From: Amphiscolops sp. MND2022 | Lineage: Eukaryota | Assembly: GCA_964187785.1 (NCBI GenBank) | Contig: OZ076409.1 | Span: forward strand, 31,808,001 to 31,872,000 | Length of the DNA stretch: 64,000 nucleotides | Reading direction: 5' to 3' | Part shown: piece by piece, positions 1 through 64,000 of the stretch | How the letters are laid out: the number at the start of each line of letters is the position of its first letter | How positions within the stretch are numbered: position 1 is the first letter of the stretch | The notes under the pieces: generated by a model | What the model saw: only the letters and a program-made list of their open reading frames with translations | The model's database searches: none | Told to the model about the DNA's origin: nothing | Made by a program: the position numbers and the translations under genes

Positions 1-1839
1 TATAAAAAATAGGCCTATGATGTTCAAAAAAACGATGTGAATCTACTTTGCTAGCAAGATACTGGCATCTGCTAATGTTTTAGGCGACACACATAGAAAA
101 CATAATTGAGAAGTTTGATGAAACTTTGTTGGGTGATTATTTTCAGGCCTATGCGAATTATGACAATTCGGCCTAGAGGTAGTAATGTCTATACCCTATA
201 ATCTAAACGAACATAAATTTTAGAAACTTGACACGAAGTATGATGTTTTTTTCTTACAGGCTGCGAGAATATTTCTCACTCTTTACGACTTGAAGAGCTG
301 CTGATCCTTTTTTTTGGCTCAACAAGCCAGAAAATTTTCTCACCAAGCAGTACCACGTGAAAAACTGACAAGCTCACAAAATCAAGGTGCCAAGGGATGA
401 TACGTTTGTCAACAGGTAGTTCCAGGTGCTCTCCGTCAGGTTCCCGTTATTCCCAAAGGCTGTCAACTTTCGACTGCGACATTTTGTACTGCAGGTGGTT
501 AAACATCTCAAACATAAAGAGGTGAAACCTTTCATCAATGTGTTAACTGAATTCTTTTGTTTTGAGGAGAACTTCTCGAAAAAGTATTTTCTTTTCATAA
601 ACACTTACATGGCCCTACATTCAAGCAAACTGCAGAACAAAATTTGTAAGTTTCATCTTTGAATAAAGAGTATAATTCGTTTTCACTTTATTGGCAACTT
701 AGTCCTATTTTCACCTAAAGATCTAACAACTGCATGGTGAATGGTGACATCTAGCATGTTCACGGGTCCTTCACGTGCTGCTTCTGGACCAGCCAGCTGT
801 AACGGTAGATAATGCTCTTCGGTCAAATCTCGTATCTGTGAATTATTTTGTACGGTAGTTTAGGCGTTTTTAACAAACTTCTATTGGATGCGTAAACAGA
901 CTAGATTTGAGTAAACGTTGTGGAGAGTATACCACTGTATAATTTACCAGTGGAAAACGAAATTAAAGGTAGAAGTCGATGGTTTCTAAACTATACATAT
1001 TATACAATGTTATCGATTCTTCACGAACAATGTGATTTCAACAACTTTGTTTTGGCTGCGAGAATTGGAACAATAACGAATAAAGACGTTATGAATAATT
1101 TAGTTACTGAAGAATCACATCATATTAAACCATTGGAGAAGTAATTTAAAGCTAATGGTCCATGAATTCGGAACGATAAAAAGATACAAGTTTGTTGTTT
1201 CTCCACAGCAATGAATATACACGTTTGTGTGCGTGCTCAGATCAGGGAGAGTTGTTCTGTATGACAACACCATTTTACGGTGTGAAAGCTCACCTCGTTT
1301 GTTTCTGCCGACTTTGCAGAGTTGGGGAGATCTGGACTCCCAAAATGATGCAACAGATGTTCTGCTAGAGACAGAAACTGAGTTGCCCTGTCCACGGGAA
1401 TATGTAAAATGACCTCTTTGTTTTTGTCTCCTCTCCACAGGATTGCAAAACCATGGGACAAATAATGAGACCTCTTCCGTCTGGTGTTTCACGTCCCAAT
1501 GTCAAACAACGCACTTTGGGATAGTACTCTGAGTTCTTCCCTAAATGCGCTCATAGTTCCTAAGAACAAAAAACAACTACATAAATTTATTAGTACTTTA
1601 AGGGGGCCTTTTTGTCTTGTCTAATGTAAATGAAAAAACTTGACTTTCAAACTGTTTCTTCGCATCAAAACCGTTTATATTTTGACATCTCCCAAATTGT
1701 TAACTTAATGATGACGTTAGAGCGTCCACATAGTTTAATTTGCTTCGTCTCTATCAGAGGTTTAGGACTGTTATAATGGTAAAACAACACTTTTTCTTGA
1801 TTCACCTTAATTGCTTTTAGGCCTTTTTATATCAACATA

Positions 1840-4800
1840 GTTTACCTAAAGATACTTGAAAAAGCTTTGTTAACTATATCATAGCTTTTAGTACGAATAT
1901 CCCCTACCTGTAAGTGCCAACGTTGACCGTCTTGCTGGGGAACTGCGACATCTTCTTGTCTTTGAATCATTGGTTCGGGTAACGCTACAGATGCCGCAGC
2001 AGATTGCTCCGGATAGAGAACTGCTGTTCACACCTCCTCGGCTCATTTGTTTAAATTTCCCCTATACAGTCTTTGCTATAAAAGTAAGAGCCAACTTAAA
2101 ACACGGGCAATATACATTCTGCTTCCCAACTACAACTATAAAACAATCACATTCTGTATCTTGAAAGATAGACACTTGTTATCATACGTAACAAGTCCGT
2201 TTCTGTAGATAAGTTTTTTGAGATCTTTAGCTTAGAGTATTTCCTCATTTGCCCTTTTGGCACGGCTTTGGGATTGCTGAAGACGTCTGAGGGCATCTGG
2301 TATCGACAACCTCCGGCAACAGCTTGCACCCTTCGCGTTTTTGGACGTGCCTGTTGTAACTAAACAACTTAGTCGACTCGTAAAGGTACTCGGGATACTT
2401 CATGTGGATGGTTGACGGCATTTTCTGGGTTTTCGAAAAATATTGTTTATACTTTTATTCATCTCGTTTACTTATCTGTTTTAACCCTTGCGAAACCGTT
2501 AAAATGATCTGGCTCAACGTTATTTTTAAGTCCTAAACTTATTGCGCTCAAGCATTCGTTAAATCTCTCTAAATCTTATATTCCTTGAGCTCATGGCGTC
2601 GTTACATCTAACTAAAGGTTTTTCCATGTCCGAAACTCATCGCGCTTTTGGAGTCGTTATATCTGGCTAAACGTTTACTTTGTATCGAATTCTGACTGCG
2701 CTCGAGGAATCGTTTCATCTGACTAGAAGCTTGTTTAAACTGGAACAGCTGCAAGTTTTTGGGACCGCAAAGAGTATATTGTACCATTCAAAAATTATAA
2801 AATTTATGACCTACCTTATTTGAAGAAGGTACTTGCTCGAAATTCGAATACTTGGAGTCTTTGGAGACTTGAATCAATATTTTGAGCAGGCGAAAGGAGC
2901 TCTTTTTAGCAAAACTGGTTGTTAAATAGCGTTTTTGAGGAAAGTGGGGAAACTTGAAGTTTGTTTAGATGACGCAGTAAATTCGGTGCGTTATGGTCAC
3001 GTGACAAAGAGTTCACTCAAGGAGCGAACCAAATTCACTGGAAAACATGAAAATTTCGTTGATTTGGAAGTTTTTTGACGCTTTGATTAGCTTTCGTCAA
3101 TTTTTTCTGTTCTAAACTGAAATGAGCAACTTTGAATGAATTAATGTAAAAGAAAAGATTTCGTCGGCATGAAATGTTTAATTTGTCCAAAATATTTGGT
3201 TGGACATTTTTGCCTCCCGAAACAGCTTGGAGGGGGGATGAATAACATGGTCCCAAAATCTTGCAAATGAGAAAAAAACCAAACAGTCTTGTTTTCGGAC
3301 CTTGTTTCTTTTTCCCTCCCGCCCAGGTACGTGTTGTTTCAAACTCCCCTCCCAACTTCCCCCCTTTCTCCAACAGGAAAGCACATTCGGTTGTTGAAAA
3401 AAAGTGTTCAATGACAAGAGATTTTTACTAGAATTAAATCTTTGGATAATTGTCTTTACGGCTGTTTTGACACTTGCAGCAAAAAATGACCCTACTTTGT
3501 TGATACTATAGTTCAGGAGAGCAAATGAGAAACTTAAAAGATTGCATTATGTCTTCACTAATACTGATGTTTATGGATGTGGCCAATGCAACGTCATAAT
3601 GAGAATGGTAGCGCAGTGAAAAAATCCGTTGGTATGTAGGAAGCTAAATGCTTTGTCTACCACCTGATCGACCCCCGACAACTTCACCCTGTGTGGCTCT
3701 ATAAAAACATTTCGGACGATATTTCTCTCCATCTTGATACCCCAAAAGACATCGGTCTTATTCTGCTTCACAAGGGTTGGATGAGCACACAACGAATGAT
3801 CCCTGCGTCACTTCGTCACTTTTCACGTCCTTTTTGGTAGTTCATCCCTCTGAATGAGTTTCCTCGCTGGGCAATCAATTTCACATCGAAAAATGTTTTC
3901 TGATTTTTGGTTCTTCTTCCGTTTTATTGTTTTGATTTATAACTTATATTAAATGTAATTCATACTTGGACGCTCCTGGAGTAGTTACAACTTTAACTGT
4001 ATCAATTATTAACAACCTTAACAACTTGAACAGCTGTTCAACGTTCAACAACATTGCTTGAACATCCCACTTTTTCAAATGCTCATGGATCCGTTACATT
4101 TACGAGGTTCATATGATCCTAAAACTCACTGGAAAAATCACATGTCATCTTCTATTGAATTGTGTCTTTGATTAGAAAAATTAGGTTATTATTAAAGAAT
4201 TTGAAAATAATAAATTCAAAACAAAAGTATTCTTTAAAAATACCGTCCTAATATTAAATATGATATGCAATTTAAAAGAAACTACAACAAATTATTGAGA
4301 AAACTTACAAATTGAAAAGTTTAAGAGACAACAGGCCTTTACCTTTAAAGTAATGATAATCATCATGATGCTGAAATGATAAGAAATATAACGATGATGT
4401 TTTTATGCTGAAAAATTTGAATAATGACAATATAATTATTTTTCAGTGGAAACATTGGTTCGAAAATCGGGCAAACTTTAGAACTGAGGAATTGGAAATA
4501 CTTGGTAATGGTCTTGCAAATTCGCAAAGGAAGTATCTCTACCCAGGTTTTTTGAAAAATCACTTTACATCAAGAATGTACAAAAGATGGATGAAGAATC
4601 CTCAAAGAAGTGTTCAAAAACCCACATAATTTCAAGAATATACACAAGACAGTTGAAGAAACCCCATAAATTTAATAATTGAGAGAAACAAGTGAAATTT
4701 TGCTTCAGGCATTTTTTCACAGGTCACGCAGGTGTTAGTGCAAGAATGCAGGAAAATCTTTCACTCCACTTGTCTCAATTTTCGAAAACAAATGTATTAT

Positions 4801-7291
4801 AATACAATTGAAGAATCGAAATAAGCGTACAACAGACGTTTTGCAGTCACTCTTTGTCCTCGATTGGTGTCGTAATACCGACTTGTTCTACAGTTTGCTT
4901 TGAAAATTTTACTTTGTGTAGATGCAAGTCTAACTTCTTTTTTTTGTCAAAATAGAATACAGACAGGCAGGCGCTCAAAAAGATACGAAAAGGCAACAAA
5001 AAATCAAAAATGCAACTAAGTTTTTTTTCGCAAACTACAATTCATCTTCTTTATTGGATGGATGAGAGAAAGCCAAAGGCGTCAATTTGAATTAGCCATA
5101 TGTTTCCCGAGACTTTACAATGACCAGGAAACCCCTGCAGGTTTTATTCGTTCAGGGTCATCCCAGAAAAAACGTTCAACAGATTGGATACATATATAAG
5201 TTAGGTCTATTGTATGACATATTGTCACCGGTATGACATATTGTCATACATATTGTATGACATATTTCATTGCTTTTAGGTCTTTTTTTTTTACCAACAT
5301 TTTAATCCTAAAAATAACTGAAAAAACACTGTCATCTTTATCATAGTTTTTAGTACGATAATCCCTTACGTGTTGTGCCAACGTTAACGACTTTCTGGGT
5401 AACCGCGAGAACTTCATGTCTTTGAACATTTGGTTCGGATATCGCTACAGATGCCGCAGAAGATTGCTCCGGATAGAAAACTGCTGTTCAGACGCCTCAG
5501 TTCAAATTTCTCCTACACAATCTCTGATATAAATGTGAAACCAACTTAAAACACGGGCAATATACATTCTACTTCGCAACTACAACCAACAAACTATCAC
5601 CTTAGTATCTTGAAAAGACAGACACTGTAGATATGTTTTCTATGAGATCACTAACTTACTGTGTTTCTTCGGAGCTCATTCGACCTTTTGGCACAACTCT
5701 GGGTTTGTTGAAGGTGTTTGAGGGCATCTGTTATAGACACAAGTTAGAGACAAAGGTTGCAAGTGAAGGTTTCACTTCCGGAGGCAACCTCCGGCGACGG
5801 CTTGAGCCCTTCGCATTTTTGGACGTTTCTGTTGTAACCAAACACTTCAGTCGACTCGTAAGGGCACTTGGGATACTTCATGTGGGTTGTCGACGGCATT
5901 TTCTGGGTTTTCAAAAATTGTTGTTTATACTTTTATGTATCCTGTTTACTTATCTGTTTTAACACTCATGAAGACGTTAAAATGATCTGGTTGAACGTTA
6001 CTCTTATGTCCCAAACTTATCCCGCTATTGAAGTCGTTTCAACTGACTAAATATTTGTTTAAACTGGAATAGTTACAACTTTAACTGTATCAAATAATAA
6101 CATCTTGAACAGCTCCTCAAATTTCGACAACATTGCTTCAACATCCCACTTTTTCAAAAGCTAATGGAATCGTTACAGTTACGAGGTTCATATTATTTCA
6201 AAACTCACCTCTAAAATCACATGTCATCTTAATGTGGAATATTGTCTCTGATTTGAAAAATTAGGTTATTACTGAAAACTTTGAAAAAAAAACTCCACAA
6301 CATATTTATATTTTAAAAATACTGTCGAAACAATAATTATAAATTGCAATTAAAAAGATTACAACAAGGTATTGACAAAATATACAAAATAAATAGTTTA
6401 AAAAACATTAGGATTTTACTTTTAGAGTAATGATAATCTTCATGATACTGGATTGAGAAGATATAACGATAAAGTTTTTTTCAACAAAATTGGAATTATA
6501 ACATTATAATTATATCCTAAGAGTGGTTTGGAAATTGGCCAAGTATTAGAACTGAGGTCCTGGAAATACTTGGTAAGGTTCTTGGAATTCACTTACTTAC
6601 AGAATTTACACAAGACGGATGACGAATCCACACAAGATGGTTGAAGAATCCACACAGGACCCTTCAAGAATCCTTCTTAATTTCAAGAATCTACACACGA
6701 CAGTTGATGAAACCTGAAGTTTCACTTCTGGCATTTCGTCAAGGTCACGCGGGAATGCAGGAAAGTATTTCACTCCACTTTTCTCATTTGTCGAAAACAC
6801 ATTTATTATAATACAATTGAAGAGCCCACATAAGACTACAGCAGACTTGTTGCAGTCACTGTTGGTCCCAAAGCGGCGTCGTAATACCGAATTTTTCTAC
6901 AATTTGCTTTGCAAACTTTATTTTGTGTAGATGCAAGCCTAACTTTTCTTTTTTGTCAAAATAAAATACAGAAAGGCAGGTACTCAGAAAGATACGAAAA
7001 AGCAACAAAAAAGCAACTGAAGGATTGACAAATGGATAAGAGAAAGCCAAAGGTGTTAACTGGAAATAGCTGTAAGTTTCCCGAGACTGTACATTGACCA
7101 AGTAACCCTCCAGGTTTTATGCGTTCAGGGGCAGTCGAGAAAAACAGATTCGATAGAGTTCAATAGATTGGATAAAGTTACAACCTAGGTCCGTTGTATG
7201 ACATGATGACATGATGTCACCAGCCTGGTTCTTCTAGACAAAGTCCGTTTCGGCAAAAAAAGAATTCAGCATTCTACTGGAGAGTATTCCT
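1840..7291. repeat. Degenerate ~2-kb tandem repeat family (at least two units; family resumes at 30256-30540 and 31030-31860)
   Basis: 1860-2750 aligns by eye with 5330-6075 (e.g. cgctacagatgccgcag, gattgctccggatag, aacacgggcaatatacattct). 3976-5200 aligns with 6063-7200. 6860-7480 aligns with 31030-31620. Boundaries approximate. Confidence 0.75.
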
Positions 7292-8583
7292 CAAACATAA
7301 GCAGTCTCAATCTCATTACAATTGTAGAAACTCTTCAGAAGTTGTCGAATTCCCGTTCCGGGCTAAGCATAAAAACCAGCGAACAAGTTAGTAAATCATC
7401 GAAAATAAACGTGCAAAAGCAATCAATCATCATCACAATTTGGCATTAATTTATTAAAGTCCCAAGACAGAAAATTAGCGACGGAAGTAGTAGAAGCACG
7501 TGGCATTATAGGTGGGGGGGGGGTTGAGTGAGTAACCAAATATGGACAACAAAACTTTCTGAAACGTTACGTAATAATTGCGATACGAACATGACGTATC
7601 CGAATATGAAAATACTCACCGAGAGCCGAACAAAATCCGAAAACAAAAGAAACAGGCCCGAAAATTTTTTGTTCGTATTTCAGGCAATGAAAGGAAAATT
7701 CCTTACCTTGGCGTGCTGGAAAGTAATAAAAATGGAAGGAGTGGCTTGTTAGAAATGGAAATGGAACGCAGATGGGATGAAAGGAAATGGAATCAATAAA
7801 AAGTCTTTCAATCTAGCAACTTTGAAATGAATGTGCTCTTAGATTATATTACCTTTCTTTTGAAGCGTGATTGCTGTGGAACAAATTTCCCTGATATTGC
7901 TTCATTTGCGTAATGGAAACAATCATTACCTAATCCAGCAAGCATATGAAAATCATCCCAGCTTCTTTTTACACAGAATTTTCACATTCTGTAAAAGGAC
8001 AAAATGACCTAAAATGTCTAAAAAAACATGAAAACTTCGGGAAAAAATGCTAATTTTTTGGAAAAAAGCAATCAAAATGCCTTCTAATTTGTTTTGGAAT
8101 TGTGAAGGCAACATTTTTTTGTTTATTATAACTGAAAAAAACAATGCCAAGTAACAGAGTGTCGGTCTTTTCTTTGATTCATCACTTGGCAACTCAAATT
8201 TGGTGGGTTCCGAGTTTCAAAGGAATAAAGGTGGACCCTGCAACACTTTGAAAACAGGTTCAAAGATAGTGGAGCCTTTGATTTGGGTCTTATGAGCCCT
8301 AAAAAATGAAAGTGGTTATTTATCCGAGTTTCCAAATGATTAGATATGGAAATTGTGTCTGGGTTGAAATCTTTGATGTTTCCCAGATAAAAGTGAAACT
8401 GGAAAAAACCGAAAGAGGTGCTTTGAGGCTTGGAAAAGTGGTAGATCCTGACGAGCTCAAAAAAATCATTCCTTACTCAATAATTTACTGAAAAGTTGTT
8501 TCGAAAACAAATATTTGCAATGCTTTCCTGGACGGAAATAGATGCGATTGACCACTTTGCGTGGGGCCTTGTAAATAATAAAC

Positions 8584-8939
8584 CCAGGACACCATGTGTC
8601 CTGGAGGTGTCCGACGAAACTTTAAACACCGTGTTGAACCTACCTCTTCTCCGCAGATCATTAACAAGGTGACCTTGTTAATGATCTGCGGAGAAGAGGT
8701 AGGTTCAATCTTTTACATTTTTAATTGCAAAACTTCTCTGAAGAAACACTCAGAAACGAAAACCAATACACTGTGTTTTGCTGCAGGGGATACAAGCCTA
8801 CATTAATGGCGTCAACATGGAGCCCGTGCTGGATGTGTTTGCCTTTTGGCAAATACGTAAACACCAGCACGGGCTGGTTCTTGCGTGCTTGGGAGCCTGG
8901 AGGAAGGGTACCCTCGATGCGGGTATCCTCCAGGCTCTC
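8584..8939 (+). other. Cluster of four stem-loops, copy 1, including a perfect 75-bp palindrome (8634-8708)
   Basis: Inverted repeats read directly: 8584-8604, 8634-8708 (37-bp arms, 1-nt centre), 8821-8875, 8891-8939. Confidence 0.85.
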
Positions 8940-9222
8940 CGAAAACTTGTACATAAATCATATAAAGTATATTGCAATAAGAACAAATTTTAATTAAAGT
9001 ATCTGCATGTTTTTTTTGTTTTTATCTGTGCTTGCACGATTTGTTCTAGTACCAAAACTATTCTGCTCTGACTCTAAAAGAACACATCATCTGTTTTCAG
9101 GTTTCATGGAAAAAAAGCACGCGATTGTTATTGGTGCTTCAAATCTTTGTAGAATCATTAAGGATTCATCTCATTATAAACATATTCAAATTCTCGCCGA
9201 ACGTGGCGGTCGTCATGAATAC

Positions 9223-9492
9223 TCCTCCTCCTCCTCCTCCTCCTCCTCCTCCTCCTCCTCCTCCTCCTCCTCCTCCTCCTCCTCCTCCTCCTCCTCCTCC
9301 TCCTCCTCCTCCTCCTCCTCCTCCTCCTCCTCCTCCTCCTCCTCCTCTTCCTCCTCCTCCTCCTCCTCCTCCTCCTCCTCCTCCTCCGCCTCCTCCTCCT
9401 CCTCCTCCTCCTCCTCCTCCTCCTCCTCCTCCTCCTCCTCCTCCTCCTCCTCCTCCTCCTCCTCCTCCTCCTCCTCCTCCTCCTCCTCCTCT
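9223..9492 (+). repeat. (TCC)n microsatellite, ~90 units
   Basis: Direct read; it generates the poly-S, poly-P and poly-G ORFs in the track. Confidence 0.98.
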
Positions 9493-9638
9493 TCTAAACA
9501 AAACTTTTCAAAACCTACACTTGACTCCTTGTTGTTTCGAGCCCTTTCTCGACCAGGGTGTCAGTTCGTCTTTATCTTTCCCGACATTCTCCGCTCACAA
9601 TGCCACCAAGTTAGTTGTACTCTTTTGTTTTTTTTCGA

Positions 9639-9666
9639 CCCTAACACTAACCCTAACCCTAACCCT
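9639..9666 (+). repeat. Short (CCCTAA)n telomere-like tract inside an intron (copy 2 at 14078-14105)
   Basis: ccctaacactaaccctaaccctaaccct. Confidence 0.8.
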
Positions 9667-10899
9667 GTTGCCCCGTAGCAACAAAATTGAGTTTTTTTGC
9701 GATTAAAAAAGATAGTTGATTGGGAAACAATGTGTTTAAGGGAACAAAAGTGTTTCAACACTGTCACCTAAAGACCTTACGGAAAAACTAATGCTCTGGA
9801 ACAGAGTTTGCAAAACGAAAGGTGTCAAACTAGTGATTGGTCTGGCGAGACGTAATCAACTTCTTCCCAATTCGAACAAAAAAGGGTCGATAAAGTTTTG
9901 CAGAAACAGCTCGAAAAGTGCAAATCTTTGAACGTGCACAAGATGCGTACCAGAGGTGTCGACATGACTGACCAATTTTACTACACTGAGCAGTTTTTGG
10001 AACGAACTTTGCTCGATGTTCTTCAATTGGCGTCTCCCAAAAACAACTAATAGCTAAGTTGTAGTTTTCATCTAACATTCTTCGAGACTCAATTTATGAA
10101 TTTGAATCTAGTTTTGTATATGATCAATTACTACTTTGTTTAACGTTAAAACTGGAACGTCAACGACCCCTCATGGAGAAAAATGAAAAATTCTGAAATG
10201 CGGTTTTAATGTCATATTCTGGTTGGAATTAAAATTTAAACATGAATGCATGGTCTTGACTCACGGAAAAACTTAGTTTCAGTCATTTTTTTTTTCATTT
10301 TTAAAACTCGAAAATTCACTTGTCAATGACTATCATGAACACGAATCGTGATATATATCATTGGAAAGACGGAAAAAAACCCTCTTGAAAAATTATTTTC
10401 CGAAAGGGAAAAAATCCCCCCATGGGGCAAAATTTTTGAAAAACTCCAGTTTTACAAGAAACGCCGTTTTGATGCAAAATTTAGATTTGGGACGACAAAT
10501 TAGACGAATTTGATGTGCCCATGTCTAGGGTTCACTCAATCTTTTCATTTGAATTTTTTTCAAAATATATTTTGTTTTCATCTTTATTGACTGAGAACAG
10601 CAGTTAGAGTAGCTCTTGTTTACCACCTGACAACTATACAAGATTCACAATGATCAACATAACATAGCAAATTCTGCCCTTTTTCCACACTGCAAAAAAT
10701 TTTTGCATTAGAATGAATAATTTTTATAAACTTTTTTCCCATCAATTAAAAACACGCTTCAAGCAAAACACGCTTCAAGCAAGCAGCTCTCATCCATTCT
10801 GCTGGTCACTGCTGAAGCTCTTTCAACAGTAGAAATGATTGTTCTTTGCAGTAGTTTAACATTATTGTTTTCAGAATAATTTTGTTGTTGTTGGAAACA

Positions 10900-11454
10900 A
10901 TGATTTACGTATTCACACAACGTAATGACGTCGAACGTATATTTGCCTACAAGACACATTTCGGAGCGTCGGCAATCCTAATGAAGGAAGTGAAAAACTC
11001 AGCAACAAATGATGAATGGAAAATTGTTGAGTCTTTTTTCCTACCGCTACATTTATTGCACTTAATTAGTGCTCAAAGTACAGTTGATACGGCAATAAAA
11101 ATGCTCAGATCGAACGACGACGACGACGAGCAAGAGGAAGAAGGAGAAAAAGACACTGACGACCAAAGTGTTTTTGACTTGACAGCTCCTAGTCCGCCAC
11201 AACTGCCCCGTCAATACTCTGTTGATTTGATGTTGGAAACGTATGACTGGAAAGAAATGGAATGCACACATCCAGGTTGTTTGAGTCTGGAATTGAGAAG
11301 AGAGTTCAATTGTTCGGAAAACACGCTAGTGCCCATTACGGAGAATCAATTGGAAACACAAGAATACGAAGAATCCTTACGATCTTATTGGTGTGTATCC
11401 GATAATACAGATAGCAACGCAGAAACTACAGCATCGACACTGTCACAAACATAA
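10900..11454 (+). pseudogene. 3'-truncated copy of the Polinton hypothetical acidic protein
   Basis: Matches the ORF at 15333 up to NAETTAS, then reads into the duplication junction. Confidence 0.75.
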
Positions 11455-11639
11455 GCAGTCTCAATCTCATTACAATTGTAGAAACTCTTCAGAAGTTGTC
11501 GAATTCCCGTTCCGGGCTAAGCATAAAAACCAGCGAACAAGTTAGTAAATCATCGAAAATAAACGTGCAAAAGCAATCAATCATCATCACAATTTGGCAT
11601 TAATTTATTAAAGTCCCAAGACAGAAAATTAGCGACGCA

Positions 11640-11770
11640 AGTAGTAGAAGCACGTGGCATTATAGGTGGGGGGGGGGGGTTGAGTGAGTAACCAAATATG
11701 GACAACAAAACTTTCTGAAACGTTACGTAATAATTGCGATACGAACATGACGTATCCGAATATGAAAATA
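11640..11770 (+). repeat. Left terminal inverted repeat of the Polinton
   Basis: First ~60 bp nearly identical to the reverse complement of 30190-30249; weaker similarity extends to ~125 bp (ttgcga, atgacgta, ccgaat blocks). Confidence 0.9.
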
Positions 11771-12735
11771 CTCACCGAGAGCCGAACAAAATCCGAAAAA
11801 AAGGCCCGAAAATTTTTTGTTCGTATTTCAGGCAATGAAAGGAAAATTCCTTACCTTGGCGTGCTGGAAAGTAATAAAAATGGAAGGAGTGGCTTGTTAG
11901 AAATGGAAATGGAACGCAGATGGGATGAAAGGAAATGGAATCAATAAAAAGTCTTTTAATCTAGCAACTTTGAAATGAATGTGCTCTTAGATTATATTAC
12001 CTTTCTTTTGAAGCGTGATTGCTGTGGAACAAATTTCCCTGATATTGCCTTCATTTGCGTAATGGAAACAATCATTACCTAATCCAGCAAGCATATGGAA
12101 ATCATCCCAGCTTCTTTTTACACCGAATTTTCACATTCTGTAAAAGGACAAAATGACCTAAAATGTCTGAAAAAAAACATGAAAAATTCGGGAAAAAATG
12201 CTAAATTTTTGGAAAAAAAGCAATCAAAATGCCTTCTAATTTGTTTTGGAATTGTGAAGGCAACATTTTTTTGTTAATTATAACTGAAAAAAACAATGCC
12301 ATTTAACAGAGTGTCGGTCTTTTCTTTGATTCATCACTTGGCAACTCAAATTTGGTGGGTTCCGAGTTTCAAAGGAATAAAGGTGGACCCTGCAACACTT
12401 TGAAAACAGGTTCAAAGATAGCGGAGCCTTTGATCCGGGTCTTATGAGCCCTAAAAAATGAAAGTGGTTATTTATCCGAGTTTCCAAATGATTAGATATG
12501 GAAATTGTGTCTGGGTTGAAATCTTTGATGTTTCCCAGATAAAAGTGAAACTGGAAAAAACCGAAAGAGGTGCTTTGAGGCTTGGAAAAGTGGTAGATCC
12601 TGACGAGCTCAAAAAAATCATTCCTTACTCAATAATTTACTGAAAAGTTGTTTCGAAAACAAATATTTGCAATGCTTTCCTGGACGGAAATAGATGCGAT
12701 TGACCACTTTGCGTGGGGCCTTGTAAATAATAAAC

Positions 12736-13091
12736 CCAGGACATCATGTGTCCTGGAGGTGTCCGACAAAACTTTAAACACCGTGTTGAACCTACCTCTT
12801 CTCCGCAGATCATTAACAAGGTGACCTTGTTAATGATCTGCGGAGGAGAGGTAGGTTCAATCTTTTACATTTTTAGTTGCAAAACTTCTCTGAAGAAACA
12901 CTCAGAAACGAAAACCAATACACTGTGTTCTGCTGCAGGGGATACAAGCCTACATTAATGGCGTCAACATGGAGCCCGTGCTGGATGTGTTTGCCTTTTG
13001 GCAAATACGTAAACACCAGCACGGGCTGGTTCTTGCGTGCTTGGGAGCCTGGAGGAAGGGTACCCTCGATGCGGGTATCCTCCAGGCTCTC
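12736..13091 (+). other. Cluster of four stem-loops, copy 2 (inside the full-length Polinton)
   Basis: 12736-12756, 12786-12860 (75-bp palindrome, one mismatch), 12973-13027, 13043-13091. Confidence 0.85.
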
Positions 13092-13256
13092 CGAGAACTT
13101 GTACATAAATCATATAAAGTATATTGCAATAAGAACAAATTTTAATTAAAGTATCTGCATGTTTTTTTGTTTTTATCTGTGCTTGCACGATTTGTTCTAG
13201 TACCAAAACTATTCTGCTCTGACTCTAAAATAACACATCATCTGTTTTCAGGTTTC

Positions 13257-14492
13257 ATGGAAAAAAGCACGCGATTGTTATTGGTGCTTCAAATCTTTGT
13301 AGAATCATTAAGGATTCATCTCATTATAAACATATTCAAATTCTCGCTGAAAGTGGCGGTCGTCATGAATACTCCTCCTCCTCCTCCTCCTCCTCCTCCT
13401 TCTCCTCCTCCTTCTCCTCCTCCTCCTCCTCCTCCTCCTCCTCCTCCTCCTCCTCCTCCTCCTCCTCCTCCTCCTCCTCCTCCTCCTCCTCCTCCTCCTC
13501 CTCCTCCTCCTCCTCCTCCTCCTCCTCCTCCTCCTCCTCCTCCTCCTCCTCCTCCTCCTCCTCCTCCTCCTCCTCCTCCTCCTCCTCCTCCTCCTCCTCC
13601 TCCTCCTCCTCCTCCTCCTCCTCCTCCTCCTCCTCCTCCTCCTCCTCCTCCTCCTCCTCCTCCTCCTCCTCCTCCTCCTCCTCCTCCTCCTCCTCCTCCT
13701 CCTCCTCCTCCTCCTCCTCCTCCTCCTCCTCCTCCTCCTCCTCCTCCTCCTCCTCCTCCTCCTCCTCCTCCTCCTCCTCCTCCTCCTCCTCCTCCTCCTC
13801 CTCCTCCTCCTCCTCCTCCTCCTCCTCCTCCTCCTCCTCCTCCTCCTCCTCCTCCTCCTCCTCCTCCTCCTCCTCCTCCTCCTCCTCCTCCTCCTCCTCC
13901 TCCTCCTCCTCCTCCTCCTCCTCTTCTAAACAAAACTTTTCAAAACCTACACTTGACTCCTTGTTGTTTCGAGCCCTTTGTCGACCAGGGTGTCAGTTCG
14001 TCTTTATCTTTCCCGACATTCTCTACAATTCGCTCACAATGCCACCAAGTTAGTGGTACTCTTTTGTTTTTTTTCGACCCTAACCCCAACCCTAACCCTA
14101 ACCCTGTTGCCCCGTAGCAACAAAATTGAGTTTTTTTTGCGATTAAAAAAGATAGTTGATTAGCAAACAATGTGTTTAAGGGAACAAAAGTGTTTCAACA
14201 CTGTCACCTAAAGACCTTACGGAAAAACTAATGCTCTGGAACAGAGTTTGCAAAACGAAAGGTGTCAAACTAGTGATTGGTCTGGCGAGACGTAATCAAC
14301 TTCTTCCCAATTCGAACAAAAAAAAGGGTCGATAAAGTTTTGCAGAAACAGCTCGAAAAGTGCAAATCTTTGAACGTGCACAAGATGCGTACCAGAGGTG
14401 TCGACATGACTGATCAATTTCACTACACTGAGCAGTTTTTGGAACGAACTTTGCTCGATGTTCTTCAATTGGCGTCTCCCAAAAACAACTAA
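13257..14492 (+). pseudogene. SGNH/GDSL-hydrolase-like (Oskar OSK-like) gene, copy 2; intron 14049-14180; poly-Ser insertion; homopolymer frameshifts
   Basis: Reconstructed: MEKKHAIVIGASNL...GG.(S)n...FIFPDILYNSLTMPP|RNKSVSTLSPKDLTEKLMLWNRVCKTKGVKLVIG...MTDQFHYTEQFLERTL. Motif order resembles SGNH blocks I, II, III and V (DxxH). Confidence 0.6.
13373..13924 (+). repeat. (TCC)n microsatellite, ~184 units
   Basis: Direct read. Confidence 0.98.
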
Positions 14493-15332
14493 TAGCTAAG
14501 TTGTAGTTTTCATCTAACATTCTTCGAGACTCAGTTTATGAATTTGAATCTAGTTTTGTATATAATCAATTACTACTTTGTTTAACGTTAAAACTGGAAC
14601 GTCAACGACCCCTCATCATGGAGAAAAATCAAAAAATCTGAAATGCGGTTTTAATATCATATTCTGGTTGGAATTAAAATTTAAACATAAATGCATGGTC
14701 TTGACTCACGGAAAAACTTAGTTTCAGTAATTTTTTTTCAATTTTAAAACTCGAAATTTCACTTGTCAATGACTATCGTAAACACGAATCGTGATATATA
14801 TCATTGGAAAGACGGAAAAAAACCCTCTTGAAAAATTATTTTCCGAAAGGGAAAAAATCCCCCCATGGGGCAAAATTTTTGAAAAACTCCAGTTTTACAA
14901 GAAACGCCGTTTTGATGCAAAATTTAGATTTGGGACGAAAAATTAGACGAATTTGATGTGCCCATGTCTAGGGTTCACTCAATATTTTCATTTGAATTTT
15001 TTTTGAAATATTTTTTGTTTTCATCTTTATTGACTGAGAACAGCAGTTAGAGTAGCTCTTGTTTACCACCCGACAACTATACAAGATTCACAATGATCAA
15101 CATAACATAGCAAATTCTGCCCTTTTTCCACACTGCAAAAAATTTTTGCATTAGAATGTATAATTTTTATAAACTTTTTTCCCATCAATTAAAAACACGC
15201 TTCAAGCAAGCAGCTCTCATCCATTCTGCTGGTCACTGCTGAAGCTCCTTCAACAGTAGAACTGATTGTTCTTTGCAGTAGTTTAACTTTATTGTTTTCA
15301 GAATAAATTTGTTGTTGTTGGAAACAGAAACA

Positions 15333-15935
15333 ATGATTTACGTATTCACACAACGTAATGACGTCGAACGTATATTTGCCTACATGACACATTTCGGAGC
15401 GTCGGCAATCCTAATAAAGGAAGTGAAAAACTCAGCAACAAATGATGAATGGAAAATTGTTGAGTCTTTTCTCCTACCGCTACATTTATTGCACTTAATT
15501 AGTGCTCAAAGTACAGTTGATACGGCAATAAAAATGCTCAGATCGAACGACGACGACGACGAGCAAGAGGAAGAAGGAGAAAAAGACACTGACGACCAAA
15601 GTGTTTTTGACTTGACAGCTCCTAGTCCGCCACAACTGCCCCGTCAATACTCTGTTGATTTGATGTTGGAAACGTATGACTGGAAAGAAATGGAATGCAC
15701 ACATCCAGGTTGTTTGAGTCTGGAATTGAGAAGAGAGTTCAATTGTTCGGAAAACACGCTAGTGCCCATTACGGAGAATCAATTGGAAACACAAGAATAC
15801 GAAGAATCCTTACGATCTTATTGGTGTGTATCCGATAATACAGATAGCAACGCAGAAACTACAGCATCGGCGGATGTCGACGACGACAAAAAATGTTGTC
15901 GCCAACCAAAAAAGAAAGAACTAAAGAAGGTATAG
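15333..15935 (+). CDS. Polinton hypothetical protein (acidic, C-terminal basic NLS-like PKKKELKKV)
   Basis: ~200-aa open frame from ATG 15333; no recognisable domain. Confidence 0.6.
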   Translation: MIYVFTQRNDVERIFAYMTHFGASAILIKEVKNSATNDEWKIVESFLLPLHLLHLISAQSTVDTAIKMLRSNDDDDEQEEEGEKDTDDQSVFDLTAPSPPQLPRQYSVDLMLETYDWKEMECTHPGCLSLELRREFNCSENTLVPITENQLETQEYEESLRSYWCVSDNTDSNAETTASADVDDDKKCCRQPKKKELKKV

Positions 15936-15976
15936 CTGATGATTGGCTCCAGCAGCAGCAGCAGCAGCAGTGAAGA

Positions 15977-16873
15977 TGAATGAATGAGTGAGTGACTCTC
16001 ATTCAATCAAATTCTGTGTTTCCTATCCAGTTCCCTAAAAAATGACTTTGTCAACAACTCTATGTCAAATCCAATCAATTTGGGCAGAGGCAGTGAAAGG
16101 GAAGTTGCACTGACAGACATTTCGTTCCCAAACCGAGTATACAATGTCACCGACGGTGAATTCACACTAGGCTATATTCCTACACCGACTCTTCAACGAT
16201 ATCGTGTTGTTGTAAACAAACCTGATACTGTCAGCAAGGAACTTATAAATAGTTATCCAGATGTGCTCTTTTTGAATCAATATCGTTCTTTTAACATTCC
16301 AAAGGGTTGTTACACAGAAATTGGTCAAATTATTGACGCAATGAATTCTCAAATTGCTACTTTTACAAACATGGGGAGGACAATGACCTTTGCTTACGAG
16401 GAAACTTTGAACCTTTCATTCACGTTTGAAGGAACTACAGAAGGACAGAGCCGTGTATACTTCAAAATTCAAAGTGATGACTTGGCTCAAATTTTGGGAT
16501 TGGGAACGGATGCTGTGTACTGTGAAGCCAACCAAATCATTGCTCCCTACCCTTGTGATATCGCACGTTTTCACACAATTTTTGTATACAGTGATATTGT
16601 AGACTTTAGTAACAAAGGCAATTTGAAGAACCAACTTTTACGTGCCTTCACATTTCGTCAACGAACGAAAAATGAGGTTTTCATTGTCATATACCCTTAC
16701 GACAACCGATCCTTTTCCAATTTGCAGTATCGAAATGTTTGTTTGGATAATTTCAATAGTATACAGATTGAGATTCGAGATGTGAAGGGAAAATAATTCC
16801 CTTTACCAGTTTGGGTCTTGTAGTTTTAAATTTACATTTTCGCAAAAAACATGTGCCTGCAATTACTGATTGA
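15977..16873 (+). CDS. Minor capsid (penton-like) protein; frameshifts near both ends
   Basis: EVALTDISFP, IFVYSDIV, LQY...FNSIQIEIRD, then (shifted frame) IPFTSLG..VLNLHFR are typical Polinton mCP motifs. Core ORF 16062-16796; start approximate. Confidence 0.85.
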
Positions 16874-16905
16874 AAAAAAAACTTTCTCTACAAACAATTT
16901 TTTTT

Positions 16906-17331
16906 CTATGAAAGATTACAAAACAATTGATACAATTCAAAATCATTCGTTACTTTAGGTGTATTATCAAACAAATTCCATGCAAAATAAATACAATAGA
17001 GACCACACAAGGAATCGACCTGCTTTATTGAAGTGTTCAAAGGTAGAAATAATGTTGTTGTTGTTGTTGTCTTCTGTTCTGGCAGTCGGGTAAACAACAT
17101 TGGGTACTGATTCAAACTTGTTGCTTTCAGGGAATCTCCAAAATAGTGAAAACCGTTGGATAAGCGGATCAACGTTATCCAATGTCCCTCAACGTCTGTA
17201 GTGGTGTTTACCATTTGAAAAGTGTCGATTGGCATTGGGAAAATGGAAGTATTGGGGTCGAAGCAACCCAAGTATCGATATTTTAGTGCGGGAATTTTGG
17301 AAATAACTTGTAGCAAGGCTGCACTATCCAT
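16906..17331 (-). CDS. Adenain-like cysteine maturation protease
   Basis: VNT...GHW, FGDSL and Q..S.CGLYC give the H-D-Q-C catalytic pattern. Confidence 0.9.
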   Translation of the reverse strand: MDSAALLQVISKIPALKYRYLGCFDPNTSIFPMPIDTFQMVNTTTDVEGHWITLIRLSNGFHYFGDSLKATSLNQYPMLFTRLPEQKTTTTTTLFLPLNTSIKQVDSLCGLYCIYFAWNLFDNTPKVTNDFELYQLFCNLS

Positions 17332-18625
17332 GTTTGAACACTTTTCCTGTATGATCAATTTGAACTGTTGTAAATCGTTCTCCCAGCACAAACAGTTCCA
17401 AAGGCGTGCTAGTGTTGGTCGAAAATTCGAGTTCGATCTGTATTGGTGCTCCCACAATTTCGGGGTAGTAAATTTCTTGATTGCACTGTTGTGTGGAGGT
17501 AAGGTCGAAAACTAGATAGCAGTGATTTTCATAATTGTCCAACTTGATTAAGGGACCGTCTTGATCAAATTGGAGGTTTTGAATAGTCTTAAAGTACAGT
17601 TGAGTGTTGGAACTTGTGCTATATTCCACCACTGGTACACCATTCCGCAATACTCGCACTTTCTTCAAATTGTGTTTGTGGAATGCGAGCGGAGTGTCTG
17701 TCCAACGTCCAGTAAATTGATTGTTGGGACGCATGGCTAGTACCATGCGTCTAATGGGTTCTGCATTGAAAATGTCTTCACGAATAAAATGACTTTGGTC
17801 CCTTGGAATCACAAATGTCTTGTTGCGTACTTCACAATAGTTGTATCTAGCAGGCCACTTGAGTATAGATCGTTGTAAATTGACGTGATAGTTTTCTGCA
17901 ACAGTGTAGTAACGAGCAAAAATTGACACTCGTTCAATTTTTGGGGTGAAGGCAGGGTTGGTGACAGCACCTTGCAGCAAGTATTCGGGCTTGTTTCGTG
18001 TCAGTCGAATTCGCATAGAACAATTGGGAATGAGAAGTTGATCACAAGCCAGGAAATCCACCGCCAGTTTTCCATAAAATGTCTTTGAAGCGGAGCCTAA
18101 AGTCCATGTTTCTCGGTGGGCAAGCATATCACCGGTGGCGGGCTCAAAGTTGTAGCCTTGCCTAATGAGCTTTGTTGTGGCACAGCCCTGTGTGTGGGAC
18201 AGTTCCGTTTCAACAAAAGCTCTCTGTGCATACAAATTGTTGGACGTGTGTATAATTTCATTGTTTATTAAAATGTCACAATTGGAAAAGAAGGAGTGTA
18301 GAGTGTTGTTGATGAAGCTGATTTTGTCGGTTGCTTTAGCTACATTGTTGCCTCCAGCCAACTCCGTCTCCAAATTAGTATTGCCATTGGCGCCCTTTCC
18401 AAGTTTTGCCTCCAACTTCAATTGGACGCTTTGCAAATCCAAGTAAATGTTTCGATCAGTTGTGAGTACAAACTCAAAAACTGGTGCATCGTGTGCGGTG
18501 ACTGGCAACGTTTCTTGTTCAAAAGAATTGTCAAAAGACACAAGCACTTCTGGCTTAGAAAAAATGTCCAGACTAGAGTGGGTTGCCGGTTTAGGTATTA
18601 TGTGCGCCGCCGTCGTCGTTGTCAT
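17324..18625 (-). CDS. Major capsid protein (double jelly-roll, hexon-like)
   Basis: 433-aa intact ORF with SSLDIF, YLDL, NNTLHSFFS.CDI.IN, Y..RAFVET.L and LVFDLT motifs of Polinton MCP. Confidence 0.93.
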   Translation of the reverse strand: MTTTTAAHIIPKPATHSSLDIFSKPEVLVSFDNSFEQETLPVTAHDAPVFEFVLTTDRNIYLDLQSVQLKLEAKLGKGANGNTNLETELAGGNNVAKATDKISFINNTLHSFFSNCDILINNEIIHTSNNLYAQRAFVETELSHTQGCATTKLIRQGYNFEPATGDMLAHRETWTLGSASKTFYGKLAVDFLACDQLLIPNCSMRIRLTRNKPEYLLQGAVTNPAFTPKIERVSIFARYYTVAENYHVNLQRSILKWPARYNYCEVRNKTFVIPRDQSHFIREDIFNAEPIRRMVLAMRPNNQFTGRWTDTPLAFHKHNLKKVRVLRNGVPVVEYSTSSNTQLYFKTIQNLQFDQDGPLIKLDNYENHCYLVFDLTSTQQCNQEIYYPEIVGAPIQIELEFSTNTSTPLELFVLGERFTTVQIDHTGKVFKHG

Positions 18626-18658
18626 TGTTTTGAGAATACGGACGAATGTTTTTGACCG

Positions 18659-19123
18659 TCAAGGCAAGTTTTGGAAAATGTCAATCTTTCTGCGTTTTTG
18701 AGTCTTTTTCGTTGTTGTTGCTTTGCCTCCTGATGATTTTTTGCGGCCCTTGTTTGCTGTGCGACTGTTTTTGGTCTTGGAACTCTTTCCAACTGACTGT
18801 CGTTGTCTTTTCTTTTTTGCTGCAACAGTGCCCAATTGTTTCTTTAGTGTTTTCCCTGCTGCACGCTTTACTGCCTTTTTAATCCTTGAAGTTGTTGCTG
18901 GTTCACCACCACGACCAGTGACAACATCAAATACTTCGGACAACAAGATTAGAGCAAAATCTTTTCCCACTTTTTTGGCAGAGGGCAAAACGTACTTGGA
19001 CAAAAGTGGTAGTGCATGACGTGCAACTTTGAGGGCTAAAGAACCAATGCCACTTCCTCTTTGTCTAACGGGACCACGGTAATAATTGTTTAATGGGATT
19101 TGTTTGTGGAATGAACCACTCAT
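18659..19123 (-). CDS. Basic core protein (pVII-like; QRGxG family)
   Basis: YYRG..RQRGSGIGS, an amphipathic helix, and a Lys/Arg-rich tail ending DIF; sits upstream of MCP. Confidence 0.8.
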   Translation of the reverse strand: MSGSFHKQIPLNNYYRGPVRQRGSGIGSLALKVARHALPLLSKYVLPSAKKVGKDFALILLSEVFDVVTGRGGEPATTSRIKKAVKRAAGKTLKKQLGTVAAKKKRQRQSVGKSSKTKNSRTANKGRKKSSGGKATTTKKTQKRRKIDIFQNLP

Positions 19124-20117
19124 TGTCGATTAAAGCTAAAAAATGATTTGTGAAATGTATTCTTTTCACTTAAGTACTTTATAATCTCAGCTTCGTAAAA
19201 TTTGCCCTGAATTTCTTGGCCTTTTTCATCGCGCAAAATGTAAGAGGGTGGGTGAGTGGAGAATACTGTGGAAATTGAAAAAATTTCATTTGTAAACTGT
19301 TGTAGATATCCTTTTCTAAAGGGCACATTCTTTGAAGCAATGGGTACAAAGTCGCCCACCTTGTACTTGGCCTTTTTTTCTTTCATCACTGCAGACTTTT
19401 GTTTAAGTGCGATAAGTTTGAGCACATGCTTTTTCTCAACCTTTGACGGTGCCATACTAATTGATCGATTCACACGGTCATTGAGAGTTTTTACAAAGTC
19501 TGGCAACTTGTCAATATAGCGCCACATCCATTCCTCTTCGAGATACCGAACCATTTGGGCCTTCAAAGCTCTAATGGCACGCTCAGCAAATGCTGCTTTT
19601 GTACCGCTGAACGAATTATATTGGTGTATTCCAACAGTTTTGCAAAACTTGCGAAATTCTCCCTCAAACTCTCGACCTTGATCGGTCCAAATTTTGTTGG
19701 GATGTACTGTCGGGCATTTATTTAACATGGCAACTAGACCATCTTTCACAGCAACAGATGTCAGTCGCTTCAGTGGTTCCACCCTCAAGTAGCGTGACAA
19801 GACATCTACACAGACTAGTAAAAATTTTACACCATCATTTGGCATGGCAATTTTATCGACGTAAGCAACGTCCATGCACCAAATGTCGTTAATGTCGAAA
19901 GCAAGTGTCGTCAAACGGGAATAGGATCTAAACTGGGGAATGAAAAATTTTGTGTAGGAGTTTTTACCTTGCAAAAGGTCATCAACTTTTTTCACGGACA
20001 ATTTTGTAGCTTTTTGCAAATTTTGACGCGATCCATATGCTGAAAAGCCACTCTTCCAAGCCTTTTCCAACAACCTTTTTTCAAAATTGTTTCTTTTCGC
20101 CCTTGACTGAATACCAT
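19120..20117 (-). CDS. Retroviral-like (rve, DDE) integrase; start probably frameshifted
   Basis: WCMDV, VDVLSRY, TDQGREF, AERAIRALK, and C-terminal KVGDFV...GY...FT.EIF...GKFYE. Likely ATG at 20117 in an adjacent frame before an A-run. Confidence 0.93.
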
Positions 20118-20806
20118 TCTTTTCTTCCTCCTTCTTTCTTTTCCTTGCTGCTTGTTGCCTTGCTGCTGCTGCTACCTGCACCTTCGTCGACGCTTTCAAA
20201 GTCCTCTTCGTCATCGTCGGCGTCGTCGTCCGAGCCGACAAGAGGAGGAGGAGCTTTATTTTGTCTATTTCTTTGATGTTTCAACAGAGACTGATTTGCA
20301 ATCAAGTGTTCGGGGATTTTCACATTTTCAACAATGTCCAAAAATTGTCGTGTTACTGGACTACTTTTTGGAAAAGGGTTCTGTAATCTATATATAAATG
20401 TGCTGAGAGGAATGTCTGTGTCGGAATTTTCCAGCTTAATTGTACCTTCACTTGTCAATTCTATGTTTGGATTAGACAAAATTTTGTCGTACAACGAAGC
20501 GCTACGTCTTTGAGAAGTTTCGCTTCCACCCACATCCAACAAAATTGCCTCTTTTCGACGATCAATAGTCTTTGTTGTACTACTACTACTACTTGCAGGT
20601 ACGGTGCTAGCAGTGACCGTGGTGGTGGTAGGCGTGCTTACAACAGCACCAGCTCTCCTTTTAGCTCTGTCCAATGTAGGTAAAATTTTCGTCTTTTCCT
20701 CATTGGTCAATTTTGAATCGTACAATACTGTGCTGACAGGCCTACTCGATGCCAATTGACTCTTGTACTGTGAAAAAGGTATCAATACAAATTTTTTCAA
20801 TTCCAT
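20081..20806 (-). CDS. Polinton conserved hypothetical protein (KKFVLIP N-terminus)
   Basis: 241-aa ORF between the integrase and the pX-like gene; N-terminal motif recalled from other Mavericks. Confidence 0.65.
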   Translation of the reverse strand: MELKKFVLIPFSQYKSQLASSRPVSTVLYDSKLTNEEKTKILPTLDRAKRRAGAVVSTPTTTTVTASTVPASSSSSTTKTIDRRKEAILLDVGGSETSQRRSASLYDKILSNPNIELTSEGTIKLENSDTDIPLSTFIYRLQNPFPKSSPVTRQFLDIVENVKIPEHLIANQSLLKHQRNRQNKAPPPLVGSDDDADDDEEDFESVDEGAGSSSSKATSSKEKKEGGRKEWYSVKGEKKQF

Positions 20807-20811
20807 TACTA

Positions 20812-21117
20812 CTAACTTAAAAGGTTTTGAATAACATGCTCGATAATAACATCTAGCAACAAGAGTCCCTTTCGGGAAGTGAATATGGCCCGCTGTTCCG
20901 CAAGAGTTGCTTTGGTCGAAATGATTCGCCCAATTTGTGGCTTGAACTTTTCAATTTCTTTCCGCCTGATTCCGGGCACTACACCTTGCAAAATGTTTAC
21001 AACTGATTCTGCCAGAAACTCAATGAAATTGTCCTCACATCTTTTCAACATGTCCAACCGGTCGGCCAGTGAAAGACTCTTGAAATGCTGCAGCGTAATA
21101 ACTTGTTGTGTAGTCAT
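20812..21117 (-). CDS. Small pX/'gasderminX'-like adintovirus protein
   Basis: IEFLAESVVNILQGVVP ... RKGLLLLDVII pattern, located directly downstream of the ATPase. Confidence 0.6.
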   Translation of the reverse strand: MTTQQVITLQHFKSLSLADRLDMLKRCEDNFIEFLAESVVNILQGVVPGIRRKEIEKFKPQIGRIISTKATLAEQRAIFTSRKGLLLLDVIIEHVIQNLLS

Positions 21118-21767
21118 CGTCAATCTCTGTAATGCGGGCCTTTTCACTGGGTATATAGAAAACTGTTGGCTCCAAGTTTGTACAAAATCGTAAAAGATCC
21201 AATGTTTTGGGTGACAGATCAGTCATGAGAAATCCAAAAAGTTTGGATGTGGCATCCTTATAGCATAGAGGTAAAAATTTTTGCTTGCCCAACTGTTGCC
21301 CAAGTCGTTCAATTTGATTAATATCACGGGGAGATTGAAAAACCACAATATGAGTCAACTGCAACTCTACGTCTCTTCCAATGGGTGATTTATGAAATAA
21401 ATTATGCTTAATATACAAAACATGCAAGCCCAATTGTCTACCAGCGGTAGCAATCCGAGTGAAATCTTTAGATTTTAAAATTTCCTCTGAAAAGTCATCA
21501 AAAATTAGCAAGCGTTTTTTTCCGTCATGTGTTAATGATTGATTGATCAAATCAAAGTCTAGTCCTTGTATGAATTCAATTTCTTCAACATCTCGCTTCA
21601 ATTTTTCGTACGTTTCTTGATAATGTTGATAAAAAAATTACAGATTGGTACCTTGGTTGAAACACTGGCAAGGTTAAAAGTTTATACAAAAGAGTAGTCT
21701 TTCCAGAGCCGGATGGACCAACAAGAGACATAAACACATGGTTGTCAGTGGGAATGACCTTGTTCAT
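21035..21767 (-). CDS. FtsK/A32-like packaging ATPase; one frameshift in the A7 run at 21631-21637
   Basis: Walker A GPSGSGKT, Walker B LLIFDD, plus GRQ..L...YI.HNLF, SPRD and FGFLM.DL. Confidence 0.92.
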
Positions 21768-22027
21768 TTCAGTGTCGGATTGGGTAGAATAGATCCCAGT
21801 GCACTGGCCAGCGAGGCAATCCAAACCGGCTTGTCTTTATCGTTTGAAGATGATACAGAAAGTTTGAAAATACAAAATGAGATAACCATAAGAATGACAA
21901 GTAATTGACTGAAAAAGACACTTTCGGACCGTGGAATAGGCTTGCCGCAAATTGTCCAAGGCTTGCGTTCTTGGTTATTCTCATCGAAAACGAATTCTTG
22001 CACTGCAAGATCCGGCTGATCAGTCAT
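21764..22027 (-). CDS. Small two-helix membrane protein
   Basis: 87 aa with hydrophobic VFFSQLLVILMVISFCIF and VWIASLASALGSILP segments. Its stop overlaps the ATPase ATG. Confidence 0.7.
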   Translation of the reverse strand: MTDQPDLAVQEFVFDENNQERKPWTICGKPIPRSESVFFSQLLVILMVISFCIFKLSVSSSNDKDKPVWIASLASALGSILPNPTLK

Positions 22028-22056
22028 GCTGCAAATTTAACAAATGATGATGATAA

Positions 22057-22236
22057 TTACATGAGTATGAGTGCTGCATCGTTGCGCAGCGGGGAAGACT
22101 TTCGCGCCATTTCCGCAGTATCTTCTTTAATTTTATTGGCTAACCACTTGAGATAAAGCTTACTATTGATGGCCGCACATTTTTCATAATGATTGGGATA
22201 TTTGGCAAACTTGGAGCACAACGGCCTGTTCTCCTT

Positions 22237-22277
<41 letters not shown>

Positions 22278-22683
22278 TGTTGTTCTCCGTATTATTTATC
22301 AAATGGTGGATTGCAGAGGCGTCAGGGCAGCCCATGTCTTCCAAATTGTTAATTTTGAAATGGAAAAAACGAGAGAAAAAGTCACACTTTTGCACTCCTT
22401 TTGCATACTTCATGACTCCTGGTGGAATGAGGGTGTATACAGCGTTCCTCAGTTCCTTATAGTCAAGAGCGCCTTCATCCAACGGAACATTGAGAGTGTT
22501 GTTGTTGTTGTTGTTGTATTCCAGTTGTTCTTCACGGGTTAGATCTTTCCATGGTCTGGGAGGTTTGAATGATAAAGATACAGAGTGATACGGTGTGGTT
22601 ACACTAATTTCTTTAACTACGTCAACTTCTAAAAACTCCACATCCAAAACAAACGTAATAAAGTAGTTGAAATCAGTCATCAT
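22057..22683 (-). CDS. DEDD/DnaQ-like exonuclease-fold protein with poly-Asn and poly-Asp tracts
   Basis: VLDVEF...VKEI, FKPP, YAKG.QK, NLEDMGCP and CA..N pattern. Confidence 0.6.
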
Positions 22684-22744
22684 GCTAGCAAGCAACTAAA
22701 TTCTGTAAGAGTAAGAGAGGTAATGAAGCACTCAAAAAATTTGT

Positions 22745-23373
22745 TAGTGGTTATTGCTACTGACGCTGCTGCTGATTTCTGGGTTAGTCAAGGTTGCGAT
22801 TGGACGAAATAAACCAGTCTCTGTGATTGGACTTACTTCTTTAGGTATTCCATTTGGGTAGCTCTGAATCTCTTTGACAACGTTCAACAAATGAGATAGC
22901 TCCATTCAAGGAATGTCTATTGTTTGTTGCATTTTCCAGCGCTTTTGATGTTGAATAAAGAGTTTTAAGTAAAAGTAGGTTGCTTGAGGATAACGCTTGG
23001 AAGCTACTCTGACTACTCTCGATTTGTTTGAGATAAAGTCTTGAACATTAAAGATGAAGTCAAAATAGTCCATATCATTCTTGTGGTAGGGCATGCGAAC
23101 GTCTAGTGAAAAGTCGAAGACATTGACAACGTTGGTGTAAACGTCGTCCCAAGGAATTTTGTTTAATTCTTGAAACTTGAGAGTCAAATACTTTTGTGGT
23201 GTGTATTCTTTGGTCTCTTCATCTAACTTGAACAGTTGAATATTTGTATAGCTTTCTGAAGAGGACGGATAAGTTTTAACGGTAATTAAAAGGTAACGTT
23301 TTGTACTAACTTCAACTTTAAAACATTTCAACACTTTACAATCAACAGGGTTGATGACAGCAGTTGATGACAT
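22745..23373 (-). CDS. Tandem PC4-like ssDNA-binding protein (tentative); internal stop at 22906
   Basis: Two similar beta-rich units (STKRYLLITVKTY...IQLFK...LTLK.QEL and NKSRVVRVASKRY...LKLF...IDIP*MEL). The frame continues past the TGA. Confidence 0.45.
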
Positions 23374-23484
23374 GATGAAAATTTTTTTTTGTCAAAATTT
23401 TTTGAATCAGCAAATAACAACTGAACTGTAGGTAGTGAACAAAAGTAATGATTTGTATTTGCAAGGTAGGCTTGCAAAGGAAAA

Positions 23485-24087
23485 TTACTCGGTTATTGTG
23501 CTGATGTCATTTGTGGTGGTTGTGGAAATTTCAGATGAAGAATGTTGTTGCAAAATTTCCAATAGACGAGTCGCGACAACAATCTGCTTTTGAACAATAT
23601 TCATCAGCGACGCTATAGTGTGTTGTGGACCTCTGTTGGTTGTTGCTGGTGAGTGTCGTCTCCTTTTTTTCCGACCAATCCGTCTCCAAAGTAGACTCGT
23701 GACACATTCTTTGCTTCGATTTATACGATTGTGTTTGATAGCTAATAACAAAGGTTCCATGAGGAAGTTTCCTTGAACACAAACAAATTTTTCCGAAAGA
23801 ATAATGAAGAAATTGAAATAACTGTAGGGACAATTTACATTTTCAAAATCATAATTCAGATGCATCAACTTGTTTTGTATATTGTCAAAACCATAAAGCT
23901 TGATGTGATATTTGCACTGCTTATTTTTGTTACAAAACTTAGTTGTCTGATGTTTAGCCACAGCAAATTCAGGAGCTACCAGAAAACTTTGAAAATTGTT
24001 TGAATTTGTAGTAACAAACAGACACTTGTTTAGATTGAATTTCTCCCGAAAGAACGACGGCAAGTGCTGCTGCTGCTCTCTATTCAT
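23485..24087 (-). CDS. Polinton hypothetical protein (RRIGRKKRRR NLS-like)
   Basis: 200-aa ORF, head-to-head with pPolB. Confidence 0.55.
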   Translation of the reverse strand: MNREQQQHLPSFFREKFNLNKCLFVTTNSNNFQSFLVAPEFAVAKHQTTKFCNKNKQCKYHIKLYGFDNIQNKLMHLNYDFENVNCPYSYFNFFIILSEKFVCVQGNFLMEPLLLAIKHNRINRSKECVTSLLWRRIGRKKRRRHSPATTNRGPQHTIASLMNIVQKQIVVATRLLEILQQHSSSEISTTTTNDISTITE

Positions 24088-24091
24088 CACG

Positions 24092-27000
24092 ATGCAGTCG
24101 TCTGACGGCGCAACAGCAACTCCTTTAACTTCTTAGCAATCCCATGTAACTTTTGTTTGTGGTAAATGTGGAAAAGAGTTTTCGCGCAAATACAACCGAA
24201 ACCGACATGAAAAGACCCACGACAAGGATGATTTACACTGTGGACAGTGCAGCTGCATTGCAAAAAGTAGCCAAGACCTCAACACTCATAAATCTCTGAA
24301 GCATGTGGAAAAGAAAAACTTCAAATGCGGCTACTGTGATTCAACCTTTGCAACAATGCTCAAGTTGCAACAGCATACACATACCGAACATGAAATGTTA
24401 AAATCACCAAATTCTCAACTGAACGATGCCCAATTTGGCGATGATGAACCACTGAAAGAACTTGTTCGTAGAAAGAGACACATTATGGGGGATCAAATTG
24501 TTTTGCTACCCCACCAAACAACTGTCAATTTTCTTTTGAAGGATGAAGAGATTGATAATATTTGTCAAGTACTCGATGAAGCTTTTGCAAGAATAAAAAG
24601 GGTATCCAAAATGAATGTCAGTTTTGGATACAATCTCTCAAACAACGAAACTGGCGAATATCGGTACTACTACTCAAATGACAATACCACGGTCTTACCC
24701 AAACCAAAGCTAGTAGAAAACTTTGAACAATTCAAACTGCTAAAACAGGACATTTTCAACACTGACTTTATTGAAAAACTTACAAACTTTCGCGACAGCA
24801 CAAAATGGACTTTTTTTGCCTAACCAACGTCTCTCTACATGCCACACACTTGTCACTCCTGCCAATGGGCAGCACCGATCAAGATGTGGTAGATATTCCG
24901 GATTTCATCAAATCCGCAAGGAGTGTGTGGACACTTACCTTCAACAAATCCACAAAAAGAAAGCTTAATGATAATCTTTGCGTTTTTCGTGCCTTGGCTG
25001 CCTTCCAACAAAACTCCATGCATGGATTGAAATCTAAAACAATGGAGCTTTTTCAAATGTACATTCGCGGAGTGCAAAAGAACGTTCAAGATTTTGCCGG
25101 TATTGAGCTGTCGGACCTGCCAGACGTTGAAAAGTTTTGTTCTTGCGCCATCCGAGTGTTTTCAGCTGAACTAGATGTACACAATGTAGTACAAGGTGAA
25201 TTGCTATACCGAAGTAAAACGTTGGAAATGGACATGCAATCCAATTTTTTGATCTGCTTCTAGTCGATAACCACACTTGTCTAATCCGAAATTTAAATGT
25301 ATTTTATCGACGATTCAAGTGCATCAAGTGTGAACAGTACTTTTCACGACTGATTGAATTGAATCGCCATCTGAAGTCATGCTCGGAAAAATCAGATCAC
25401 TCCTATCCAGGTGGGAAATACACGCCCACTGAAAGTTTTTTCACGACGCTAGAGACCGTGTTTGATGTCTGTGTTCCGCATGAGCATAGATTCTACAAGT
25501 CTTTTGTTACTTTTGATTTTGAATCAATTTTGAGACAAAAGTCGTCATCAAAACGGCAAACAAATGAATTTGATACCAACCAAGATGATTGTTTCATCAA
25601 GACAAAAAAATTGGAGTTTACTCATCAACATATTCCCGTATCGGCTGCAGTATATCAAAATATTACAACAGACGACTCGGCTGCAAAGTGGCTAGTGGAA
25701 AAAGACCCTAACGTTCTGGTAGACAAGTTTGTAGACTATTTAATGGACTTGTCCCTCAAAAATATCTCTCACCAGCGACAAAAATTTTTACCCTATCTAG
25801 AACAAATTGATGAAATTATTAGATTTTGAACCAGATGACACCATGGGAGAGTACACACACTCAGATGATGAAGGAGCTGCTCTAAACGAAACCACTGCCG
25901 CTACTACTACTGTATCCAGCACACAGCAGAGATTGCACAGATTCCTGAAACGAACACGAACACAGTTCTTACAATACATTGACCAGCTACCAGTTGTTGG
26001 TTTCAATAGTGGATTCTACGATTTGAACTTGATAAAGCCATATCTTTTAAAGTCGCTGCAGCGTTTCCTTAGCTCGTCATCCATCAAGTGTATTAAACGA
26101 AATACTCGCTTCTTACTCCTTTCGACACCAAACCTGCGCTTCATGGACTGTAGTCATTTTGTTGCTGCTGGTACATCATTAGACAAGTTTTTGAAAGCTT
26201 ATGGTAGCAAAGTCAGCAAGTTTTTTTCCTTACGAACATCTCACCCGTTTTGAAATTTTACAAGAAACTAGATTACCACCCTACGAAGCATTCTTTTCCT
26301 CACTGAAGAATGAAAACGTTTTGGAGAACGAGGTTAACAGTTTTGTTCGGAACGGCGGCAGCCTCACCGAGGACATTAAACAAACATGGGACCACGAAGG
26401 GTTTCAAACAATGATGGATTATTTACAATATTACAATAACCTTGATGTTTATCCCCTCCACAAGGCTGTGACCAAAATGGCCCAATTCAATGAACAACAC
26501 TCGATTGACTTGCTGAAGGAAACTCTAACACTCAGCGGTGCCGCCAACAAAATTTTACATCGATCAAACAAAGGCGAAGGAATTTTTTTGTTCAATTATA
26601 AAGACAAGGATTTGTATCAAAGTGTTCGAAACAACATTGTTGGAGGGCCAAGTATAGTGTTTAGTCGTTACGAAAAAACTAATGAAACTGTAATCAATGA
26701 TGAAAAAGTCAAGTCAATAGTTGGTAATGATGCCAACGCTTTGTATTTATCTGCTATTGGTGGGAACATGCCAACTGGACTGTTGACTCATTACGTGTGC
26801 AACAGCGACAACGCTCTAGTTTCCGAAAAAAGTAAATTTTTACAAGCCGAACGACAGTATGTTGCTTTTATCTCCAAACATCATCACGACCAAAACCCAA
26901 GTTGTTCAGTGACCACTCGTTTCACAAATATGCGCCACCAAGTTAGAACACTCGTTCCCGATGCTATCTGTGTGTCCTGTAAAACTGTTTGGGAATTTAT

Positions 27001-28521
27001 GGGATGTTATCATCACGCCCATGACTGTATAAGTTGGGTTAGTTGACAAAATTTTAATTTTGAAATAATGAATCATACTTTCTTTTGAAGTGCTTCAAAC
27101 TGCTAAATGTTTCAGCCGCCTCTAATTCATGGAAAAACACCGGCGAAAATTCGTGAAAATGACAAGGAGCGTACGAAAGTTATTCTAAATGCAGGATATC
27201 GTGTGATTGAGCAATGGGAGTGTCAATGGAATCAGCTTAAAGAAACAGACCCCGAAATAAAAGAATTTGTGAGGAAATTTGAATGTCCACCACAAAAGTT
27301 TTCAACGTTGGAGACTTTTCTCAATGCAGTTCTGAAAGAAAAAGTCTATGGAATAGCTGAAATTGACATTCACGTTCCAGATCACTTGAAGGAACACTTT
27401 AAAGAACTTCCGCCCATCTTCAAAAATACAACTGTCGAGAGGCAACATCTTTCCGCGGAAATGCAAGATTATGCCAAAGAGTTCGGTTTGATGAAAAACG
27501 GTTGGAAATGTCTTGTCGCCAGCTACTTTGGAGAAAAGATTATGTTATCTACCGACTACATCAAGTGGTGTTTAGAACATGGTTTGGTTGTTACAAAATG
27601 CTACCAGTTTCTTACAAAAAAGCACAACCCTTCAAAGATTTTTTGGATTTTGTAACAGAAAACAGGCGTCGAGGAGATGTAGACAAGTCGCTCAGTGTGA
27701 TTGCAGAAACATCCAAACTTATTGGAAATAGCGCATATGGCATCCAACTCATAAACAAATCAAAATTTCAAAACACGCTTTTTGTTGATGAAAGAAAAGT
27801 TGATCAAAAAATCAATTCTCCGAAATTCCGGTCCAATGACATTGTGGATGAAAAAATATACGAAATTAACATGGCTAAAAGAAAAACTGTGCACGATGGA
27901 CCCATTCTCGTTGGTTTTACAGTACTAAACAATGGAAAACAAAGAATGTTAGAGTTTCGTTACGACTTTCTCGGCAGAATTATGAGACCGAGGTCTTTCC
28001 GTGCTATAGAGATGGACACAGACTCTTTCTACATGGCTTTGACAGAAAACGATCTATACGAATGTTTCAATGAGGTTACGAAAACACAAATGCAAGAAAA
28101 TGCAAAGCATTATCATGAACAAGAAGATTGCTATCTACCAAATGCTCAACTGAATTTTCTAACACGAAGCTGCTGTAAAGAACACGGTGCAATGGATAAA
28201 AGAACACCTGGACTTTTCAAAATTGAATGGAAAGGAACGTAAATGATTTGTCTCAACAGCAAAACCTACTGTGCATTCAACGAAAACAACAAAAAGATGA
28301 AAATGGCTCTTAAAGGAAGCAACAAAAATCTAGAGTCGCCATTGGAGAGATTTAAATTTGTCTTGTTCAACAAAGTCCCCTACGAAGGATCCAACAAAGG
28401 GTTTCGCTACTACCGAGGAAACATGTTCACATATAAACAAAACCAAATGTCTATAACATTTTTTTATTACAAACGATTTGTGCATGCTGATGGCATTACA
28501 ACATCCCCAATAAATGAATAG
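24092..28521 (+). pseudogene. Protein-primed family B DNA polymerase with N-terminal C2H2 fingers and an inserted VSR-like nuclease; intron 27038-27115; several frameshifts and stops
   Basis: Three C2H2 fingers. Exonuclease motifs FDFES, GFNSGFYD, YNNLDV. Polymerase motifs VGGPS, DANALY, KLIGNSAYG, DTDS, KRTPGLFK, CLNSKTY. VSR-like PD...EFMGCYHH...WECQW joined by a phase-0 GTTAGT...TTTCAG intron. Confidence 0.93.
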
Positions 28522-28609
28522 CGTGACTCGGAATTTTTTCTGTATAAAATTAGTTTGAATGTAGTTGTTTTTCTTTCAGTTTCGTCGAAAGCTCAACAAC
28601 TTTTCAGAA

Positions 28610-29429
28610 ATGGCAAGCAATGAATGGACACCACCGACTCGAAAAAATTAAACTGCTCCTCCTACTGTTTTTCGCAAAGAGAAAAAGAGGACGAGACAAT
28701 CAATTATTGGTTTAGGTAAACATTTGAACATAATCCAACTAGAGTTAAAATATAGTCCAATTGTGATTTTGTATTTATGATGTTTCAGACACACCTCTTG
28801 GTGATGACAGCACAGTTAGTCGAAAAAGTACTACCCCTAACAGTAACCATCAAAATAAAGTGTTGTTTCCGGACGATGCTGCGGAATACCAAATTGACGA
28901 ATCAGAAAGGAACCGCTTGGAGAAATTGTTCATAGAGGATGATAAAAACAAAGTCGCATGGTACTTTGAGGATGATAAAGCTGATGGTAACAACAAGCCA
29001 TCCACAAGTAGCTATCTTGAACAAAGTTTAAAGGTACTTTTTGTTTTTTCTTGTTGTAAAAGTCTCTAACATAGACAAGGTTATTTTTGCTTCAGAACAC
29101 TGATAATTTGAACACGGAGGAGTTCGAATTGCTGAAAAAAGTAGAACTGCTCGAAGACAAAGTTTCAAAAGCTACAACCTCAGATTTAGAGGAACAAGTG
29201 AGAGTAACTGACTTTTGTCCCCCGCCAGTAATCAGTTCACTAATGTTTGTAAAAGCTTTATATTTTTTCCTTTTAGGAAATGCAAAACAAAACTTGCACT
29301 TTCGCTGAATTGTTTCCTGATCTAGTTGATTCGTCGGGAGAGCCCTTGCTTACAATGGAAGACTTAGAGACTGCAAAAACGCTTGCTCAACAGTTTGAAC
29401 TAGCGTCTCGGAAAAGAAAGTATCCGTAA
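28610..29429 (+). pseudogene. Four-exon Polinton orphan gene (exons 28610-28715, 28789-29033, 29096-29197, 29277-29429); one premature TAA in exon 1
   Basis: Three 62-79-bp GT-AG introns with phases 1, 0, 0 join into one frame ending SRKRKYP*. Confidence 0.7.
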
Positions 29430-29534
29430 GATTCGTGAAAAGGTTAAAAAAAGTTTTCAAGGCTAGGTGTTCATGTCGTTCAACCAGAATTCATGAAAAT
29501 ATTTTACTTTCTAGTTTCTTCGTCATCATCATGC

Positions 29535-29759
29535 CTACTGCTCATCATCAATCATCCAGTCTTGCAAAATGTCGTCAATTTGTTGAACTTGATCCAACCA
29601 TGACAACAAGCGTTCAAACAGTTCTACAACCTCAACATTGAGATGTATCAGACCATCGTCATCATCATCAGCATCATCTTCGTCAAATGAAACCATTGAA
29701 TTATAACCGCTGTCTGTTGCAAGACTGTCAGAATCATTGCTCAAATTTTCAATATCCAT
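29535..29759 (-). CDS. Small acidic hypothetical protein
   Basis: 74-aa ATG-initiated ORF near the right end; contains DSGYNS, matching the DSGxxS degron consensus. Confidence 0.4.
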   Translation of the reverse strand: MDIENLSNDSDSLATDSGYNSMVSFDEDDADDDDDGLIHLNVEVVELFERLLSWLDQVQQIDDILQDWMIDDEQ

Positions 29760-30125
29760 TTATCTTGTACTTTAATTTCAAACAAGTTTTATTCACGTGT
29801 CAACATTCTGGATAACACAAATGTAGAGAGTTTACGCTTTTTGTGTTGAACCATCAGTGTTTTTTTTGCCGAAAAGTAGCCCTTGCACAAATACTAGGAA
29901 AGAATTTTGAGGATATGCTGAGGCTCAAACCTGGATAACAACAGATCCCACTAGAAGGAAGAAGGCAAGAGAATTAGGATTTGTGCAAAGTACTACTTTA
30001 TCACCCAGCAAACTAACTACTTTTAGACTCAGTTTTTGCTTGGCTCAATAGAAAAAACCATTACATTTTTGTTAGTCGCTCTTGTTCGTCAACCAATGAA
30101 ATGAAATGATTGGTGACGTTATTCT

Positions 30126-30249
30126 AAATGTTTTGCATTCGGTTACGTCATTGTGTCGCAATCATGACGTCATTTGGAGTCCGTGTTATGACCATATTCG
30201 GTTACTCACTGAACCCCCCCCACCTATAATGCCACGTGCTTCTACTACT
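30126..30249 (-). repeat. Right terminal inverted repeat of the Polinton
   Basis: Reverse complement of the left terminus; followed by TSD GACGCA. Confidence 0.9.
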
Positions 30250-31904
30250 GACGCAGATCTAAAAAATTCCTTTTCAAAACATTCGTTACAAACTATCACC
30301 AATGTATAACTCACTGAAAGTTACGACAGAGTAATGAAAAAATCTAACTAGCGAAGCTTGAAATGAATTCTCTAAAACATAGAAGATAAATGGATCCGCT
30401 AAGTTGCTTCAAAAACATTTGTGCACATCTTGATTTGAAAAATGAACCAACAACCAACAAAAACCCAAGAATTTATTTCACACTTGGATTATACTGACAC
30501 TCACGGAGTCAAACCGAGCGTGAACATGAGAGATGTTACTTTTACTACGCATTCGGGCGTCGTAAAACTACAGTCAACAGAAGGACCACATAAAATTGTC
30601 AATACCTCCAATAAAAATGAGTCGAAACATGGTAAGTGTGTCCATTAATGACATTCTGAATATTAATATCAAAACAAGGCTCATTATGCACAGCTTACTG
30701 CTTATGCATTCTTGATTTGACACGCAAAAAAGTTTTAAAATGATGTTAATGAAAAAAACAATCAACCAAAACCAGTCCCTGCATCATGATCAAAAAGACC
30801 TAACCTCGTAAATCCTGAACTGAACACACTTAATGAAAAACTGTCTTTCTCAACAAAATTGCTCCTTGTGCAATAAAAAATAGTTTAAGAAAGGTGCTTC
30901 ATTCAATAAATAGTCTATATACAATGCAGTATTTTCAAAGGAATCAATTATCCAAACAGTTCTTCATCAGAACATAGGTATAACTAGTTCTTTTCGGCAA
31001 CCAACTGACCCTGCATCGAACTTTTTTCTTTGGAAACCTTGCGTAGATGCAAGTCTAAGATCTTTTTTATTCAACTAAAATACAGAAAGGCAGGTGTTCA
31101 AAGAGACACGATTAATTAACAAAAAAATAACTGAATGATTGCTAGTTCGTTTTTTTCTCTCAGTACAATTCAACTTTACTATTGGATGGATAAGCGAAAG
31201 CCAAAAGCGTTAACTGAGAAAACTTGTAGGTATTTCGGGAGTGCACCATATCCCCGTAACCGGTCAGGTTTTATCCCCTCAGGGTCATTCAAGAAAAGAG
31301 TTTCAATATATTGGATGAAGTCATAAGCTAGGTCCGTTGCATGGCATTTTGTCATCCGCCTGGCCTTTATAGACAAAAACTGTTTTGCAAAGGAAGAATT
31401 CAGCTTTCCATTAACCTTTTTCCGCCGTTGTAAGCAGTCTTAATCTGATTACAGTTGAAGCAACTCTACAGAAGTTGTCAAAATCCCGTTCCGGGGCAAG
31501 CAAAGACCAGCAACAAAACGGTATACTGGCCCATTTTAATCAAACAGTGAAAAGCAATAAACCATCATAATTTTAATCAAAGTATCGGGAGTATCAAGTC
31601 AAAAAGTTAAGAAAAAAATATTCTGCTAAAAACTTCCGTTAGATATTATATCCAATGTATAATTCATTAAACCTTATGACGGTGTATTAGGAAAATAAAA
31701 CTGGCGAAGCAGAAAAAACGTTTCTCGATCTGCTAAGTTTTTTTAGTGAAAGATGTGCACTTCACAGCTAGCAAAAATTAAGATAGAACTAACAAAGTTT
31801 CTAGAAGTCTTTTCAGACTTGGGTGTTTCTGACACTGACTGAGTCAAACCGGGCGTGTAAGCGACGTCTACGGATGTCCACCTCCACAAAATACCCCGAA
31901 TAAT

Positions 31905-32500
31905 TTAAATCCAAACGCGGTAAGTGTGTCTGTCGTGATCGTTCTCACCCTGTAGGGAATCATTTGAACTGTCCCAGAGGTTGCGATTCCGATAACTTAA
32001 GTTAAAATTTATTTTAGACCGGTTTTCCCGTGCTCTTACTATTTTCAGCTTCGGTGGTCCTGCTAAGTCTACTGGACCTAAGGTCCACACCTGCCCGAAA
32101 TCCGGGCCTCTGACATCCCAAAGTATTTTGAATGTTAGGCAATATCTTCTCACTGATTGCCGAATTTATTGATTCTATTATCTGAGCATTTAGGTCTCTT
32201 TTTAGCTCATCCATCCTCCTGGATATTTCTGTATATACTAATCTGACAGTTTCTATGGTAGTTTCACTGTTTTCCCTGCTGTTTGACCTGAAAAATGACC
32301 TGAAAGCTTTACTATTCTGAACTATGTCCTGCCTGGGTCTGTCCGACGTAAGGTCTACTTCTATATTTCAGTCTTCAGAATTACTTTCTAGTTTATTTCT
32401 TGAATAATATCCCAATATTACGTCTAAATTTTCTACGTCAGACAAGAAGTCTTCTTGTCTTGAGCATCTTTCTTTGGCTCTTTGCTTCCCAGTTGAAGCA
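31905..32500 (-). pseudogene. Decayed ORF remnant, possibly the gag/ORF1-like N-terminus of another retroelement
   Basis: Fragments RQEDFLSDVENLDVILG and MDELKRDLNAQIIESINSAISEKILPNIQNTL (coiled-coil-like), broken by stops. Confidence 0.3.
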
Positions 32501-33410
32501 TTGAAAATGATTGCTCAGTCGAAACTATATTATTGAGCTTGTTATCTTATCAACTGAGACAAGCAACTAACTGTAACAAATACAAATTGGATTGACGGCA
32601 AACTGTAGCAATTGTTAGAACGTTTGAACTGAATTTGAGTAAGCGTTGTATCATTTGTGTCCCTCGGACCTTCAGTTTTTACTATTTATATGTGTAGCAG
32701 CATGACACTCAAAATATTGCTGGTCATACTACTAAAAATAGAATAAAAATGAGAAAAATCTTGAATAAAAGAAAGCAATATTAATAATAGGGGAGAAGTG
32801 TTTGTAATTTATAGGACCATCGGTCCATTTGACTTAGAGCGGCGAAACTCCTGGGGGAAGAGGCAGGCTACCGCGATCGTCGAAAGCCATCTGATCGAAA
32901 CGAGGCTCGTTTGGCGCAGCTTACTGCAACGCATGCAACGTTCTTTTTGCAAATACTGTTTTCGTTTTCAAATTGGCAGGCAACATTTTTTCTGTTTTGG
33001 TTTTGTCAAATTTTGGAATGATTTCTCAAACTTAAAATTTTGTTCGCCAAAGACAGAAAGCAAGTACTAATTTGAAAACAGGAATCTAAAGGTAACATTA
33101 CCAATTCAAAGCTTCATTCGACCCATGACTCAATTCAATCAACAAAAACCGGAACGTTATCAGATTTAAGAGTTTTTTCTTTAGGATCAATGCTTTTTAC
33201 GAATCCAATTTTTACACTACTGTAATTGTTTTTAGGTTGAACAGCTCATCGAATTGTTTTAGTATTATTTGCCTTAAACAAACGTGTTCATTGCTACTTT
33301 TCAAACAAATGCCAACAAACTATGCTTGGAAGTCTAGTTGAATTGTCGATTGGGCGAAAGATTGTTTTGACACTAGTAGTAAGAATACGGGATCCAGTCC
33401 TAGTAAAAGG

Positions 33411-34120
33411 TGTAACGATAAGCGCTGGCGCTTGAACCGCAACTTAGAATGGAGGAACCAAAGCAGCGAATAGGATCCGGGACCTAGATCTCCGCGGCCC
33501 TAGCTCATTTTCCCTCCGAAGGAGCTAGTCCCATGGTGGGGGAACCGTCTTGTACGAAACTCTCTGGCCTGGTCCTAGTCTGTAATTGCTGAAGGTAACA
33601 GGCATCTTGCATGATTCAAGACCACTGCTCAACTAGCCTCTAAAAAGGGTGCTGAAAACTAGAGAAGGTTGAACCATAGTCTTGGAGAATCTGATAAAAT
33701 CGCCAAATTGGGTAAACAAATACAGATGTTAAGGGCAGCTCTCGAGCATATCAATCTACTGCAAAGAAAACATTATAAAATCAAGAGTTTGAGTCACTCG
33801 ATGGAAATTGACCTCGGCTTCCCAGCGCTAGCGCTAGTCACCACACAGGACACCGTGGAGTTCTTGGGCAAGCATGGGGAACACTGGTTTCCGCTACGAA
33901 AGCAACGTTAATCTCCCAGGGATGGGCACAACACCGTGTTCTGCAGATGGAATAGACGTCTATACAGCCGTCTCTTGTGCTCGTTCTTCGCGGGCGGCGT
34001 CTTCTGCTTTTTGCCGTTTTATTTCTGACAGGTCTTTCAACTTTAACATGTATGGGTGCCACGTCAGACCTTGAACGAATTTTTGCATCGAAAGTTTCGT
34101 TATGGGCAGTTGCCGTTACT
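33411..34120 (-). repeat. 3' LTR
   Basis: Direct repeat of 51321-52035; roughly 20 differences counted by eye. Confidence 0.95.
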
Positions 34121-34137
34121 CACGGCCACTCCCCGGG
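34121..34137 (-). promoter_or_regulatory. Probable polypurine tract
   Basis: Minus strand reads ccc-GGGGAGTGGCCGTG immediately before the 3' LTR; imperfectly purine-rich. Confidence 0.5.
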
Positions 34138-34887
34138 CTTCTGGCTTGTCGTCCCTTGCAAGCTGCGTTCGGCCTCGTCTGGGAACAGCGTCACACTGAC
34201 TGTTGGGAAGCATCATCCAGACATCAGGGGACAAGGACGAGTCCTTGTTTCTCAGCAGCTGTTTCGGTCAATTTTCACGGTTTTTCTTGAAGGAAATCTA
34301 TCCTACTGCCTAGGTATTTTTACAAAATGTGAACGGGTTTCAGCACCAGCTCGAGAGCTATGGTTTTCAGTCGGTTAAAACTCGTTTTGGCAAACATTTT
34401 TCGCTAAAAACTTTTTTTTACGACCTGGGTCAGCTAAAATCTCTTTTTTTTTGCAATTCAGTATTTGCAATTTTCAGTCAATTTCAAGCGGCTTTAAAAC
34501 TTCTTTTAGGAGCGCGCGGGCTCACTCATTAAGCAATCGATAGAAAACACTAGACAAGAAAGGAGATTGCGACTACAATGACCAATACCTTCTTCTGACT
34601 ATGGCAACTCAAAAGCACCGCGAACGGTACGCAACAAAAAAAGCAGTTTTTCTTCAGTAATAGTTTCTTTTTTCTTGCTTTGTTATCCAAGCAGCTGGGG
34701 CAGGCGCACTCTATTGTCCATACACCCAGTCCAATACTAACAATACACTAACTACGTAACTAGAAACAAAAATTTGCACCTTGTATAGGGTAGCACCGAT
34801 TTAGAGCAATGAGTTTAAAGGCACTGTTTTGGCACGGCTAAGTGTTGGGTCTGCAGGGAGCGCAATCGCTCCCTTCAGCGGCAAGGT

Positions 34888-37800
34888 TTACTGAGCCGAG
34901 CTGCGGCGAGCTCGCTCCTTTGGGGCATCGTTAGAGGCTTCGGCATCTTCGGTTGCTACCGACGCTCTGCGTCGAGGAGAGACTATGGTGAGGGTGGCTT
35001 CCGAGTCAGATAGGTCCTCGGGGAGTGACAGCTCAGCAATCAGCTGCACCAAGGCGGCATCAGGGGTCAGCTCAGCTGCATGTTCTCCCGTCTGCGGCTG
35101 CTGCGACGACTGGGGTCTTGCCTGCGAGGATGGTGGACTAATGGGTTCGGGTTCCAAGACGTGAGTTGGCAGATCAATGGTAACGGGCTGGTTCAAGGAC
35201 ATGGCCATCGTTGGCGCTACCATGACAGGCGCGAACGCCTGTTGCCTCGCGATCTCCGCTCTGCTCTCCACTACCAACGAGACGCGTTTGGAGACCCAGC
35301 CAGGCTGGCTCCAGAGCTCGCAAGCTCGTTTCCAATTGGGGAAGCTGGCGATTTCCAGTTCTAGACAGTGTTCTTCCCACTCTGCACGTGCCTCGGGGCC
35401 CAGCACGGAATTAATTTCGTCGTGCAGCACGATCGACATGTCTCCTGACATCGTCATCTTGCCCTGGGGTTTCCATGCAGATCTCCTGGGGAAAGGGGTG
35501 ATGCGACACTGGAGATTCCTTTGTCGGATTTGGGCGGCTCCTTCGATCCAACCCGGGATTTGAGCCAATTCCACGCGCTGAATCTGCCGGTTGAAAATTT
35601 CAGGGGCACGTCCAACGGGCTTCGCTCTCGGCCATCCTAGTGGTTCCTTCCAGTACCGATTGGGAAGGCTGATGCTCTTGAAGCTATACAGAGGATCTAT
35701 GGGTGGGCCAGCACTAGTGCTGGCGCGAATTACCTTTCGAATAAAGTCCTGGCTCCAGGGGAATCTGAAGGGGACTCCGTCTAGGCTGAGGGGTGCGGAG
35801 TACCAGTTGATGGGGCCGTGCTCTCGCGGCAGAGGGCATGCCTTCCTTGTGCGGGCGCGCAAGAGACCCGTCAGATTTTCTTCTAACTGTGTTTCCGACT
35901 TCAAGGTGGTGTATCCATGCGGCATCTCGCCACTTAGTACAGCGTGCACCACTCGCGGGTAAGCTAATGAGGGGCGTCCCTGGAGATACGTGCAAAAGGA
36001 CGTCATATGCACTTGAACGGCGGTGGCTAGAGGCTTGGTGGGGTATCAGCACACGCCTATAGCGCCGAAGATGGGGGCCAACACGGGAGCCATGGCGGCC
36101 ACAAAGTCTTCCACCTCGGCCAGCGTCAGATCAGCAATTTGCTGTGGCATCGGAAATCCCGCTGTCTCCCGTGGGATTTGGCGGTCGGCATTGTGTAGGG
36201 GCTGGGACTGGTCTACGCCCACGAATAAGCCAGAGGCGAATACCAGAGTCGAGTATAGCCAGTGCTGGACGGACGCACGCATGCGTTCCAACTGGGCGGG
36301 TTAATCTTCCTGATCCTTGGAGGTCATTAGATGTCCCCAGCGGATTAGGCTACGGAGTTGCCCCTGTGCGATGACTAAATAGCTGTAGAAAGAGGTCAAG
36401 TCGCAAGAAATTACAATATCGACCAGCAGAGCTAGAGGGCCGGCCACGAACTTCGTCGGACCCATCGTTAGCGCGAGCGCTAGCACCTCTCCAACGGTGG
36501 CTTCTCCGATAGTTTCCAACAGCTTGTCGGCCTGTATGGTGGTGAGTGAGAATTCGGCTGTTACCACCTCGATGTTCCATCCCAGGCCAAGGCTGGTACA
36601 AAAGGCTTCTAAGGGACAGTTGAGCTCTCTAGCTAATTCTGCCAAGGTCCTGCTCACAAATCTCGTTTGATACCACTGGGCATACGTGGTGCCAACGGCG
36701 TCCACCTCGGTCTTTAAATTGGTTGCCTCGGCAGCTACAATGTGTCTTAGGCCTACGGGCAGCTTGACAGGCTCGATTCCCGCGGCAAAGTGAACCTGGG
36801 GAATGGTTCTTTCTACGGTACGTGCGGCAGGCCATGCTCCGATTTGCTTCACCAGTTCGGTCAGCTCCGTCCGCACGGGAATCTCTTTGTCCTTGCGCAC
36901 CAGCCAAATGTAGCGGCGGACAGCCTCACGTTCAATCACGTTGGATTCCCGCATGACGCGGTTGCCATCCAGATCGAAGGCCATTCGTCCCATATGCATG
37001 CCGTGATCGAAGAACACAGCATCGTCTATTGTCAGCTGTGCGTTTCCTGAATGTTCCACAGCGATCAACACTCTGGAAATGGCAGCAAAGAAAGCTGGAT
37101 AGGATAGTGCATCAGGGCGTAGATCTCCCCGGTCCACTCACAGGTTTGGGGCGTAGATAGCAAACTCGATTCTACGCGCCTTGCATACCTCCAGCAGGAC
37201 GTAGACAAATTGCTGCAGGCTTTGCGGCCAATACATGAATCCCGGAGGGGACACGAAGAGCGCTAGCGCTCCCAGGCGACCCGGAAGGATCCCTGCGGCA
37301 TGCTCCATCGCGTCAGCCACCACGTTCACTAGGGCTGCAGCATTTCCAGGTCGCCGGGTGTCAGTCATAATGGTGTCCAGCTCGCGTAGCAACCCTTCAC
37401 ACGCCATGTGGTCCAAAAGATTAGCGAAGATTACGCGCCGTGGAGGTGGCTCCTTCAATTACCCTCTCAGATTCGGGTCGTACATTGCTCCAACCATCTC
37501 GGCTACTTCAGCGAAGCGGGATAGGAGCATGGTCAACACCAACACGTCGGGCATTAAGTTGTCGATTGGTAAGTCGCTTTTGCAGGTGGAATCGACTGCC
37601 ATACAGTAGCGCGCGCGCTGCAAGGCAGCTTTCAGTAGGGGCTTCATAGAAATGATATTGCGGGCGTAGCGGGCATTTGCCTCCCATGTCTCGGCTGCTC
37701 GGAGCACAAACCGTGCAGGGAACTGTTCGGTGATGTTGTGCTGCAAAGGTGCCATGTAGTCGTTTGGTGTCGCTGGCAGTTGTTCTCGAGCACGTTGCTC

Positions 37801-39160
37801 CCAAGCCTGCTCGGTAATGTCCGCATCACGGGGGCGTAGCAGCCGTGTGACCTGCGCTGCTATCGTGGTTCGATTTACCTCCTTCTGGTCTGCGTCGGTG
37901 GGGGGGGGCGCTCTCTTCTTGATCGCATACATTTTGGCATACAAGTGTTCAGCAGCCATCCAGATCCTTTTGCAATCATTAGTCACTACTGAGCCGGACA
38001 CATCATCTGATGGAGGAAGGAAGGCTGGCGGGTGGGCTTCCTCTATGGCTTCAGGGGCTTCCAGAGAGATATCGGTGGTGGTGGTGCCCGAGGGCACAGA
38101 GCTCACCTCAGAGCCGGCCTCAGGAGTTCCGTATCGCTCGATGGCGTCCTCCATGGTCATTTGTGGCGCACCTCGGCCAAGGTGGCCTACACGATACAGA
38201 GGCCTAGCGATTACCACGCTTTTCATTTGGGGTCGAGGCACGTCGGCTCGCTTGTCCGGAGGGGGACGACTGGTTGGGCTTTCCGTCACCGAGCCAGTAT
38301 GTGCGTCACCGAGCCGGCATCCTCTCCGGTCGTTCGCTTTCGTCCTGCCTCTTCGCGGGACCCAACCATGGCACTTCCGCTTGGTCCAGCTGGGACTTCA
38401 ACGTCCATGGATGCTGTCTCTGCCAGAGAGGTGGGGGGAGGATTGCAGCCCGAGGGCTGAGCGTCAGCTTGCAGATAAGTGGCCAGACCAGGGATTCGTT
38501 GCTCCACAGCTCGGACAAAGTCAGAGGAATTGGGGTAATTGGCAACGGCCTGCAGCGCCACTATCACAGCTTGCTCACCTGTGCTTCGTTCAGCCAAATC
38601 TGGGTTCGGTACGGGTGGTAACCAGGACCCCGAGGGCTCCCGATCAGAGACTGGTGAATTAACCGAGGTTTGCAGCACCATATGCGGCGCCCTGTACGAT
38701 GCTCCAAAGGCAGGTGAGCCAGAATAAGTCAGTGTCATGGGTACTGGCTTTGGTATTGGGGGTGGTGGCAACGATGAAACATTAGCAGGCACCATGCACA
38801 ATGAAGCTTCTTGCTCGAATCTGGTGCCCTGGCTTGGACCATATATCGCGTGGTTCTCTCGTCCAAGAATTGATGAGTCAGGTCGTGTCCGTCCCAGGCG
38901 TTGTTGAGACCAGTTAGAGTGCGACGATAGCCAGCTACCTCCGTGACAATAGATAGGGATACGCCTGGCAGCGTTTGCATTGTCTCGAGCTGGGTGAGTA
39001 ATGCGGCCACGCCAGCTACGGCCACTGGTGAAAGACCGTTCCTCAGCCGTTCTTCCACGTGCTGGGCCTGATTGACCCTCTGCGCTCGCGCAGGAGAGTT
39101 CTGAGGCCTAGCACCGTGAGGCCCTGTTGTAGGCATTGAGTTGTTTGGATGGTATGCCAT
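34888..39160 (-). pseudogene. Extra ORF ('ORF3', ~1400 codons) in the env position; contains a possible SGNH-like domain; not Env-like
   Basis: Five track ORFs between 34888 and 38289 share one frame, separated by four single stops. Two upstream pieces (38286-38801, 38735-39160) join by frameshifts. No signal peptide or clear TM anchor seen. Confidence 0.8.
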
Positions 39161-39172
39161 TTACTCATAGGT

Positions 39173-39193
39173 CTAAAAAAGACTGTCGTTAGG
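39173..39193 (-). promoter_or_regulatory. Putative 3' splice acceptor for an ORF3 subgenomic mRNA
   Basis: Minus strand CCTAAC-gacag-TCTTTTTTAG, 12 nt upstream of the ORF3 ATG. Confidence 0.55.
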
Positions 39194-39431
39194 CTTACAA
39201 GGCGTGTTTGATGAGAACTCAAAGCTCGTCTCCCAGGTACAACAGAGTGACACCGGTTCCATAAGGGAACCGCAACAAAGTTAAGTTTAAATCGATCTAA
39301 CTAACAAGAACGAAAACAATATAAGGCAAAGACGTTACAAATTCATATCTCGGTGAGAGAGCTCAAGACTCTCTTGCGGGTGCAGCAATGATCAAAGGGA
39401 GGGGTAGCTAGGGGAAAGTAATGTAGTAAGG

Positions 39432-41830
39432 CTATTCCAGCCCTATACTCAATATCGACACGTACACGCGGTTGTGCAAGACCACTTGAATACCAGTCCC
39501 CTCAAACATGTTCGTCAAAGTGTGGTACAGATTGACCAACGAGAATGCGGGTCTCTCCGGATCCAGTATGGGCAAGTGGACCTTTGCTGATCTTTTGTCC
39601 GTTAGGCGCTGTATCAGGTGCGTCATACAACGCAAGTAGTTGTCAGTCAGCAGCGGTGCACGCTGATTTGCTCTGATTGTCAATAAATGAATACTTTGAT
39701 TGGGATAGGGGTTTATGTCAGGTGGGATGGTGAGAATCTAACCCACCTTAGGCCGTAGGGAGAATACGCTTTCTTTGCCGCACTCGCGCAGCACATACCG
39801 TAGGGCAGCTGAATTGGTGTTCAAGTCAGCGGGGCACGCTAACACTATGTCGCCCTCCGCTTGCAAAAAGTCGGTTATATCGTACGAAATATGTTCTGCC
39901 GAGTTAGGGTATAAAGCTCCCGGGTAGATAATCTCCCGTCCAGGCCCGTCATCAGCAGACAGGCACACCTGGGCGGAGCGCCCTCGAATTGCAGCCAGGT
40001 CCTGCCACACTGAGCATGGCATCGCTAGGTTATCGCTGCTGGCCTTGACCCACGTATCCAGGGTGCTTAGAGCGGCCTTTGGGGAGAGAGGAATCTCAAT
40101 CCTGTGAATCCACTCATCCAGCAGTCGGATTCGGGGATAGTTGGTGAAACAAGTGATGAATAGTTCCAACCACCATGCGAATTTTGCCTTGCCTCGATAC
40201 CAATCAACGATGTGGAAACAAAGTATCAGGTCCGCAGTGGTGAGGGTCCTTAGACCTTCTAGGCAGGACAACAAGTGCAGCGGTTCCACTATCGCCTCCA
40301 CTCGTGGAGCAGTAACCAGCAACCACCAGTGCGGCGCTGGGCTATACACTTTGCCGGGTTCCACCTGGACCCCGTACTTATCGCACAATAGATCGGCAGT
40401 GATGCACTGGGCCATTTGCACGGGCTCTCGTTCGAAGTTGAATGGTCCAAATGCAATGTTGCCGGGTACAGGAGGCATCACGGTGGCTAGGGTGAACTCT
40501 AGCCCCTTCCCATCGCTAGTCCACTCCTTGAATCTGGGACATGGGGCCTTTGTTACCCCAGGTGATGATAACTTTTCCAGAATGGTGTCCATTGGGTGGT
40601 CTCCAGACCGTTACAGGGAGGAATAAGTCTTCTCGGCTCTTACCATAAGGCGATACACCAGGTTTCCTTCCCGTTCCGGAGGAACTCCCCGGGCTCCAAT
40701 GGGAACCCTCCGGTTCTCATTTACAGCTAACAAGCAGACGCAATCTCGCAGCCCGCAGGTTCCACATTTATAGCGTGGCTGCCGGCCGCTTACTTCTCAG
40801 GTGGTATCTAGGAGCTTCCGAGGGCTCCGACAGAGCCTCTGCAGACCCTGGGGCTTCGGCTGCAACCTCGGCTGCAACTTCGACCGAAGATTCGACTTTC
40901 GTTGGCGTTTTTTTCTTCCTTGTTCTAGCCTTTGCTCGGACCAGCCGTTTCTTTTGCGCCTTGGGTGGTCTCCCCCTCCCCCTTTTGAGAGAAGGAGCGG
41001 TCCCCGCTCCGGGTAGCATTGCGGGAGCACTGGGCACGTTGGACTGATCGTCGCTTTCATTGCTGGCGGATTTCAAAGGAATTGGAGGAACGGCCGGCCA
41101 AATGGGGTAATTACTGAGAAAATCCGTCAATGATGGGCTCGTGAAAAGGGGAGCCGACGTTCCCGGCATCGACGACTGTTTCCCGGGAGATGATATTTGT
41201 GGTGACGGAGAGCGCGCGCGCTCATGGTCAGAGAATAGTTGAGGTAGGCGTTGAGTAGGCGAGATCACTTGGTCTGAAGAAAGTATGGGGACTTCAGGTG
41301 CCAGTTGGTCAGCATCGACAGGATCAGGTGGTACCGGCAACATGACATCAGATAATTCGTCGTCAGTGCCGGAAGTGGAATAGTCAAACTGCTGGTAGTG
41401 CATGCGCGAGCTTCCCGCGCGGAGCTTCGTACGCAAGCGAGTGTCCATCCAGTGGTGTCTTCGCGAAGGCAAAGATACATCTGATGCCTCTGAAAGCAGT
41501 TGTTCAGTCTTGTACGAAGGTAGTGATTTGTTATCATCGACTACGTCGACGGAACGATCGGGTTCAGGGTCCATGAGTACTACAACTTCAGCGCTGTACG
41601 CATGCGCTGCGGCGAGCTCGAGCGGTTCACTGTGGTGCGGTTTGAGGCGCTCGAAATGAAACTTTTGGCCAGTGTCGAGCACGTAGACACGACCGTCTTG
41701 AAAGACCTGTACCACCTTGTGTGGGCCCCGCCAAGCACGCATTAGCTTGGGGGAGCCTTTCTGCGGCACATAGCGGCAAAAACCCAGACGAGCTCTCCCG
41801 GCTGGTAAGCTCGTGCTTGAATAGCGCGAT
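39432..41830 (-). pseudogene. Extended C-terminal tail of Pol: AT-hook, Cys motif and two macrodomain-like (TARG1/OARD1-type) units
   Basis: WRGPHKV (GPY/F-like), KRGRGRPPK, CGTCGLRDCVC. Then AQCITADL...WLLVT...LSCLEGLR and LACPADL...PKVG*...IHLLTIR...VHLPIL...NMFEGTGIQVVLH. Pieces link by in-frame stops or frameshifts. Confidence 0.55.
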
Positions 41831-41836
41831 CATATT

Positions 41837-44800
41837 TCAATTTTTTTGCAGCTGATCTTGGTGCGTATTGCGTCGCACCAGGTCGTGAATCTCTTGTTGG
41901 CGAGCCAACACATGATCGACGTACGCCTCATGCGTATCGAAAGATTTAGCGGCGAACTCAGGGTATAGAAAGGTAAGGGGAATCGCCTTCTCAACGCCGC
42001 GGGTTAACAAATAGGGCGAGAAGCCAGTGGTGGCATGCCTTGTGGAATTGTAGGCACCCATGACCTCATCGAGATGCTGGTCCCAATCGCGCATGCAGCG
42101 CGAGAAGAAGACTCGCAACAAGGTTAGTAGGGTGCGGTTTTGGCTTTCTACCAAACCTTGAGTCCGTGGATGTCCTGCAGTGGAAGTTACTTTCGTGACG
42201 TGGGCTGCCTTTAAAAACTCGTTGGACACTTCGGCAGTCAGATTCGGAGCATTGTCCGACTGCATACGAGTAGGTGTGCCTTGACGGGCAAACCACTTCT
42301 GTAGCAGTAACCGAGACGTGGTTATGGCGTCATAGTCATGATGACTGCAGGGAACTGCCTCCGCAAACTTAGAGAAATGGTCGATTATGACCAAGATGAC
42401 GGTATTGTTGTTGTCAGAGGGGCAAATCTTCAGGTGGTCATACTGGACCAATTCGTTGAAATATCTGCTCTGGATGTTTTTTAGCTGGAATCGTACATCA
42501 CTAGGCTTATCGCGCACCTGCTGGCAGGTGAGGCATTGGCCAACATAGCGGCCAACACTCCGTCGGATACCAGGCCATGTGTGACGTTCTTGGATCCGAG
42601 CGACCACTTTCGAAAAGCCTTGGTGACCCATGGCATCGTGCGCACGGAACAAGATTTCGTGCTGGTACAATTGAGGCATGATGATCATGCACCGGCGTTC
42701 GTGCAGAGGGCGTTGGGTAGGGGAATATTGCACACAAAGGACACCATTTTTGTTGATAAACAGGAGGTCCTTTTTCTGACAAAAGTAGTTACGTTCGAAC
42801 TCACGCACGTTCTCAGGAAAGATATCGTGGTCTATGGGCTCGCATTGCACCAGTTTTTTTAGTGCCAGCACATGGACATCGCGGTTTTGGGCTAAGACGA
42901 AATCCTTGATCCCATGCACAGTGTGAGCATGTTCATGAAGCTTAGTGTCGATGTCTCGGAGAGCCATGATTGAGTCGCGTACACCCGAAGGAGTACTTTG
43001 CAGCGTGGCTGCAGTTGCCCCGTTACTGAATATACGGTGCGAGAAGGCACATTAACGGCATGGGTTGGTAGCAAGTAGTCCTTGCTAGCCTCATCCGTAA
43101 TGTCTATCCAGCCTTTATGGATAGTCTGGATAGAAGTCTTCATGCGGCTGTAGTACGGGAGGGGGCGGAGGCGGCAGAGGCGCCGCTAACGCCTTCGCCT
43201 GCCTGTCGCGCCGGTTCGCTCTCCGCGTACGGCGAAGCACGCGAAGCACTTGGTCAGGAGGTTTGGGCTCTAAGTTCTGCAAGTGCGCTGGTAGATCGGG
43301 GTGATTTGGGATTACTCGACCCTGATGGTCGAACCACGGGGCCGTAGGGAGCTTGTCAAATTCATCAGCTGAAAGGAAGTTCCAACGCTCACCTGCGGCT
43401 GGCAGCTGCGCAAGCTGCTTTTCTCGCCATCGATATTCATTGGTTCGTTTGCTCAGGCCATCAGCGTTGCGATGCTGAGTTCGTGGGCGGTGTTCCACAC
43501 GGAAGTGGTACTTGTCCAAGGTCATAATCCATCGGCCAATCAACGCTTGGCCTGTGGAGTAGGTTTTTAGCCAGGACAAGGCTTGGTTATCCAACCGCAG
43601 GGTGAATTTTCGAGGACAAAGGTAACTGTGGTTTTTCACAATAAAGTAGTAAGCTGCATACATTTCCAGCTTGTGGGCTCCGTACTTGGCTTGGGTGGTG
43701 GTGAGTTCCTTGCTACCATGGACTATTGGTCTTAGGCGTCTTTCACCTTGAGGACCCTGCCACTGGTGCAGGATGCCGGAGATGGCAACAGCGCTGGCGT
43801 CTGTGTCCAACACGAACTCTCCCTCGGAATCAGGCTGCGCAAGCGCGGTCGCCTCTATCAACGCTTTCTTGATCTCGTTGAACGCGTTTTGTCGTTCGGG
43901 GCCCCACATGAAAGTAACGTTCAGCCCAGTGACAGCGTGCAGGGGCGCGACCAGCTTGGCGTGCCAGGGGATGAACTCGCGATAGTAGTTGGCGAATCCC
44001 AAGAATCTCTGCATCTCCGTTTTGTTGCGGGGGATCTCCCAGTCGCGGAACTTGGCAACGGCTTTCGGGTCCAGCTTTACGCCTTCTGCAGAGACCACGC
44101 GTCCCAGGTACTTGATCTCTGATTTCATGAAGTCACACTTGGCTACGCGCATCTTGAAACCAGCCTCGCGGAGGCATTCAACGACCTCACGCAAGCGCGC
44201 CATGTGATCTTCGACGGTTTCGGTCGCGATCACGATGTCGTCGATATAGGCCATCACCATGCTGCCTTTGCGGTTAACGATCTTCCGTAGCGCTCGCGCT
44301 ATTGCTCGTTGGAAGGTAGCCGATGCATTGCACAGGCCAAATGGCATCCGCCTCCATTCAAACAGCCCTAACTTGCAGGCAAAAGCGGTCTTGTGGCGAT
44401 CCGCCTTTCGCACGGGAGTTTGCCAAAAGGCCCAGGCAAGGGCTATACTGGTATACCGCGCCAGGCTTTCGTCAATGCGGGGCAAAGGGTAGGCGTCCTT
44501 AATGGTCACCTCGTTTAACGGGCGGAAATCGCAGCAAAAGCGCAACTCCCTGTTTTTCTTTTTTACCATTACGATGCCACTCGCCCAAGGGAACAGCGAA
44601 GGCTGTATCTTTCCTAAGGCTAGCAGGTTTCGCACCTCTTGGTTGGCACGCTCAGCTTTTTCGGGGGACATCCTACGTGCACCTTCACGATGTGGCACAG
44701 CCCCATGCTCTAGCTCTACCGTGTGTTTAGCAATGGTGCAGCGACCGATGTCGGCCTTTTGTTTCATGAACAAATCATCGAATTCATTGAGAATATTTCC

Positions 44801-46885
44801 TAGAGACTCACAAGCGCTAGCGCCCCACAGGTTTTTGACTTCTTGTAACTGCGAGTCCGGCCCAGGAATTGGAGCCATTAGCTCCGGGTCAGTACGTTTA
44901 CGAATTTCGCGTTCCGAAAGTCCCGCCTCACTAGGATCTGATGAGGACAAAAACTCAAATTCTGATGAAGAAGTCAACTCAGAAGCAGTGGATAGATTCA
45001 TTTCACTGTACACTTTATAAACAAAATTTGCACGACTGTCGTCGGCTTCAGTTTCTTTGCTGGCCTTTGTAGGGGGTTCCAGGTTCTGGGGCACAGCCCG
45101 ATACACTAGTGTCACAGGCACTACGGTGCCCAGTTGCACTCCGCACCGCACACGCTGTGGGTTTCTGGTAAGGTTTATTAAACTCACGTACAATGTTCCT
45201 GTCTCACTGACAGTGGCCACGTTGTCCTCTAAAGAGATGACATTATGCAGTAAAGGATCAGACAATGATGCGTTAAGCGCCACGGTCCGAAAGATCAGTG
45301 GTTCAAGCGCGTCAGTGATGAGCTTTGCTCTTGTCACCGTGCGCTCGAAAGGTTGTAAGACCAAATCGCCATCCAAAGCAACCGGAGTGGCTAGCGAAGT
45401 GTCACCTACCTGTGTGTGGGCATGGTGCCAGACGGGCTTCACGGGTGCTCGCACCACAATCTTTATGGACTTGAGATCCACCAGGACCTGATAGGAGCGG
45501 AGGAAGTTCCGACCTAGCAGGAAGTCCTCTACGCCCATTGCATCGTCCACCACGACAAAGTTGGTTTCAAGCTCGTACCCTCCCAATTGGAAACGAACCT
45601 GCTCAGCCAAACCGAAAGTTTTGATTGTCTTCCCATTGGCAGCGTACAAGTCGACTTGATAGGGTTTCAGGACCTTGCCGGTCCGGGCTGCCACTCGATT
45701 GACGGCGGAGAACGTCAATATTGATACGCCGGAACCAGTGTCCACCAATCCACGTAGAGGGATGGGTGATGCATGGGGCACGACGAAAGAGACAACGAGC
45801 GACGCACGCTCGTCTATACGTGCTTCACCAGTTGGCTCTTGGTGGTTAATATTGTAGCACTTCAGTTCTTGAGGGCCCAAGCATAGGCCAGGTGGGAATA
45901 CATCCACCGCTACACAAGCCTCAAGCTTCACATCTACGCCGTCCATGGTCGCGCAGACGGGTACTGGGGAATACGTCGTCAGGGTTTCAGATTCTCCCGG
46001 GACGTACCATTCTCTGGGACGGGGCAACTCGACTCGCGTGTAGAGGATGGATAATTCAACCCAAAGATTCGCGAGGGTTAATGTTGGTCTGCGGACTTGT
46101 TCGGCGGCTAACATCAGGTGGATAGATATCAGCGTCCCTCCTTGTGGGTCGAACGTGGTAGGTTCTAAACAGGTTTGGACTTGCTTGGCACCGCAAGTGA
46201 TTGTCAGCGGGGTGTGGAATGCTGGCGGTTCTGCCGGATGCAGCATTAGTATACGATCGTCCTCTAGGGGTACCGTGTGTGCAGCGACACCGGCCGACTC
46301 TACTTCGGGCCATCTATTGTAGGTGGGTTCATCTCCAGTTTTCGGGACGTGGGAATGTTCGCCACACTGGAGATCAGCATAATCAAAGACTCCGCAGTTG
46401 GAGCATTGATGGATCCCGGGATAGCCATCCAAGACACCATCAGTCACGTCTTCGGCGGTGATTTTCACGCCTTCAGGCTCGGGGGCAGCTGGTGGTTTGC
46501 GAGCTTGGTCGCGATTGGGACAGTCTCGGGCAATATGCCCGGCTGGGCCACAATTAAAGCAGGCACCCATAGGTGGGCGTACGGCGGGTTGTGCCGCTGG
46601 TTGATTTGGTGGGGCGGCATTAGTCGCCGGCGGGGGATGTATCACTCCTTGAGGTAGCACCATCTTGTTTGGAGGTAGTGGTGCAAAGGGATGAGGTCTA
46701 GACCTCATAGCCAATCTAGGGTCATAGGGTTGTTGTGGGGGTTGCGTGGGTTTCGGGCGATTGCGCTGTAGTTGGCGGGTGGTGAAACGCAGGGAATCCA
46801 CCGTGGGCGGTTCGGTCATGAAGGCTTCCGAAGCGTACACAATGGCAAGCTCCCGCCCCAATACAGTATCCCGCACACCCTCCAT
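41837..46885 (-). pseudogene. pol: Gag C-terminus and Pol: Zn knuckle, aspartic protease, reverse transcriptase, RNase H, integrase (frameshifted)
   Basis: CFNCGPAGHIARDC; LVDTGS; RMPFGL.NA and YIDD; LDTDAS and NADGLS; HDAMGH...CLTC; IIDHFSKF, SDNA, GLVE. Confidence 0.95.
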
Positions 46886-48844
46886 AAAGCGCTGCAGGAT
46901 TTCATAACGCTAGGTAGTGATGGTCTCTTGTGGAAATCCCTGACTTCTAAGACCTTCTAGAGCGTCCAAATACTGCATCCAGTCCTCTTTTTCCCGCTGG
47001 ACGCGGCTTTGGAAGGCTTGCCGCACTTGCATGCGATTCCCTCCAGCGACGAAGCGGCTGTACAACAGCTCGAACACCTTCTCGGGGGTATCGCGTTCAG
47101 ATTCGGCTTTGTTGATGATGTAGTTGCGAGCTTCACCTTCGAGGTGACCAATGATGCTCCAAGCTCGGTCTTCGGCCGAGACATTTGTTTGAGCTCTTTT
47201 CAGGTACCTTGGCATGATTAGGATCCATCCATCGATAGACCCGTCCTTGGAGCCGCGATACATGTTGGGCCTTGTTTGAGCCATGTCCCTCCCTGCCAAC
47301 AGAGGAGCCAGTTCCTTAGACATGGCTTTGGATATGGCTGCCGTGAATCTCAGCTGCTCAGGGGAGATGGTCCCTGCCTCTTCGTCCCTCGGTTCCACTT
47401 CACGCGCTCCGCCCTCGCTACCGTGAGTGGCTTGCACGGATATGTCCGCAGTCTCTTCCTTCCTTCGAGTGCTGCTCGCGCAAGGAGTGCCCGAAGGCAT
47501 TCCGTCGTCGGCTGTCAAGTACAGTGAATCTGGTGCGGATACCGTGATAGGGGCCGTCACGTATGCGGTTCCCTCAGTTTGGGACACTAACGTGGCCTTG
47601 GTGCTGGATAAATCAACTTCAGTAGAGGAATCTAGATAGATTGTAGACATCGGATCCACGCCTTGATCTCGAGTGGTGCCTAGGGCTGTGGAGGGCCTTG
47701 ATGAATCTGCCGAGTCATGGGGTCCTCTCATCTGCACTCGTGCAGGCTTGCGTTCCGTATCAGGCATAGTGAGCACTAAATTCCCGGCTGCTCCATTGCT
47801 TCGAGTCTCAGACGTTGCCGACCTGGAGGTGCTGGGCTTTAGTGCACTCACCAGTTCAGGTTTTATCGCTCGCCTTGGGTGAGGCGGTTCCCTGGCTCGG
47901 GCCGAGCTTCCGCCTTGCACGCCTTCTCCCAGGCTAGGTTGTCGCGGGAGTGACCTTTCGCGCCTCATGACGTTGATGGCATTGAGTACGGTGTGCATTT
48001 GTTTGCCCAAGTCATTGATCTGGGTCTCCACGCGCAATTTGCGGGCCATCAGCCTGTCGTTCATTTCGCCCATTCGGTGGCCTAATGCATCCACTCGAGC
48101 ATTCTGCACGTTTTGTGCGGTACGCAACTGATCGCTGATCTGCAATCCTTCTCGCATTGTCGTCTGCATCGTCTTGATGTTCTCTACGATGGCGTGGTGT
48201 TGCTCGTTGCATTCAGCACGAGTGCTGGCTGGCCCGGCTAGAGCGCGTTGGGTCTCGGCCTGGGCCTCCAGCAGTGCCGTCTTGTACACCGAAGACCGTT
48301 GTGACGAGGCCACGGAATTGGTCATGCTCCGCACGCGGGACGCCTCTGGGCGGCGCTCGCCTGCATTCACCATGGGCGGTCGAACCTTCTTGTGTTTCCC
48401 ATGGGCACATACTCGAGGGGGTCCTCGAGCGATTCCACACCCTCGTGATCTCGTATAGGCCATGCCTCCCACATAAGTGAGGTCCTGGTCCATGGCTTGT
48501 GGGCCAGGATTTGCCTCCGCGCCCAGGGGTGCGCGCGAGCACCCTTCCTCAGCGGCTGGTTCATTGGTCACATTTTAGTTGGGCCAACCTTCTTCCATCT
48601 CGTTGGTCCTCTCGCGGCAGGTCTCATCAACACATTGCTCGGTTCAGCGAGAATTTCCAGTAACGACCGAGCCCTCGGAGGGAGGAACCATAGCGGCCAA
48701 CTCCTCCTTGCGTTGTTGTTCGATAGTAACTTCGTCAGACATGACTTCTGAAAAATGTGAACCGTCCATCGAGGATTCAACGGTGACCCAAGACTGCGAA
48801 CTCATGTTGGATTTCGCCGGTTCTAGCGTGACTAATACGCTCAA
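46886..48844 (-). pseudogene. gag: Gag-like ORF (coiled-coil N-terminus plus capsid-like region), frameshifted
   Basis: YRGSKDGSIDGW, LEGEARNY and FQSRVQREKEDWMQYLDALEGL (retrotransposon gag homology region). The 5' end is uncertain and may extend to ~49170. Confidence 0.8.
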
Positions 48845-51287
48845 TTCTAGCAGTCAAGCAGACGCTAGCAATTCAGAGGGCCTCAGGCTAGGTTTCCGAA
48901 GATGCTGGAGCCGATGGAGCAAGATCAGCCCTTCACTCGTCCCGGTGAAGACTTAAGAAAATTGATGTTTTTCAATGTCCAAGATTTTTCAAAACACGTT
49001 CTAAGGCTCGTAGGCTGTTCAAATTTGCACAGCGCTTTCCCGCAAGCACACTGGGCCAGAAAAGCAACCTGGTTTAGGGCAAAAAGTCTCCAGTCACCCA
49101 CAGGAAGAAAAATCGCACCACAACACTCAAGAGGCTCGTGTGTGCACTGGAAGCGCCGTATCGAGCCCAAAATTGACCAGCAGATCTTAGGTAAACGTAG
49201 GTTTACGAAATTGAACTCAGATTTGAGCGGCGCCCCTTCAACACAGTTTCGCCTAGGTACAGACGTGCGGTACCACTATGTACCGAAATACACTGTTTTT
49301 CACGTCTTTTTCAAGATTGCGGTCCACTGGAATGAGCTAGCAAGCTCAAAATCTCAGCAACAACGTAAGAACTAGCACAAGTTACAATGGTGGGCTGCAA
49401 TATAGCCCCACTCGTCGGCTAAGGTACCCGGGTTACTCGGAAAAATTAAGAAAAACTTGCCTTTTTGCGCACCTTTGTGGGTGCCGCGTTTTTCCTATTT
49501 TCTCAACAAGTATCACACAGATCGGCACCAAACTTGGTAGTTTATGCCAGTGGGCACCTACGATGCCACTGATATGGTCGACTTGAAGCGCGAGCGCTTA
49601 TTTAAGGTTTTGATCCACTATGTACGTTGTACAAAAAAAACACTGTTTTTGACTACTTTTTTCACAAATTGACCAAGAGGATCACCTCAGGAAGTGATAC
49701 GGCGGGCAAAACGGGACCAACGTGTTGCCCCACTATCCGTAACACTGGGATAAACCCTCAATTGGTTGTGCCCGTTGGGTATAAGGCACTGACAGTCCTG
49801 CAGTTTTGGATTTTTTCGGTCCTCTTACGCTTCTCTGAAGTCGAAACGTCAGAGAGCTTTTCTGAATTTTGGTGAGCGATACGCTCACCAAATTTTCGGC
49901 ACTAGCGTTTATTTTAGTGGTGGTTACGAAAATGCAACCACTTTTTGGCTAGGATTCAGGAATCGATGACCCGACCCTAACTCAGAAACAGTCCAGTTAT
50001 GTGGAAAATTGGTCAAATTCAGTGCGTTTTTCCACTTTTCTCAGCACTGAATGGGAGTTTTTACGCGCGATTTTCACCACCACGCGTTATTTTTACTACA
50101 AAAACAGAAAATGAGGGCGTTCCAGCCCGCTCCGTTCAAATAAGCTTCGCTCTCAAGACTTTCAGACAATGCACTTTCCATGCCTGAAAGTGCCTTAAAT
50201 CACAAGTTTTCCGCACTGTGTCAGCCCCAGGCTGCCTAAATCCGCTGCAAAAGTTGCAGTTAGTGTCCTGTGGGTTAGTTACGCTAGGGGTAACTCCGTA
50301 AACTGCTCTTTTACATCCTTACACATGTGTACTTTCGTGTTTTGGGTGCCCATTGGGCCAAATTTCCACTTTTTCTTCACTTTTCTGGCACCAAATTGGC
50401 ACTTTTATCACAACTGAAGGCCAAAATGCTGCCTTTCGTGACTTGTACTAGTTCTCTCGAGCTTTGTAGTTGCTTTTTTTGTATTTTTCACAAAGTGTTC
50501 CGTGTTCCATTGAGCACTGGTGCTCGAAACCAAGGAAATACCGAAAAAAAACGCAAAATTGAGGTTTTTCGTCCCAAGTGCCATCTTTTTCACAGAAAAA
50601 CACTTCATGGGGCCCCGTTACATTTGTGATAAACTTTTACTGACCTGCATCAACTATTCCCCGTCGAAAAAAGTGCATTTTCAAAATTTTCGCCAACCAC
50701 GAGCCATCTGAGCGACGCGTCTGGTCACAGGGGTACATCTTCACCACGCTTTTTCTCCACATCTAGACCAGATAGAGACACGCGATTTGGACCATTAGCA
50801 TTGTCTACTATTGCACTTGCTGTCCACCAAAAACCATACCTCTAGGACGTCTCCACGTGAAATGGGAGTAGAAAACAGGCAACACACAATTTGACCCTTC
50901 CCTCGCCTCCCCCCATCCACCAGTTACCTTCTTGCATGGCATAAAATGGCTGAAAATAGCTTGAAAAACCTGTTAGACACCCGTAGCCACGCGCTACGGT
51001 TCTCTGTACCTGCAAAAAGATACCCGCTGATGGGCACACAACACATCACACAAAAATAGCGATTTCCTTCTAAAACACCTAAAAACACCATTTTCGCACC
51101 TGAAAACGTGATTTTTCCGGCACCTGAAACGTGGTTCAACGCCTCTCCCGGCTCCAGTAGGATGTAGTACGACTAAAAACAGGTAAAACTCTGCTTCTCT
51201 CCCCTTTTCCAGAGTCGAAACGGGCTTGGCGCTGATCACCAGGGGGCCAGATCTTTTAAAAACCGGTAGGGAAAGTTTCCCAAGACG

Positions 51288-51305
51288 ATCCCTCTGTGGT
51301 CGCCA
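51288..51305 (-). promoter_or_regulatory. Primer-binding site, tRNA-Arg-like
   Basis: Minus strand TGGCGACCACAGAGGGAT; TGG complements CCA, and TGGCGACC resembles tRNA-Arg PBSs of Gypsy elements. Confidence 0.65.
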
Positions 51306-51320
51306 AAAAATGAGTTTCTA

Positions 51321-52035
51321 TGTAACGATAAGCGCTGGCGCTTGAACCGCAACTTAGAATGGAGGAACCAAAGCAGCAAATAGGATCCGGGACCTAGATC
51401 TCCGCGGCCCTAGCTCATTTTCCCTCCGAAGGAGCCAGTCACAGGGTGGGGGAACCGTCTTGTAAGAAACTCTCTGGCCTGGTCCTAGTCTGTAACTGCT
51501 AAAAGTAACAGGCATCTTGCATGACTCAAGACCACTGCTCAACTAGCCTCTAAAAAGGGTGCTGAAAACTAGAGAAGGTTGAACCATAGTCTTGGAGAAT
51601 CTGATAAAATCGCCAAATTGGGTAAACAAATACAGATGTTAAGGGCAGCTCTCGAGCATATCAATCTACTGCAAGGAAAACATTATAAAATCAAGAGTTT
51701 GAGTCACTCGATGGAAATTGACCTCGGCTTCCCAGCGCTAGCGCTAGTCACCACACAGGACACCGTGGGAGTTCTTAGGCAAGCATGGGGAACACTGGTT
51801 TCCGCTACGAAAGCAACGTTAATCTCCCAGGGATGGGCACAATACCGTGTTCTGCAGATGGAATAGACGTCTATACAGCCGTCTCTTGTGCTCGTTCTTC
51901 TTGTGCGGGCGGCGTCTTCTGCTTTTTGCCGTTTTATTTCTGACAGGTCTTTCACCTTTAACATGTATGGGTGCCACGTCAGACCTTGAACGAATTTTTG
52001 CATCGAAAATTTCGTTGTGGGCAGTTGCCGTTACA
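51321..52035 (-). repeat. 5' LTR
   Basis: TGTAAC...GTTACA; direct repeat of 33411-34120. Confidence 0.95.
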
Positions 52036-52898
52036 AGGCGTTTAAGGGTCCTGAAAACAATAATGCTTGTAGCGTTGATCTTTCTTTCTCCTTCTGGAAG
52101 GTTGCAACAGTGTCAGTGCAATATCTCCTCAACAATCATTACTCGTGCATTGGCTTGATTGGATTTTTGAAAATACCTGCGATGGTCAGATATACATACA
52201 TCAACCTATCCGTAAAAAAGTGGAGGTACCTTTGCCAATTGAGCTACAAAAGCAACGTATCGTCGATGAAACACAGGCATTTCTCTTAGGGTTCGAAATA
52301 CTGAAGCTAGGGGGTGACACGATATATTTCAAAACTTTACACTGAGAAAGTAATTTTTTCTACATTACTTCATTGATCGCCTCAAATTGTCACTCAGTTT
52401 GATTCGAGAACTGGGCAAAGAAGCAACGCAATGTGATTAACATCAATTAGGTTCTTGAACCGGCGAGGGTTACTTGAAAACACCTAATATTGAATTTTTC
52501 TCTTCATAAAATCGAAAGAATCGCAAGCATTTTAATTTGTGGAAAAAACTATACATTTACGATTTTCAACATAATTTATGAAGCTAGCATATTGCGTCTT
52601 TTTTTGCATTCAATGAAAAACATCGATTGAATGAAGTGTGCTATAGTAAAGAATTGAACGAAGAACCTAAAAAAGGAGAAAAGCTCAACGTATGCGTTTC
52701 ACTAGATTTTCAAGGTAAAAAATTATTCGTACAAAGGCGAGACAAAAAATTTTCATAAAGAAATCGGCTTGATGCTGGACATGTAACACATCAATTCATC
52801 CAGTAGGGGAGTACTGACTTCGTATAGGTCCTTGAAACGTTTGAAGGTGCAGTTAGAATATATTTGGTATGTTTTTCACTATCAGAGAGCGAGAGCCA

Positions 52899-53008
52899 GT
52901 GAATTGCGTTCCAAAGAGAAAAACTGATGATTTGTTCTCTTCATATCCAACAATTGTTGGATATGAAGAGAACAAATCATCAGTTTTTCTCTTTGGAACG
53001 CAATTCAC
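52899..53008. repeat. Perfect 110-bp palindrome with no spacer
   Basis: 55-bp arms centred on caattg (52951-52956). Confidence 0.95.
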
Positions 53009-55372
53009 CGTCCAAAAAGGTTAACTTTTTTTGATTGCAAATGCCTCAATATCGAGGATTTGAAGCTCTTGTGGATTTTAGATACACTGTAAATTGAAAA
53101 ATAGTTTGTGACAAGGCATCAGTAGATCAGCTTCTATAGACTAAATTAAGTTGACTGATTTCATGGAAACTAAGAAAAAAATGAAATTTTGAAGTACCCC
53201 TTCCAGAAACGGGTGGGCCACAATCGTCTCAACATTACTCTCGCGTATCTCAAAGAGAACCAAAGATATCATTTCCTTGTTCTGTTGTGATAAACTGGAA
53301 TACTTTGCTCAGGTGATTGGTTTTTGATAACTAGGTATGAAGAACAGCAAAGCCGAAAAATTTGTATATTCGAAACGAATGGAAGGCTCCACTTCATCAG
53401 GAACTAATATTGTTACTTCACTCGCTCCAGACTCACCTCCTAAAAAATCAGTTAGCTACAGCTAACATACTGATCAGTTATCTCCACTTTCATTTCACCT
53501 ACTAAAATCAACTCTCCATTAATCTGTGTCCATTCAATTACAAAATGATTGTTGAAAGTGTTTGAACCCTCAACCCTGCAGATTGGAAAAATTGCCATAA
53601 TTGAAGTGAAACCAAAACAATAACCTGAATTTGAAGTCGTTTCAATCTCTACTCTCTTTATGAAGCGAATTGGGAAAAGAATCCAGAAAAACTTTTGAAG
53701 AATTCAGAAAAGTGTTAGAGAAATAACAACGTGCTTAACAACAGTGTAGCATAGATTATCATCAAAATGCAGAACCCACAAATCACTTTTGTCTTTTCTT
53801 GAAAACTTCGTTTTTGCACTGCTTTTATTAGTGTATGAATTCTGAAATCAGTATGAATCACTGCAAACTTTTTTCAATAGCACAATTTTTGTGAATTCTT
53901 GAAAACACATTTTGGTTAGTGCGAAATCCCACTTTTGTCAATACTTGAAAAAATCGAAAATTTCAAGGTTGGTGTCGTAAAGCTGAAGCCGATAAACAAC
54001 TTTCAAATTTTCAAACTGGAATTAAACATTTGTTCAAGTAAATGAAATAATTGTATATCTCCGCCATTTTCTCAGAAATTGTTTTCAGTATTTTCGCCAG
54101 AAAGTCGGCTTCAAATAATTGCACCTTAACTTTTGTGTTTTAGTTCCTTTGTCTCAAAACAGTTTCTGACTGACAGGGGCAAAAAAGTTGCAGAAATTGT
54201 TTTCAAAAATGATTGGAGAATCTGTAGAGTCGGCAAATACATCTGTTTTTAAACGTGCAGTGTGATATCTGTCATTTCCAGTTATTACATGTTTCCATTT
54301 CAGCCAATGTTAAAGCAGTGTCAAATCAATAAGATTTTGATATTCAAGATTTCGAACTTCAATAATTAAAAGTTTGTTATATATTTTTTGTAATTAAATC
54401 CACCAGAACACTACACCTTTCCATTTTGTTATTCAATAAATTTATTAACGGATCAATTGAAGATTTAAATTTCATGCCTATTTCGAATTAAAATCTGATA
54501 GTCTACTCGTTCGACTATAGCGCCATAAAGTTCGATTGATGTACTTCAATCTTGTTGCTATGCAACGTAATTAACCGTTTCGTTTTGGAGACCGCAACGG
54601 AGGTGACTCTTCGCTCATTTAAGGGGAAACTAAAAGTTTCGAGCCTACTGGGGGATTGTTAACTGAGCAGATCCAAAAAATATAATCGCGAACGGAACTG
54701 TGGTAATTTAAGGAAACGCAACATCAATGAAAAGGAAACTGTTATTTAGAGTGAAAAAGCTACGCTTGTTACTTGCTTCATTCCAAATCAGCCACTGCGC
54801 GATAATTCCTATCTTAGTACATGTATATCGAAGAAATTTTACCTTTCGAGCATGATATTTCAAAAACGGTTGATAATTTTGGAAATCGAAAAATATCCAT
54901 AGATTCAGTAGAGTTGTAGAGTTATTTGCCATAAAACTTGGCAAAAAAATTGCGGATAAACCGGTCAAAAATTGGTAAAACGGAAAACGCCCCAAATTTG
55001 CTCAAAATCAGCTAATTGTAACGTTCTCAATTTTTGTCCCAAAAAAATTTAAAACAAGACGGGAACGTCTAAATTCGGCGCTATATCTAAGGCTCAAAAA
55101 GCGCAGAGTTTTCTAAATATGCCCAGGATGTATTCATGAAAAGCTTTGAAAACACTTTCGAGACACCCAAAGTAGTCGTAGGGGAAATCCCGATTCGGGC
55201 CACCAAAACCCCAAAAATTAAAAGTCCTCAAAACCATTGATTTTAAGGACTTTTTAGAAAACAAATCATCAAAAATAGTGTTTTTACCATGAAGCAAAAT
55301 TCACTAACCTCTATAGTTTAATGTCAACGTTGCAACCAGCGTTCAATGTGTAATAATAACATGTTGCTGTAT

Positions 55373-55491
55373 AACCAACGTTAATGTACAACCAACGTTA
55401 ATGTACAACCAACGTTAATGTACAACCAACGTTAATGTACAACCAACGTTAATGTACAACCAGCGTTAATGTACAACCAACGTTAATGTAC
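55373..55491 (+). repeat. 17-bp tandem repeat x7 (aaccaacgttaatgtac)
   Basis: Direct read; one unit has a substitution. Confidence 0.95.
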
Positions 55492-55535
55492 CGGCGCATA
55501 CATTATTCTTATATAACTACAACTAACATTGATTC

Positions 55536-55620
55536 GTCTCCTATAGCTTAGTGGTTATAGCATTGACTAAAGTAAAGGCTTCGGCCGGAGTGTTTGGGGT
55601 TCACTTCTATCCAACGTCCC
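55536..55620 (+). other. tRNA-like / Pol III promoter-like segment (degenerate)
   Basis: A-box-like TAGCTTAGTGG in a D-arm-like context and a weak B-box-like GGTTCACTTC; no full cloverleaf. Confidence 0.3.
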
Positions 55621-55817
55621 CCAGTCTTTGTTACAACTTACATGCTATGGGAGAATAATCACCAATGGCACAGTTCTTAAAAAGGATAATCCCTGCTGTG
55701 GAAACTCTTAGTGGAACCGACTCCCGATGGGCTTTGAGTTTACCATAGGCATGTCAATGCGCGAAGCTGCGGGCATGCCTATGGGTTTTGTATTTTTCAG
55801 CTTTTTCATCTTAATAA

Positions 55818-56438
55818 ATGTATGAAACTCCGTCTCTTCATAAGTTTGGTTATTCTAGTGAACAGCTAAAACTGAGGGAATATCAGGAGCTAAAAGATAT
55901 GATAAAAAGTCAAGAAAAATTAGCCCAAATAACACATTCCAAATTAAAAAAAGATTTGCAACGTGATTTTGAAAATGACATAGAAAATCAAGTAGAAGAA
56001 AAAATGCTAGACGTGAAGCTGCATCAAACACTAGACCCACAGGAAGTTCGAAATGTTTTATTAAACACAAAGTTAATGAATGATATTTATTCCCAGTTTT
56101 CAGACCTTTCAAAAACCTTAAATAAGTTAGAACAAAGTATGAAAAAAACTTTCGCCGAACAAAGAACTGCTTTAGTAAATGAGGTACTAAATTTAATACA
56201 CAATAATTGTTTTGAAATGTTAACAGTCCGTAACTTAAAGTTTCTGAGTTCAGTGGGTCAAGCCGGAATGATTTTAAATGAAAATGAAATGAATAAAATT
56301 TTTAATAGCCTAGATCAAAATAAAATTACTATAACTAACAACATAATTCAACTGCTTTATGACAAAGGTTTGTTCGATTCCTTTCCCAATAAAGATCAAG
56401 CTTTTGCAAATTATTTAAATTTAATGAATCCTATTTAA
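55818..56438 (+). CDS. Hypothetical coiled-coil protein
   Basis: 206-aa intact ORF in AT-rich DNA, preceded by taataaATG like its neighbour. Confidence 0.6.
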   Translation: MYETPSLHKFGYSSEQLKLREYQELKDMIKSQEKLAQITHSKLKKDLQRDFENDIENQVEEKMLDVKLHQTLDPQEVRNVLLNTKLMNDIYSQFSDLSKTLNKLEQSMKKTFAEQRTALVNEVLNLIHNNCFEMLTVRNLKFLSSVGQAGMILNENEMNKIFNSLDQNKITITNNIIQLLYDKGLFDSFPNKDQAFANYLNLMNPI

Positions 56439-56623
56439 AGGAAAAGTATGGAAAAACAATACCTATTTCAGATGGTGAATATTATCTGTCTGATTTAGAA
56501 CATTCTACCAGACAATCAATTCTGGAGTCATTGAAAAAAGATTCCTATAAAGACCTTGTTGATATGAAACACAGAATGAAATTAACACCAACGAAAATAA
56601 ATTTCATTTTATATCATTAATAA

Positions 56624-57205
56624 ATGGAACAAAAACTCTATCCCTCCCTGACCCCAACAATTCCCCCCTCCGCACCATTTGATGTAGAATCAATGATAAA
56701 TAAGCGATTGCAAAGCGAATTACAAAAAGTAAATAGTTTCAATAATTCTATTCAAAACATTAGTCTAATGATGAAATATTATGAAATGGAAGAAAAGAAA
56801 TACAAACAGAAATACAACAAATACAAGCTAATAAATAACATAATTAACTCCCTCGATGGCATTATAGTGATTGGAACAACTTCAGCATCAATCTCACTAA
56901 GTATTACTGGTGTGGGCATTATAGTTGTTCCAATCACTGCAGGAGTTGGTTGTGCAACTGGTTTTCTTCTTAAAACTTGTTCCAGTTATTTGAAGAAAAA
57001 GGAGCAAAATTATAAACTTAAGTACGCTATTAATCAGAAGACACTTGACGACTTTAGACAACTTTATATCACTAGCCTAAAAGACAATCATGTAGATGAA
57101 AAAGAATATCAACGATTTGTGACTCAATTTGAAAATTATCGTGTAGCTTCACACGAAGCTTCAGGTAGCTTCACACACAAAATCACACACATGTGTACGA
57201 AGTAG
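56624..57205 (+). CDS. Membrane protein resembling a Polinton-associated family (LYPxL/PSAP N-terminus)
   Basis: KLYPSL...PSAP, basic helix KKYKQKYNKY, Gly/Ala-rich hydrophobic hairpin, C-terminal SLKDNHVDEKEY. Confidence 0.6.
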   Translation: MEQKLYPSLTPTIPPSAPFDVESMINKRLQSELQKVNSFNNSIQNISLMMKYYEMEEKKYKQKYNKYKLINNIINSLDGIIVIGTTSASISLSITGVGIIVVPITAGVGCATGFLLKTCSSYLKKKEQNYKLKYAINQKTLDDFRQLYITSLKDNHVDEKEYQRFVTQFENYRVASHEASGSFTHKITHMCTK

Positions 57206-57301
57206 CACTTGGTGGGTCCGTACACGAAACGGGCATAAGGTGGGACGTACACACTTTTCCCTTGGTGGGACATACACAAAAACTTTAACTTGGGTATTAA
57301 T

Positions 57302-57740
57302 AATACTTATTGACATGCACTGGTGGGACCTTAACACAAAATCTTTTTTGCGATTTTCAGCTATCTAGAATACTTATTGACATGCATTGGTGGGACCTTA
57401 ACACAAAATCTTTTCGGCGATTTTCAGCTATCAAGAATACTTATTGACATGCACTGGTGGGACCTTAACACAAAATCTTTTCGACATTTTTCAGCTATCA
57501 AGAATACTTATTGACATGCATTGGTGGGACCTTAACACAAAATCTTTTTTGCGATTTTCAGCTATCTAGAATACTTATTGACATGCATTGGTGGGACCTT
57601 AACACAAAATCTTTTCGGCGATTTTCAGCTATCAAGAATACTTATTGACATGCACTGGTGGGACCTTAACACAAAATCTTTTCGACATTTTTCAGCTATC
57701 AAGAATACTTATTGACATGCATTGGTGGGACCTTAACAAA
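57302..57740 (+). repeat. 67-bp minisatellite x6.5 with ABC-ABC higher-order structure
   Basis: Units start at 57302, 57369, 57436, 57503, 57570, 57637 and 57704; variable segments repeat with period three. Confidence 0.95.
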
Positions 57741-58177
57741 ATATTATGTTTTCCAATGTTATTCTTTACGAATGAAACTCGGTCATTGGAGAGAGCAAAG
57801 TATTGTAGCTACTGAATCAATTATTGATATTGAAAAAGAGGAGACAATCATTTATTGCATTTATTGTAAATGAATTTTTCAATATTGACTGAATGGTATT
57901 TACATTCCAATAACTTTGGAATTTACAATACTGGATTTACACTCCAGTAACTCCATATTTGTTGTACACCTACTGAATAGTTTTCATGTACCTTACTCTT
58001 TACAGTACAGTTTGCTGGTAACGAGTTGACTGGTAAATCAAAAATCAAAGACATTGCAAGTGTTTTATTCAGCCCAAACAACGTTATTACAACTCAAGTG
58101 AAGTTTCATACAATCTGGATTTGTTTGAAACGATCTCATAGTTCATACTGTTTCTTTATCCTGTCACTGATAACTGA

Positions 58178-61100
58178 TCATTTTCTTGCGTCACTGATGG
58201 TCATATTCCGTATTTTATCTTTGATATCCTGCCACTTTGAAGCATGGGGGTACTTTTTCATTGCCTCCAAGCAAACTGCTCGGCCAGGCAGTCGCCCTTG
58301 CATCATCTCTTCTCGGAATTGTTTCCTCAGCCTTTTTTCTTGATCCAGTGGCCATGTTCGTCGTGTAGTACCACCAGGCTTAGGCTTCTTCTTACCACTA
58401 GTAGTTTTCTTTCGATTCCTTTTGTCACCCGTGTCATCATCGACTGTTCCAAGTGAGAGACTGTTTTTGCTTCCCGAGGTTGAGGCCTGGGACATTCTGA
58501 GTGAACTGTCTGCGACGTCACGGGATGTCGCATGATCGGTATTATCTTGGACTGCGGTTTCGTTATCCTTAACAAAACAACTTCTGATTACTCAAATGAA
58601 GTCAATCTGTTTTTACCTAAACGATTTTGTTTTGGCTATGTTATACAAAGTTCCATTTTTATGTTTTCGAGAGTTTTGAAAAGCAACGCGACGTGATAGA
58701 GAACAGGCCTTCATTGTCTAGATGCATGTTTATTGTGCACAATTTAGATGTGTATTGTTTCGTTGGGAGTATGATCCAAAAGAAACGCAATGTGAACAAG
58801 AATGGGTTTGTATTGCTTCAGTAGAAACTTTTTACGAAATAAACGAAAATCCGATTTATCCGGATACGAATTAAATGAAACTGACTGTACTGTTATCTGA
58901 AATATTCAGAAGAATTTATGATTAGCTGGAACTTTTTCCTTTTTCCCCACACTTTTCAAGATGATGTTTTTGCAATTAATTGTATCTCAATTGCGTTTCC
59001 AATGAAACAGTTCAGTTTTAAGTTTATTCTTAAAAAGATAGTTTAGGATTCAGATACAAACTTTGTTCACACTTTTTCATGATAATAATATGCATGGAGC
59101 TTTAGATCACATTGCGTTTCTTTTTAACCAATTCCCAATCAAGTATCTTCATCTTCACAAATTAGCGGTGGATTGCATGTTGTGATTATAATTATGATTA
59201 TTATAACTAAAACTGAAGTCCAGCATGTAAAATTTCAAATGGTTTTTGTTTTTTCAATAGATTCTTCCTGGAACCGTGGGGGATTTTCTTTATTGCAATA
59301 GTACAAATATCAAAACCAATTTTTTTATTTAATCTCGACTGATATTTTCAAAAACTAGAAAACTAACAGAGTCGTCCAACTCGCCATCATCCAGTGTCGG
59401 TTGGATTGTGTCAAGGTCTTTCGAATAGGCATCCTCGAGTTTACCGCTGTCGACCATATACAACAATTTTGTAACTTTTGCTAGATTTACGGCATCAGTG
59501 TGCATCCTGTAATACTTGTCGTGAACCCTTAAGTCATGACCCAGAAAATCAGCAACCCAAGTCCTCTGGTGCTGTGGTAAGTTCAAAAACTGTGCTGCAG
59601 TTGCCATATACTTTCGAAGCTTCGTTGACCTGAACAAAGGTTTGTTCTCCAGCTCAAAGTCTTTAGCGAACTTGTTCAGGGCCTCAGCGCTCCGGTAATG
59701 CAGTTTTCCACCTTCTGTTTGGAAGAAGTACGTTTCATTTTTCAAGTTGTCATCATTTATCATGATATCAATAAGTTTGAGTGTGTCCGGTGGCACCAGC
59801 ACTGGGACAACTTTTCCGCCCTTCCCAGGAAGTCGGAGGAGTGTGTAGACTTCTGCGAACTTTTCCTCTAGTTTTGTAAGCTTCACGAGTTCGTTATCCG
59901 CTGTCTTTGCTCGTTCACAGGCTAGACTCCGTTGTAGTATCATATCTCTTCTTTTGATTCCAGAAACTTCACGATCACGCTTCTTGTTGAAACTAACAAG
60001 ATCAGCTATCACAGTTAGTTTGAGTTCGGCATAGTTATACTTAGTCAGTTCGAGGAGTTCTCGCACTTTTTTTCCAATGCTTTGCCGGAATTTAATGATG
60101 TCGGTAGTGGGAATAACCAGATGTATGCTCTCATTTTGCTTCTTGACCAACCTAGAAAAAAACAAGGTGATTAGATTTGGGAAAGAAAAGGCTCAAAAGG
60201 TTTATCAGCTAATTTTAAGGGACGTAAAAAAACCTGTGGAGCAACTTTTTACATTGTGGCTTCTTTTATGTGGATTGATGAGGAAACCAGAGTCAGTGGG
60301 ACATACACCCGCTAATTTACTTGGACTTGGTGGGACGCAGACTAAGTGAGACATGAAAGGTGGGACCCGCTATAAAGCCTAGAGAAAAACGACTGAATTT
60401 GACTGAGTAACTATTTCAGACAAAGTTCCACCACGTTTCTTACACTCCGCAACTACATATTTCTCCATTTTTTGCCATTTTTTGATGTTTCTTGTAAATG
60501 TTTGCCTCAATAGTTTTTGAATGGTTCCAACTTACTCGTATTTAGCAGGTGCGGATATTTGAGCCCATTCAGTGTCAATAATTTTCTGAAACTGTTTAGC
60601 TTGTTGAGATATCTCCTTCTTCTCCCACACGAAAGCTTGATTTTGCAGAAATGCAGCAGCTGTTTTCAGAATCGATCCCATTTTTACTTGGTAGGATTTT
60701 GCAAAATTTTTTGAAACCGCCTCTTTCACTCTTGACCACATGTCTGGTCTGATTAGTTCAATCAAATACGAGCATTCCAGTTGGAGAACAAGTTTGGCCA
60801 TGATTCGCATTCTGTCCCTGATCTGATTGTAGCCCTCGTCTGATTTTCGCTTGTTGAAATAATATTCCCCAACATACTTTATGAGGGGGTCATTTCGTAT
60901 TAGTTCTGCAACTGGATCGTTTCTTAAATTGTTATAAAGGAATTCCTGGAATGGTGTGTTATGATTTGCTTTGATTTCAAGCATCAACGCAAAGATGGCA
61001 GCTTTGATGTTTTTGTTTTTTCCTTCTTTATGGCTAGACTTGGTAACTGCCGGGCAGTCTAGTTTGTGTCGGTACATGGTTTTTCTCATGAAGAAGCCAA

Positions 61101-64000
61101 GACAATCAGGGCAAGGAGCATAGTTATCAGCTGTTGGATTCTCGGTTTCCGTCGGGTCCCTGACTACGATCAGTTTGTCAGTGAATCTGTTCGTCTCTAC
61201 GCATTTTTTAAAAACCGCGATGTTATATTTGTACTGGCCTTCATATGTGATCAAGCGGTATGTTTGATCTTTCTCTTTATGAAGTTTCCTCAAATCCCGT
61301 TCAGTTGTGGCGATTTCCTTACTTCCTTCTAATTCTTCTATTTCTACATTTATTCGCCTAAGGTTACTGACGCGGAGCTCTCTTTGATGAAATGATTGCA
61401 AATGTCGATGTAATTTGGCAACCATGGTCGCATCTTTGATATCTTCAAAAGGACAGTAAGGACAACATTTCTTCTTTTTGTATTTACCTTCAGAGACAAC
61501 AATGTGGATCTTCCTGAGATACTTTGAGTTGAATCTCCATTTTCCGGAACAATTAGCGTTGACATATTGTTGCATGTCGTCTTCAATGTTATCATAGCCT
61601 TCCATAGTGTTTGCAACATCATCTGGTCCTGCAGACGACGTTGAAGCTAGTGCGGTCTGATAACTACTTTCACTGATCTCAGAAATGCCTTCTCCCAATA
61701 CCACCGTCTGGTTTGATGAAACTTTATTGGGTGTACTTGGCGCTCTTTCAGCTGTTGATGCAGTTTCTGTTTCTTTTTCTGAAGACAGTTCCTCGCTACC
61801 TTCATCCTCATCAACATTGTAACTTTCACATGAGGACTCAGATGTTTCAGACGACGAATCGTCACTGGAACTCTCGCTTGACTGTTCAGGTATGTCGCTG
61901 TGTTCTTCAGCTGAGTCAGAATCCAAATCTTTTTCAGGCTTCGGCGTTAAGTATTCGCGTCCTTTGTTGAGAATTCTCAAAGCCCTTGATGTTCCCTCGG
62001 AGAGCTCCAACTGCTTAAAAAGGAAGAATCTTATTCTTTCTGGAAAACACAGTTCGGAAAAAAATATTTCGCTCTGAAACCACAGTGGCTTCCTTTTGGA
62101 CTAAAATTGTATTGAGGTTATTTCCAGATGATGAAGCATTATAATCTACATTCTTTCACAATGCGTTTGTTTTCACGTGCAAAATTCAGTCAAGCATTCC
62201 TCAACCACATTGCGTTTCTTTTCACATGATTAAACTTAACAATTCTAAAAAAAATTTTTAACAGCATGATTTTGAAATCCTGTGGCACTTCAATGAATGC
62301 CGTGCATGAAAGCCATCAGATTGCTTTCACTTTGAGGTGCAAACGCAACCAAAAAAATTTTCAAAAAGTCAGTAATTTCAAGTCTTAAACGGGTAAGTAA
62401 TGAAATTGTGCTTACCTTCTGAGGTATTATACATTCGTTTTTGGCTTCGAAAGGTGTTTTCGGATTTCTTTCTTCTAGTTTAGTCAATTTGGCATACGAT
62501 GCTTCAATGCTTCTAGTTACATTCTTCGGTTTCCGTGGTTGTTTAGGAGCTTTCGCTTCTATGTCAGTAGTTTTGTTTTTCTCAACTTTGCTAGATTGGA
62601 TTTGCGATGATTTTGTTGAGATCCTCGGTTCCGTGTCCCCGTCTTTGCGTAACGGGTTAGAAGCTTTCTCTTCTGTGTCAGTAGGTTTGTTTTTCTCAAC
62701 TTTGCTAGATTGGTTTTGCGATGATTTTGTTGAGATTCTCGGTTCCGTGTCCCCGTCTTTGCGTAACGGGTTAGGAGCCTTCTCTTCTGTGTCAGTCGTT
62801 TTGTTTTTCTCAACTTTGCTAGATTGGTTTTGCGATGATTTTGTTGAGATCCTCGGTTCCGTGTCCCCGTCTTTGCGTAACGGGTTAGGAGCCTTCTCTT
62901 CTGTGTCAGTAGTTTTGTTTTTCTCATTTTTGCTAGATTGGTTTTGCGATGATTTTGTTGAGATCCTCTGTTCCGTGTCCCCCGCAACGTTGTGTAATGG
63001 GTTAGGAGCCTTCTCTTTTGTGTCAGTAGTTTTGTTTTTCTCAACTTTGCTAGATTGGTTTTGCGATGATTTTGTTGAGATCCTCGGTTCCGTGTCCCCG
63101 TCTTTGCGTAACGGGTTAGGAGCCTTCTCTTCTGTGTCAGTAGTTTTGTTTTTCTCAACTTTGCTAGATTGGATTTGCGATGATTTTGTTGAGATCCTCG
63201 GTTCCGTGTCCCCGTCTTTGCGCAACGGGCTAGGAGCCTTCTCTTCTGTGTCAGTAGGTTTGTTTTTCTCAACTTTGCTAGATCGTTTTTGCGATGATTT
63301 TGTTGAGATCCTCGGTTCCGTGTCCCCGTCTTTGCGTAACGGGTTAGGAGCCTTCTCTTCTGTGTCAGTAGTTTTGTTTTTCTCAACTTTGCTAGATTGG
63401 TTCTGCGATGATTTTGTTGAGATCCTCGGTTCCGTGTCCCCGTCTTTGCGTAACGGGTTAGGAGCTTTCTCTTCTGTGTCAGTAGTTTTATTTTTCTCAT
63501 TTTTGCTAGATTGGTTTTGCGATGATTTTGTTGAGATCCTCGGTTCCGTGTCCCCGTCTTTGCGTAACGGGTTAGGAGCCTTCTCTTCTGTGTCAGTAGT
63601 TTTGTTTTTCTCATTTTTGCTAGATTGGTTTTGCGATGATTTTGTTGAGATCCTCGGTTCCGTGTCCCCGTCTTTGCGTAACGGGTTAAGAGCCTTCTCT
63701 TCTGTGTCAGTAGTTTTGTTTTTCTCTTTTTTGCTAGATTGGTTTTGCGATGATTTTGTTGAGATCCTCTGTTCTGTGTCCCCCGCAACGTTGTGTAATG
63801 GGTTAGGAGCTTTTTCTACTGTGTCCACTGCGTTTTGTATCTCAATGTTGATAGATTCGTTGCATGATTGCAATGACACAGGCTGAAGTGGAATTGTGAG
63901 GTTCTTCGCACTAAGATTGGGATACAAATTGGAAACCTCTTTCGCTGGAACTTCAGATTCTTTTCCTTTTCTTTGCGTTGTTGATGCAACTCTTTTTTCT
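58178..64000 (-). CDS. Spliced tyrosine-recombinase-fold protein (Crypton-like) with Zn-binding motifs and a C-terminal Myb/SANT-like domain; 5' end lies outside the window
   Basis: Exons >64000-62416, ~62010-60536, 60151-59368 and 58567-58178 join with phases 0, 2, 0. YR motifs FNKKR.REV, GKGGKVVPVL, STKLRK, FLGH and HDKYY. CPYC...H...H and CPDC...H...C. Tail RRTW...LPG..VC...WQDIKDKIRN. Confidence 0.85.
62551..63810 (-). repeat. Coding minisatellite: 11 units of 114 or 117 bp (38-39 aa)
   Basis: APNPLRKDGDTEPRISTKSSQNQSSKVEKNKTTDTEEK repeated; units 1 and 8 carry an HNVAG variant. Confidence 0.95.

Follow-up and report, generated by a model that had tools for sequence, protein, structure and literature searches.

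A conserved third gene with a predicted SGNH-fold domain in a Ty3/Gypsy retrotransposon lineage of Amphiscolops sp.

The window, meaning the whole 64,000-nt stretch of Amphiscolops sp. MND2022 contig OZ076409.1 that was analysed, holds on its minus strand a broken LTR retrotransposon of 18.6 kb with a long third reading frame (ORF3) between pol and the 3' LTR. The function of non-Env extra ORFs in LTR retrotransposons is an open question, and this locus raises it in two parts: is ORF3 a gene, and what could a protein encoded at the place of env do if it is not an Env? A first-pass annotation, made from the sequence alone, had described ORF3 as one ancestral frame of about 1400 codons with its own splice acceptor and an SGNH-like domain, and had supposed an RNA- or lipid-binding accessory protein in place of Env.

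The element and its lineage

The element is arranged in the window as follows:

51321–52034, minus strand: 5' LTR of 714 bp with TG...CA ends, 97.2% identical to the 3' LTR
51286–51305, minus strand: primer-binding-site-like TGG motif, 15 nt from the LTR end
50921–50980, minus strand: leader cassette with a branch/pyrimidine/AG pattern, a 22-nt candidate exon with an ATG (50949–50928) and a donor-like GT at 50927
40611–48805, minus strand: gag-pol, encoding Gag with a CCHC knuckle, PR, RT, RNase H, integrase and a linker (Pfam); broken
39432–40610, minus strand: Pol C-terminal extension with an alpha/beta domain and a TARG1/DarG-like macrodomain (alignment, model); two stops in the window copy
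39173–39192, minus strand: splice-acceptor-like site with CTAAC at 39192, a pyrimidine tract and AG at 39174–39173, 12 nt before the ORF3 ATG
34888–39160, minus strand: ORF3, about 1,424 codons, pseudogenised in the window copy by four stops and two frame changes
33411–34119, minus strand: 3' LTR, its 5' edge damaged

The direct LTRs with TG...CA ends and the domain order Gag-PR-RT-RH-IN (Pfam) are those of Ty3/Gypsy elements, and the best PDB match of the RT was the Ty3 RT (E 3e-68, versus 1e-35 for a retroviral one). In an RT tree built without clade references, all families related to the window element fell on one long branch of their own (support 100/100), with the nearest named proteins 41–48% identical. 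In young relatives gag and pol form a single continuous frame. No Pfam match for a dUTPase was found in the element. The spacer between the LTR end and the primer-site motif was 15–16 nt in all families (51306–51320 in the window), and a search for a tRNA fitting the primer site found none. Upstream of the 3' LTR the element has about 0.75 kb of 3' untranslated DNA and a purine-rich tract. The 2.5-kb leader (48806–51285) is conserved at the DNA level between families A and C, and its TTTCAG...ATG cassette is conserved in all five families; a conserved leader ORF upstream of gag was looked for and not found.

The window element is flanked by the 3-bp target-site duplication cct (33408–33410 and 52035–52037). 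Among 15 elements examined, all 13 with both ends found had a duplication of 3 bp, never 4–6 bp, and 3 bp was also seen in two further elements of the lineage. The usual, non-defining Ty3/Gypsy duplication of 4–6 bp, as given in the available part of PMC2253517, is thus not that of this lineage, and an unusual integrase stagger is implied. LTR finders set to a minimum duplication of 4–5 bp, as in the benchmark settings in the same part of PMC2253517, would overlook the ends of such elements or set them in the wrong place.

Pol runs about 780 residues beyond the integrase core, with the macrodomain (about 39474–39900, minus strand) at its end. The model of this part (mean pLDDT 57) matched TARG1 (4j5q) in Foldseek with E 1.1e-8, TM 0.80 and rmsd 2.8, and the Pol C-terminus is predicted on this ground to have a TARG1/DarG-like macro fold. 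The alpha/beta domain ahead of it may be a second macro fold, as one Foldseek match aligned to PARP14 macro 1+2. No significant Pfam match was obtained for the extension, which is under selection, with a pN/pS of 0.07–0.08 for changes shared between copies. The terminal macrodomain and the 3-bp duplications are additions to the first-pass annotation.

A pattern combining the LTR end with the primer site gave 1,277 genomic matches, the window's own family excluded. Seven matches were sampled: the macrodomain and ORF3 were both present at four, and at the other three the 20 kb retrieved contained no ORF3. At another locus (L088, 58–7964), a pair of LTRs with lineage-type ends about 7.9 kb apart enclosed no RT, macrodomain or ORF3 match, a possible non-autonomous derivative. 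At the 3' ends of L015 and L028 the primer-site spacer directly follows the 3' LTR, which suggests tandem elements with a common LTR.

Elsewhere in the window, a decayed Polinton/Maverick-like element lies at 15996–28242, with an integrase (Pfam rve, E 7e-12), weak Pfam matches to an A32-like ATPase and a type-B polymerase, and ORFs resembling capsid and protease genes by eye. A tandem duplication of about 4.2–4.4 kb (7290–15630) consists of pieces 93–100% identical with long (CCT)n-type arrays, and further tandem arrays are located at 55346, 57228 and 62416.

Selection on ORF3 and its candidate splicing

ORF3 starts with the ATG at 39160 and ends with the stop codon at 34888–34890. From 38397 down to 34888 a single frame is interrupted by just four internal stops (37461, 37140, 36303 and 36048), whereas the other two frames contain dozens; frame changes occur near 38,840 and 38,300. 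The long frame predicted between pol and the 3' LTR was thus recovered at nearly the expected length.

A DNA search of the 1.07-Gb genome was used to compare copies, 40 of the 985 candidates being scored (the window copy and 39 fetched ones). Each of the 39 holds the ORF3 region, whole or in part, at 83–97% identity, and none is intact, the breaks and truncations being scattered. Across copies 66 stop positions were counted, 13 of them common to two or three copies and none to more. Changes common to at least four copies comprised 598 synonymous and 128 non-synonymous ones (pN/pS 0.07), against a pN/pS of 0.88 for private changes, these ratios including some gap artefacts as the copies were projected by BLASTN onto a divergent natural frame. 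The corresponding shared and private values were 0.04 and 0.73 for the integrase core and 0.04 and 0.97 for the SGNH part, and shared values across segments ranged from 0.04 to 0.14. Between families dS is saturated. The data show that ORF3 is a real, lineage-wide gene under purifying selection nearly as strong as that on the integrase core, and it is virtually certain that the gene is functional, in line with what the first-pass annotation expected of other copies.

Natural open ORF3 frames of 1,403–1,551 codons (stop to stop) were found in five sister groups, namely A2 and A3 (75–84% protein identity), B (36–41%), D (about 28%) and E; family C (47–52%) provided partial frames only. ORF3 diverges far faster than RT: it is 36–50% identical among A, B and C and 28% to D, as compared with 90–94% and 79–80% for RT. 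Among the best 150 of 645 representative matches, distant relatives of 24–33% identity occurred in records beyond the sister families, and the remaining matches could include a cellular protein from which the SGNH domain came. The relative P0156 has a best match of only 36% in the genome and is therefore probably from another organism. Another distant fragment, P0211, is labelled as a protein of a bacterial MAG and lies on an 816-bp contig, probably a eukaryotic contamination. A profile search found no long distant relatives of ORF3, which is weak evidence.

The branch point, pyrimidine tract and AG reported 12 nt before the ORF3 ATG are present and conserved. Five of the 40 copies lack the site; among the other 35, the AG is intact in 33 and CTAAC in 31. 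In the 18.6-kb element this pattern has two sense matches (39192 and 50976) and no antisense one. All families have an acceptor-like YAG ahead of ORF3. Its phase is 0 in A, C, D and E but not in B, and given such differences between families an in-frame fusion of Gag to ORF3 was rejected as a general rule. The donor proposed at 50927 fared less evenly, as a homologous donor-like GT exists in families A, B (GTGAGT) and C but is not consistent in D, so that the conserved donor and acceptor motifs expected of a spliced subgenomic ORF3 mRNA are both present except for the donor in family D. In family A the first ATG of the candidate exon, which 10 of 11 sequences with a recognised site possess, would open a frame running into ORF3 if joined to 39172. 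Judged by these motifs, ORF3 is probably expressed from a spliced subgenomic RNA. Two exact patterns for the junction of a spliced retro-copy had no match in the genome, an uninformative result as such copies need not exist.

Domains of ORF3 and the predicted SGNH fold

Three parts of the protein were delimited:

38840–39097, minus strand: small conserved N-terminal domain with 12 residues invariant in 8 of 8 aligned rows
37020–37611, minus strand: predicted SGNH-fold domain (model, VIA-align, column counts)
36246–36786, minus strand: all-helical domain, well predicted (pLDDT mostly 70–93)

The N-terminal domain, which had neither a Pfam nor a PDB match, is followed by a linker rich in Pro, Ser and Thr by composition. 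No relative of the all-helical domain was found in the ESM Atlas or by PDB sequence and profile searches, and the region C-terminal to it is net-basic and modelled with lower confidence. None of the ORF3 pieces gave a significant Pfam match, PDB sequence and profile searches returned only matches with E of at least 0.15, and the ESM Atlas gave no usable match for the SGNH or helical parts. A weak match to the EIAV capsid among these PDB results was judged to be due to chance.

The SGNH part makes up only about 200 of the 1,430 residues. Its motifs lie where the first-pass annotation had placed them (DS at 37593–37588, N at 37422, LRP at 37122–37114), and the fold proposed there gained support from the predicted model, an alpha/beta/alpha sandwich matching SGNH structures, and from VIA-align. 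On the strength of the model, ORF3 very probably holds an SGNH fold. Across 24–30% identity, the block I Ser is conserved in 25 of 26 rows, the block III Asn in 28 of 29 and an Asp likewise in 28 of 29, so that the Ser and Asn expected of a catalytic hydrolase are kept. The block II Gly is mostly absent (2 of 30 rows at the candidate column) and the Asp-x-x-His of block V is not retained: its acid varies (D in 18, T in 7 and S in 7 of 34 rows), and the His position, assigned by motif spacing rather than atom-level superposition, is occupied by Arg in 29 of 34 rows. The lack of a catalytic His noted at first sight is hence supported; new are the conserved Arg in its place together with the kept Ser and Asn, and the small share of ORF3 that the domain takes. 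The domain quite probably lacks classical catalysis. The net charge of the SGNH part, -3 to 0, argues against simple bulk binding of RNA or membranes.

Possible roles of ORF3 and related systems

In the explanation given most weight, a large Ty3/Gypsy lineage has conserved ORF3 as an accessory gene. A spliced subgenomic RNA would be its likely messenger and a soluble protein of several domains its product, in which the predicted SGNH domain is probably a pseudo-enzyme, binding an anionic ligand without hydrolysing it. Ser, Asn and the Arg that stands where the His would be may together line a pocket suited to a carboxylate or phosphate, e.g., a fatty-acyl or phospholipid head; as the nucleophile and oxyanion residues are kept and the base is now a fixed Arg, the pocket would bind rather than cut. 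The protein, which has further folded domains and long linkers without order, could act as an intracellular adaptor that places or protects the particle/RNP of the element at membranes. Such an adaptor for an anionic, lipid-type ligand is put forward tentatively, at slightly less than an even chance.

Alternatively, ORF3 could act together with the Pol macrodomain as a counter-defence factor against host silencing or ADP-ribose signalling, the SGNH domain being a scaffold for contacts with host proteins. The much faster divergence of ORF3 than of RT between families under maintained selection would suit this, as would the TARG1/DarG-like macrodomain borne by complete-looking members and the more than 1,200 insertions of the lineage. 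No segment, however, shows an excess of shared amino-acid change at the segment level, and the near-invariance of the pocket residues speaks more for a small ligand than for contact with a variable protein surface, which makes this role somewhat unlikely.

The conservation of Ser, Asn and Asp could also be explained by a hydrolase or acyltransferase that is active in an atypical way, its Ser being activated by the Arg, by a partner chain or by the His of the nearby N-x-x-D-H motif; two-chain chimeric triads are known in SGNH proteins, including ZfL2-1, according to the available part of PMC10792757. This is unlikely given the block II and block V columns, the replacement of the alternative His by Asp or Tyr in P0234, P0238 and P0201, and the loss of activity of ZfL2-1 without its His (PMC3905857, available part).

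A substitute for Env, with particles crossing membranes between cells without a fusion glycoprotein, is unlikely too. The Env-like position and splice motifs agree with it, a suggestion of this kind has been made for rotifer GDSL ORF3s (PMC5408684), and a moderately hydrophobic stretch near residue 1030 (hydropathy 1.7–2.6) is conserved. Yet a simple hydropathy scan of eight sequences revealed no signal peptide, hydrophobic N-terminus or C-terminal anchor, as the first-pass annotation had remarked, their Cys content is low (0.5–1.4%) and there is no conserved internal furin site, so by hydropathy and Cys content ORF3 does not look like a Cys-bridged ectodomain with signal peptide and TM anchor. 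No fusogen fold was among the 50 viral-library matches, nor among the Foldseek and VIA-align matches, listed for residues 395–1300, parts of which were modelled with low confidence. Of the phrase "in place of Env", only the position stands. That ORF3 is neutral captured cargo, as the broken state of the window copy and all 39 close copies might suggest, is refuted by scattered and mostly private breaks, strongly synonymous shared changes and the persistence of the frame across families at 28% identity.

Returning to the ligand-binding adaptor, a broader picture may be sketched, which taken whole is speculative and on the unlikely side: in a deep, undescribed Gypsy lineage whose integration geometry, with its 3-bp duplication and 15–16-nt primer-site spacer, is its own, the macrodomain would reverse or read ADP-ribose at integration, while a spliced pseudo-esterase of about 1,400 residues would grip a lipid in its Ser/Asn/Arg pocket and so direct the particle or shelter it, giving the element host access or evasion without an Env.

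In the literature searched (Repbase, subscription papers and supplements being outside its scope), no description was found of the present lineage, of a His-to-Arg SGNH domain in retroelements, of 3-bp Gypsy duplications, or of an SGNH ORF3, macrodomain and 3-bp duplication combined. An SGNH ORF3 in an LTR element is not in itself new, and its novelty had been overstated, as bdelloid rotifer Vesta retrotransposons with a GDSL/SGNH ORF3 were already described (PMC5408684). Those rotifer ORF3s were never assayed and gave no within-genome selection signal (PMC5408684), whereas in the present lineage purifying selection on ORF3 is clear across five families or more, which together number well over a thousand insertions. 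The fixed active-site change provides a direct test of whether retroelement SGNH domains are kept for binding rather than catalysis.

Like the present elements, Vesta is of Ty3/Gypsy type, carries its SGNH-fold ORF3 after pol and ahead of the 3' LTR, lacks TM/coiled-coil Env features and is assumed to use subgenomic expression (PMC5408684). Compared by its published description, Vesta has an ORF3 of about 1.3 kb with S, G, N and H intact and a dUTPase between PR and RT (PMC5408684); here neither intact SGNH residues nor a dUTPase match was found, ORF3 is about 4.3 kb, multi-domain and has Arg for His, a macrodomain follows the integrase and the duplication is 3 bp. The ORF1p of ZfL2-1 is likewise a retroelement accessory protein with an SGNH domain, for which a lipid/membrane role is proposed, but the element is non-LTR, the gene lies upstream of pol, and the protein has an intact active triad and a coiled-coil dimer (available part of PMC3905857); its structure 4c1b was a weak Foldseek match to the ORF3 model (E 3.0). 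Oskar OSK, as covered by the available part of PMC10792757, likewise has an SGNH fold that lacks a working triad and serves binding, but it belongs to a host gene, lacks the nucleophile Ser kept in ORF3 and binds RNA; Oskar 5A4A was absent among the 50 VIA-align matches listed. Errantivirus env, of F type or HSV gB type, is also the third ORF of a Ty3/Gypsy element, yet its product has a signal peptide or TM segments around a cysteine-bridged ectodomain (PMC13524379, available part), none of which was seen in ORF3. Gypsy elements of giant size with numerous additional domains have been described (PMC6431247, available part), and fish epsilon-like ERVs carry a macrodomain in an LTR-type retroelement; in the available part of PMC4977317 it is an additional ORF, whereas here it is TARG1/DarG-like and fused to the C-terminus of a Gypsy Pol.
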